Part shown: positions 1-64,000 of the stretch, one piece after another
Layout of the letters: every line of letters begins with the position of its first letter
Numbering within the stretch: the first letter of the stretch is position 1
Assembly: GCA_030295235.1 (NCBI GenBank)
Contig: AP026156.1
Location: 186,001 to 250,000, forward strand
Length of the DNA stretch: 64,000 nt
Origin: Fistulifera solaris
Taxonomy: Eukaryota
Direction: 5' to 3'
Translations under genes and position numbers: made by a program
Notes under the pieces: generated by a model
Databases searched by the model: none
Told to the model about the DNA's origin: nothing
Seen by the model: the letters and a program-made list of their open reading frames with translations, nothing else

Positions 1-176
1 CACCGACCATGTGGTTGCCACGACACGACATGAGAAAGGCCTTGTTGCTCGACGTCGTCGAGGGTCGCGTGAAGCTTGTAGATGAAGGTGTGTCCTTGCG
101 CATCGGAAGTCGCGCGATCCGGAGGAATCGCATTCGCGTGATCTTGATAATGGTGATGAATGATTCGTTTGGTCAT
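1..176 (-). CDS. Heat-shock-factor-type transcription factor, N-terminal part (runs off the window)
   Basis: Manual translation from ATG 176: MTKRIIHHHYQDHANA...FIYKLHATLDDVEQQGLSHVVSWQPHGR. This is the typical start of a diatom HSF DNA-binding domain (F..KLH..L...SW.PHGR). Not in the ORF track. Confidence 0.85.
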   Translation of the reverse strand, partial: MTKRIIHHHYQDHANAIPPDRATSDAQGHTFIYKLHATLDDVEQQGLSHVVSWQPHGR

Positions 177-1292
177 GCTGGAATGATTGAAAAGACAGAA
201 AGAGTGATGTCGATGTTGTCAAACACAATTCGACAAATGAATCTTTTGAGACAAAAAGAGCGTCGAGCGACGAAACGGCATGTTCCAAGATGATTTCGGA
301 GTATCTTCGCCATCTGCAAGTTCTAAACTACAGTGTACTTCAAGAACAATGGTACAGCAGGGAACAAAGAATTGCCGATGATATTCTTTGAAAGCGAATA
401 GGCCTTAGGAAACTTACAGTAACAAAATTCTTTGCACCTTCTGTTCCTTGGAACAGCAAAACATGGTTCCTTATTAAATGCTGACGTAACATGGGGCTAT
501 TGGATACTACTGTTAGTGAAACTTAGGTCAACAGATCAGTAAGCTTGCCATCTGCCAATCAGATTTCGTCGTAGGTCAGAATTCGTATTTCGTACCAAAG
601 TGCTGCTACGTGCTAGAGAGGTGCAATATTATTTGCAAAAGTTTGCCTCTTGCATTTATGCAAGCAAGCAAGCAAGTAGGCTCCATGGCTCCATTCTGCT
701 TTTTCTTCCTTATAGTTCACAGTTCACAGTTCACGCACAAGCTTCAAGCCATCTGGCGTCTCGCTTAGCGCTACATAGACAAACTAGACTAGACAGATTC
801 ATTTCGTACTATTTCCGTGTCCATGGCTACATCTTGATCTTGGCTCTTTCCTCATAACTTCGACGGTAACACTTCGCATTTGAAACGCAGAATTTCTTCC
901 TGGTGACTTGGAACTTTGTTATGGAATGACGGCATTTTTGGCCCCTCAAAGCTCAAAGCTCAAAGCCTTTTTATCTTGTCTCTAGTCTAGAGTTTCTAGT
1001 CTAGCCACAGCAGGAGGGAGGAGGGCTAAAACTAGTAAAGGCCTATAGCGATCATTGCCGGCGAGAACAGGCGTTTGACTCTGAATTACTCCGTCTCATT
1101 ACTTGTTCAACTTCACTCGGAGGGCCACGAACGCAAAGTTTTTTCCTTTTAATAAATGAAACAAAACACGTAGACTTGTTGATAATTAGAGCGTGAAAAG
1201 ACTGGCCAGAGCTTCTCTAGACTATCTAAGTAGAAAAATAACTAGGAAAATATAGACGAGAATAACACCTAACTATTTCATTTCTTGTTTAG

Positions 1293-3262
1293 TTAGAATG
1301 GAATCATGGTCTCTTCGTCAATATCCGGGTTGTCGAGTTTATCCATGGCCGACTTGATCATTTGACTATCCTTCGGATCCAAATCCATCGCCGCCAAGAA
1401 ACATTTCATGGCATCGTCCAATCGACCCAACCGTTTGTATACTTTTCCCAGACAAAAGTGCACCGTCGCTTCGCGGGGAGCCGCGTCCCGGACCTTTTCC
1501 AATTCGAGGGCGGCTTCTTGGGGCCGATGCAAGGCACTGTAAATCGTAGCGCGCTGAAAACGCGCCTGTGGATTCCCCGGATCCAGTCGACTCGCTTCCG
1601 CCAGCGTTTCCAGCGCCTGATACGCTTTGCCGTTGGCGTGTTGCGAAATGCCCCAATTGCACCGCAAGATACTGCTGGTCGGGTGTATTTGGCACGCTCG
1701 TTCAAAGTGATATTCGGCCAAATCGTACTTTTCTTGTCGATGATAGATGCAACCCAGTCCATACCAGGCATTGTAATGCCGTTCGTTGGTGCGAATCGCT
1801 TGACGGAAACACGCCATGGCGGGTTCAAAATCTTCATTGGCCATGTATTCGTAGCCACAAAGGGTGTGCGTGTAGGTGAAATCCGGATCCAGTTGCAACG
1901 AACGCTTAAAAAACGATAAAGCCGCCTCGTGGTCCTTTTGCAACGAAAAGCAATTCCCCACCACACACCAGGCTTGCGGGGATCGCTTGTCCCATGCCAC
2001 GACATGCTGCGCTAAACTCGCCAAGTCCACCTCTTTCTTCTGGTGCCAATAAACCGTCGACAACAACTCGAGTCCTTCCAGACGTCCCGGTTCCAAATGC
2101 TTCATGTGCTCCAAGCACCGCTGCGCGGCCGTGAATTCATTCAATTCCAAGTAGGCTTTCCCTTGTTGATGCAACACCCACGAGGTATTTTGATGCGACA
2201 GCGGTAACTGTTTGAAGGTATCCAAGCAAGCCTGACACTGATAATGACTCAACTCTTGGTACGCCTGACCCATGGTCGCTAATGTTTGCAATATCGTTTG
2301 GACATCCCCTTTTTCATCCTCCAGAAACAACGAACGGGGCTCGGCTTCCCCCAATCCTTGCAGATACCGCATCGACCGTGTGACGGTCGACAACGACGGC
2401 GTTTCGGGGGACGGAGGATAATACCCACGATTCGCTACCTGTCGGGCTCTCCGGAGTACGACCGTCGTGTGGCTGGGTGTTTCCTCCTCCATGGTGGTGG
2501 TGGTATTTTGATGAATGGGCGTCAATCCGGGTGACGGTGGTTGTAAGGGTGTTTTAGTGGCAGCAGCAGCAGTTGTAGTCTGAGAAACACCAAAGACGGT
2601 CGGAACATCGACCGTCACACCCAAATCCGTCAATGCCTGAAAACTGGACCATAAAAAAGGATCGAGTTGCAAGGACATTTGATAATATTGAATGGCCCGT
2701 TGCGTGCGATTGGATTTTCGGAAAATATCACCCAACAATGCCAAACCCGCGGCTCCATTGGGAATCGGACACGGCTATCATAGATTGACGAATCCAATGG
2801 GATGAGTTCCGTGTTGGTAAAGACGACTTTTAACTAGAAGTTCTGACGTACCGTCGTTTGTAATATCCATTCTTCGAACGTATGGCCCTGCGATGATGAT
2901 GATTGTTGTTGTTTGAATTGATGACGACAATCGTGCAAGAGTGCGTCTTCGGCACGCGCATATTCTTTGAGCTCGTAAGAACACTGCGCCGACAAGTACA
3001 GTAGTTGCGGAGTAAGATGGGCCGCCTTGCTCAACAAATGCTGCGCCCGGGACAGTTGACCGGCCCGATAGTAAGCAAAACACAACCAATAGAGGGCCGT
3101 CGCGTCGGTCGGAAATTCCGCCACACACCGTTCCGCCAAGAAGATCGCATTGTCGAGTCGAAAGACATTCATGTACTGTTGGATTAACGACAAATACTGC
3201 GATAAATGATGCGGCGTGGTTGTTTTGGGTTGTGGTCGAGTCGTCTCGAACGGAGCGCCCAT
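1293..3262 (-). CDS. CDC27: Anaphase-promoting complex subunit 3 (CDC27), TPR protein; 2 exons, intron ~2775-2851
   Basis: N-terminal 'DNAIFLAER' and TPR motifs 'SPQAWCVVGNCFSLQKDHE', 'YTHTLCGYEY', 'RHYNAWYGLG'. A GTACGT...AG intron joins the two ORFs in frame. Confidence 0.93.
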
Positions 3263-3754
3263 TGTTGTGACAGTAGCTTTAGGACTTGATAATATTAGCG
3301 ACTACGACGGTTGAATTAGTTGATTCAGTGCTTGACACAGCAATGGGGAGAACGAATAATCAATAATAAGTACAAAAAGTATACGACCTTTTTATTTCTC
3401 TCTTATTTTTTCTTGTGCTCCTTCGACGAGGACGATGGCCATGGTCATCGTGCACCGCGCAGCGCCGGATGGGCGGCTGCTTTTGACTCTACCGTATTAA
3501 ATAAGTAGCGCCGGAACAGCAACGGTTCAATTCTCTCTCTATAACAGAACCCTGTGCGACGAGTTAGATACCGCAACGGACTTTGTCGCCGTAGTCAACC
3601 AACAGCAACGGTCAAATTTGTACACTTTTACAGACAGTCCATGGAAACGGTTCGCGACATGCAGGCGGCGATCGCGCAACAACATAAACAACAACAACAC
3701 AACAAAAAGGTTCATCCACAACAAATACCTCTTGATCCGTTCTTCCTTTCGAAC

Positions 3755-5219
3755 ATGATACGATATTCTTTGTTACTTCTCTTATTACTGCTGTCAGCTC
3801 CCGGTCAGGCCGTTCCGGCCAAAGAAGCCGTCTATAAACCGGGCGAAATTCCGAATCAACCCGTCCGCATCAACAAGGAGAATTTTGATGCGATGTTGCA
3901 AGATAAAACGAATCCGTTGTGGTTGTTGAAATTTTATGCGCCATGGTAAGTTGAGTAGTATTAGTGTCTTTTTGTTCACGCTTCAGATTCTCACACTTCC
4001 TTCACAAAGGTGCGGACACTGCAAACGACTCGCCCCTGTCTTGACGAAAGTCGCCCAACAAACCGAAGGTCAAATGGCCATTGGTAAAATTGATTGTACT
4101 TCGACGGGAGCGCCCTTGTGCAAACAATATGATGTGAAAGGATATCCGACGCTCATGTTTGCGTTGGATGGTGAAGTCCAAGATTTTCCGTACGGACGGA
4201 GTGCCGAAGAATTGGTGGCCTTCTCGAAAAAAATGAATACACTGACGGTCGACGTCGTAGCATCGCAACAGGATGCCGATCAATATGCGCGGACTCAAAC
4301 ATCGAATGGAATTGTGTTTGTGGCGTACGATCCGGCGTCTTCTGCAGCTGCAGACATTCCAGCGAAATTGAATACGAGTCCCTTTTTGCAATCCTATGCG
4401 ACCGTCGCACGGAAAGAACAAGCGTTTGCGCACTTTTTGCTCTTGGAACCGTCTCTATTAGAAAGTGAAGAAGGACTACGCGTCGATCCCGCCGCCTTTG
4501 GTGACTTTCCGTCGTCGTCGTTTGTGTGTCGTCGAGAAGTAGGAGTTCCGACGCGGTGTCGGCCGGCCGATGCCGATTTGCGAGCGTGGGTCCGCGCCAA
4601 CAACATTCCCACGGTCAATGATTTGGGACCGACCAATTTTTACAGCATTGGACACAAAGGACGTCCGTTGGTGATTGGTGTGTATCATCCCGAAGTCGAA
4701 CTCGCGAGTGGCAAAGATCCAGAAACCGATATCAAGGAGAAGCTGTTGGAATTTGCCATTTCGAATCATCCATTGGCGGCCGACTACTACTTTGGGTACA
4801 TGAATGGTCACAAGTGGACTTCGTTTTTGGAGCAATTCAATGTCATGGGTGGACCGCAAGTCTTTGTGTTGGATGTTCCCACCAAGATGTACTGGCAAGA
4901 CGAGAAATTGGGATACGATTTGGACATTGCCGGACTACTAGAGGCCAAAGCCAGTGGGGCCGTGCCCGGATTGTCGGCCCGACGCAAAGGGGTCGATGGA
5001 ATCAAAGATATGGTGGCCGATTGGGTCGAAAATAATCTCATGGCAGCTTCTGTCATTACATTGGTGTTTCTGTTGGTGCTATATGTATCGTTGGCGTATT
5101 GGGCGTCTTCGGAAGATGTTCCCGTGAGTGCAGAAGAAGCCTTGTTGGCGGCTGAACAAGAAGCTAAGGAAGAAGCTGCTGCACAGCTTCAAGAAGAGGA
5201 ATCGAAGAAAGACAAGTAA
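3755..5219 (+). CDS. ER membrane thioredoxin/PDI-family protein (TMX3-like); intron ~3946-4009
   Basis: Signal peptide MIRYSLLLLLLLLSAPGQA; FYAPW|CGHC active site split by the intron; C-terminal TM helix and dilysine end KKDK. Confidence 0.88.
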
Positions 5220-5273
5220 ATGAATTTATATTTATATGGTTAAGGCATCTATTGGTTTTGTACTTTATTTTTG

Positions 5274-6482
5274 TTATGGAAGGACAAAGACGTGAGCGGT
5301 CTGGTCTTTATCAAAGCATCGAAAATCTTGTTTCCCTCGACCTTTCATTTTGTCGGAAACGGCCAAGAGCGTATATTCGTTCATCCAGTGAATTCCTTCA
5401 ATGTTGCAGTAAATTGTTTGGCACTCGTGATCTTTGGGAAAATCGTACACCGTCCCTTCGTCGACGTCAAATTCAATGGCATCAATGTCCCATAATCTGC
5501 CTTCCACGAGTCCTTTGAGACGACCGATCCACACTTGACTCTCTTCCTGAGAAGTAATGGCGACTCGATCCCCCAATATACTAATGGCGGAGTAATCGTG
5601 AAAGGCGGCACTCGGCGGGACGTCAATAATACGGAGCGTCGTCCACACGGTGCCATTCGATTTCATGGCCACCAGTTTGCCGTTTCCGACATCGTCTTTC
5701 AATTCTTCGGAACAGTGATTGGCTTCACAGAGTGCCAATATCACCAGAGCTTCATTATCACTGTGATCGTGAATCGCAATGGCCCCTTCGAATCCTTTCG
5801 AGTCCCCTTCAAATTCAAATTCGGTCATTTGTTTCTTCACGACACTGTATTGTTGATCTTGTACGAGCAATTGTTCAATTTCAGCATGAAAGGATTTATC
5901 ACGTTGTCGAATGGATTCACGAACGACATAAAAGAACCCCGCATCATAAAACAACGCTTCGTATCCCGACTCGTCTTTGTGTTTCTTGTGCACTTTGGTG
6001 CTCACAATTTGTACATTGTCCGGACTGAAGGGTTGTAAATCGGTTCGAAATTTCGACAACGACCAGGAACTGTCACAGACGGCGTAGGCGGAGTCGTCAT
6101 GAATCACGACCGACGATGCTTCGAATTTGGTTTGTCCTAACGTATCCGCAAACAAGGCAATGAACGGTAATTCGTACGCGAGTTGCAAGGTGCGTTCACT
6201 GTACGTTCCTTTTTCACACGCCAAATGAATCGGTTCGATCTTTTTGTCACTCTTTTTTGTTGCTTTGACGTGCTGTTTCGTCTCCTTTTTGTTTCGTTTT
6301 TCATTACTGTGATGGGAAACACCTTCCATCGGTATTATGCTTTCTAATTTTCCTTCATTGCCCATCTTTGCCAACAGTGCGAACAGGACCAAGGCCGCCA
6401 ACAATTGCCATACGCACAAGAGCCGTGGTGGATGATGTCGTGATCGAGTTGTGTCGATCAATTGCGATGTTTCTTCCGGCAT
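5274..6482 (-). CDS. Hypothetical type II membrane/secreted protein, probable beta-propeller
   Basis: 402-aa uninterrupted ORF with an N-terminal hydrophobic helix and repeated E-[AG]-hydrophobic motifs (FEASSV, GYEALF, GFEGAI, NIEGIH). Confidence 0.7.
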   Translation of the reverse strand: MPEETSQLIDTTRSRHHPPRLLCVWQLLAALVLFALLAKMGNEGKLESIIPMEGVSHHSNEKRNKKETKQHVKATKKSDKKIEPIHLACEKGTYSERTLQLAYELPFIALFADTLGQTKFEASSVVIHDDSAYAVCDSSWSLSKFRTDLQPFSPDNVQIVSTKVHKKHKDESGYEALFYDAGFFYVVRESIRQRDKSFHAEIEQLLVQDQQYSVVKKQMTEFEFEGDSKGFEGAIAIHDHSDNEALVILALCEANHCSEELKDDVGNGKLVAMKSNGTVWTTLRIIDVPPSAAFHDYSAISILGDRVAITSQEESQVWIGRLKGLVEGRLWDIDAIEFDVDEGTVYDFPKDHECQTIYCNIEGIHWMNEYTLLAVSDKMKGRGKQDFRCFDKDQTAHVFVLP

Positions 6483-7067
6483 TCTCTCGCTTTTATTGCC
6501 TTTCTATCTCTTCTTCTCCCTATTTATAGATTAAGTGAAGAACGACAAGATCCTAGATTGCCGTTCACTTGTCATTAGCGCTTGTTTTGTCATCGAAATC
6601 GAACTTCGAGAGACCAAAACCAAAATCGTCTCGCGTCCGTTCGCAAAAAAACATCATCATGACCATCATCCTAGCTCGTTTTTCATTCATCATTCGCATC
6701 GCTACCCAGTAGTGTAAGTGAAATAACTCATTAAATAGGTCTATGAGTCACACCAGTTTCCCTAGGAGTTGGGCAACGCACTATAATTACGTAGTACTGG
6801 TACTTTGTACATTGTAGTGTTGAATGTACAATAAATTTTCATGATGACGTCATGCCATCTGGCGTCTCTCGCACCAAAACGAAACAGATTTGAGAAGAAA
6901 GTGTCACTACTCTTTGTCAAGGAGAAGGTTTCCGTTCGTCTATGTAAAACGAGATTGCTTCCTCGCCAAATAGGGAACGGGCGAGCGAGCAAAGAACACA
7001 ATCAAAAAATGCAAATCTCACAAAAAAATAACATTTCGTCCCTTGTGTTGGAAACAAATCAATCAAC

Positions 7068-7375
7068 ATGTCCAAGAATATCATCTTTTCCATCTTGTGG
7101 ATGACCGTGCTCTTTTTCATTGCCTGGCCGATTGCTATCTTTTGTTCCTGGTTTTGGATCGTCTTGCAGGTACGTTCGTTCAGTCTCTACAGGGAATCTT
7201 TTAAGTGTGAGAGTCTAGCATCTCATTCTTTGTTCTTCTTTTTCCACAGCCCTTCGAAGCATGCTTCGGATTCGTAAAACCGATCAACGACTTGCTCGAA
7301 AAGTTACTCACCTGGCCGCGTGAGTTGGGACAAGCCGTGATGGAATGCAAAGAATCGTTCCCGAATCCTTTTTAA
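7068..7375 (+). CDS. Small (75 aa) hydrophobic membrane protein; intron 7170-7249
   Basis: Removing GTACGT...CACAG gives MSKNIIFSILWMTVLFFIAWPIAIFCSWFWIVLQPFEACFGFVKPINDLLEKLLTWPRELGQAVMECKESFPNPF*. Confidence 0.75.
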
Positions 7376-7490
7376 CAAGGAACACTCGTGATGTATCTTG
7401 TATTTGTATTCATGGTGAAGGAATAGCGACAATCATTTGTGAAAATATAAACAACTAAAAACGCATGATTAATGTAAAACTCCCAGATGT

Positions 7491-9650
7491 CTACTCCCAA
7501 AAAAATGAAGGAAAGGAATCATCTTCGTATCCTTCCAACATACACCGAATGGCAGCATTCTCGTCGACTGTCAATAGTAAGCTGCCAGTGCCATTCATTC
7601 GAGCAAAGTGTTCTAGTAAGCCTTCCGTCCATTTCACACCGCTGCGTTGTTTCGTTTCGTCACCCTTGTCAATCATTTGTTCGTACCAAGCCTTGGCTCG
7701 AGGCCATTCCTCCACTTGTACATCGGCGGCGCTAGAGCAATACGAACGTCGTGCATAGGCCAAAGCCCGGGATAAGCCACCCAACTCGTCGACCAAGCCA
7801 TTGGCTTTCGCTTGCTCTCCCGTCCAGACGCGACCCTTGGCTAGTTTCTCAATTTCCGTTAAAGGTAAATGCCGTCCCTCTGCACATATCTCTTTGAATT
7901 GTCCATACATGCGATCCACCAGCCTCACAATCTCTTTCTTCATTTTACGCGTCAACGGGTGGAATGGACTGAATGTAGCAGCCAATTCGCTGGAAGTGAC
8001 ATGCTCGACATTGACTTGGTATTGCTTCGCCAATTGCGTCAGGTCGGGTCGAATGGCAAAGACACCGATGGATCCTGTGATCGTTTTTTGCTGCGCAAAG
8101 ATGCGGTTGGCGTGAGCGGCAACGTAATAGCCGCCACTGGCTGCGACATTTCCGAAGGAGACCACGAGCGGTAAACCATCCAATTCGCGACGGATCGATT
8201 CACAGGCTGTGACACTGCCACCAGGGCTATTCACGCGCAGCACAATGCATTTCACAGAATTATCCTGTTTAATTTGCCGGATACAGTGTACCAAGGGTCG
8301 AGAATCCGTAATGCCCCCGTTTGCGTACAAAAGTGCAATTTTCTCCGACGCGACATCGTTCGTCGCTCCGAGAAGAGGTCGTAGCCATTCCATTTTCTGA
8401 ATCAACGCATCGAATTGTCGCCTACGAGCAGCTTGCTGTTCCTTCTTTTCATCTTATTCACGTACTTTTGAATCGAAATGGTCTTCTCGGCTGTAAAGCG
8501 GTCAAAGTCGGTCTCATGGTGGCCCCACTTCGATTTGATCTCTTCCTTCTTCTTTTCGTCCGACGTATTATTCCACGCCAACAAGTCCGGCAAGGGATCT
8601 TTCCAGGGTAAGAAATCCACCAGCCCCGTCTTCCATGCCGTTTGAGCGGGAAAGATACCCGACTCTTGAATTTGTTTCCACAAATCGATCCGTTTCTTCG
8701 TGTTTTTGTGCAACCACGACGTCAACAAGGCTTGCGATCGGGACCTTGTAATTTCGTCACACTGACTCGCATTGATGGTTTGTAACAGCTCCGTCACATT
8801 TTCCCGATGCGGACGCGTGAACGATGATTCCGTAAACATATTGGGGGCATTCTTGTATTCTCCGTGCTTGAAGACATGCAGTTGGATGCCGTATCTTTGC
8901 AAGAAATCACGTAAAAAGTATTGCGGTGAAACCAAACCAAAGAGAGCAAGCTCTCCCTGTCGCTGTAAGTGAATATGGGTAAAGATGGAAGCCACATAGT
9001 ATTCCTTGTTGGAAGGCTCCATCATCGTAGGGGCGTAACAATACAAGGGCTTACTTTCAATTCGGGGAATGACTTGCACTTCGTGCGCCACGTTGGGTTC
9101 AGCGTGCCGACGATGCGATTCTCGAAATACTCTGGTAGGAGAGAAAGGTATGACATCATTGATTGAGTAAATAATCATTTTTAAAAGACAAATAGAAAGC
9201 ATTCTCATGTTTCTCAACACACAAGACGTACCGTAATGCGTTCCGAACTTCTTCCAAATCACTCCATCCCGCGGTTGGCATATTCCCAAAGGTCCCATAC
9301 AAGGCGACGACATTCGGATCGGCGGCGGCGGTGTGAATCGCATCGACGACTTCTCGTACGGTCATGACGAGCGGGCGCTGTGCGGAAGCATCATCTTTCA
9401 CTAAAGCGCTGAAGAATTGATTTTTGGGATCTTTTTGCTCGACTAACTTCAAACGATCGAACGGAATATACAATACTTGCTTCTTCTTTTCATTTTCTTC
9501 CTTCGTTTGTTCTTGATACACCAGATAAAGACCAACAGCGGTTGTGACAGCACCCACAGAGGCGAGTGATGTCTTTAACGAACGTCCAGCTCTTTGAAAG
9601 GCTCGGGACAGCCAGCGCCTATTCTCTGGCGGCAATGGCGTGTCTGTCAT
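7491..9650 (-). CDS. SPPA: Signal peptide peptidase SppA (peptidase S49, long two-domain form); intron ~9133-9231, 1-nt frameshift near 8445
   Basis: Motifs 'VLRVNSPGGS', 'VSFGNVAASGGYY', 'TITGSIGV', 'GRVWTGEQAKANGLVDELGG', 'GEYKNA'; N-terminal TM segment. Confidence 0.9.
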
Positions 9651-9931
9651 GCTCCTTTGTAACTTAGTTGATGACAATGAAGAACGCAGAATCAGGAATA
9701 AATAGCAAAAGGTGCTTTTCTTACAAAGCGAAATTTCGTAAAGGAGACGGAATTTTTTCCCTTGTTTTTCCCATCGTCGTCGTTCTCACAGTCTTGCATT
9801 CCACGTCAACGACGACAATAACCGTCGCGCGCCTACCGGTCACTATGTTTACTGTGGAATCGACTGTTCAGACAATCCGTGGCTAAATGAGAACGACGCG
9901 ACTCATCTACATCTCGGGAAAGAGGAACGAA

Positions 9932-12510
9932 CTAAAATAATAAACATCGACAACAACGACAAACTGAGGATGAGTAGTGCGTAGAATGCAATGAATCCCC
10001 CCTCAAGCCACCTCTTTGTATGAAAATCTTGTGTTCGTTTTTATAGTAAATTCCATGTTTATAACTTTTTAACTTTCTCCTTTTTTTGATCGGCCCTGTG
10101 AACTCATCACTGTCGCTCATACAGACGCCGACCTCGTCCAAATCATCCTCGTCCACATCATCCTCATCCGTTCGAGCGCGTTTTGCGTCTGGTTCATCTG
10201 GCTCCACGCCAAGCTCACGAAGCTCCTCTTTCACCTTCTCCAAAGCCTTAAAGTCTTGTTCGTACTTACACGAAGACGTTGTAGTAATCTCTTGTCTTGG
10301 TCACAACAACCCCGGCATCATCACCGTCCCCTTCAGCTACAATTTTAGCACTAAATCCTTTCTGCAGTAAATTCTCGGTAAAGTAGTATTTTGGCCCATA
10401 CGATTCCAGCTTTCGGGCAGTGTGGATTCCCCCGCCAGTGACAACTTTGGTCGGGCCTTCTTGATCACTTCGCAGAAAATCATTGAGGGCGGAATTGGAT
10501 GTATTCGCCGCCGGCATGCTCCACGAAAATTCCGGTTTCCCGCCACGGACTTCTGGCCCTAGCTCGCGTTTGCGTTCTTGAAGAGAAGCAATTTGCAACG
10601 ACTTCCAACGATCGTTAACCAGCTTCCTGAATGCCTCCTCAGCCTCGGTAGATGAGGACGTGTCACCGCTTTTGAGTTGCTGTAGAAGTTGGGTAAGTAT
10701 AGCCAAAGAAGCCTTTAGCACCCATTCCCGTAACGATTGGAAATGACTAGGCTTTCCACGCCCTGAACAAGAAGCTAACAATTTCTTTGTTCTCCCAAAA
10801 TGACTCCCTTTGACCCTTCACTATTGAAGTAACATAATCAGTAATAACGTTACTGAACAAGTCATCCAGATTCCCATTGTGTTCGACAGATTCAATCTCA
10901 TGCAAGAGGCTCACTTGTTTGTAAAGATAGTATGAATTTGTATTGAGGGGAAAGGGAAAAGATGATTCGAAGATCGATAGGATGGGCTTCGTATGGGCAT
11001 TCCATCCATGCTCTTTCACCACAGATGTAAATATAGCAGCATCCTCTAGCGTAGGAACAGCTTTCTTGTCCACGCAGCTCAATACAAAATCAAAAAACTG
11101 CCACATATCCAGTTTGGAATGTGCGTGCAAAGGATACAGTTTGGCAAAGTCGGCATAGCTAATGGTGGACTTGTTATCCTTCATGAATTGGAGCAAGAGA
11201 GGGAGCTGCTGTGGCTTGTGGGCCACTTCAGTCACACCGTCGTGTATGTTGGCACGAAAAATGCGCTCCAACACACCGGGCGGTCGTGAATGCCACCAGC
11301 ATCCAAGCTATGTTAGTAACTTCACGCGTTGCCCCTTCATCACAATTATACTCTAGCGCGCCCTTCGACTTTTCTTCCCACATAACCTTATGGAATCCTG
11401 AGAAGCCAGTAGCATGCCACCGTCCTTGACCAGGGAGAACTCGAACTGATTTTTAATCCAATTTTTATGAACATTAGCGTCTGATCCGTCCGGCGTAGAA
11501 AAGATTTTTTAAAATAGGGGTTGCCTTTTTTTGTTCTATCGACGTAAAAGTCATAACGATTCCATTCATCGTTATCGGAGTCCTCAAAACCGTACTCTTC
11601 ATCCATGCGCTCAAGCTGTGCAATTACCATTTTCCAGCCCTTGACACGGACGAGGGCTCTAGCACAGGACCTATCCCTCCATTTCAAGGCTTCAATGCCC
11701 ACTTTGAACAGGGATTTTCTTGTGTATCAGTGATCCATGGGAATAGCGAACAACGCCTTGTCGCGCGGCAATTGTTCAATTGTCTTTACCACATGACCGA
11801 TGGCGGTTTCCAGAGCATATGCGGACGGTGTTTTGGTATTCTTCCCCTTAAAACACAGGGGAGTAGACGAGCGTCAAGCGATAACCCGATGTCACCGGTA
11901 AAATTTCGTGCTCGCGGTCGGCGTAATGTACCACGTAGTGGCAAGCGTGGGGAGCGGTGGCCGCATCCAGCTTAAATGCTTGACTCTCGCTGCCGCCATA
12001 GGAATAAACTACAAACGATCCTCCTTCAAAAATACTAGGGAGTTGAACGACTAGCGTGGCAAACACACCGTCTTCCTTCTTGGTAACTCAGTTCTTCTTG
12101 AAGAAACCTCCAGGTTCGTGAAGTAATAGCTTGCACAACTGGGCTTGCACCAGCATCGGATCGCCCAATTTAGTGACCGCATCTTTCACCAAAATCTCCA
12201 GAAACTTGCCCCAGTCGGGGTTTCCAAGCGAAATTTTATCCGCATTAATCTGCAATGTTCGGGTCCCTTTGCCGTGCGAGGCTTGTTGAGCGACAGTTTT
12301 TAACGCTGTAGCCGTCGTTTTCATGACGGGCAACGAAACAACACCGACTCCTTTAACAGTCAAACCAGGAAGATTGGGAAGAAAAGAAGCGTCTCCCCCG
12401 GCACAAGTTGAACTGGGAATTCGTATACCATCGAGAGATTCAAAAACATTTTGGAGTGTCATAGGTTGTTGTTTCTTATCCTTTCCTTTATCATTTCCTT
12501 TGACTCTCAT
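9932..12510 (-). pseudogene. 2OG-Fe(II) oxygenase array unit A (degenerate)
   Basis: Colinear with units B-D, but KKHRDTEKE reads KKN*VTKKE (in-frame TGA at ~12088-12090) and the ETIVDRxVRD segment is deleted. Several frameshifts; 3' end uncertain. Confidence 0.7.
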
Positions 12511-15090
12511 CTCTCACGGGTGCTTTTTTGGGTGCTGCCGCTGCATTGGGTGCCGGTTTCGGTGCTGGTTTGGTGTCTGGATTCACACCAAGCTGACGGA
12601 GTTCATCATTCACCTCTTGCAAAGCCTTGGTAGCGACCTCATACCTGGTTACCAAGGCATCGTAGTATACTCGTGTCTTGGCGACCACGATGACCGCCCG
12701 CTTATAATCTCCTTGGGCTACAGCGTCAGCACTTAGTCCTTCCTGGGCCCTGGTCTCGTTTTGCGGGTTGAGATTTAAAGTCGTGGCAAAACATAGTAGA
12801 TGATGCCAACTGCTTTGCACGTTCCATGCCCTCCTTGATGACAATTTCAATAGGACCGGGTTGATCGCTTCGCAAAAATTCAGCGAGAGCAGGATAGGAT
12901 ACATGCGGAGCTGGCATACGCCACGAAAACACAGGTTTCCCGCCATGTGTCTTCTTCATTAAATTTTGTTTACGTTTTTGCAGCTCGGAAACTTGCAAAG
13001 CGCTTCCAAAGGCCGTTAAGAAATTCGAATTGCTCTTTGCCACGTTCGGAAAAGATGAGCCGCTCTTTTGGAAATGCGATCGGATTCTGGAAACTTTCTC
13101 TAATTGAGCTTGGAGTAGCCACTCCGATATTGACTTGAAATGCTCAGACTTCCCACGCTTGAACAGCAAGTCGACAAGAGTCCCGCTCGACCAAAACAAT
13201 TCGCCTTTGTCCTTCACGATCAAAGCGACTATATCGGTAATTATTTTGTTGAACATGTCATTCATATTTCCGTCTTTTTCGGACGTCATCCATTGCTTTC
13301 AACGCCTTTGCCGTGCGTGCCACGAACGCGCTCAGCGCTGTTTCACGTGAAGGGAAGGATGTCATGAACGTGAAAATGGGATTTGTGTTCTCGTTCCATC
13401 CGTAGTCATTCACCAACGACGCCAAAATAGTGGCACACTCTGGACACGGAACGTCCCACTTGAACAGGCAATTAATTAAAATGCTAAAGCTCGGCCAAAA
13501 ATTCAAATCAGACGCCCTCAGCAACGGGTACAACTTCAGCGAAGTCGTCGGAAAAAAGGTTGGGTTCTTTTCTCTGCATGAGTTGGAGCAGATGACGAAG
13601 CAGCTTGGGCTCTTGAAGCACTTCCTTTACGCCATCACTGAGGCGATTGTTGCAGGTGCGCTCAAAACTATTGGCATTCTTGTGGAATGCCACCAACAGA
13701 CAAACGGCGATAGGTAGCTTCGCGGGTAGCACCTTCGTTACCTGTGTATTCCACCTTTGATGCGGATTTTAGCCGCCACATCAATTTATCAGCAGTCTTT
13801 GCGGAAGATAATATAACGCCTCCGTCATCTAAACAATAGAATGACAGCTGCTTGCGGACCCACGCTTCCTGGTCACGAGCATGTGATCCATCCGTGAAAT
13901 ACAACTCTTCAATTTTAGGATCTCCCGTATCGTCTATACGGTCGACCGTATAATTGCTACCCCAACCATAACCACTTTGATATTCAATCCGCTTCAATTG
14001 TACTGCGATGAAAACTTCCCAACCCTTAGCACGAGAAATCGTGATTTGCCAGAGCCTTATCCTTTCCCTTCAACGCTCCATCTCCTAAAGCGGATAATGA
14101 TATTGTTGTGTACTGGTGATCCAACGGAACGGCAAACAACTGATCTTCACGCGGCAAGCGTTCGATGTTTCTCAACAACCGACCGGCAGTTTCGAGAACG
14201 CGAGCCGACGGTGTTTCGGAACTTTTGCCCTTGTAACACAGCGAATATACGAGCCCCAAGCGATAGCCCGAAGTAGCGGGCAATATTTCGTGCTCGCAGT
14301 CGGCATAATGCGCCACGTAGTGACTCGAATAAGGCGCAGTGGCGGCATCGTCTAGCTTGAACGTATGTTTCTTTCCGTTGTGCGAAACAACGAACGCTCC
14401 TCCTTCAAAAACACTAGGGAGCTGAACGACGAGCGTCGCAAACATACCGTCTTCCTTCTCTGTGTCTCTGTGTTTCTTGAAGAAACCTCCTGTTTCATAA
14501 AGTAATAGCTTATACAAATGAGCCTGCACCATGTTCGGAGCGACACCCAATCCATCGGCAGCTGCACAAACCAAATTTTCCAAATTTTCGTTCCACTCGG
14601 AGTTTTGAAACGACACTTGATCCGCATTGATCTGCCACGTATCGCGAACGGCTCGGTCTACAATCGTCTCGGTTCCTTTGCCGTGGGGAGCTTGCTGAGC
14701 GACTGCTTTCAATGCTGAAGCGGTCGTCTCGGTGATGGGTACATGTACAACACCAACTCCTTCAACAGTCAAACCTGGAAGAACAGGAAGCTTCGATGCC
14801 ACCCCTCCCGTACAAATCGAACCAGGAGTTTGCAAATCATCAAGAGACTCGAGAACTTCTTGCAATGTTGAATACTCTTGATCTTCCTCATCTTCCCTCG
14901 TCTTTTTGCTCGTCCTCTTCTTCTTTCTCCGCTGCTAAAATTTGCACGACACGGTCTTTCTGCTCTTCTACTTCTCGCGCCCTTGCTTTCATTTCAGCAA
15001 TTTGAGCATTGACTTTGTCGGCTGCGTCTCCGTCCTCGTCGTCAGATCCGAGAGCATCATTCGTGTAGCACCACCGTCTATGCTGCTCAT
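12491..15090 (-). CDS. 2OG-Fe(II) oxygenase array unit B (frameshifted in this assembly)
   Basis: LYKLLLYETGGFFKKHRDTEKEDGMFATLVVQLPS...YADCEHEILPATSGYRLGLVYSL provides HxD, distal H and R. Followed by 'LDHQYT...LKGKD', 'EYTGNEGA' and C-terminal 'FSWRMP...FLRSD', 'KTRVYY'. Confidence 0.8.
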
Positions 15091-15481
15091 TCCTGCTTTA
15101 ACACCACAGGAAGAGCAAGCTGCGAAAGATTGATAATAATACTGTATATGTCCTTCGGAAAGATCTTTATGAGCATCAGGAAAGTGCATCTGATTCAACA
15201 TCTCGTAAAAGCCAGGAAAAAATCCAGATTTACTGGCTCGCAAATAATTGCTGTACTTTACAATGGATACTCCGCAGTTCCTCAAGATTCGTGACTCAAA
15301 ACTTTCAAGAAAAGAGACGAGAACTGAAAAACTAAGTCTACGCAGCGGATCGACGCAGAGGCGTTATTGCTCCCAGAAAATTCGTCAGTAACTTTATCTA
15401 CCCTTTAACAGATTTAAAGACCAAGTTACGTTATGCCTTATTCACTTTCTCATAGATTAACCTCACAGTACACGGCCTCCC

Positions 15482-18119
15482 TCAATCAATAACGATGACA
15501 TCCACATCCGTTCGAGCGTGTTTCGCGTCTGGTTCACCTGACTCCACGCCAAGCTTACAAAGCTCCTCTTTTACTTCCTTCAATGCTTTTACGTCTTGGT
15601 CGTACTTTGCTACCGTGGGCGTTGTAGTAATCACGAGTCTTGGTGACGACAACACCAGCACGTTGACTGACTCCTTGCGCAACTATCTTAGCACTGAATC
15701 CTTGTTGCAGCAAAATAGGTTGTGAATTGTATGATCCTCTCCCGTACGATTCCAACCGTCGCTGGCATTGCTGATTCCTCCACCGGTGATAATTTCGGTT
15801 GGACCGGGTCGATCGCTCGCAAGAATGCATCGAGGGCGGAATTGGATGTCTTCGCGTTAAGCATGCTCCATGAAAACACCGGTTGACCACCACGGACCGC
15901 TTGTTTCAATCCGCATTTGCGTTCTTGTAGCTTAGCAATTTGCAACAACTTCCAACGATTATTCACCAACGTTTTGAATTCCTCTTTCGTTTCTGTAGAA
16001 ACGGAGAGATTTGTTTTGCAAGGCACGATCGGAAGCTGGGAAAGAGTGTCTAGGGACGCTGCTTGCACCCATTCCTTTAACGATTGGAAATGGCAAGGCT
16101 TGCCACGCTTAAACATCAAGTCAACAATATCATTGTTCTGCCTAATTCTCTGTCCTTGGCCCTTCACCATCTGGGCAACACAATCATCAAGAACTTTTTC
16201 GAAGACGCTATCCAGATTCCCCTCATTTTCAACGGATGCTATCAAGTGTAGAAGGTTCACTACATTTGCGATACCAGAAAGGTATGTCGAAGTCAAATAC
16301 GTCGGAGTCCGGAGTGAAATGGTTTCGAAAATAGACAAAATGGGCTTCGTATGGTTGTTCCATCCATGTTCTTTCACTAGAGATGTAAAAAAGGAAAACG
16401 TCTTCTAGCGTAGGAACCGCTTGCTTGTTCACACAGCTGATTAAAGTATCAAAGTTTGCCACATAATTGAATCAGAAGCTGCAAGCAATGGGTAAAGTTT
16501 GCCGAATTCTGTATACGTAATGATGGGCTTGTTTCTTTGCATGAACTGGAGCAAGCGAGGGAGTAACTGTGGTTTGTCAAGCACTTGAGTTACACCTGTG
16601 TGTATGTTGGAACGGAAAATGCGCTCTAGCACGCCGCTTTTCGAATATGCTACCAGCATACAAGTGGTGTAGGTAACTTCGCGATGCCCCTTTGTTGCCG
16701 GTATATTCTACCTCAGTTGCGGAATCTTCCTGCCACATTTCCTCGACAGAATCACGACAAGCAAGTATCATGCCATCTTCTTCTACCCGGCGAAAACTGC
16801 AACTGATTACGGATCCAATCTCTATGGATTTGAGCGTTTGATCCGTTTGCATTGTACAGACTCTGAAAGTAGGGGCTGTCCCGCTCTGTTTCGTCAGCGT
16901 AAGAATGACCACCCCATCCATCGCTGCCGTACTCATGATCGGTACGCTCCACTTGTGCAATGATCATTTTCCAATCCTTGACACGGGCAATAGTTATCGC
17001 AAGGGCCCTATCTTCTCCTTTCAGGGCGCCAACTCCCGAGCTAGCCAAAGACTTTGTCGTGTACTGGTGATCTAGTGGGATCGCTAGAACAGTGACTTGT
17101 CACGCGGCAATCGCTCCATGCTCTTTACCATCCGGCCGGAGGTTTCGAGAGCACGAGCGGACGGAGCTTCTGTACTTTTGCCTTTGTAGCACAAAGAATA
17201 CACTAGCGCCAAGCGATAACCCGAAGTCACAGGTAAAATTTCGTGCTCGCAGTCAGCATAATGTGCCACGTAGTGACAGGTAAGAGCGGTGATGGCATCG
17301 AGCTTGAATGCTTGACTCTTGCCGTTGTGTGAAACAACAAACGATCCTCCTTCAAAAACACTGGGAAGTTGAACAACTAGCGTGGCAAACATACCATTTT
17401 CCTTTTCGGTATCTCGGTGCTTTTTAAAGAATCCTCCCGTTTAAGTAAAGGAGAAGCTTGTACAAGTGGGCTTCGACCGTGTTCGGTGCAACACGGAGTG
17501 CCGTGGCAGCCGCATGAACCAATTTCTCCAGACTTTCCTTCCATTGCGGATTCTGAAAAGACACCTGATCCGCATTGATCTGCAAAGTATCGCGGACGGT
17601 TCGGTCTACGATCGCCTCGGTCCCTTGCCATGCGGAGCGTGCTGAGCAACTGCTTTCAAAGCCTTAGCGGTCGTTTTCCGTGATAGGCAACGGGACAATC
17701 CCGACTCGCTGAACAGTCAAACCAGCAAGAATTGGAAGAACAGAAGCTACTCCTCCTGTACAAGTTGATCCAGGCGTCTGCAAATCATCGAGAGATTCAT
17801 AAACATCTTGGAGTGTAGTAGGTCCTTCTTCCTTTTCTTCATCGTCCTCCTGTAGGTCATTTTTATTCTCTTCTTTGACAGTCTTCTCATTGCTTTCGTC
17901 CTTTCCTTCGGATGCCTGCTCATCTTCCTTCTTCTCTTCTTTGAAGCTCGCATTTGCTTTCACTGCATCGACTGCTTCTTCCTTGATAGGTGCTGAGGGC
18001 CCATTGTCATGGTTAATTATTGCATCCGAGAAGTCTTTTCCCTCCCCAGCCGGTGCATTTTCGACTCTCGACGAATCACCGATGTTCACAGAATCACATT
18101 TAGTTTCCGATAGCAGCAT
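15482..18119 (-). CDS. 2OG-Fe(II) oxygenase array unit C (frameshifted in this assembly)
   Basis: Acidic N-terminus, then the same HRD/H/R oxygenase motifs, 'EYTGNKGA' and 'FSWSML'. Ends EPDAKHARTDVDVIVID*. Confidence 0.8.
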
Positions 18120-20475
18120 CTTTGACTTTCATTTTTTCTGCTTCTTCTTTGACAGGTCGAGGGCTCAGACTGATCTTTCGTGAGAAGGAATGCATTCGGG
18201 CGACGCAGTTAATCGAACACTGAGGGGAAAGACGAATGATGATCTTTGAAGAAAAAAAAATCGCTTCGCAATAATAAATGCGAGCACGCCGGGGCAAAGC
18301 CGACGAGCGGGGCGCTCAACTTTACCTACATTAATGCATATAGTGAAAAGAGCCCGTGACTCGACTCAAGATAAATCAACTGAAAAAATTAACGATACCT
18401 GGTAGACCACGACTTAGTGTACGCTAAGTGTGAAAAGGCGTTATAACACCTAGTGAGTGTTGTCATTGATGCTAAAAGTGGCCTCCTTAGTCTATAATCA
18501 TTGGCCCCAAGATTCAATATTACTCTCAATCAATAACAATGACATCAACATCAGCTCGAGCGCGTTTCGCATCTGGTTCTTCTAATTTCACTCCAAGCGT
18601 CGAAGCTCCTCTTTCACTTCCTTCAGAGCATTGATGTCTTGCTCGTACTTTGCTACCTTCGCGTTGTAGTAGTCTCGAGTCTTGGTGACAACAACACCGG
18701 CACGTTTACCGACTCCTTGCGCTACAATATAAGCACTGAATCCGCTTTGCAGCAAAGACGATTGCGAAATGCAGGCTCTTCTCGCACACCACTCCAGCTC
18801 TCGTGCATCACTGATTCCTTCGCCAGTGACAATTTCGATGGGGCCAGGTTGATCACTTCTCAGAAAAGCATCGAGGGTGGAATTCGATGTTTTCGCTTGG
18901 CATGCTCCATGAAAATACTGGTGTCCCGCATCGGACTGCTTGTTCTAGCGTACACTCGCGTTCATGCAAATCAGCAACGCGCAAGTACTTGAAACGGTCC
19001 TCCACAATCGCGAGTGAATGCTTGTCTAGATTCGGTGGCGGCAGACAATTCCGTGCACTCAAGGCAAGATCGGGAGCTCAGAAAGAGCATCGAGAGAAGC
19101 CGTTAAAACCCACTCTTGCAAGAATTGGAAATGGTGGGGCTCGCCGCGTCGGAACAAGAAGTCAACAAGAAGTTTGTTTTCCCAAATCGCCTGCCCTTGG
19201 CCCTTTCCTATCATACTAACACAACCCTCAATATATTTTCTAAACAAGGCATCCATATTCCCATCCATTTTAATGGGCTCAAGCAACTGCAAGCATGTCA
19301 CTGTGTGTGCAAGACCAGAAAAGTAAAATGAGTCCGGAAGTGAAAGACTTGATTCGAAAATCGATAGAAGCGGCTTCGTATGGTCATTCCATCCATGGTC
19401 TTTCACTAAAGACGAAAAAATAACAGCGACCTCTTGCAAAAGCACTGCATGCTTGTCCAGGCAACCGACCAAAGTGCCAAAGCTCTTCCAAAAAGAGTGG
19501 TCTTCCTCAGGATCGAAATGCGACAGCAGCGCATATATTTTTATAAAATTGGCGCAGGTTATGGTGGGCTTGAGTCTTTCCATGAATTCGAGTAGACTGC
19601 CAAGTAGCTGAGGATTGCTCACCACCTCGTCCACGGGCGCTTTGTATGCTCGAACGACAGATCCACTCAAACACGTCAGTATGCAAGTACGCAATCAGCA
19701 TACAAGTAGAGTAAGTCACCTCACGGGTGGCTGCCGCGTTCCCGGTGTGTTCAAAACGACCCCACGGATTCTTCGTCCCACATGCATTCGACAACATCTT
19801 CACTAGCCAAAACCATGCCGTCATCATTCACCGGCGTCAGCTCTAGCTGATCGAGAATCCATTCTTGGTGCTTATAGGCATCTGATCCATCCGCGTCATA
19901 CAAATCTGCAATTATGGGCTCTCCCTTTTCTGCGTGAGCATCAGAGTATCCACCCCAAGGACTACCACCACTCTCATGATCCGTCCGGCCATCAGCTTAA
20001 ATAAGTACATTCCACCCATTGAAGCGGATAATAGATTTGGCAAGGGCTCTATCTTTTCCTTTTAAAGCGTCGATTCCCAAGCTACCCAACGATTTCGTCG
20101 TACTGGTGTTCCAATGGAACTGCAAACAGCGACTCTTCCCGCGGCAAGCGTTCCATGGTCTTGACCATACGACCGACTCTTTCAAAAACACGGACGGATG
20201 GTTGGTCGATATCTTTGCCCATATAGCACAGGGGAATATACCAGCGCTAAGCGATAGCCCGAAGTTACTGGTAATACTTCGTGCTCGCAGTCAGCGTAAT
20301 GAGCCACGTAGTGACACGAATAAGGGCGCAGAGTCAGCATAGTCTAATTTGAAGGTTTCTTTCTTTCCATTGTGTGAAACAACAAACGATCCCCCCTTCG
20401 AAAATACTGGGGAGCTGAGCGACTAGCGTGGCAAACATTCCGTCTTCCTTCTCGGTATCTCGGTGCTTTTTGAAA

Positions 20476-21227
20476 TGACAATTTTCTTAGCAAGTTTGAG
20501 TCATGTTAGTGACTGATTTTCCATAGTATTTGTGTAGTCTACTACTTATACTACACAGAGACGGCGCATCGGTATTGCTATTTAGACTTCGACTGTCTAT
20601 TTGAAGATAGAGTCACTTGGATACCATTGGGAGATATTTGAAGTTGCAGTTACAGGGATTGGATACCGTTGAGAGTGCAACGTCGACAATTTTGCAGACG
20701 TGGACATGTTTCTTCTCTCGCCACGACTGACTGTCACGTAGGCCTTCAGTACATTTCTTACGTGTCGTAGCCAACCTACGGAAGCCTACGGAGCTATGTT
20801 CATTTTCTACAGGAATTCAGTACTTGTTTTCTTTGCCACCTCAGCACAAGTTCCTGAAGATTGGAGAAAGGTGTGCAATCATTTTCCATTAGAATAGGTC
20901 TCACAAAATAAAAATGAATTAGAAATCAACCCATATTTACCGAGTTTACTGAGTCTTCTTTGTGTGGTGAAATTCTCAAGGTCACAAACCTTGCGAGTCG
21001 ATCTACATCCTTTGAGTCCAGGCAGGCAGACAGTGAGTAAGTAACAACAAGCGCACTGTGTGGTTGTCTTTGCTGATCATTGCAATCAAAGAGAGTTTGC
21101 GATATCAGTGCTTTCGTTGTCAGTTGATCATCTCATCAAAGAGTGTTGAGTTGGTTGATTGTCGTCTTTGCGTGAGGATATTCGCATTCAATTCCGTGAG
21201 CTATCTGTGCGCTCGGAATTTCTGTCA
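20476..21227 (+). repeat. 5' LTR of the outer Copia (752 bp)
   Basis: Direct repeat of 30308-31060; by eye 2 substitutions and one 1-nt indel. Confidence 0.95.
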
Positions 21228-21241
21228 GATTAACAGTCGCA
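21228..21241 (+). other. Putative primer-binding site (PBS) complementary to the anticodon arm of tRNA-Asn(GUU)
   Basis: GATTAACAGTCGCA lies directly after the LTR. Its reverse complement is TGCGA-CT-GTT-AA-TC, i.e. tRNA positions 27-40. Confidence 0.7.
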
Positions 21242-23647
21242 AGCCTCTGGATTGTGTTTGGCTCGTTGGCTGTTTCACGTGGGCTGTTGTGAAGCTCTCG
21301 TGAGGTTGTTTGACTTGTGAGTCTTGTTTCGCCAGTCGCCAGTGTCTGCTTGACGTCCGTCGTTGTTCGACTTGTGAGTCTTGTCTCGCTCGTGAGTCGC
21401 TCGCTGTCTGTCTGCCGTCTGCCTACCGACCTGTCTGTCAGCCTACCGTCTGCCCGGCTGTCCGCTCGTCTGTTTGTCTGTCTGTCAGCCGACTACCTGT
21501 CGGTTCGGCTAGGAATCCTTGAGGTTCCAGTCCAAGCAGTGACCCGCTTTACAGGAGTGGTGCGTCCGACAAGTCCTATCAATCTTCTGTTGTTCACCAA
21601 AGCACTGTACCCGCTCAACGAGTAGCCAAGCTACTGCTCGGGGGAGTACCTGTATACCGGCTCAGCGAAGCGCTTGGCGCGATCGTTCCAATTGGCGCTG
21701 TGTAGGGGGCGTCTATGGGGCGGCTTGGGGCTTAGTAATTCGGATTTTCCCGTCTGTGAGGTCGCAGTACTGGGTACACATAGTGCTAAGAATTAACAGT
21801 GGGCTTGAAGACAGGGAGTAAGGTTCCTATTGCAGGTTCTCTTATCTTTCTGTTGTTCGGATTCTGGTTGGGCGGTATCTAATCTACTGGGGCCTTTGTT
21901 CCTTGGTACATCCGCATTCCAACGCTCTGCTGTAAGGGCGTATCGGGACACGTGCTTGGCAGGCGATCACCTACCTTGCCTGAACCAACCAGCGAAGGTA
22001 TAAGGGGGCTGTTGAGGAGTACACCGAGTGCAAAGGGAAGGGTACTTGGTCCTCACTGTCGCTGATTACGGCTCAAGTTCGGAGGTCTTCCCTCGACGCC
22101 AGGGTCGCTACTCCTGGATAGGAGATTGGATTTTCCGGTGTCATACATTTCACCGCCATCTCTGAGCCCTTTTAAGTAGTAGTACACTCAAGGTTCAAGG
22201 TCAAGCTTTCAAGTTCCAAGATGGTTCTCCCTCACGATCCCAAGGACGTATTGCCTTCGATCACGTCCTCGATGTACTTTTGGACTGTGCCAATTCCCCG
22301 GGCCTTAAACTGTCCCTTGTTTCTCGTGGCTACACTACGCTTCCCAAACTGCTCTGTATTGACTATGCTGTTATCGACTGTCTTACCTACTGAAGAGAAA
22401 CCCGACGGTGCCGATGATAGTACTCCAGTCACAGTTCCAGTACCGCAAGCTGATAGGGACATGCTCAAGATGTTTTTCAAGTACATTGCCGACCGTTATC
22501 ATCAGGGTAACCCTATCAATGATGATTGGACGTCGATTACTGCTGAAGAGTTCGATTCCTTCTGTGTACGGGGGAGACATTATTGGTTCACGCGGATACT
22601 CTCCTGCCCATACACCACGTCCTCCTGTGTATACCGGCAGTCCGAAAACCCCTATGTCCCCTGCAGATGCCTTCCGCCGTGGCATCAAGCGCGATCCTTC
22701 ACTCTTTCCTACACTCAAGAATGAAAGTTACAATGACTCTTGGCATCGGTCATTCGTGACTCAAGCTCGCGCCCAAAGTGTCAGTGACTACTTGATGATC
22801 AATGCGTGCCTACTACTGACGATGAGAAGGAACTCTTCGACGAAAAGCAGAAGTACATGTACGCAGTCCTTGAAGCTACTGTCCTTACTGACCAAGGCAA
22901 GGCCATTGTTCGCAAGTACGAGTCTACCTATCGATGCACAACGTTTATGCTGAGTTGAAGCGCCATCACCTACAGTCTACTAACGCGCAAATGGAAGCCG
23001 ATAAGGACATGCTAAAGATGTTTTTCAAGTACGTCGCCGATCGTCACTATCAGGGTAACCCCATCAATGATTGGATGTCAGTCACAGTTGAAGAGTTCGA
23101 TTCCTTTTGTCTACGGGGAGACATTTCAACGCGCAATGGCTGCACTCTTGCAAGCACACCAAGTCCTACTGTGTGTCTTAGCAGTACAAAGCCCACGATG
23201 TCCCCAGCTCATGCCTATCAACACGGCATCAAGCGCGATTCTTCACTCCTTCCTACAGTCAAGAGTGAAAGTCAAAATGACTCGTCACATCTGTCATTCG
23301 TGAATACAGTACACGCTCAACACGGCAGTAGTACACTTAAGGATCCGCAGTACAAGCCTACTACTGACAACAAAAAGGATATCTTCAATGTGAACGAACA
23401 AGTACAAGCGACTACTCTTTGTCCGGCTCACGAGCGTTCGTCTGGTAATGCATCGACTCCACACGACTGATAAGGGTGAAGACATGCAATTAGCTTGTGA
23501 CACGGAAACGGTTAAGGGTTCCATCCCCAATAAGGATGAAGACAATATTTTGGGTTTTTCGTCTAACCTCAACCATACTGGTTCTGGCAGTTCTCACGGT
23601 TTCAATCTGTTCTGTCGCGACCGCATTCCCATGAGTCTCTTCCTCCT

Positions 23648-26600
23648 TGTCAAAGCATGACGCCCTATGCGACATGGTGGTGTGTCGGACCGGTGCAAAG
23701 GTGACGTAAGCACGGCGGACGCACAAAAGATGTCGCGGGTGATTGCTAAGGTGAAGTGGGCGACTGGGTTTTACTCTGTAGGGGATCGTGGAACGGAGGT
23801 TTTCCCAGGTCGCATGAAGGATCGGAATAATTGGAGCATCAGTTCGAATGTGGAGATTTCGGAAGTGATGGCTAATGGAGGATACGGGTTTACTAAGGTG
23901 ACTAGGATTGACGGCAATATAGTAGGAGATCATGGGAAGTTATTTGGATGGACTAACTACCAGGATTGTGAGAGGATTGCATCGATCAAGAAAGTTTAGT
24001 TCTTAGTTCATAATCTGTAAAAGAGAGAGTTTGGAACAAGTTAGGTTTCATAGAGCGTTTCACCAGGGATCGAGTTCCGGTGGTGAGAGGAGAAGAAGAC
24101 AGAAGACCGCTGGAGATTTTAACACGCTTTAAAGCGTGGTGTTTAGTGTTAACCAAAGCGAAAAGAGCTAGAAGCAAGCAGCTAGAAGCTACGAAGAAAG
24201 ATGAGTGAAGAGGGTGATAAGATTGCTACTTTGCGTTACTATCCGTTGAACGACAAGATCAGCGGACACGGGTTATGATGGATGGCGTTACAAGACGATG
24301 GCGTATTTCAAGAAACGGGGTTGGGCAGAGGTGATTGACAAGGTGACGGTCAAGATCCCGACCAAGGAGGATGTCGAGGCGGACAAGGCAACGAAAGAGA
24401 CCAAGTTGTTGTTCAAGCACAATCAGGAAGTGTTCGAGCAACTTGTGATTGCGTGCGAGGAAGTTCCGCTTGGATTGGTGATGAGAGCTGATGGGGATGC
24501 AAGATTGGCGTTCAAGTATCTCGATCGAAAGTATGCAAGAAACTCGGAAGAGGATTTGGCAGAGGCGTTGGCTGCGTTCAGTCGTTGCAAGTTGGCAAAG
24601 AAAGAAGACGATCCGGACAAGTGGTTTATGGAGACGGACCGATTGAACAACAGGCTGGCTGCTATTGGAAGAGAGCATCGTAAGTCGGATGTTGAGTTGA
24701 AGGCGCATTACACCGGAAACTTACCAAAGGAGTACGGAGACTTGCTGACGGTTGAGTGGAAAACTCGCCGACTACGACGTGTTCGCAATCGAGGAAGAAA
24801 TTCGAAACAAGTGGAAGCGTGATTTCAAGCCCATCGACGAGGAAGCTGAAAAGAAAGAAAAGAACCATGCATTGAATGTGGAAAACGGCGGCAACAAGAA
24901 GAAAGGAGGCCGAAGAAGAAGTTCAAGGGACGTTGTCGTAACTGTGGCGAAGTCGGTCACAAAGGGTTCGAATGCAAGAAAGAGAAGAAGTTGGTCTGTT
25001 TTAGCTGTGGCAAGGAAGGTCACAAGGCGAATGAGTGTCCTGACAAAGCAGACAAGAAGGATGATGAGAAGAAAGACTTAAACATGTTCGTTGGAATGAG
25101 TTTTTGTTGCGAGGTGAATCAAGGCAAAGAAGAGTTTGTTGGGTCGACGGAAACAGAAGAAAGGTTTTTGCTCGACAGTGGTGCGACGTGTCATGTCGTT
25201 GTTGATGAGACGATCTTGACAAATGTCCAAGACAAAAAGGATGTGTTGATTGTCGGAAACGGAAAGGAGGTGACGACATTTAAGACTGGGACATTGACGT
25301 TGAGTACTGAGAGTGGGTTAGTGAAGTTGCAGAACGTCGCGAGTGGCACCTACGTTTGCAAAGAACATTATCAGTACCGGCTCGTTGGAGAAGCAAGGCA
25401 ATAAGATTGAGATGTCTAATGGTGTTATGACGATTACGGATGCCAGTGGAAAGCATTCTGTTAAGATTCCGAGGAAGAATGGAACACTTTACTACTTGGA
25501 GGCGACGCCAGTCATTGAAGGTGTCGATGCAGTGGAAAGTACGTCGAAACTGGATATCAACGAGCGCGAGAAATACGGACATGCGAGCAACAATCCGTTG
25601 AAGGAAGTGTCGAAGCAGCTTGGTATAGTGCTCACGGGAGAGAAAACGTGTGAGGCTTGTGCATACGCGAAAGCGAAAGCGAAGGCAGTGTGCAAATCAA
25701 CGCTAGTGAAGGCAACAAAGAAAGGCGAGCGCTTGTTTGTGGATACAAGTGGCCCGTACAAGATGTCGTTGGCGAAGAACTCGTATTGGATCTTGGTGGT
25801 GGATGATTTCACGCGCAAGGCATGGAGTTACTTTGTCGATAAGAAGTTGAAGATCAAGGATGTGATGGAGAAGTTCCTTGATAAGTTGAGTGGCTGTGGT
25901 GTGGAAGTCAAGTTCGTTCGATGTGACAATGCGGGCGAAAACGACAAGATGAAAGAGATGTGCGAAAAGCGAGGTATTACTATGGAGTTTACTGCGCCGC
26001 ACACCGCAGATGAATGGCGTTGCAGAACGGAAGTTTGTGACGATTCGAGACAAGGCCGTGGCGATGATGCTATCGGCAAAGCTCACTGATGAGCACCAGG
26101 GGAAGTTGTGGCCCGAAGCGGTGAATGCGGCCACAAGGTTGGACAATGCTGTGCCGAACCGGAACATGAAGGAGAGTCCGGATCTCTTGTGGTATGGAAG
26201 TCAGCCAAACTTCTTGCAGCACTTGGTGCAATGGGGTCGAGTTGGATACATGACTTTGAGGGACCCGCAACCGAAGATGTCGAAGAAATCGGTGCAGGTG
26301 GTCATGGTTGGATATGCGGACCTTCATTCGGGTGATACGTATCGGGTTTTCAAGCCTGAGTTGGAGATGGTGGTTCTTTCGCGTGGACGTCACATGGGCG
26401 GACTGGCACGGATCGAGTGGTTCAGTCGCGAAAGAGTTAAGGATGTTTGCCATCGATATGGAAATCGACACCACGGATGATCAGATTGGGGAGGATGTCG
26501 CTCAAGTCCCTACTGAAGCAGGGAGGAAAGAGTCTGGAGAGCCGGAAGTTGTCGAAGAGAAAGAGAGCGCGAAGGATAGTGCTCCAGTAGCGACTTCGGC

Positions 26601-28907
26601 AAGGTAGATTGGTGCGTGAGTTGGCGCGACTTCGGACGTCCTACAATGCAGCGAACCCCAATGGAGAGGAGGCTTTTAACGAAGCGGTCAACATGATCCT
26701 GGGTATGGATTTTGAAGACATGAAGAACGACCAGTATGTGGGTGGAGCGATCGACGATGCGAAGCAGTTTGTGTTGAATGCAGAGCTGATGTCGGATCCG
26801 GGCGAACCTGAAACGGTGAAGGAAGCATTGAGTGGGGAGGAAGCTGTTGAGTGGAAAGCAGCTTTGATGAAGGAGATAGAGAACTTCTTGAAGAGAAAGG
26901 CTTGGAAGAAAGAGCTACGCAAGAAGATGATAGCGAAAGGACGAAAGCCGGTTAGCTCGAAGTGGATTTTCAAGAAGAAGAATGAAGTCACGGGCTTAAG
27001 GTTCAAGGCGCGTCTGCGCACGTGGTTTTGTGCAGATTCCTGGCGTGGATTTCAACTTGTCGCACTCACCAGTGGCATCGGACACTTCGGTTCGGATGGT
27101 TTTATTGGTTGTGTTGTATAAGAGGAACGACAAGTGGATTGCTGAATTGATTGATGTTGAAGCGGCATTCTTGGAAGCGGGTCTTGATGAAGAAGTGTAC
27201 CTGGAGTGGCCTTATGGTTTGGTTGAGTTTGGCTACATCACAGAAGAGGAAGCACGCGAGTATGTGATACTGTTGGATAGAGCGATGTACGGTTTGGTTC
27301 AGTCGCCTCGACAGTATTATCTGCTGTACGGCAGTGAGTTGGAGAAACTGGGACTCAAGCAGTGCGCAGCAGATCCGTGTGTATGGTACAAAGAAGAGAA
27401 TGGAGAGGCTGTTTTGATCATTGTGGTTTACGTTGATGACTGCATTGTGGCTGGACCAAAAGAACAAGTGGAGTGGTTCAAGACACAGATCAAGAAACGG
27501 TTCAATATCGCTGAGTTGGGACCAATCAAGAAGCATCTTGGAGTTTGGTACGAGCGAAAGTGTGATGCTGCAGGAGAGTATTACGAAGTGAGAATGGATG
27601 ACTACAAGAAGGCGATTGTCAATGACTGGAAGGCACTCTCACGGCGAGTTGAAGGTGGAGAAGACGCCCGGTTATCCAAGTGAGTCATTGGTTAAGAGTG
27701 AGGAAGAACCGATTGACGTTGAAGTGTACAGGAAGTTTCTGGGTCGCATCATGTGGATGGTCAGAAAGGTGGCGCCAGAGTGTAGCAACGACGCGAGTTG
27801 GCGATGTTCATGGATAAGCCTGGAAAGGAGCATTGGAAGGCCATGAAGCGTTTGGTAGGCTACTTGGCAAATGCGGATGTGCACTTGAAGTTGCGAGAGC
27901 CGTTGAACCTAAAAGTGTATGCCTGGGTGGACTCGAACTTCGCCTTGAACAAGGAGACGAAAGAGTGTGACTGGATTCTTTGTTACGGTGGGCGGTGGAC
28001 TTTGCGTGTTTTCGAGCAAGTTGCAACCGTCAGTGACTTTGTCTAGTACTGAAGCCGAGTATTATGCGGCGTGTCGCGACGGATATCAAGTTTCTGCAGA
28101 TGTTGTTTGAGGAGTTGTTTCCAAAGGAGTTGACTCGGCCGGGTGTGTTGCTTGAAGATAACACCGGCGCGATCTTTCTGATGGAGAATCAAGTGGTCGG
28201 CAACAGGACTAAGCACATTGATATCAGGATGCATCATATCAGAGAGATGATGTCGAAGGAAGGAAACATGGACCCTAGGTTGGTTGTTAAGTTTGTCAAG
28301 TCGGAGAACAACATTGCAGACATAGCGACAAAGAATGTGACGGAGAAGGTTCATGATAGGTTGGCTCCCATTGTGCGTGAGGGACTGATGAGAGAGTTCA
28401 TTAGAGCCATCTTGGCGGCCGACAGGGAGGATGTCAAAGCATGACGCCCTATGCGACATGGTGGTGTGTCGGACCGGTGCAAAGGTGACGTAAGCACGGC
28501 GGACGCACAAAAGATGTCGCGGGTGATTGCTAAGGTGAAGTGGGCGACTGGGTTTTACTCTGTAGGGGATCGTGGAACGGAGGTTTTCCCAGGTCGCATG
28601 AAGGATCGGAATAATTGGAGCATCAGTTCGAATGTGGAGATTTCGGAAGTGATGGCTAATGGAGGATACGGGTTTACTAAGGTGACTAGGATTGACGGCA
28701 ATATAGTAGGAGATCATGGGAAGTTATTTGGATGGACTAACTACCAGGATTGTGAGAGGATTGCATCGATCAAGAAAGTTTAGTTCTTAGTTCATAATCT
28801 GTAAAAGAGAGAGTTTGGAACAAGTTAGGTTTCATAGAGCGTTTCACCAGGGATCGAGTTCCGGTGGTGAGAGGAGAAGAAGACAGAAGACCGCGGAGAT
28901 TTTAACA
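23648..28907 (+). mobile_element. Second, complete Ty1/Copia LTR retrotransposon nested in the first; flanked by CCTCCT
   Basis: LTRs at 23648-24124 and 28432-28907 (TG...CA, one 1-nt indel seen); PPT GACAGGGAGGA; domain order gag-PR-IN-RT-RH. Confidence 0.95.
24201..28444 (+). CDS. Copia gag-pol polyprotein (several 1-nt frameshifts)
   Basis: Two CCHC knuckles (CRNCGEVGHKGFEC, CFSCGKEGHKANEC), protease LLDSGATCH, integrase RLFVD/RCDNAGEN/NGVAER, RT YVDD, RNase H VDSNFA/STEAEY/EDN. Confidence 0.92.
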
Positions 28908-30307
28908 CCTCCTGAGCCCGATCCCGATCCTGACCCTTCAGATCCTGCTGATAAGTTCCTCAATGCACCACAAGACACTGATCCTCCCCAAGAAGCTGAT
29001 TCAACACTTTTGGTCAATGCTGCACAATCCAACAACTTGCACCTTGACCCCTGCGATATTCGACGTATTCTTTCATAGCTCCCGCTGACTAGTGCCAATC
29101 GGACACTGAGTGCAAACGTGCTTATCACGTATTGTGTCTCAATTGGACATACGTCATCCTCACTTGCTTCTTTGGTCGATCGTGGTGAAAAGGGAAGAGT
29201 CGCCCGGTTATGACGTCACGTTCATTGACAAGGTTTTGTGGCATTGTCACATTGGCATTCAAGGCATTGAAAACCACCAAGTGACCGGCCTTGAGATCAT
29301 GACTGTCGCCAACATTGTTCCTACTGAATTACCTCCTGCCGAACCTCCTCCTGTTCTTTTGGTCACTTCACGCACTGTGCCCAAATGTACTTCCGATTTC
29401 TTGCGGTTACGTCTTTATTTTGGCTGGATCAACAATGATGTCAGTATCTTTCTCCGCTTCTACTTAGGGCAGAGAGTACCAGTACTCTATGTGCTGGCAA
29501 TTATTGTCTTCCTTCCGAGTCCCCAGAAGTCATGGGTTACAGTGTCAATATTTCTGAGCATGTTTGCCCCACCCTGTCCTGGGCAATACTTACCGGATCC
29601 TCAGCAAGTAATTGTTCGCTCCCAGGTCCCTCCCTACACTCTGGATGACCCTACTTTGCGCGCTCTGACTGACGGGGAGTGTTCGCATTTGTCCACTCCA
29701 GTTGTACAATCTTGTACATCCGTCCTTGAAGTGGATCCTGATGCTATTGCTGATATCAGTCCTCCCGGCCGCTGTCAGTCCTCAAGTACAGACTGCTACT
29801 TATGGTTCCGAATTTATTGCAGCGAGAACGTGCGTTGAGCAGATCATCGATCTCCGCAATACACTCGCGATATTTGGGAGTACCAGTTCGCGAGAAGGCT
29901 TATATGTTTGGGGATAATGAGTCTGTCGTCAACAGTGCTACCATGGTACACGTAAAGCTACACAAGAGACATACTATGCTCTCTTTTCACCGTGTCTGTG
30001 AGGCTATTGGCGTCAGGAATGGTTGCATTCTTGCATATTCCCGGGGAGATGAATCCAGCTGATATTCTCAGCAAACATTGGGGTTATTCGCAGATATGGG
30101 ATCGTTTGAAGGCGATACTTTTCTGGACTGGAGACACCGCAGAACTGAAGAACTGAAGAGTACCAAGTACTACTTTGGGTTAGAGAGATATTTGTTTAGA
30201 GAGAAATGCATGTGTTAGTGATTAGGATTTAGGAAGAAAATGGAAGACCTTCGAACGAGAATGCGAGTCAGTTATTGCAGCCGCCCGTGCCTTCGAGAAG
30301 ACGGGAG

Positions 30308-31060
30308 TGACAATTTTCTTAGCAAGTTTGAGTCATGTTAGTGACTGATTTTCCATAGTATTTGTGTAGTCTACTACTTATACTACACAGAGACGGCGCA
30401 TCGGTATTGCTATTTAGACTTCGACTGTCTATTTGAAGATAGAGTCACTTGGATACCATTGGGAGATATTTGAAGTTGCAGTTACAGGGATTGGATACCG
30501 TTGAGAGTGCAACGTCGACAATTTTGCAGACGTGGACATGTTTCTTCTCTTGCCACGACTGACTGTCACGTAGACCTTCAGTACATTTCTTACGTGTCGT
30601 AGCCAACCTACGGAAGCCTACGGAGCTATGTTCATTTTCTACAGGAATTCAGTACTTGTTTTCTTTGCCACCTCAGCACAAGTTCCTGAAGATTGGAGAA
30701 AGGTGTGCAATCATTTTCCATTAGAATAGGTCTCACAAAATAAAAATGAATTAGAAATCAACCCATATTTACCGAGTTTACTGAGTCTTCTTTGTGTGGT
30801 GAAATTCTCAAGGTCACAAACCTTGCGAGTCGATCTACATCCTTTGAGTCCAGGCAGGCAGACAGTGAGTAAGTAACAACAAGCGCACTGTGTGGTTGTC
30901 TTTGCTGATCATTGCAATCAAAGAGAGTTTGCGATATCAGTGCTTTCGTTGTCAGTTGATCATCTCATCAAAGAGTGTTGAGTTGGTTGATTGTCGTCTT
31001 TGCGTGAGGATATTCCGCATTCAATTCCGTGAGCTATCTGTGCGCTCGGAATTTCTGTCA
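30308..31060 (+). repeat. 3' LTR of the outer Copia (753 bp)
   Basis: Direct repeat of 20476-21227, preceded by the purine tract GAGAAGACGGGAG. Confidence 0.95.
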
Positions 31061-32295
31061 TGAAAAACCCTCCAGTTTCATAAAGGAGCAGCTTGTATAA
31101 GTGGGCTTGTACGGTGTCCGGAGCGACGCCCTAATGCATCGGCAGCAGTCTGTACCAACTTCTTTAGCTTTTCGTTCCAGCGTGGGTTTTGAAGATGTAC
31201 TTGATCGGCGTTGATCTGTAACGTATCGCGGACAGTTCGGTCCACAATCGTCTCGGCCCCCTTTCCATGCGGAGCTTGTTCAGCAACTTTTTTCAACGCT
31301 GCCACGGTCGTCTCTGTGACTGGCAGCGAGACTACACCAACTCCCTGAACTGTCAGACCTGGTAGAACGGGAAGCTCAGAAGCCAGGCCTCCGGTGCAAG
31401 TCGAACCAGGTGATTCTAAATCATCGAGCAACTCTCTTTGTCCTCAATACGTTCTTGCATAGTAACATTGTCGTTTCCGGTCGCGTCAGTAGCCATGCCA
31501 GCCGTTGCGATTTTGGTAGTAGCGTCTTCACCTTCCATGTTTTCAATTTCGTCTGTGACGGGACAAGGATTAAAGACTATCGTTTCGTAAATGAAGACTG
31601 GCAAATTCACACGTCGCAAATACAGCTCCCTGTAGCATTAATCGTTTTCAACCCAATCGGAGTACTTGCTTATTATGATGGTCTATTTCATTGTTTCACT
31701 CCACGCTTTTCGAGAACATGGATTTTGAGGCACCCCAGAAAAAATGCGCCACGAGGTTTTCCAATGATGATGCGAAAATAAAACACGTGAGAAATAGGTA
31801 CCATGGGCGACTGTCCTCGTCGCACGGGAGGATGCGGGAAATTGGAGAATTAGCGAAAACGCGAAAAAAACTAAGGCTTGTAAGCAAAAATCAGAAAATG
31901 ACAAGAAAGAAAGTTGGGAACCGCAACAAAGTAAAAAGTATGGACATTTATATTATTCGTTCGGTGTTCGGTGAGGAATGACTAAAGTACAGTAGGTCCT
32001 ACAATGAATATCGTAACGTTGTGTTGAAGTTGAGTTAATGACTTATGGGATCTGAAAGACATGCACTAGAGAGTACTTTAATATCATGGCGAACTGCGAG
32101 CGACGAACGACGAGCGGCGATAGTGCTCATTAATATGACACCTCATTACTTTCTGATATAAGCCCAGAGCACTTTGAATACTATCTATTTTCGTGTTTAA
32201 GGAAAGTTAGTACCGGTTTGCTGGTAGGCTTAACAAACCCAACCAAAGTCAACCAAAGTCAACCAAACCCAACCGGACGCAAACCGGTACTCAAC

Positions 32296-32439
32296 TTCAA
32301 ACCGGTACTCACTTAGAAGCTACATGATTTTTGTACCAGGATTTTTCTTGTTTCCGATTTTCTACTGAAAATCAAACCGGAAACAACCGGAAACTACTGA
32401 AGCCAAGCGAAGCCAAGCGAAGTCAACCAAACCCAACCA
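32296..32439 (+). repeat. 144-bp direct repeat, copy 1 (copy 2 at 37415-37548)
   Basis: The copies differ by two substitutions and one 10-bp unit (GCCAAGCGAA). Confidence 0.9.
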
Positions 32440-35400
32440 TGCAGTACACTACATCGTCTTGTACATTCTTCACGTTCTGTCCTTAGAAGGTTAAGGGTCA
32501 CGGGATTCCATTATCGATTCGTTCTCACTTTATTGAGAACTGCGTCCTGCTCATCTTTTCATCGTAGTCTTTAACAAGCTATAATATCTTATTTCCATCA
32601 TTATCATCTTTATGCATTCCTTGTGAGTCAAGTCATTGTGATCACAGGCCTTCGCTCATATCGAATACACCATGGCAGCCAAGAAACTTACGAGTAATAT
32701 TTACTTCAATCCAAAGTATAAGGATGAAGAAAACGCTCAAGAAATCCAATTCAAGTGGGAACTCGAAGAAGTGAAATATCGACATCTATACCAAGCGATT
32801 GACGAAACTTGAATTTACGCCATTCATGAGACATTGCGCTCAAGTGCCTTATTATATCGGTCAAGCGATCGGAAGAGACGGATCGGAAGAGAACGAAAAG
32901 AAAATTGAAACATCGTGCATGCAAGTATTCCCAGGCAGCTTTCTCAAGCCTTTATTTCAGCTTGGATCGAAAGCAACGGAAAAACATTCAAAACGAAGAT
33001 CGAGAACTTCATTAACAAGTTTTACAAGCCGAGCACCAGCTTTAATCTCATCGAAGAGATCCGTAGCAACAAACTTCCTCCTTTTCAAGACGTGAGTCAA
33101 TTCAATATTATAATGGAGGAAGCGAACGAATGGATCAGTCTACTTCCAGGAACGACACCGAAACTTGACGAATCTGCTCTCAAACACGCGATCTACGTTG
33201 CAATGCCCGAATGGTGGCAAAGATCCTTCGACAGAAGCTCGTACGATCTAGCTAGGATCAGCAAAGCAACAGTTTTGGCTTACTTTATCAAACAACAAAA
33301 CATGGCAAAGAAGAATCCTCAAAACACAGACAAGAACAAAGGCAACGATTCCTCTAACAACAAATGGAAGAACAAGAATAGCAACACTAACCAAGGAAAC
33401 AACCAAGGAAACAAGAACAATGGAGGCAGCAACAAGCGCAAGACTTTTAAAGCAGTCGGTGATTGCCGAAAACGCGAATGCCCTCGACAAAAACGGAGTC
33501 AGCCATCATGATTGGAACGATTGCTGGTATAACCGACGCGGAAATAACTACAATCCAAACAAGATCCGCAAGCTAAGCGAAAACAAGAGCAACAATGGCA
33601 AAGCAGCACCTCAAGATCAAGCAAAAGTCGCTCAAGAAGCGCCTTCGAATCCGACAGGAATGATGGCGCCAAAACGACTTGTATCCCAATCAGTTCTATG
33701 GTATGTCATCGAGCTTTGTAACATCTGCGGAATGTCGTCTTCGCAGGGTGAATCCAATGCATCTACTTCTACATCATTCACATCTTTATGCGGCGACATT
33801 TATTATTCCGGAGATCTAGACATTAAATTAATACCAAATTACATGATACAACAGTCGCGAAGGCACGCCCTCGTCCTATTTCTATTATGTCAGTAAAATA
33901 TATTCAAGACCAACAGAATCATCATCCATTGAAAGTATTATTCGATTCAGGATCGGACCATACCATGTTTAATCGAAGAGCCTTACCAAAGGGTGCGACA
34001 CCAAAACTTCGTTCAAGGAAAACGTATTGTCGGTCTTCATGGTGTCGAAACGCACAACAACCAGGTTTTCTTAAAAGACGTTTCGCTACCCGAGTTTTCG
34101 GCCTCTCAACGAGTGCCTGGTCCACTTCCATGTATCGTTTTCGACAACGCACAAACGATCTACGACGTAATCATCGGAAATGACCTAATGACCAAGCTCG
34201 GAATTGACATCCATAGTTCAACAAAGACCGTATCATGGTTCGAACACGAAATACCGTTTAGATCAAGTGACTACTTCGCGCCGAACTATTTCTCAGCACA
34301 GTTTACTTCAATGTCCGATCTCCTCAAAAACAAAAAAGACAATTCATTTGAAGCCTATATCACAGAAGAACAAATTAAGGAGGCAGGATACAAATCAAAA
34401 GAGATCCTACCAGCAAGATATGAAGAAGTCGACACGAATGCAGTCGCACAAAATCAAGCTCATTTAAATGAAACACAAAAAGAACAACTCGCACAACTAC
34501 TATCGAAATACAAGCGTCTCTTTTCAGGCAAACTCGGTTGCTTTCCGGAAAAAGTTCATATCGATATTCAACCTGGAAGCAAGCCCCATTCATGCCGTTA
34601 CTATCCAATATCACCATACAACAGAATTACTTTCAAAGGCGAGCTCGAACACCTTGAAGCTATCGGCGTCCTCTCCAAATTTGGACCGTCCGAATGGCTT
34701 TCACCATCATTTATTATTCCGAAGAAAGACGGTCGAGTCCGATGGATATCAGACTTCCGACAACTCAACAAGGTTATCAGAAGAAAGGTTTACAACATCC
34801 CAATCATTACCGATATCCTCAAGCGACGGAAAGGATACAGATACCTTCTGAAACTCGACATCTCAATGCAATTTTATACTTTCGAACTTGACGAAGAAAG
34901 CAAGAATCTCTGCGTCATTTGTGCAGCCATTTGGAAACTACCGATACAATAGATTACCAATGGGAATATCACAATCTCCAGATATCGCGCAAGAGAAAAT
35001 GGAAAAGATCTTTCGCAACTTCGAAGACGTCGAAGTCTATATCGACGACGTCGGATGCTTTTCGGACTCTTGGGAAGCACATCTCAAACTTCTCGATCGA
35101 GTTCTAACGACACTACAAGACTATAACTTCACGGTCAATCCTTCAAAGTGTGAATGGGGAGTACAAGAAACAGATTGGCTTGGATACTGGTTAACTCCGA
35201 ACGGTCTTAAGCCTTGGAAGAAACGTATTGCACCCATTCTCGCACTCAAAGCTCCTCGAGACATACATCAATTACGAAGCTTTCTCGGAGCGATCAACTT
35301 TTACCGAGACATGTACCCTCGTCGAGCTCATATTCTTGCACCTTTATCAAAAGCGACAGCAATGAAAAGCAACTTCAAATGGACCGAAGAAATGGACATA

Positions 35401-37411
35401 GCGTTCAACGAAATCAAAGCACTACTAGCTCAAGATGCCTTTCTCCGATACCCAGACCATAACAAACCATTTCACATTTATGCCGGCACGGCGAACAAAT
35501 GGGGCGGCCATATTCCAAGACAAAATGCCAGTTGCCTACTATACGAAGAAACTTGACAAAGCGCAACGAAACTATTCCACAGGAGAAAAAGAACTACTAT
35601 CTATTGTCAAACTCCTGCATGAATTTCGCACAATGCTCTCACGGTTGTCCAGAAATCCACGTCTATACTGACCATCGCAATAATGTCTTCGACAACTGCA
35701 CGTCTCAAAGAGTACTACGCTGGAAGACATTTCTGGACGAATACGGTATACACATGCATCATATCAAAGGCGAAGATAATCCTTTAGCCGACGCACTCTC
35801 ACGCTTGCATTTTGATGAAAACATTCTCAACAGGTTCGAACCACAATACAAAAACTCTGCAGAAGACGAAAGTCAATCATTTTATTCAATGGCCATCGGC
35901 GATAACGACCTTAAGTGTTGCTTCGTCAATTTACCACTCAATCAAGTGGCGCCCTTTGTCTTAGATTACAAGAGGCTTCGAGCGGTACAAATGAGGGACG
36001 CCCGTTTGCAATCGCTACGAGAAAAATATCCACAATCATTCTGCGAACAAATGCTCGCACCCCAAGTCTATGTGACATGCTTTATTCCAAAACCAAATGA
36101 ACCGTGGAAGATCTACTTACCAGATGAACTATTACATGAGACGGTGGCATGGTACCACTTCGTACTCGGTCATCTAGGAAGAAGTCGACTATTTGACACA
36201 ATCTCCACACATCTCTACAACTCCCAACTACGAAACAAGATAGATGACTACGTATCAAGATGCGGCGAATGCCAACGCAAGAAACAACTACAACGCGGAT
36301 ACGGTGAACTACCACCCTCGTGAAGCAAATATTCATCCCTGGAGAGACATCTGTGTTGATCTAATAGGACCATGGACTCTTCAAATAGCAGGTCAACAGC
36401 ACAACTTCATCGCCCTTTCGATCATCGATCCGGTAACAAACCTCGCAGAACTCATTCGACTAGATAACAAGCGCGCGATTACGTCAAGCCCTGCAACTAC
36501 ATAACGCATGGCTATCGGAAGTACCCACGGCCACTCTTTTGTACATACGATCAAGGCGGAGAGTTCATCGGATATGGATTTCAAATCGAACTCGAAAAAT
36601 ATGGACTTCACAAGTCGCCTTCGAACAAGAAAACACCAACATCAAACGCGATCTGTGAGCGGATGCATCAATCGGTCGGCAATATTCTCACGAACAATGT
36701 CTACTTTAAATCCTCCGACAGCCTTAGAAACAGGCAAACTCATGGTCGATACCGCTCTTGCCAACACTGTATTTGCACTCAGAGCTTCATGCCATGGAGG
36801 ACTCAAAGCCACACCAGGATCCCTAGTTTTTGGTCGAGACATGATTTTAGATATACCAGTTGTCGCAGATTGGATCACCATTCAACAACACAAACAACAA
36901 CTAATCGACACTCGAACAGTCACAGCTAACCAAAAGCGATTCCCTTTCAACTACAGACCAGGAATGGAAGTCCTCAAACTCGTCTACCAACCATCAAAAC
37001 TACAAGACAGAGCGATTGGACCCTACAAAGTGGTCGAAGTTTTTCAAAACGGAAATCTTACAATCCAACTCAACGATACAGTTCAAGAACATATCAATAT
37101 TCGAAGAGTGAAACCTTATCTACGTTAATATTCTATCCAACAAGATTACTCTTCAAGCAATCTTGGGAGGCAGAATGCAGTACACTACATCGTCTTGTAC
37201 ATTCTTCACGTTCTGTCCTTAGAAGGTTAAGGGTCACGGGATTCCATTATCGATTCCATTCATGAATCGTTCTCACTTTATTGAGAACTGCGTCCTGCTC
37301 ATCTTTTCATCGTAGTCTTTAACAAGCTATAATATCTTATTTCCAGAAGAATAATAAAATCCTAAATATTTATTCATTATCATCTTTATGCATTCCTTGT
37401 GAGTCAAGTCA
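32440..37411 (+). mobile_element. Ty3/Gypsy LTR retrotransposon
   Basis: LTRs at 32440-32635 (196 bp) and 37176-37411 (236 bp), TG...CA; PPT GGGAGGCAGAA; domain order PR-RT-RH-IN. Confidence 0.93.
32672..37128 (+). CDS. Gypsy gag-pol (frameshifted in this assembly)
   Basis: Protease VLFDSGS, RT '[10 protein letters not shown]', 'LDISMQFY', YIDD; RNase H '[10 protein letters not shown]', 'YTDH', 'ADALSR'; integrase HHCC zinc finger, '[11 protein letters not shown]' and a C-terminal GPY motif. Confidence 0.9.
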
Positions 37412-37414
37412 TTT

Positions 37415-37548
37415 TTCAAACCGGTACTCACGTAGAAGCTACATGATTTTTGTACCAGGATTTTTCTTGTTTCCGATTTTCTACTGAAAATCAAACCGGA
37501 AACAACCGGAAACTACCGAAGCCAAGCGAAGTCAACCAAACCCAACCA
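37415..37548 (+). repeat. 134-bp direct repeat, copy 2
   Basis: Matches 32296-32439. Confidence 0.9.
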
Positions 37549-37800
37549 AACCAAAGTACAAAATCAAACCGGTACTAAAAGTCACTAAGTAATCATTTTT
37601 AAGCAAAATACTTTTTTAATTGTACCGACACGGGGTCTACAGTATACGTAGAAAATAATATGAAGCAGTTAACGTAGTAAAAGAGTATAAGTACTTTTGT
37701 AAGACTTGCACTTAAAGTTAGTTTGCTATTAATAATTCAATTATTGCCCCCCGGTATTGTTGCCCACAGTACAAAATGCACTACTGGTACATGGTACAGT

Positions 37801-37836
37801 TTCACTTTCGCTTTCACTTTCGCTTTCACTTTCGCT
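37801..37836 (+). repeat. 12-bp minisatellite (TTCACTTTCGCT)x3
   Basis: Seen directly in the sequence. Confidence 0.85.
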
Positions 37837-38176
37837 ATTTACCAGTTTTAATTCTTTATCGTAAAACATCGCGAATTCTCTGATTTTTTGTTTTCGATGT
37901 CAGTTGAAAAAGGAATAATTTGTTTTTTCGACAATTTTCGCAGTTGTCCTTTTTCCCGCATCCTCCGGTTTTGGTGAGGCGCGCGCGCATTTCGATGATG
38001 CACACGCACTCGGGACTCGGGACACACAATCAATTCCAACAACTAGAAAGTTGATGATAATTCGCTTTTTCAGCTTGCTTCTCTGCCCTTAGATGGCCAA
38101 ATCTGATCGTATCTGAAAGATTTCAGCTACTAATATTCGGCTGTGTTTCCATTCCGTGATCTATAGCTTATATTGC

Positions 38177-40856
38177 TCAAGCCCAGTACACGTGAGAGAA
38201 CCCAAATGTGGCGTCACGGCCTCCCACAATCCGAATTCCTAACTCAATATCTTTTGGCGGTTTCCCCGCAAATTGTTCCGGAGCGTTCAATAGCACAGAG
38301 AACTCCATCAGGCGCTCTACTTCGACGAGTTGTTCGGTGAATTGCTCGGCCGTCCAAGTATGTACGACACCATCAATCGAATACTCCACTTGAAACTTTT
38401 CCGGAAACTCCTTAGAAGTGGGAGCATTGGCTTCTTCGTCACTCAAAGGATGAGCACATGTTTCTTCGTTGTTCTCGCACTTCCATCCCAACGTCTTCGT
38501 ATTATCATTCGGTTTGGCTTTGACGAGCCTTACGATAATGTACCCTTCCTTCACTTGATTTAGCGTCATGAGCAGCCAGCCACTGAGACCATCACCAATG
38601 AAAAAAGCACGCGCATCATTGTGGCCGTACAACAAGCAATTCATGCTTTCCGCACGGTTGCAAAAGGAATCATAGGTGGCATCGCAATTATCTGGGGCAC
38701 CCACTGATTCGTGTATCTGCCAGCCTTTCCCAGGAACCAAGCTTGATTTTGCGGCGGTAGTACTGTAAGCGGGTGGATTGAGTTGTTGATGCAAGTTTTC
38801 GTATCGCGCTCGTAAAGGAACAAAGTCGACACCATTTTCGACTATTGCCAAGTAATCAATATGGCCGTCGGGAGGATCCAAAGCTGGATTGTATACGTCG
38901 GGCGGATCATAAGCATTGGGTTTCGGTTGACCGACATCCATATCACTCCGTAATATTCTCCGAATACTCGTGGTGGCCGGATTCGCGCGTGGCGTGAACT
39001 CACTATGACCTTGAAACGGAATATTGCAAATAGCATCGGGAAGTCCAATATCAAAACACTGAGAGGTAGTGTCATTGCGGACTGCTGTGCGAATGCGCTC
39101 GAACTCATCGGTTATGTGGAATTCTGAGTCAGGGAGCGTGTAATTGTTCAGGTCGCGCCAGTCGACGAGTGCATTCCGTAAAACTTTAATTATATTGTAC
39201 GCAATCAAACGACTGAATAGCTGATGCATCCAATTTCCGGGATGCCATCTTTTGATAAAAAGCAGAGACCGATAACGTGAGCAGAGAATAATGGAAACTG
39301 CTTTCTTCAGCAAAACAACTTACTTGGCGCGTCCACCCATTACATCCAATTGCTTTTCGGGCGTATAATCTTTTCGATCGATCCAACACACTCCGTTGTA
39401 TCCCGACTTTCGACATTCTGCATTCATCTCCTTGGAGCAAATCAGAAACAGCGTTGCATACGGCAGATGTTTAATATCGTCGTAAGTGGCAGTTTCTGGG
39501 ATGCCCGCATAGCCGTCACCCCATTCACCACTCCCCCAATACCCCGCGCCGCATAGACCGTCGTATCGGCCATTGACAGGCTGTCCGAACAAAACAGGGA
39601 CACGATCACCGCCAAGTAATCCCTGCCTTGCAAATATGTCACGGGGCTTGATATCACCTTCCGTCCTGTATTAAGTTATGCGTTAGATCCGTTCACTTTG
39701 ATCAGAACGAAAGAGCGACAGTCAATTTCACTTACATGCCCGAATTCCATACGAGAATGGCATTATCACCACCATAAAACGACTGCGACGCCAACCCGTT
39801 GTGTACGGTACCCAAACCTCCCATTCCGACATTGCGACTGATATGATAGACTCCCAACCGCGCCAATATTGGTTCCAACGCTCGCTGAACTTGCATGATA
39901 TACGATTGCGTAAAATGATTTCCGTGTCCCGCACTACTACTGTGTCCTCCCATGGTCAAAAAGAATTTATCTTCCGTCATAATACTGTGCAACAAATGCT
40001 TGCGAATGAATTGGAGCGTCGTTTCGCTCGTACGTCCGGCATTGCCGGGAGGATGTTTGCGATTGTACGGTACATTCGGCATGGACATGTTGAACATGAA
40101 AGCCGGGTCATCCTTGGTCAAATCACGAAAGGCATCTTCCAAAGGGCCGCCCTCATAGTGTCCATATTCCGCCAACATGGCGGCCATGGCGCGTTCGGTT
40201 AACGCAATCCCTTGATCGACGAACTGCGGCAAATATTCGGGATCGACTTGCCAGGCGTTGGGAGGAAAAGCACTCAGGGGAACATCACGATTGGGATACT
40301 GAGCATACAATGATTCCAAATTGGGTCGGGGTGTCTTGTCTTCCAAGGTCCAAGATCCCCATTTTTTCGCTAATTCGGGCAAATTGGTCCGATCATGACG
40401 TGCGCGACGTACATAGGCACTGGAAAAATACGGTGGTGGATGTTGAAAGCCGGGCTTTTCGGGGTGTAACGCTTCGACTGTGGCGGGTACATTGATGATT
40501 GTCGTGTGTCCGTGAGAGGATGATGATGAAGGGTCAATCAAAGGATCTTGCTCCGGTGCTTCGGGGACTCGAATGTCGAGACCGTCCTCTATGTCTATCG
40601 TAGTATCCTCCACGTTAGCGGCTTCCGGTAAATCTTCAACGTCAGTGACTAGCGTATTTTGATCAACTTTTGCTGGAGACAAAAGCCAGGCTGCAGCAAT
40701 GATACATAGAGCAAATAAAATTATTTGCTTCCGATTGCGTGAAGGAGGAGAAGGGTTTGTAGGCGCGGATGATTTTATTCTCGGAACATCGATTCTTCCT
40801 CCCGTTTCTTCTATTAAAGACTCCATTTCGAGTCCGTATTCTTCTGGATCTTCCAT
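38177..40856 (-). CDS. Type II membrane protein with SGNH/GDSL-hydrolase-like motifs; multi-exon
   Basis: N-terminal TM; 'MGGHSSSAGHGN', 'RNVGMGGLGT', 'WNSGM|TE', 'WHPG'. Introns near 39667-39735 and 39258-39324. Confidence 0.7.
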
Positions 40857-41214
40857 GATATGTAGATAATTGAGAGAAGGGTATCAAAAGGAAACAATTA
40901 AGGTCGTAGGATAAATAAAAAAAAATGAAAAGAGGCATTTTATTTCGCCGCAAAAAGTCACAACAAAAGTCGAAACGTCATCAGTGCCGGTACGACATTT
41001 TATATCTTCGGTCCGGTATTTGCGTTGATGTGACGTCACAAATGCTTTCGTCGCTTTAATTTTTCTGACTTCTTTTTCTCGCATCAATCGCGACCGTGAT
41101 GGCTTGCAATAATTTGGCTTTGTGCTTTGTTTACCTATAGACCCTACATGCCCGCATTTTCTTTTTTCAAATCTGAATTTGATTGAATATTATTATTTTT
41201 CTGTAATGATTAAC

Positions 41215-43041
41215 ATGGAATGCCGATCATCGGCTTTCCTGTTTGTGAGCTGGGTAGCGTTGGTGGCCTGGCGAAGCACGTCTGTGCATTCCATTGCTCC
41301 GAGAAGTGCGAGTAACCTTTCTCTTTCGAAACAAAAACGACACTTTTTGACGCGACAATCAAGCTGTTTCCCTTGTAGCAACGTCATTTCGTTGTCAGCG
41401 AAACGAATATCGTCGTCTCAAGAGCGAAATGCCGATGATACACAAAAGGATGACTACCCATCCTCATCATCCAACGAGCGAATTGTCGAATTCAAACTGC
41501 ATTCTTCTATCGGCAGTATCCCCGCCGAAGCCTGGGATGCTTGCTTGACCAATTCTTCGTCACCCTTTCTTTCACATGCATGGCTCCGGTGCTTGGAAGA
41601 ATCAAAATGTGCATCTCCTTCCACGGGTTGGGTACCCTCACACGTTTCCATTTTGATGGACTCACAAACGGTGGGCTTTGCTCCTCTCTACATTAAGGGA
41701 CATTCGTTGGGAGAATTCATTTTTGATCAACAATTCGCCGAAGCCGCTTATCAGAATGGTATCGACTATTATCCCAAACTACTGGTCGGTGTACCCTTTA
41801 CGCCGGCCACGGGCCAGCGCATTTTGTGGCATCCACAACTCGTGCTAGAAAGCTTTTCTCGTGAAGAGATCAAAACATTGAATCAATCGGTAGCTCGATT
41901 TTTGAAAGAGTTGGCTTCCAGCAATCGAGTATCGTCGGTACACATTAATTTTCTCACGGAAGCAGAAGCCGAAGATTTGGGTGGGCCATTGCCACGGCCC
42001 GTCGAAGATTCCGAGGATGTGAAGGGCGTTTCACAGAAAATACGTTCCATTTTTCAGCGACTGGATATCAAAGACAGCTACTTGCGAAGGACGTCTCTCC
42101 AATATCACTGGCAGAATGTGAATCCGAACAATGGCGGAAAACCATTTGAATCCTTTGATGACTATTTGTCTTGTTTCAAAAGCAAAAAGAGGATAAACAT
42201 ACGGCGTGAGCGAAAGAAGGTACTAGAGGAAGTAGGCGTCGTCATTGATGTAATCGCCGGCAAGGATATTCTACAATATCCAGGTTTAGTCGAGCGCATG
42301 TTTGAAATATATTTGTCTACTATTGACAAAATGGTGTGGGGTCGTCAATATCTGACGATAGAGTTTTTTCAACTACTGTCTCGTTCGGATTTCATAGATT
42401 ACCTCGTGTTTGTGTGTGCGCGACAAAATGTTTCCGAACGTAAGGACAAACTGGAGGCTTCCGATGTCTTTGCTGGTACATTCAGTAAGTGATGTACTCG
42501 ACCACCATCCTGTATTCCATTTCACTACTCACCATACTCTTCTTCATAAAGATATTGTGAAAGATGGAGTCTTTTATGGTCGCTATTGGGTAAGCTTAGT
42601 TACACTGTGAGTTTGCTTCCTTTTAAACCCAGCTGGTTCTCACATTGAAAAAGGGATGCTTACCGGACCGAGAGGTAAAGAATTTGCATTTTGAGTGCTG
42701 TTATTGGTCAGCGATCGACTATTGCATTCGTAATGGCTTGCGAAGGATGGAGCCAGGTGCCGGAGGAGGAGGTGCGTTTACTTACTGCTTTCGTTTGGCT
42801 CCGTTACTGCTGACTAGTTATCGTTTCTCATTATTAATTCTCTGCAACTTCAGACTACAAATGGGCACGGGGCTTTGATCCTGCTCTCATTCACTCCGTT
42901 CACTACATTTGCCATCCCGGATTACGACGGGCAGTGGGTCAATTTCTCATCGATGAGACAGAAAACAATGTGGAGCTGACCAAGTTTTTGTTAGAAAGAA
43001 GTGCAGTTGGCAACCGACAAGTATCTACAGAGAAATGCTGA
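41215..43041 (+). CDS. FemAB-like/GNAT protein (COG3146-type), probably organelle-targeted; 3 introns
   Basis: 'PFLSHAWLRCLEES', 'YIKGHSLGEFIFD', 'YYPKLLVGVPFTPATG', 'YGRYWG', 'LHFECCY', 'EPGAGG', 'YKWARGFDP'. N-terminal signal plus Ser/Arg-rich leader. Confidence 0.85.
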
Positions 43042-43172
43042 CATGAATTTCCACAGAATAATTTTTGAGTTAGCTCCTTACGTCTCGACGAAGAGAGTCA
43101 AACTTTTCCCTTTAAGCTAATTCTTTTTACTCATTCTCTCTAGAAATAAGAGGTAGATTGAAGGGCTTCCAA

Positions 43173-43871
43173 CTACAATTCCGGTTCGTCTTCTTCCTCC
43201 TGATAAGTGACCCTTTGTTTTAGAATGTGAACGCGTCGTCGCATCCATTCGAGAAGATCATTACTGAAGCGTTTCTTGATTTTATTTTTCTCCATCGTTT
43301 CAGTTAAACGACCAATTTCAAACTTTTTGCGTTGAATATTCCACGTTTCGATCCTTTCAATAAAATCCTTTTCTCTGTCGCTACAACCTTCCAGAGTCTC
43401 AACATCACAAGTCAATTTGTCGACCACGTCCTTGCCTTGAATTTCAAGAATCTCCATCTGAAAAATCAGCGCTTCGCCCGGACCGATCTTAGGTGGGCTG
43501 CCTCGATCACCGTAAGCTAGTTCTGACGGTATGTAAAGCTCCCACTTGTCTCCTTCTACCATCATTTGCATCGCTTCCGTCCAGCCGGCAATCACTTGAT
43601 TGGGAGCAAACGTGATGGGATCACCCCGATCATAGCTACTATCAAACGTCGTACCATCAATGAGCGTTCCGGAATAGTGACAAAGGCAAGGAGTTGTCGG
43701 CTTAGGATGCACTTTGCCGTCGCCTTTTCGGAGCACTTTGTACATGAGCCCCGACTTTCGTTCGACGACGTCCGGTTCGTTCCGTTTTCCGGCTAGGAAC
43801 TCAATGCCCGCGTCATTCGTCTTCGCCCATAGGCAAGAAGGTAATAGAAAAAGCAATACAAATAGTCTCAT
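43173..43871 (-). CDS. Secretory FKBP-type peptidyl-prolyl isomerase (Mip-like)
   Basis: Signal peptide MRLFVLLFLLPSCLWA; 'HYSGTLIDGTTFDSS', 'VIAGWTEAM', 'YIPSELAYG'; acidic tail ending EPEL. Confidence 0.92.
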   Translation of the reverse strand: MRLFVLLFLLPSCLWAKTNDAGIEFLAGKRNEPDVVERKSGLMYKVLRKGDGKVHPKPTTPCLCHYSGTLIDGTTFDSSYDRGDPITFAPNQVIAGWTEAMQMMVEGDKWELYIPSELAYGDRGSPPKIGPGEALIFQMEILEIQGKDVVDKLTCDVETLEGCSDREKDFIERIETWNIQRKKFEIGRLTETMEKNKIKKRFSNDLLEWMRRRVHILKQRVTYQEEEDEPEL

Positions 43872-44409
43872 GTTGTATTTTATAAACAGCACTGTTGACA
43901 TGGTTATATTGTGCACAGCAATGTTGACATGGTTATATTGTTCATCGTAATGCAAGCCGTTGCGACGTCAAACGCCGACTAGCGCGAAATGTAAAAGCTT
44001 GTTTGGCGTCTAGTCTCTTTAGAACCGTTACGACCTGTCATTTGTGTGTTTCAATCACACTACACACTTGATGTAGTCCGGTCACTCACGTTTGAGCACT
44101 TTGTAGAGAAGTGTAGAAAATAAAATTGCCCCGAACTCCCGAAATTGGACTGTGGAAAGAGGGTACTAAACGGTCTTGCTGGTTAGCTTGCTGACGTAGA
44201 CATGGTTGGATGTTTTTGGAAAGTGTTGCAACAAGAGCGACGACGGGTGCACAGTTCGAGGAGAGAACGATCGAATAAAAACGACCCCGCATTTTCATCT
44301 CTTGTTTTCACTGCCAAGATACACCGCATAAAAAATAATTGACTTCCGGACTATCGAGCAATTCCATGCTCTTTCCTTGTTCAAATTACCGAAGAGACTG
44401 CTTCGAATC

Positions 44410-44791
44410 ATGAACGCTTATGTTTCAATAGCTTCACTCTGCATTATGATGATATACAGCTATCCGGATCTGATTGCTTTTCTTTTAAGAGAACTCCGAA
44501 AGCGAATCGTGAGAGTATTTGCGAAGGCGAAAGCTCGAAGAAGGTCCTCGGGGAAAGTGCAGTTCTCGCACAGTCAAGTACGAGTATTCACTGACGATGC
44601 TATGCAGGATTCGTTTCACAGTTTGGCGGAGAGCTCCGTATCGAGCGATGGACTCAGCGTGTGCAGCGATGCGCCCTGGCGCCGGCGGAGGAGGGTCTTT
44701 CCTTCGCAATGGAGAACCCGAAATCATGTTCCTGCAGGAACTAGCTGATCATGTTTCGACGGAGAAATCTCTTGTGAAGCTACATGATTAA
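44410..44791 (+). CDS. Possible small hypothetical membrane-anchored protein
   Basis: ATG-led ORF with an N-terminal hydrophobic stretch and a KVQF motif; possible frameshift near 44675. No recognised family. Confidence 0.35.
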
Positions 44792-45290
44792 TTTGCCGAT
44801 TCATTTGCACGCATTTGCAGGTTGCGACGGCGAAGGGCACTCTCACTTGACTCCAATAGAAGCTGCATGCTTCTCAATTCGTTTGAGAACCCTTTCACCC
44901 ATTATTTTCAGCCTCATCCTTTGCGACATGAGATAGAGCTAGAGACATTCGGCATTCGACCTAAGAAGTTTCAATTATGAATATTAATGCCCCGGAGTAT
45001 CAATTTTTGCTTGAAATCTAAGCTCAGTGCATCAATCTAACCTGAGAAGCCCATTCATCTTGATTTTTAATAAATATCTTTTTTATAATGCAGATGAATT
45101 GTTTTCTAGCCTTAAAAAAAATATCAATTTAGTCTCTTCTAAAACTAGGAAAACATAGCACTATTGCAGTCGTGTCAAAAGGCTCCACTGTAACGGGTAA
45201 AAATTCTAAACCGTTTCAGTGTTTGTTACGGCTACTTAATTCGCGCTATTCAAAAGATCGAGTATGTTGCAGAGCATTACTTTATTACGC

Positions 45291-47506
45291 CTAAGCGGAA
45301 AACAAAGTATTGACCTGTTCGGGCTTGTGCTGCCAGAAAGAAAGATCATCATACCCGCCTTCGACAGTTGCATTTTCGTGATAAGCTTGATAGAGTTTCG
45401 AGTACACAGAAGCCACTTCCTTAGCGATTTGCGACCTTGCTCTTTTACGCAACAGTGGATCTTTGACTGTGGTTTCCAGAGAAGGAAGTGGCGGCGAATA
45501 CAAGGACGAGTAAAAGTCTCTGACTGCCCGCTCCATATCATCTGAAGAGAGGCCAGGGAAGGAAGCCATAGGCGATGCGATACTACTAGAACTTTGAGAC
45601 TGATGCTCCCATCGTCGATACGAGTCGGCCGCATCTTTGAGTCCACATAAATGCAGTACTTTCTGCGTTTCGTCTTGCACAAGCTCTTCCAAAAGATCAG
45701 ATTCTTTTCTTTGGATAGATTGAAGCAATTCGTGCGCTGCGGCCTCACTAAGTCCGGCAGATGTTGCCGAGCGGACTATGTCGGAAAGGGCCAAGACATC
45801 GTCAATTGAGCTCTTGTCTGATTGTAAAGCAGCGGATATTAGCGCGATACTTGCCCAGTCGAGAGAAAGGATGGCTTTCGCTTCGCTGGCATCTTCGATT
45901 ACAGCTTCGAAGCCCGGAGAATTTACCCGGACCTTCATGAGTTGATTTATCATTGCCTGGGCTTGAGCACCCTCGGATTCACCCGTAGAAGCTCCTAGCT
46001 GATTGAACATGGCTCCGTATGCCCTTGTCGTAGCCTCGTATGCTTGCGTCGTTTCTTGTAAGCATTCCATCAGTGTATCCAACAAAGGATTTTTACGGCT
46101 CTCTTCTCCACTGCCAATGCTTTTCCGAAAATTCTTCTGTATAGCTTGAATATAAAATAGCAGCAATCCCGATATTTCATAGAGATGACCAATGCGTGTC
46201 CTGAAAACAGCCCCTTCTTCCTCAAATTCATCACCAAATCCATCATCTGACTCGTTTTCATCTATTTCATCTGGTCTACGCGCAAGGTTTGTGACAACCT
46301 GAAGAATTCGTGATTTTAGCGGACGAGTAAGGCCGCTCAAACTCGTCGACCACAACTCGGCTAACGTCATCGAAACTTGCACCATCTCCTCCTTTACTGT
46401 GGTAGAAGTCTCCTCTAGTTTCATTTCTTCCAAGGATCGCTCACTAACATCCGCATCAGGATCCTCGTTTGACGGCTGAAACATGAGAAGACCTTTGGCA
46501 ACATCCCCTTCGACAGAGAAAGTGGTAAATACAAAAGCCAGCATCTCTCCCACGTCTAATTTGTAAACAGCGCAGGTTAGAGAATACAATAAAGATGTAG
46601 AGTCACATCAATGCACCGCAATATCACTTACAAACCACCGGATCATGGGCCTTCATCTCCAAGGGTGCTGGGCCGGCTGTCAAAGCTCACGAGAAATCGT
46701 TTCGTAACGTACGATCTTCGGCTGTGTGCCAAGATCTCCAACGCATGCTCATAAAAAGCCGGAACATGTCGTACAGTATAAAAGGCGCGCTTGACAAAGT
46801 CTTGTTGCCACACGTCCTCGTTATCTTCGGCGTTGTTGGCAATACTTTGAAACCAGGAATACAGTCGTTCGTACGCTCGTTCTTGCTTTTGTGCTAAATT
46901 TTCCATCATTCTTAGGGCCGAAGCAGATGATGTGTCGAGCGATTCCGATAGCTCATTACGAATGTTTCTCACTCGCTCTAGTGCCGACAAGAAAGCCAGG
47001 CCATTCACTTGACTGGCATTGTAATCTTCAAAGTTGTAATGATCGAGCAATCGAGCATCGGCAGCACTTAGATCGAAGCGTTCTAGAAAGGAAGAAACGG
47101 CTTCGAGACGCTTTTGCGCCAAACGACGTTGATGAAAGGCATCCGCTAATTGCGCCGCAACAGCGGCTTCATCCGATCCTTCTGCATCGAATCTCTGGCG
47201 ACTGTTGCTTTCGGCAAGAATCTCCTTCACACTCTGGGCAATCATCGATACGTTGGAAATATCCTTCCGCAATTCCGTAACGTTCGCCACCATGCGTTGC
47301 AACTCCGTTTGCAAAACTAATGCTTGTTGCAAGGCATCTTGTTCGATGGCGACACGGACACTCCGCGCATCCATCGTATCCGCTACCGACAAGGCCGCCA
47401 ACGCTTCCAGGGCCGCCTTCATGGCCGGCGTATCGCTGCGGACTTGCAAGGCGCGGTTGACTTTTTCCGTCAACATGGACTGTTGCGGGTTTTCAGCACT
47501 TGACAT
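45291..47506 (-). CDS. COG6: Conserved oligomeric Golgi complex subunit 6; intron ~46555-46631, 1-nt frameshift near 46685
   Basis: 'RSVRVAIEQD', 'FLSALERVRNIR', 'QERAYERLYSW', 'EMKAHDPV.Y|VGEMLA', 'RPLKSRILQV'. Confidence 0.85.
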
Positions 47507-47915
47507 GTTGATACGAGAGGAGAATAAAAGAATGAAATGATTAGCCTAACTGAGATGACAGAGTTGTTCTTACTCTCGTCTCTCGTTATCTTTCGCAATA
47601 ATGCGGTGCGAGATCGCGATGTCTTAATTCACCGCACCGGTACTAAGTTGGCTTTGATTCTGTAACGCTGCGACTCGATACAGGTATTACCACTCGTGAC
47701 TTCGCAATTTTCGAATGGTGTTGCATGAATTTTTTTACCGTAGCAAAGAAGAAGCAACATGCAAGAACTCGGAAGCTCATCATAATGATCTTCTCAAGTC
47801 GTGCATAGGGCCAACTAATTCTCTTCTTTTTTAAATAAAAGTACGCTGGTTTGAAAAAGATGAGTAATCGTCTCATTTGAGAGCCGTGCTGTCCCCCAAC
47901 CCCTCCTCAATCACC

Positions 47916-50900
47916 ATGTTCTCATCGTTGAGTACGTCGTTATCGAATCTCTACAATAATGCGACTTTCTCTATCAATCTATCACCGCAAGCCATTCTGG
48001 CCTCCTATCTGTCGGCATCACTCGCAGAGTTCTTACAAGTGGACAGCCATCTCATTGAAACGAGTCTTTTGACCGATCAGCACGTAACACTGCGTCAGAT
48101 CAAGCTCAAACCGAGGACGGTTCGAAGCAATGGTCATGCTTCGACAATCACTTTGACGGGGACCATTCAGAAAATTGAATTTCGTTGGGAGTGGAGTACA
48201 CAAAGCTATATTTCGAATGTGCGTTTGAAGGTTGAGGGAGTTCATTTACAACTTTCGAAACAGGATGCTACTACGGAAGAAGTGATAATCGAAGCCGAGG
48301 AGAATGCTAATCTTAGCTCAATACACGAAACGAATACAGAGACGGATTGGAAAGCCGTGTACATGCAACAGATCGTAGATCATCTTTCTGTCTCTGTAAC
48401 GGATGTTCAGATAACTATTGATCTTGATGACAACGCACTGATTGTGTTGGGTTCTGGCATTGATTTAACGACGAAAGAGCAGCAGAAACAGGAGTACATC
48501 GAGGATTCAACGACCTTAATGCAGCAAATGTGCCTCAAGTCATTATCGGCGTACTTTGAGCGACCAAACGGAGAACAAATTCAACTCTTGGACGCATTTG
48601 GATACTCGGCATCGGTGCATAGGGTGTCGGGTCGTCGATTTGTTGATGGAATCATGAATGGCTTAATTATTACTGGAAGTCCTGAAGAGTCTATTCAATG
48701 GTATTTTGGCTCACTGCAAGTAGAAGGTTTACTTCAACTTCAACGACTTTTGCGTATTGTCGAACCGGATATTGACATGAGCTTACCAGACGCTGCCAGT
48801 AGTGACCGTGACAAGTTCAGCATCTTTGAGCTTCCGCTGCCCTCAATGTCGATTCTTATGGACGAAAGCATCAAGTTACAATTTACACAAGGCGCTTTGC
48901 AATACCGAACTGACGGCTCAGAGTGTATCCTCCAGCTTGGGAGAATGTCGGCGGAACTGAAAGAAGAACCGTTGGCGGTTCTGAATAATCTCACCATTGA
49001 TGTGATCAATAGCAGCGTTCTTCTGATCACGCCATTGGAAGGCGACAGCGATACTATGAATGTGAAAATTTCATTAAGGAAAGACATGTTGGAGGCCTAC
49101 AATCGCGTCTACGTTATTTACAGCGAAGTACTGCAAATGAATAAGAATGAGTCGGAAGCAAGTATTAGCGACCCTGTCGATGATTCAAATAATTTTTATT
49201 GGTCGCTTGACATTCAAGGCAATACGAAGCTCGAAATGATCAGCGAGCTTGGATGGATACAGTGGACCATGGACAACCTCTCTGCAAGTGCAAAGTACGG
49301 AGCAAAGATACCATTTGACGCAAGCTGGAAGTGTGCTCACCTTTCATCATCGCATGGGATTATTGTTGATACCTCAATGATGGAGCTCATAAATGATACA
49401 TTTCATTTTGCAGGAAGCGTGGATATCATTGTAGCGTCGATGGATGCAGCTACGCAGTTTTCGGAGTTTGTGATGGATGCCTCTTCTAAATACCCAGGCG
49501 ACAAGACACAATCCACCGGTTTGTCGTGTAACATTGTTTTACCGAAGGTCAATGTTGTTGTTCTAGACTCAGACGGCGGTATGCAAATGGAGTGCGAAAA
49601 TATTGAGGTCGATGGCGATTTTTTAACAATACGCGGGCGGAGCATTCAGATCAGCACAACTGCAAACGGGTCTTCGTCAAACTATTTTTCGTGTCAAAAC
49701 GTTAATGCCACTTTCAAGCGGATAGGAGCTACAGCTACAAGTGGTCAGACCGTGAAAGTTGAAATTAGGAATATGGGTGATGTGCGGTACCTTAGTTCTG
49801 TTCATGTCCCGTCACTATTTGCCGAGGCCACAATCGATCCATCAAACATTAATTTAATTTCCGACTTAAGGCTGAATGTTGCGGAGGCGGAACTTACTGC
49901 AGATTTTAGATCGAAAGACTGGTCAAAGCAGATTGAAAGCAACGCCCAATCAGACCCCATGCTGCTACCAGATGCAAACGTATCGAAAATCAACCTCACT
50001 TTGCACTTTATTGGTGGCGGCATCACACTCGAAAACGCAAAAATTAGCTTGCCGGAGTTCCAGGGTAATGAATCTACACGATCTGACACGCTTTCATCTC
50101 ACTACGTAATGCAGGTCAAAAAACGCTTGCCATTCTTATTCACAAAAGCAAATGTAGCTGGCGTTAATGTTGGCGACTCTCTGAGTTCCGCCGTTGCTAC
50201 CATGGCAGTCCAGTCCTCACTTGTTGGAACGTTGGTTGGAGTAGTGGGAAAAGACGGGGTCGGGGCTGCGATTACAGCAGGAAAAGCGACGAGGGGTGCT
50301 ACAGAGAATGAAAGATACCATTTCGGAGACTTTTCTAAAGGTATTGCCGCTTCTGCTAAGAATGCTTCTTTATCGAGCACAGCGGCTGCGTCATCAACCT
50401 ATGCTTCTGAAAATCGAGTCCGGCTATCTTCAGCAGCTGGATCTGGAGTGGGAATGGTTGCTGGTATGGCTTTGGCTGGACCAGCAGGCTTAATTGCGGG
50501 ATCCATACTTGCAGGAAAGGCTGTCGGCAACGCAGTCGAAAGACGATTTGGCGATCCGAAGAGAATGCCAACAACGAGTGCTATTGAGCAGGAAGCAGTA
50601 GATACCTCACAAGGGCCCCTGATTCCGGCAACCAAGTCCCCTGCTACCGCTGCACCTCAACATCCAGCAAATCACTCAAATGCTCAATTATTTGACCCCC
50701 ATGGATTCGATCGAGGATCGAACACAGATACTGATGCCACAGTCGACGTGGCCAATTCTACGCTTGACAATCATTCATTGCCTTCCTCAGGCGGTGTAAG
50801 TGAAACTAATGCAATCAACACAAGTGAATCTGTTGCCGCTATCCCTGGTGAATCCTCAACTACTCAAACCAACAGTGGTGGAAATTACAAGTTTGGCAAC

Positions 50901-50999
50901 ATAACGCGTGGTATAATTGCGCGTGGTAAAGCAGCACGGGGCGCTAACAAAACCGAGGGTTACAAGTTCGGTGATTTCACACGTGGTTTCCTTGGATAA
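47916..50999 (+). CDS. ~1030-aa hypothetical protein with a Chorein_N/VPS13-like N-terminus and C-terminal YxFGD repeats
   Basis: Long uninterrupted ORF. N-terminal helix followed by a 'VTLRQIKLK..GTIQKIEFRWEW..VRLKVEGVHL' strand pattern; beta-rich body; Gly/Ala zipper near the C-terminus. Confidence 0.7.
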   Translation: MFSSLSTSLSNLYNNATFSINLSPQAILASYLSASLAEFLQVDSHLIETSLLTDQHVTLRQIKLKPRTVRSNGHASTITLTGTIQKIEFRWEWSTQSYISNVRLKVEGVHLQLSKQDATTEEVIIEAEENANLSSIHETNTETDWKAVYMQQIVDHLSVSVTDVQITIDLDDNALIVLGSGIDLTTKEQQKQEYIEDSTTLMQQMCLKSLSAYFERPNGEQIQLLDAFGYSASVHRVSGRRFVDGIMNGLIITGSPEESIQWYFGSLQVEGLLQLQRLLRIVEPDIDMSLPDAASSDRDKFSIFELPLPSMSILMDESIKLQFTQGALQYRTDGSECILQLGRMSAELKEEPLAVLNNLTIDVINSSVLLITPLEGDSDTMNVKISLRKDMLEAYNRVYVIYSEVLQMNKNESEASISDPVDDSNNFYWSLDIQGNTKLEMISELGWIQWTMDNLSASAKYGAKIPFDASWKCAHLSSSHGIIVDTSMMELINDTFHFAGSVDIIVASMDAATQFSEFVMDASSKYPGDKTQSTGLSCNIVLPKVNVVVLDSDGGMQMECENIEVDGDFLTIRGRSIQISTTANGSSSNYFSCQNVNATFKRIGATATSGQTVKVEIRNMGDVRYLSSVHVPSLFAEATIDPSNINLISDLRLNVAEAELTADFRSKDWSKQIESNAQSDPMLLPDANVSKINLTLHFIGGGITLENAKISLPEFQGNESTRSDTLSSHYVMQVKKRLPFLFTKANVAGVNVGDSLSSAVATMAVQSSLVGTLVGVVGKDGVGAAITAGKATRGATENERYHFGDFSKGIAASAKNASLSSTAAASSTYASENRVRLSSAAGSGVGMVAGMALAGPAGLIAGSILAGKAVGNAVERRFGDPKRMPTTSAIEQEAVDTSQGPLIPATKSPATAAPQHPANHSNAQLFDPHGFDRGSNTDTDATVDVANSTLDNHSLPSSGGVSETNAINTSESVAAIPGESSTTQTNSGGNYKFGNITRGIIARGKAARGANKTEGYKFGDFTRGFLG

Positions 51000-51662
51000 A
51001 CATAAATTTTGACATAAGTCTCCAACTCAGCGTGAAAAAGTGATGGGGTCTTAGAAGATTGTCTCCTACCCGCACCCTAGACTTAGCATTTGGGTCTTCT
51101 ACCAGCAGTCTCTGCGCCTATGATAATGCTATGCATACAAAGTAACTTTAAACAGTTCAGTGAATTTTCCATCGTTTCATTTTCAATTTCCACATACTAT
51201 TAATCCAATACCGATCTGGCACTTTGCCATTGGCAATCCTTCTCTTGGATTTTAACAAAGCATTCTAACCGACCAGACCAGAGAAAGGCTCCCCTCATGC
51301 AAGCTCATTGTACAAATTTCAGAGTAAGGTGTATTCCATTACCGTTGAAGTTTCTTTGCCAGTTGTCTCGATGCTGGAACAGCTTGCTGTTTACATTGTT
51401 TACACGGTACGGATATTCACAGCGAATAACGTCCGCCAGCCAATCAACGGTAAGATCTTACCATCAGTCATAGAATTCAAGAATTCTACTTGAATTTAAT
51501 CAAGTAAAAGGCTTTACCAAATGAATCTGAAAACTGATCAGCTTAGAGTGGCAGCAGGAGAACTTGTTTTTGATGCCGATTTCTCGGGGATGGAATGAAT
51601 CTGTTTTGCGCAACGCTCTCGTAACTTTTCCAATTGAGGTGAGATACTTTTCTTCAAAATGA

Positions 51663-52670
51663 CATTGCAAGTTTCGATAGTAGAAATCATTGCAGACAAT
51701 CTCAAAACACCAAATCAAATGAATACCAAACATTTACCAACAAGTTTTTTTGGTGTTATTGTGACATTACTGGGTAATGAACACTTACGACAATGAGAGA
51801 CAACAGTCGGTCGTTAATGCTCGCTATTAAGATTCGATAGCGGATGAAGTTGAATATAATGTCAAACCATAAAATCGCAAGCAACATTGAAACCAAGAAC
51901 TAAATATGCACTTCAGTTTTTGAGTTTCGGAATCGGAGTGATTGTATACGATCTAGAATCACTATATCGCACGTAGTCCGAACAATGGCATTTCAAGTTT
52001 CGATTGTGGAAATCATTTCAAACGATCTCAAACCTCCAAATCACATGAATTCCATATATTTACCACCAAGTTTCTTTAGTTTAATTGTGACATCCTTAGG
52101 TAATGAACACGAACGACAATGTGATACAACAATCGGTCGTTAATGCTCGATCTCAAGATTCGATAGTGGATAATGTTGAAAATGGTCTTAAACCAAAGAA
52201 TCGCAAGCAATATTGAAACCAAGAACTTATGTTTGTGTGAGTGTTCAATGCATCATACGCACTTCAAATTTCGAGTTTCGAAATCGAAATGATTGCATAC
52301 GATCTAAAACCATTATATAGTGTTTATGAAATCAGTTGGTAAATGATTTTAAAAATGACCCGCAGTACTTGCTTCTAAAATTTCGATAGTGGGAATTATT
52401 GCAAAGGATCTCCAGGCGCCTAATCGCATGATATCCGTACAATAGCCAGTTCTCTCAAATCAATACATCATTTGCACTCTCTTACAATTGGCCGTAAATA
52501 AACGCTATGCTATCAGGTACATGCTTATTTGTAGCTTTGTATAGCCGCTTGAGGGTAGAGATTGGGCGTCATTTTCGATATGAAGAAATGTGGAGGACAT
52601 AGTTTCGAAATCATTGGATACGATCTCAAACACCTGTATCGCATGTCAGCTGTACAATAACTAATGTTTC
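51663..52670. repeat. Diverged AT-rich tandem repeat, unit ~326-385 bp
   Basis: CAAGTTTCGAT..GAAATCATT at 51668 and 51994 with long colinear similarity; partial copies near 52377 and 52601. Confidence 0.8.
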
Positions 52671-53424
52671 ACCATTAATGTTCACTTTAGCATAAAGATG
52701 TTACGCAGTGCAATTTGGTTTTTATAGCTTAACGTAGCCAGGAAATAACATCGATTGTTTGTAATCATTTGATGCTCGCGACTAAGGGTCATAGTGTTTT
52801 AAGGAAAAAGGTTCTAACAAACTTTCAACATTTGAGCTGTACAGGGTCTAAATACACTTACTACATAAAGATCTTACGATTCACCATCTTAGGTCGCTTG
52901 ATCATATTGATCGTGTTTTTGTTACTTAATGATTTGACCAAAGCTCAAAAACAAAAATTATTGATTCCCTTACAATCAACTTCGTGGGATTTGCAGCCGA
53001 TTCGAACCCTTTATTTTACTTTCCTATTTTCGAAAAGGATTGTTCCAGCCCAATATTATTGTGGCTTCAATGGTTGCATGTATTGGAATCAAGAATAGTA
53101 TTGCAAACTTTTTTCTTCTTTTCATCCTGATGTCTGATGGCTATGAGTCTCCAATTAACCTTTATCATTATTTGGCAAGAAGCTACTTTTTTCGGGAAAC
53201 TTTGATTTCCCAATTTGCCTGTGGACATGCTTGACGCGTATTTTAATTCTATTCAAAATGTTTTTAACTGATATTTTCGACTTAAAGTATATCATTTAAT
53301 TTACTCAGTACAATGGCAAGAAAAGTGATGGCAATCTCGAACCTATTTTTAAAACATATAACATGTGGGGCTAGATTGGGGGCTCTCACTGCTTTGCTAG
53401 CGAAAGATAGCCTTCAATGCACTC

Positions 53425-54053
53425 ATAACAACCAAGTATATAATACCAGTGAACCGTTGCGATCTGCTGTGGCGGACGATTTTCTTCTCGATGCCATACG
53501 CGAGCAGGAATCCATCGGTCGGCACAACTTACTTCTTGGCCGACTTACGATCACTTGGGAGGAATACCAATATGATTATTACCTCTCTACCTCCTCGCGA
53601 CGGACGGCCAGCTCATGGATTACTCAGGTCACATTTCACCTCCTTCAAATTTCTCGCGCCATGTGGATGGCACGTAATAGCATTCTCGACGCAGTGGATT
53701 CTGCTGGTAGATCTATTGCTGAGATTCGCGTTCTACAAGAACAAATTGATAGTCACTTTGCAACCGGATCCGCGACTCTCAGACCCCACGACAAGTACTT
53801 GTTGGAAATGTATCATGAGACAGTTTCCACACTTCCCCTTCCCGATAGGAAAGCATGGATTCTTCACATGGATCACGCAAGAGCCATGTTCATCCCGTTG
53901 GCCTCTTAATTCTTCCCCTAGTGTTTCACCAGGTTTCTCCAGCTAGCTTGGAGCTAGCAAACGTATTGGACCATCTATAGGATGCCAAACGGTAGGCTTT
54001 GTAGTCGGTATAGTTGAGTAACTATATAAATCTTTGAGTTAATTAATTAATTA
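53425..54053 (+). mobile_element. Probable 5'-truncated non-LTR retrotransposon remnant
   Basis: 'EQESIGRHNLLLGRLTITWEEYQ..WITQV..L..ISRAMWMARN' resembles the C-terminus of LINE ORF2. A short 3' UTR ends in TTAATTAATTAATTA. Confidence 0.6.
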
Positions 54054-54571
54054 GAGCCACCGGCTTTTTGAACACTAGATTCTCATATGTCATCATATTT
54101 TTTCCTTTTCCCGCTAATGTGTGAAGCTTCGAAGCTCAAATAACTGAGACACGAATTGAGTGGGTCTACGCTCTCTGTCAAGGAGGCGTTAGACTTAGCC
54201 CGCCTGACGGGGCGTAGGTTAAAAGACTACATGAGCATTCGACGATTATCGGAGTTATGTAAGGACCGCCTACACTGGACGACTAGGAATTTGAATAAAA
54301 GTCATAACAAAGTGCAAATGGGGGGAACGTGGATGGCGCGCCGTACTTACGCTTGTATCGTCTCGGCCCTTGCAGCCCGTTGATCAACCAACGTCCTGTT
54401 CATTCGGGCATTGCAATATTGTTATGCTACCTGGTATTGCCGCGTATGGGTGTGCTTACGCACCTCACTCTGCTACGATTTTGTTTTTGGTTAAGCTTTT
54501 TAACGCTACATTCAACGGAGTAAAGTTCACTGATACGTGCTTCCTCTTTATAATTTTCAATGATAATCACA

Positions 54572-56211
54572 TTACACAGTGGCTTGTCCCAAACGCTTGC
54601 GCTCATCTATTTTTGACAAGGTATTATTTGTAGGAGACGCTTCTATGCCAACTTCTCCACGATTTCGAGCTGCCAATTCTTCCAAGCTCATTCCGCTGGT
54701 TTCGGGCAGCTGTGTGTAGTAATACGGCAAGGATACAAAGCCGATCATGGCATACAGGAAAAGAAACCGGATCCGCCCAGCGCTTCGTTCAGCGAAACGG
54801 CGGTAAGTGCTACCAACCCACTGGTGCTTCTATTCACAGCAGCACAAAGGGTCATACCCGTAGCTCGCTCACTCAAACCGAGCATTTCACTTGCTACCAA
54901 GAACGTAAAAGGTCCGAGGCCCAACGAAAAACTCGCCATGACAGCACAAAGCAAGAGGACGACCAAGACAGGGCTCCACGAAAAGAAGAATGCCGTGCCT
55001 AGTAAAAAAGTAGAAATGCAAAGCGAAAGAGCACTGCCCAACATTAAAGGCCGGCGTCCAATCCGATCCACAACTCTCATGGCAATCAACTCCGGAGTCA
55101 ATTTACACAGCCCGACAAAACAATTACCCAGCAAACGCTGTGTAGGTGATGCCAGGCCCGCCTGTTCCAAAAAGTCCGCACTGTAATAAAGCACTGCTTC
55201 GGTTCCGGTGACTTGTTGCCAAAAGCCCAATCCCAAGGCCAACTTCATTCCTACCGAAAGATGTGCTACATTCGAAACTATATCTCGAAAACCTGGCGTA
55301 GCTGTGGACTCATTGTCGAGCTCATCTTGAATGGAAGCAACCGTCGAAGCCGCATCTTCCGATCCCAGTTGCTCCAGTACTTGATGAGCTTCGTCCGGCT
55401 GATTTTTCATGACCAGATAGCGCGGCGATTCTGGCAAGAGCGCCAAATTATACAGCACAAGAACAGGTAACAGAATTCCCATTCCCAGCATGACGCGCCA
55501 TTTCCAATCATCCGGAATGGGTGACAACTCCACCAAGAAGCCAACAATGTATCCCATGAGAATGCCACCATTGATGGCGACGTCGAAGACGGTATTCAAA
55601 GACCCTCGTTGATCGGTGGGTGCAACTTCACTCAAAAAGACTGGCGCTACGACAAACGAAACTCCGACTCCCAACCCAGTGACAATTCTCCCCAGCAACA
55701 GAACCCAATAATCCGGAGCGAGCGCCATAAGCAGTGTCCCGGCAATAAACAACCACCCACACAATTGAATGGTAGGTTTCCGGCCTTGCCCGTTCGCGAA
55801 ATTTCCTCCCAATAGAGCCCCCGCGGCGGCTACAAAATTCAAACTTCCCATGGCGAATTCTTTTTGTACCGAACTTAAGCTCAATTGCGCTTGTAAGGGC
55901 TGAATTGCGGCGGCCATGATACCGACATCGTAGCCCAGCGTGGCGGCGGTGGCTGCCGCAATGATAACTAAGCGTGTCAAGTCTCGATTCAAGCCGCTTG
56001 TTGTATAACTCGTTGTTGTTGTAACAGTCGATTCCGTATGATAGAATTCGCGTGCTGTTTTGGTCGGTATTGCTTTATTTTCTTTGAATAAACCATCGCC
56101 GAGAGGCAATTTCTTCTCCGAAAGGGGCGGAGGAGAAGGCGAATGAGGGGTGTTTGTGGCTTCCTTGACATCTTGCCCTAATAAATTGTGTTTTTCACTT
56201 TTCGATGACAT
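54572..56211 (-). CDS. MFS sugar porter (polyol/monosaccharide transporter-like); 1-nt frameshift near 54760
   Basis: 'LGYDVG', 'GRKP', 'GRIVTGLGVG', 'SEVAP..RG', 'WRVMLG', 'PESPRYL', 'QQVTG', 'DRIGRRPL'. After the frameshift it continues to 'LPETSGMSLEE'. Confidence 0.9.
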
Positions 56212-56714
56212 GTTATCGAACGATTTGAGCTTGCTTTTTGCTAATAAATCAATTAGACAGCAGTTTGTACTGTCAGGCAAAGTAAAGAATAGACACTCTT
56301 GAAAAGAGAAACGCAAGTTGGTTTCACTTTTTGTTTCCGGAAGGTCACATTCCTCTATTATTTACTTTCTGTCGCTTTTGAGTCTCCTTGGCTTCTCTTT
56401 CTTTTCACGCGTATCTATTTATTTGCCATGGTCCACTTTGATTTCTATCGAAGAAAAGTTTCCGCGTGCTATATTTTTCTCCTCCGAACATCTTCAGTCC
56501 TGTAAAAGTAGTCACGTGTCGCACTACGCAGCTTCATCGTCTGCAAGCGACAATAAGCACACATAGTACCAGGTAACTATACTCCTTACTAGCGAAGGAA
56601 GCTTCAAGTAACTAGATGGATTTATTATCATTATCTTCTTTAAAACGCTTATCCGTTTTCACCAGCCAAGGTCCGACAGCCATGCAGAGCAATAGAGACC
56701 TGCATACACTTTTT

Positions 56715-57974
56715 TTACGGTATGACGCACTGCGAGAAATACGCAGTCTTCTTCTCGCAGACCAGTCCGGCGCAGCATGCTTTTGAATGCAATTCTGGAA
56801 GCGAGGAACGCAGGTCGTACCAACAGGAGCAGTGACCGGGGCTTTCACAGGAGAGACAACGGGAGGCTTGACAGGGGAAGGAACTGGGACTTTCACAGGG
56901 GTCGCAACGGGAGCCTTCACAGGCGCAGTGACCGGTGCCTTTACAGGAGCGGACACTTGAGGACTACCGGGGCCATCCAACACCGAAACTATTGCAAAAT
57001 ATGACAAATCTTGTTAGAGAGACGACACGTCCATCTCACACCTCTATGAATATGTATTTCATGTACTTACTTTCGGCACAATTCCAGAACTGCTCCGGTT
57101 TTCCGAGCCCGTCTTGGGAATAAGGAAGCGCGCATTGCGCCCTTTTCAAATCGCTACGGACAGGATCGTACGAAACGTTGGTGAAATACTCTTTATATCC
57201 GGGAGGGAGACAGCTGCAAAGGGACAAGAGTCGCGAAGCAACAAAGAAACGTTGAGCACAAAGGTGAAATTAAATCCCCAATTTGAAGACAGTATCTGTA
57301 CTTACGAGTTGGACGTCACGTAACGCCACTTTTGCAACAAAAGATGGTGGTGAATAGTCGTGATGAATCGAAACAATGTGTGAGAAAATCGACGAAACCC
57401 CAAAACCGGGCTTGATTCGATAAAAAATTCTCACCTGAAGAAGCACTTGGTCTCCTACCAAGTTGTCCGGCAAACGAAACTTCATGGTATAAGTTTCGTA
57501 ACGCTCAGCGAGGTATCCTCGATCTGGGTACTTCGGATCTTTGGGCATGTCGTAATCCACATCCTCCACAAACTCCAAAGGATACGAATCCAAACAAGCT
57601 TGCGTCGACTGACGACCGTTGGGGCAAGCGCGAAGCTCAACGTGTCCCCAGTGATACGCCCAAACACCCGTACTCACTGTAATGACTTGTCCGCGCTGAT
57701 ACGTGGCTTGCGGCTTCCACGGCATCGGTTTCCCGGTCGAGTCGACCCATGCATCGTAATCTTTTTCGTCAACATAACCGCACACGCCGTTGTTGCGATT
57801 CAAGCACTGCCAACAGTACTCTTTCACAGGGACACCCGACTTCTCGCCATTTGTACCTTCCTGACGAGCCACCTCGTTACGGCTGCGCGGCAAGAGGAGA
57901 CTGCCGTGCGACTCGACGCTGCTAGGCATCCAAGTCATCAGCACAAAAGCGATGGAAGTGAGAGAGCGAAACAT
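56715..57974 (-). CDS. Secreted lytic polysaccharide monooxygenase (AA10/AA15-like) with Pro-rich linker and CBM1-like Cys module; 4 exons
   Basis: The signal peptide is cleaved before His1 (VES|HGSLLLPRSRN); 'AYHWGH', 'LLQ|WRYVTSNS|C', 'EQFWNCAE'. Introns 57329-57434, 57214-57305 and 56989-57070; PVKA repeats; CCAGLVCEKKTAYFSQC after a frameshift. Confidence 0.82.
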
Positions 57975-58915
57975 GGTTGTATTCTCGTTTTTGTATATCT
58001 TGAGAGTTGCAAATTGTGAGAGTGAACCTTGTTGAACCTTTCAATGTCGGCCGGTCCTGGGAAATGAAGTTGACGCATTCGAGAGGAATTTGACATGGCA
58101 AATAAATCGCCTTCCTCTAAAGAACAGACGCTTTAACAGGGTCGGACTTTATCGGACTCCTTTGTACATAGCGTTTATTTGAAGCGGCGACAAGAATGTA
58201 GAAACCCTTTAATCCATGATACCTATAGAGGCACATTTGCCGTGATTTCCGTTGTACAGGAATCTTTAACGTATTTAGCGAGTTGTCAAACCCTTGTTGG
58301 CTTTATTCGATTCAGCGGACCAAAGAATCCATCACCCATTAGATATTTGTATCAGGCGTAATTGCGGCAAAGATAATATAAGCTCAAACAGAAAAGCAGA
58401 ACGGGCTTATGAAGACCAAATTTGCGGGCACTGATAGTGCAGTCACCAGCCGATAACATGGGATAGTCAGATTAATCCATTTGCATCAGCGATCAAAGAC
58501 AGATAAACAAACGATTCGTTTCGTCATTATGAAGCTAATAATATATATTCCCTGTCTTTGAAAGCAAGAGATGAATACGTTATGAAAAGGCAGGCGATGC
58601 ACTTGGAAAGCACCGAAGGACGGTTCAGCGATCGGTACCGGTACTCACATACTATTCCGAAAACCAGTAACACATTTCTCACAAATTTACGGGAGTCGCA
58701 CAGCCAATAAAAACCGAACTACTGAGTAACAACTATCATCAGTCACACCGGTGAAAGGCAGCTTTGGCAGTATTAGTTAACGGGCCCGCAATTGTCGTTC
58801 AAAATAGCAGACTAATCTAGTAACACTGATCATTAATATGTCATAGCTTTCCTAAAGATTAAATTTGATGACTTTTTCACATTCAACATTACAAGGAGAC
58901 GCCGATAATTAGTTT

Positions 58916-60535
58916 TTAAGCAATCACACCGGGCCGTGTACTGCTGTACGCTCCCAAAGTAGCTTCAATGCCCCTTGCTTCAATGAGATGCATAGCTTTG
59001 GTAAATGCTTTCTTCATCAACGGGTGCTGTCCGGTCTCACCGTAGATATCCGTCATATCGAGCCAGCATTGAGGATTCTTCTTGGCGGCCAACGCGGTTT
59101 GGTGCAACCGATCCCACTGGGGATCATGAGGAGCCAAAATCGAGCCCGCTTCGGTGGTGCCTTGACAGTATCGACACCACATGGCACTCACAATGGCCAA
59201 ACCATCCACACTGCGGCCCGCTTCCAAATTGTCCTTCAAAACAGGGATCACAAACTTGGGCTGTCGACTGCTGCCATCGTACGCGTTGCGATGAATCGTA
59301 TCGTTCATGGTGGGATTCGAGAAGCGTCCGGCAATAACTTTCCAGTACTCTGCCAAGTTCGTTTCGGGTACGGGCCCAACCGTCGGAATAATCTCGTTCA
59401 CTTCGAGTGCATCCAAGAAAGCCCGAATCGGCGCGTGTTCCATGGCATCGTGCACATACTTCAAACCCAACAGAGCACTGGGATACACCAGACTGGCGTG
59501 TCCACCATTCAAAACGCGAATTTTCATATTTTCAAACGGATGTACGTCTTCCACAAATTGCACTCCGACTTGATCCAAATCGGGTCGTCCGTTCGAGAAC
59601 TTGTCTTCCAACACCCACTGTCGGAAGGGCTCACAAAAGACGGGAAATGCATCTTCGACACCGAACTGGTCCATCAGATAGTCGCGCTCGAGATCGGACG
59701 TTGCGGGTGTGATACGGTCTACCATACTGTTGGGAAACTGAACATTCTCTTCGATCCAGTCCGCCATGTACGGATCCGTCAGGCGTGCCATACCGAGCGT
59801 CACTTCTTTGCAAACATGTCCGTTTTCCGGGACATTGTCACACGACATGATCGTAAAAGGAGCTACTGCCGACTCTTTTCGTTTCTGTAAAGCTTGTATC
59901 ATGATTCCAAAGATGGTGGAAGGATGATCCGGATTTTCGATATCTTTCACAATGTGATGGTTATTCGGATCGAACTTTCCTGTGTTGGGGTTCAAAAGTA
60001 TCCACTTTCGGTGACCGTCAAACTAGCGATTTTGATATTGGGATTCAAAAGAGCTCGTTTGAGAGGCGCATGCGTGTGAAGGTCGACGGGACAAAAATCC
60101 ACCATACTCCCAATCACCCGTGCTTCAGCCGTATCTCCATCGCGTTCTACCAGTACTTGCAACCAGTCTTGCGATTCCAGCATGTCGCGTTTGTCCACAT
60201 CAAACGACATGACACCTCCACCCAAAATGCCCCAATTGTGCTGCGACGCATCCTTGTCGAGCAAATCGTCCATGTACGTCGCCATGTGCGCACGGTGAAA
60301 GTTACCGAGTCCGACCTGTGAAGAGAAAGAAATAAAGAAAGGAGAGAGAGAGTCCGTGAAAGGATGGAGCGCGCGCGAACGACGCACTCGTTCGTTGCAA
60401 ATAACTTACGTGTAAGATTCCTGGAGTAATGTTCGCACGATTGTACGAAGGGATCCGAATCGAGCTACTCAAGGATTTCAAAGCAGCATCGGAAAGACGC
60501 CAAGTCGAAGAGCGTTGTAATTGAACGGCGGCCAT
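58916..60535 (-). CDS. Mannitol 2-dehydrogenase family (polyol-specific long-chain dehydrogenase); intron 60316-60409, 1-nt frameshift near 60000
   Basis: 'GILH|VGLGNFHRAH', 'SLTVTESGY', 'MSCDN', 'FPNSMVDRITP', 'CEPFRQWVLED', catalytic 'KIRVLNGGH', 'RFSNP'. Confidence 0.93.
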
Positions 60536-61262
60536 TTTCTCCTTCAAAATGTGCGTTGGTCGAAAACAAAAATCTGCAGCAACGAAATGCCAAGCAAAAA
60601 CCAGTCGAGGCGTGAATTTATGAATGAAGATCAAAGAGACTCGAGTCAGAAAAAGCGAATGGTTGTCGTTTACATCGGCAAAACAAAAACAAAGGCAAGA
60701 TTCATTCCTTCGTCCGATCGACCGAACGGACAGAATTCGAACGCCATTTCCTTGCGTCTCTTAGAACTCACGTTTCATGTTCGTTTCTCCGAAACTCAGA
60801 TGGCTTAATTGTTGATTCTTGTTCTTGTGTTCTCTTTTTTGAAGGGTTTTCCCTTTCGACACACCTTCCCTTTCAATGAGCTTCGGAAAAATGTTGTGCG
60901 ATGCAAAAAGTGAACCCCCGAATTCTTATCTTTTCGCCGGACTGGAACACGTCACTGTGGCATAGAGTGTACGTGACAAGATCGGTCGGACATTTTTATA
61001 GCTAGAGTGGGAGAAAGACATGTCTCGTCCAGGGAAATGATCCTTTCTACAAGTAGTTTTTAGCAGACAAACCATTCCACTGAAACATATTGAGTGTAAG
61101 TTGTTAGTGAACTTTGCTTAAAAGTATCGCTAACGAGATTGTCTACGACTCCGTATTTACGTACTTTTGGGTGACCGACATCAAAGCATCGATTGAGTCG
61201 GTCCAACTAGATTTCTAGATTTTCTGGAACTAGTATTTGCGCAGGAACTACGGCTTCCAATG

Positions 61263-62096
61263 CTATGATTCCCGCTTTTCTACATCCTTCTTCTTATCTC
61301 GACCCAGCAGACTCGATATTTTGCGTTCAAACGAACTGACCGTCATTCCTCCCACGACCAACGGCACCCACAACATGGAGTACGGCAACAATCCATCGCG
61401 CAACAAATGCTCGGAAATCCATCGCGTCAGTGAACTATTCGCCATGGTCGTCCAATGCCACCACGCAGTTCCATTGATACTTCCCAAAACCAGACCGACC
61501 CCAATTTGTTCCCACGTATGAAAGGCTGTAATGCGGACGCGATAATACAAACTCATTGCTATATACAGCAACAAAGGAACCGCCGTAATGGGAAATTGAC
61601 AGGCAGTAAAGCAACCAATGAATCCCAAACTCATGGCGTGAGAGGATGGCATGCCGTGGTCGTTGGGCATAACAATATCGCTGGTGACGGATGTTGCATC
61701 GGCTGTGATGGGACGCTCTTGTCGCAAGAGTCGTTTGAGTATTTTTGACAAAATTCCATTCGAAACGGAACCCAAAAACAAAGAAACCGTCCAAGCGTTT
61801 CGAAAATAAACAATGGCACAAAAGACGGAACCGCCGACGAACAAAGAAGTGGTCGATCCGACGAATCGAATGACTTGTGTCATAGTATCATCTGTAATAG
61901 TAGTAGTAGTGCGGATATCATCGTCGAAAGGAGACGCCGTTCTGGTTGTAACAACAACCGCCAGTTTCCGAACGGATGCTCGGTGATGTAATGAAGTGGT
62001 GGCTGTCGTTGTCGGCATCATCATCACTCGAAAGGCCTCAATGGTCGGAAGAGCGGCAGAAACAATAACCAATAGGAATGCTACAGCCCGGAACAT
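61263..62096 (-). CDS. PAP2-family lipid phosphate phosphatase, probably plastid-targeted
   Basis: Motifs KRLLRQERP, MPSSH and RVRITAFHT. Signal peptide ending IEA|F followed by a Thr-rich transit-like region. Confidence 0.88.
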   Translation of the reverse strand: MFRAVAFLLVIVSAALPTIEAFRVMMMPTTTATTSLHHRASVRKLAVVVTTRTASPFDDDIRTTTTITDDTMTQVIRFVGSTTSLFVGGSVFCAIVYFRNAWTVSLFLGSVSNGILSKILKRLLRQERPITADATSVTSDIVMPNDHGMPSSHAMSLGFIGCFTACQFPITAVPLLLYIAMSLYYRVRITAFHTWEQIGVGLVLGSINGTAWWHWTTMANSSLTRWISEHLLRDGLLPYSMLWVPLVVGGMTVSSFERKISSLLGRDKKKDVEKRES

Positions 62097-63483
62097 ATGA
62101 ATATAATAAAGGAAGAAAACTCAATCAGTAGCGATAATAATACAACAGGTTTAGTGTTCCTCTTCTTTTGACTGATTGCCTTTTTCACGGTGTCATCATT
62201 ATTATTTTATCATCATCGTCGTCGGCACTTTTTTGTGCGATGAAAAAGTGCGTTGCGAAACGCGCGCGAGGCGGACGACGACCTGACCAACGGACACCGC
62301 TGCGATACAATTACTTAGATCGATTCCCTGTATAGAGTGAAAACATAGCGAACTGGAGTACCGCTAAGATGAAGTGTGCATCCCTTTTTTTCTTTTGCGA
62401 TGCTGATGAACAACAAATAACACCATAACGATGAGCTCTGCTCGAAGCATTGCATTTACTAATCGAGCGCCAAGAATTCGCTAATATAGTTGTAAACCAT
62501 GAAGCTTCATAGAAATAAAAGGCTATCTGAGAAATGAAAGCTGCGAAAAGGCAACCAGCTGTTATAGCGGCAGGTGTCGGAGGCAAATGCTTTCACTTGA
62601 CGTTACCGTTGTAGAAGCGTTGACTCTTTCCTGAAAATATCTCAAAGAACCTCACTTTTTGAACGAAGCAATTTGCGCTGTAAGATCGTGAGACAACGCA
62701 TTGGATGACACGCAACGCCATGAGGAGTTTTTCGTGCAGGAGTTTTGAACAATTTGCTGGGGTATTCCGAATACGGTGGACTCGACCGTAGACTCGGTCT
62801 CAAATCCAGTTCGATGCCGCGTTTGAAAGAAGCAAGGAAACTCGCAGCAACTCTACCCTACATGGGGTACACGAGAGATACAATTCACACCACTGAAAGA
62901 CGGCACTCCCCTACGAATGAATCATCCATTTCGATTGTTCAAGACCTCCTCGGAAATATCTCGCGGTCTTGGGCTTCTTGGCACTGCAATACCCGGCAGC
63001 TTGTGTAACGTACATCATGTACAAATAGGGCTCGATTTGCCGGAGCCCCTTCTTGTAGCAGGGTTGGCTGTTGATGATCGAACCAGTTGTCATGATCGAT
63101 GCATTCCATGCGAGCGTGGTCAAGCGGAATCCAGCTCAAGATATGTCATTCGCAATAGACTTCTTTGGATTGAATACGCATCAAGGGAGGAACAATCGTA
63201 GCCGCCTTCTGTTATAATATCCTCTCGAATTCCTGCTAACGAAGAAATGACTTGATTTCGGAAAACGCCAGCTGAGCTCTCTCAGAGAAGTCCGTGCTGC
63301 TTTTTCGTGGAAGCACTGTAACAACTCTCTTTTACAAAAGGGTGCGTACATGCACAACACGGACTATGATTTACTCGGAAAAGATTCTACTTATTGAAGG
63401 AATAAATTACGTCTCGGGTCATCGAGTGAAAGAGAAACAACAGGAACCGACAACTGCATGAAGGAACCTTGTCATTAGCTACC

Positions 63484-64000
63484 TCATTCATTTGCTGGTG
63501 CTAGTTCGACAAACATATCGATAACTCCAGGTATGCGATGAAACAGGCGTAGGCCATTGAGAAGCGCGACAAAGACAGGCAAATTATCGTGAACTGGACC
63601 CATCATGAGCAACAATGTGCCCAATTTCTTGTCATTTAGCATTCCAGAAACACGCTCGAAATCGAGTAAAACAGGTCGCATAACCGACAAGTCAACGGCG
63701 TCAAAGGCCTGCAAAAGTTGCTCTACTTGCATGCGCTGTGTTTGACTTCCGGTGAGCATCTCTTGCACTTTTGAACGGACAGCTAAAATTCGCTTTAGTT
63801 CCGTATTCTGAAACGCAAAATCGACAACTTGAGCAATAGCATCATGCGAAGCAATGATTCGCAGCTTGATGATAAGGACGGCCATGAGAAACGGTACTCT
63901 TAGCGGTAGCTCCCTCAATCCCGGGCTTTCCTCGAGTATATCGTCAAAACGACAGTTGTGCTCAGTGGGGTACTCCGTGTAGTCCCATGGCTGGACACGA
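63484..64000 (-). CDS. 3' part of a hypothetical protein (runs off the window)
   Basis: The frame is open from the window edge to the stop at 63484. Helical-looking sequence, no recognised motif. Confidence 0.5.
   Translation of the reverse strand, partial: RVQPWDYTEYPTEHNCRFDDILEESPGLRELPLRVPFLMAVLIIKLRIIASHDAIAQVVDFAFQNTELKRILAVRSKVQEMLTGSQTQRMQVEQLLQAFDAVDLSVMRPVLLDFERVSGMLNDKKLGTLLLMMGPVHDNLPVFVALLNGLRLFHRIPGVIDMFVELAPANE

What the first reader, a model, noticed from the sequence alone, without database searches (positions are those of the whole stretch)
54572..60535. Co-oriented transporter, LPMO and mannitol dehydrogenase: candidate eukaryotic carbohydrate-utilisation cluster
Seen: three adjacent minus-strand genes encode a sugar-porter MFS, a secreted His-brace LPMO with a carbohydrate-binding-like tail, and a mannitol 2-dehydrogenase family enzyme. 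Known: yeast pairs mannitol dehydrogenases with polyol transporters (DSF1-HXT13, MAN2-HXT17), and mannitol is the main soluble carbon of brown algae. Inference: this is a small cluster, similar to bacterial polysaccharide utilisation loci, for attacking macroalgal or detrital material and importing and oxidising polyols, i.e. a mixotrophy/heterotrophy module in a diatom.
Basis: partly seen in the sequence, partly recalled or inferred. Interest (0 to 1): 0.7.

Follow-up and report, generated by a model that had tools for sequence, protein, structure and literature searches.

The report
Diatom polyol transporter-dehydrogenase gene pair
Three real neighbouring diatom genes: a sugar-type transporter and a mannitol-dehydrogenase-family enzyme that likely form a conserved sugar-alcohol pair, probably working at the vacuole rather than feeding on seaweed, with a predicted chitin-cutting enzyme between them that is likely an unrelated neighbour.

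Summary
The three minus-strand genes are real, and their apparent frameshifts are assembly errors. They match Fistulifera solaris GAX18220-18222 and are repeated on the homeologous chromosome. The PUL-like reading is not supported. The LPMO is AA15 with an axial Phe and belongs to a young family scattered over at least 7 locus pairs. 21 of 61 long relatives carry chitin domains, none an algal-glycan domain, and the genome has chitin synthases. The scan noted an AA15 paralogue of this genome before. The transporter and dehydrogenase may be a real pair: three other diatom-like homologue pairs share exact contig length and source (3 seen, 0.09 expected). This is indirect, and 0 of 14 fetched loci show the linkage. 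An N-terminal acidic dileucine signal in 17 of 47 transporter relatives (1.7 expected) points to the vacuole, not uptake from seawater. Substrate and co-expression are untested. Verdict: a modest lead, not a polysaccharide-utilisation locus.

The parts
54572..56211 (-). Single-exon sugar-porter MFS transporter, 546 aa (P0256, F. solaris GAX18220); one base missing after 54758 is an assembly error
56179..56196 (-). Acidic dileucine motif ([DE]xxxL[LI], residues 6-11) in the transporter's N-terminal tail; predicted vacuole/endosome sorting signal
   Evidence: motif function in diatoms as cited in PMC11085791
56715..57974 (-). AA15-type LPMO, 326 aa (P0242, GAX18221); exons 57974-57435, 57328-57306, 57213-57071, 56988-56715; His23, Ala106, His108, Phe230
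56715..56820 (-). C-terminal six-cysteine knottin module, CBM1-like, after a Pro-rich linker; one base missing after 56780 is an assembly error
58833..58833 (-). Poly(A) tail on one contig of run X3, about 80 bases after the dehydrogenase stop: the dehydrogenase mRNA ends before the LPMO gene
   Evidence: table 7 (one contig)
58916..60778 (-). Mannitol 2-dehydrogenase-type long-chain polyol dehydrogenase (P0262, GAX18222, 508 aa from the ATG at 60535); introns 60409-60316 and 60771-60574; one base missing after 59993 is an assembly error
60772..60778 (-). Seven-base first coding exon that would add 15 N-terminal residues missing from the database protein
   Evidence: splice joint in 2 of 4 runs; ATG, donor and acceptor conserved in the homeolog

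Best explanation
The transporter and the dehydrogenase likely form a two-gene polyol module kept together in some pennate diatoms, and the LPMO between them is likely an unrelated, later arrival. Inferred mechanism: the transporter is a proton-coupled hexitol carrier sorted by its dileucine signal to the vacuole or endosome membrane, where it would move mannitol (or a related polyol) between the lumen and the cytosol; the NAD-dependent dehydrogenase would interconvert mannitol and fructose, linking that pool to central carbon and redox metabolism. The AA15 enzyme is predicted to be secreted and to oxidise crystalline chitin, most likely the cell's own. Shown: gene models, families, catalytic motifs, adjacency in both homeologs, LPMO dispersal, motif enrichment. 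Inferred: linkage in other genera, substrate, localisation, direction of flux.
For: Linkage: of 83 dehydrogenase and 54 transporter homologues on contigs of 3,300 bases or more, 3 pairs share exact longest-contig length and source (9,598; 10,836; 15,244); 0.09 expected, 1 of 5,000 jitter runs reached 3; restricted to 27 diatom-clade x 47 rows, 0.03 expected. All three dehydrogenases fall in the diatom-like clade, the three transporters in one subclade (support 0.79) of the group that holds Fistulifera, and they are different proteins (54-60% and 67-73% identical to each other). Transporter: D210, N214, E338, R461 in 87-93 of 93 eukaryotic rows against Q, T, N, W in 17 of 17 bacterial-type rows; nearest Atlas clusters are plant, one named polyol/monosaccharide transporter. 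Sorting motif: 24 of 60 N-tails (2.1 expected), 17 of 47 after de-replication (1.7 expected); controls 1 of 46 C-tails and 3 of 50 dehydrogenase N-termini. Dehydrogenase: best solved match P. fluorescens M2DH, KxxxxNxxH present, below the UxuB, DalD and UxaB cut-offs; 3 of 3 bacterial relatives opened sit beside sugar ABC genes, one with L-iditol dehydrogenase and PfkB kinase. LPMO: nested among own-genome paralogues (22 rows, support 0.996); no transporter or dehydrogenase in 8 of 8 paralogue loci; chitin domains on 21 of 61 relatives; at least 4 chitin-synthase pairs.
Against: The three linked contigs were never seen: the link rests on equal lengths. Three further exact matches under 3,300 bases are too short to hold both genes, so coincidences do occur. 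Only 3 of 12 diatom-clade dehydrogenases on contigs of 8 kb or more have a match, and added cluster members gave none. 0 of 14 fetched transporter loci carry a dehydrogenase. The window's dehydrogenase does not group with the three linked ones (unresolved base). Retained linkage may be neutral. The plant polyol-transporter residue pattern is recalled and could not be checked; bacterial porters score almost as high in the Atlas (0.98 against 0.99), and the F. solaris record is named a galactose/hexose transporter. Dileucine motifs can also drive endocytosis of plasma-membrane carriers (recalled), and 30 of 47 relatives lack it. No mannitol data for this organism were found, and the dehydrogenase's extra N-terminus may target it away from the cytosol.
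Confidence: 0.42

Rival explanations
1. Three functionally unrelated neighbours. Any shared linkage in other diatoms is chance or neutral microsynteny; the transporter is a vacuolar sugar carrier with no tie to mannitol.
For: 0 of 14 fetched loci linked; only 3 of 12 long diatom-clade contigs match; the second dehydrogenase pair (C13/C14) has no transporter within the roughly 18 kb fetched; the finding was picked after the fact, and the crude chance of proximity is similar for porter and LPMO (0.002-0.006); separate mRNA end.
Against: Three exact length-and-source matches against 0.03-0.09 expected, all in the right clades; the transporter has a non-hexose pocket pattern and polyol-transporter neighbours by name.
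Confidence: 0.3
2. The transporter-dehydrogenase pair imports external mannitol or sorbitol at the plasma membrane and oxidises it, as yeast HXT13-DSF1 does; the LPMO is a passenger.
For: Same linkage evidence; yeast precedent and subtelomeric position (PMC4800717; locus about 51-57 kb and 39-45 kb from telomere repeats); bacterial relatives sit in uptake operons; mannitol uptake is shown in coccolithophores with no carrier known (PMC9298845).
Against: Dileucine enrichment near the N-terminus, with forms close to the known diatom vacuolar motif; most P. tricornutum hexose transporters are not predicted at the cell membrane (PMC12868695).
Confidence: 0.21
3. One reading: a PUL-like three-gene module that breaks down macroalgal or detrital polysaccharide and imports and oxidises the released polyols.
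For: All three genes adjacent in both homeologs and on a further contig of a close relative (38,245 bases); LPMO secreted with a CBM1-like tail, and AA15-CBM1 fusions may target cellulose (PMC5823890).
Against: Axial Phe and chitin-type fusions, 0 of 61 relatives with alginate, fucoidan or laminarin domains; young dispersed family whose other members lack such neighbours; LPMO products are oxidised oligosaccharides, not hexitols (established knowledge); no glycoside hydrolase or lyase among the flanking ORFs scanned; no LPMO contig-length match with either partner among 15 close hits.
Confidence: 0.07

Closest known systems
S. cerevisiae HXT13-DSF1(MAN1) and HXT17-YNR073C(MAN2) pairs (PMC4800717)
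   Same: A sugar-porter gene beside a long-chain mannitol dehydrogenase gene, near a chromosome end.
   Different: The transporter is not Hxt-type: it has Thr at the position of Hxt13 E333 and Glu at the next, normally Asn (against passages); it keeps the TM1 Asp and carries a dileucine tail; an LPMO gene intervenes; function untested.
CAZy AA15: TdAA15A (PDB 5MSZ) and chitin-specific TdAA15B (PMC5823890)
   Same: Best sequence, profile and fold match; His brace, Ala two residues before the second His, axial aromatic; family already reported in Bacillariophyceae, with CBM1 fusions.
   Different: About 23% identity; axial Phe (as TdAA15B) rather than Tyr; member of a lineage-restricted expansion with a knottin tail.
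Pseudomonas fluorescens M2DH (PDB 1LJ8) and alphaproteobacterial mannitol dehydrogenases in polyol ABC operons
   Same: Two-domain polyol-specific long-chain dehydrogenase, KxxxxNxxH, Arg at the position of Pf R373; about 50-57% identity to alphaproteobacterial proteins.
   Different: Intron-containing eukaryotic gene in a diatom-wide clade that includes Epithemia and Extubocellulus, so not a recent transfer; Arg replaces Pf K381; partner is an MFS, not an ABC system.
Plant polyol/monosaccharide transporters (PMT/PLT, e.g. AgMaT1)
   Same: Nearest Atlas clusters; automatic names of two homologues; acidic TM5 and TM7 residues and TM11 Asn-Arg resemble them (recalled).
   Different: No characterised plant sequence could be aligned here; plant PMTs are mostly plasma-membrane proteins (recalled).
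Brown algal M1PDH3/M1Pase1 linked pair (bioRxiv 10.1101/2024.02.19.579948)
   Same: Precedent for conserved linkage of mannitol genes in stramenopiles, once with an intervening gene.
   Different: That pair makes mannitol; this one couples a transporter with M2DH.

Membership tests
AA15 LPMO | His as first residue after a signal peptide, second His, Ala two residues before it | tested here: met
   His23, Ala106, His108; His108 in 76 of 78 aligned rows; signal peptide judged by eye and by the Pfam model starting at residue 23
AA15 LPMO | Closer in sequence and fold to TdAA15A than to AA10, AA11 or AA13 | tested here: met
   Profile hit 5MSZ E 9e-19, the only LPMO at E under 0.01; Foldseek 5MSZ E 7e-10 against 9e-6 (AA13) and 1e-4 (AA10), model pLDDT 85
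AA15 LPMO | Copper-dependent oxidative cleavage of chitin or cellulose | not testable with these tools
   Axial Phe230 (68 of 78 rows) predicts chitin by PMC5823890; no assay
CBM1 | Pfam PF00734 match | tested here: not met
   No CBM_1 hit at E up to 1; only a sub-threshold knottin (Toxin_12) hit
CBM1 | Cystine-knot fold with a flat aromatic face, after a Pro/Thr linker | tested here: inconclusive
   Knottin fold predicted (pLDDT 86); matches to fungal cellobiose dehydrogenases and 4BMF rank below or among spider knottins, none at E under 0.001; nearest Atlas cluster is LPMO plus CBM_1 (0.90)
Polyol-specific long-chain dehydrogenase, M2DH type | Rossmann glycine motif, MVDRITP and catalytic KxxxxNxxH; both Pfam domains | tested here: met
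   motifs as given in PMC4022671
Polyol-specific long-chain dehydrogenase, M2DH type | Not fructuronate reductase, arabinitol 4-dehydrogenase, tagaturonate reductase or M1PDH | tested here: met
   346/603, 310/600, 141/359 bits and under 80 for all M1PDH models; NCBIfam returned no M2DH model to pass
Polyol-specific long-chain dehydrogenase, M2DH type | NAD-dependent mannitol-fructose activity | not testable with these tools
   no assay
Sugar porter family (TC 2.A.1.1) | TIGR00879 above cut-off | tested here: met
   269.9 against 237.8 bits
Plant PMT/PLT polyol transporters | Groups with characterised PMT/PLT proteins and shares their pocket residues | tested here: inconclusive
   Atlas neighbours are plant, one named PMT1, but bacterial porters score 0.98; residue pattern recalled, supplement search empty; no plant sequence in the tree
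Polysaccharide utilisation locus | Degrading enzymes, transporter and catabolic enzyme act on one glycan and its products | tested here: not met
   Chitin-type LPMO beside a hexitol enzyme; no hydrolase or lyase among flanking ORFs scanned
Polysaccharide utilisation locus | Whole cluster conserved beyond the genus | tested here: inconclusive
   Three genes together only in Fistulifera-like records; 0 of 14 loci; the three inferred contigs could not be opened
Polysaccharide utilisation locus | Co-induction by the substrate | not testable with these tools
   Only assembled contigs of one study were available
Yeast HXT-MAN type pair | Transporter gene co-localised with mannitol dehydrogenase gene | tested here: met
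   2.7 kb apart in both homeologs
Yeast HXT-MAN type pair | Hxt-type polyol site (Glu at Hxt13 333) | tested here: not met
   Thr337 at that position; the Hxt13 register is taken from residue numbers in PMC4800717

The most novel reading that the evidence does not exclude
Raphid pennate diatoms keep a conserved two-gene mannitol module, a vacuolar proton/polyol symporter of an uncharacterised stramenopile family beside a mannitol 2-dehydrogenase, revealing an overlooked polyol store in diatoms and giving a first candidate for an algal mannitol carrier.
Probability: 0.3. Interest if true: 0.6.

Novelty: new member of a known kind. Interest (0 to 1): 0.33.

Why it matters
How mannitol crosses algal membranes is stated to be unclear (PMC9298845), and diatom mannitol metabolism is little described (PMC4022671, as of 2014). 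A linked transporter gives one concrete protein to test, with relatives in Nannochloropsis, Pylaiella and Fibrocapsa. If it is vacuolar it bears on carbon storage and osmotic balance in an oil-producing diatom; if it is at the cell surface, on mixotrophy. The eukaryotic PUL idea, which would have been the surprising result, is not supported.

Tried and rejected
Pseudogenes: rejected, the three breaks are corrected by public contigs; the homeolog has its own different one-base errors. Recent horizontal transfer of the dehydrogenase: rejected, broad diatom clade with introns. Operon-like transcript: a poly(A) end lies before the LPMO (one contig). Toxin reading of the tail: rejected, it is a terminal module after a linker on LPMO paralogues and on a subtilase; spider hits reflect the shared knottin fold. 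Transporter scans of prokaryote genomes and viral contigs, and a dehydrogenase scan of viral contigs, found nothing. Whole records behind L016-L019 and L028 are not held. Expression: no run is on record as RNA; X1 covers intergenic DNA, X2-X4 look spliced. Their contigs cover the transporter and dehydrogenase in 3 of 3 runs and only pieces of the LPMO, mainly in X3, with no LPMO splice joint; contigs cannot rank expression, so this is not used. Member look-ups added no new length match. Length matches at 1,764, 2,260 and 2,767 were dropped as too short for two genes. A plant-motif search in one supplement of PMC7317338 was empty; PMC3260733 is not held. The bacterial promoter scan is irrelevant here. 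Earlier-finding searches by sequence, words and relatives gave nothing relevant.
Full report
Observation. The window is G000:C45:186001-250000 of a 51.7 Mb, 62-contig genome. Between 54572 and 60778 lie three minus-strand genes: a sugar porter, an LPMO and a mannitol-dehydrogenase-family gene. They match consecutive Fistulifera solaris records GAX18220, 18221 and 18222, with a second set GAX21742, 21741, 21740. The same order stands on contig C46 at 83-90% DNA identity, as expected of an allodiploid. Each gene has a one-base break in the window; contigs of public runs supply the base at 54758, 56780 and 59993. The joined LPMO exons equal the first 304 residues of P0242. Spliced contigs add a 198-base intron and a seven-base first exon to the dehydrogenase, conserved in the homeolog. 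One contig ends in poly(A) at 58833, before the LPMO. Both contigs end in TTAGGG repeats, 51-57 kb and 39-45 kb from the locus.

The LPMO. Its best solved match by sequence, profile and fold is TdAA15A. It has His23, Ala106, His108 and Phe230. PMC5823890 (passages) reports AA15 in Bacillariophyceae, CBM1 and CBM14 fusions, and an axial Phe as the chitin-type state. I scanned 61 of the 150 listed relatives, choosing mostly the longer ones: 21 carry GH18, CBM18 or CBM14 domains, 3 GH8, 2 an expansin-like domain, 1 GH9, none an alginate, fucoidan or laminarin domain. The genome has at least four chitin-synthase pairs and at least seven dispersed LPMO locus pairs. In a tree of 158 exon-1 sequences the window's enzyme is nested in a long-branch clade of 22 rows (support 0.996) made of own-genome paralogues and close hits. 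None of 8 paralogue loci fetched holds a transporter or dehydrogenase homologue. The tail is a six-cysteine knottin, CBM1-like but without a Pfam CBM_1 match; it recurs on paralogues and on a subtilase. I infer a young duplicate that landed here.

The dehydrogenase. It carries the catalytic motifs of polyol-specific long-chain dehydrogenases (motifs as in PMC4022671, passages), matches P. fluorescens M2DH best and falls below the cut-offs for UxuB, DalD, UxaB and M1PDH. Its homologues split into a diatom-like clade (support 1.0), with Epithemia and Extubocellulus, and an alphaproteobacterial clade. Three plasmid hits opened, of 478 records, lie beside sugar ABC genes. The genome shows only two such pairs (a lower bound); the other has no transporter nearby. 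PfkB kinases are present elsewhere.

The transporter. It passes the sugar-porter cut-off and has no close paralogue beyond the homeolog (next 32%). Four pocket positions (D210, N214, E338, R461) are near-invariant in 93 eukaryotic rows and differ in all 17 bacterial-type rows; Diplonema, Nannochloropsis, Pylaiella and Fibrocapsa homologues share them. That this is the plant polyol-transporter pattern is recalled, not verified. The Atlas puts plant clusters first, one named polyol/monosaccharide transporter, with bacterial porters just behind. It is not of the yeast Hxt polyol type (PMC4800717, passages). An acidic dileucine motif stands at residues 6-11; it occurs in 24 of 60 N-tails (5 of 65 rows had no usable tail; 2.1 expected) and 17 of 47 after de-replication (1.7 expected), 14 of them within the first 11 residues; YxxPhi motifs are also enriched, 16 of 47 against 7.5. 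PMC11085791 (passages) cites such a motif as a diatom vacuole signal; PMC12868695 (passages) says 7 of 8 P. tricornutum hexose transporters are not predicted at the cell membrane. Schreiber 2017 itself was not read.

Linkage. Direct test: 14 metagenome loci around transporter homologues hold no dehydrogenase or LPMO. Only five have 8 kb or more on a side, two of these are one protein, and the four placed in the tree belong to the Cylindrotheca-containing group, not the Fistulifera group. Indirect test: among 120 dehydrogenase and 100 transporter hits, six pairs share an exact longest-contig length. Three under 3,300 bases cannot hold both genes and were dropped. The other three also share the source; 0.09 are expected, 0.03 when restricted to diatom clades. 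These dehydrogenases are all diatom-clade and the transporters form one subclade. Against: only 3 of 12 long diatom-clade contigs match, extra members add none, and the window's dehydrogenase does not group with the three. No LPMO match was found among 15 close hits. The contigs were not seen, so this is a lead.

Mechanism. Most likely the transporter is a proton-coupled hexitol carrier (TM1 Asp95 in 88 of 93 rows; its role as the proton site is recalled) on the vacuole or endosome, and the dehydrogenase interconverts mannitol and fructose. Mannitol is reported on the storage glucans of one diatom and of Nannochloropsis (PMC8541152, passages), a possible source; this step is speculation. Uptake from outside, as in yeast, remains possible. 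The LPMO most likely remodels chitin and has no chemical link to the pair.

Known or new. All three proteins are in public databases under the expected names. Seven literature searches (listings and abstract starts only) showed no paper on this linkage; subscription papers and supplements were not seen. Linked transporter-dehydrogenase pairs are known in yeast, and a linked mannitol gene pair in brown algae (bioRxiv 10.1101/2024.02.19.579948, passages). PMC3901260, PMC9298845 and PMC13323096 were seen as passages. Verdict: new member of a known kind, interest 0.33.

Noticed in passing
window 60574-60778: Unannotated seven-base first exon and 198-base intron of the dehydrogenase, adding 15 residues; about 55 bases around the ATG and donor are nearly identical in the homeolog while the intron diverges. 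Some relatives have N-terminal extensions that look like organelle signals by eye (P0012, P0050, P0057).
   Followed up: partly
window 61263-62093: Co-oriented PAP2-family phosphatase gene upstream of the dehydrogenase, with what looks like a signal peptide followed by Phe (plastid-type, by eye); conserved in the homeolog; no link to mannitol seen.
   Followed up: partly
L032:7252-8349: Subtilase gene 2 kb from an LPMO paralogue ends in the same six-cysteine knottin module, so the module is mobile in this genome.
   Followed up: partly
window 22000-37200: Fragmented LTR-retrotransposon frames: a copia-like set at about 24.2-28.7 kb and a gypsy-like set at about 32.9-37.1 kb (read by eye).
   Followed up: no
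window 10200-19700: Several similar broken frames, some resembling 2-oxoglutarate/Fe oxygenases by eye, repeated in tandem.
   Followed up: no
window 47916-50996: A 1,027-residue frame with no Pfam match, conserved at 84-88% in the homeolog.
   Followed up: no
G000:C3:570481-578846 and C4:519605-527992: Two chitin-synthase genes lie head to head about 5-6 kb apart on both homeologs.
   Followed up: no
P0003, P0005, P0012, P0022: Signs of tandem dehydrogenase copies in other diatoms: P0012 and P0022 share a 7,359-base contig length, and P0003 and P0005 begin with what looks like the C-terminal end of another copy.
   Followed up: no
L014:8941-9999: A xylose-isomerase-like frame (by eye) about 7 kb from the second dehydrogenase paralogue on C14.
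   Followed up: no
L038 and L039: Two other sugar porters of this genome (C20, C35) have a similar acidic/Arg pocket pattern; C3 and C36 have the hexose-like pattern.
   Followed up: partly
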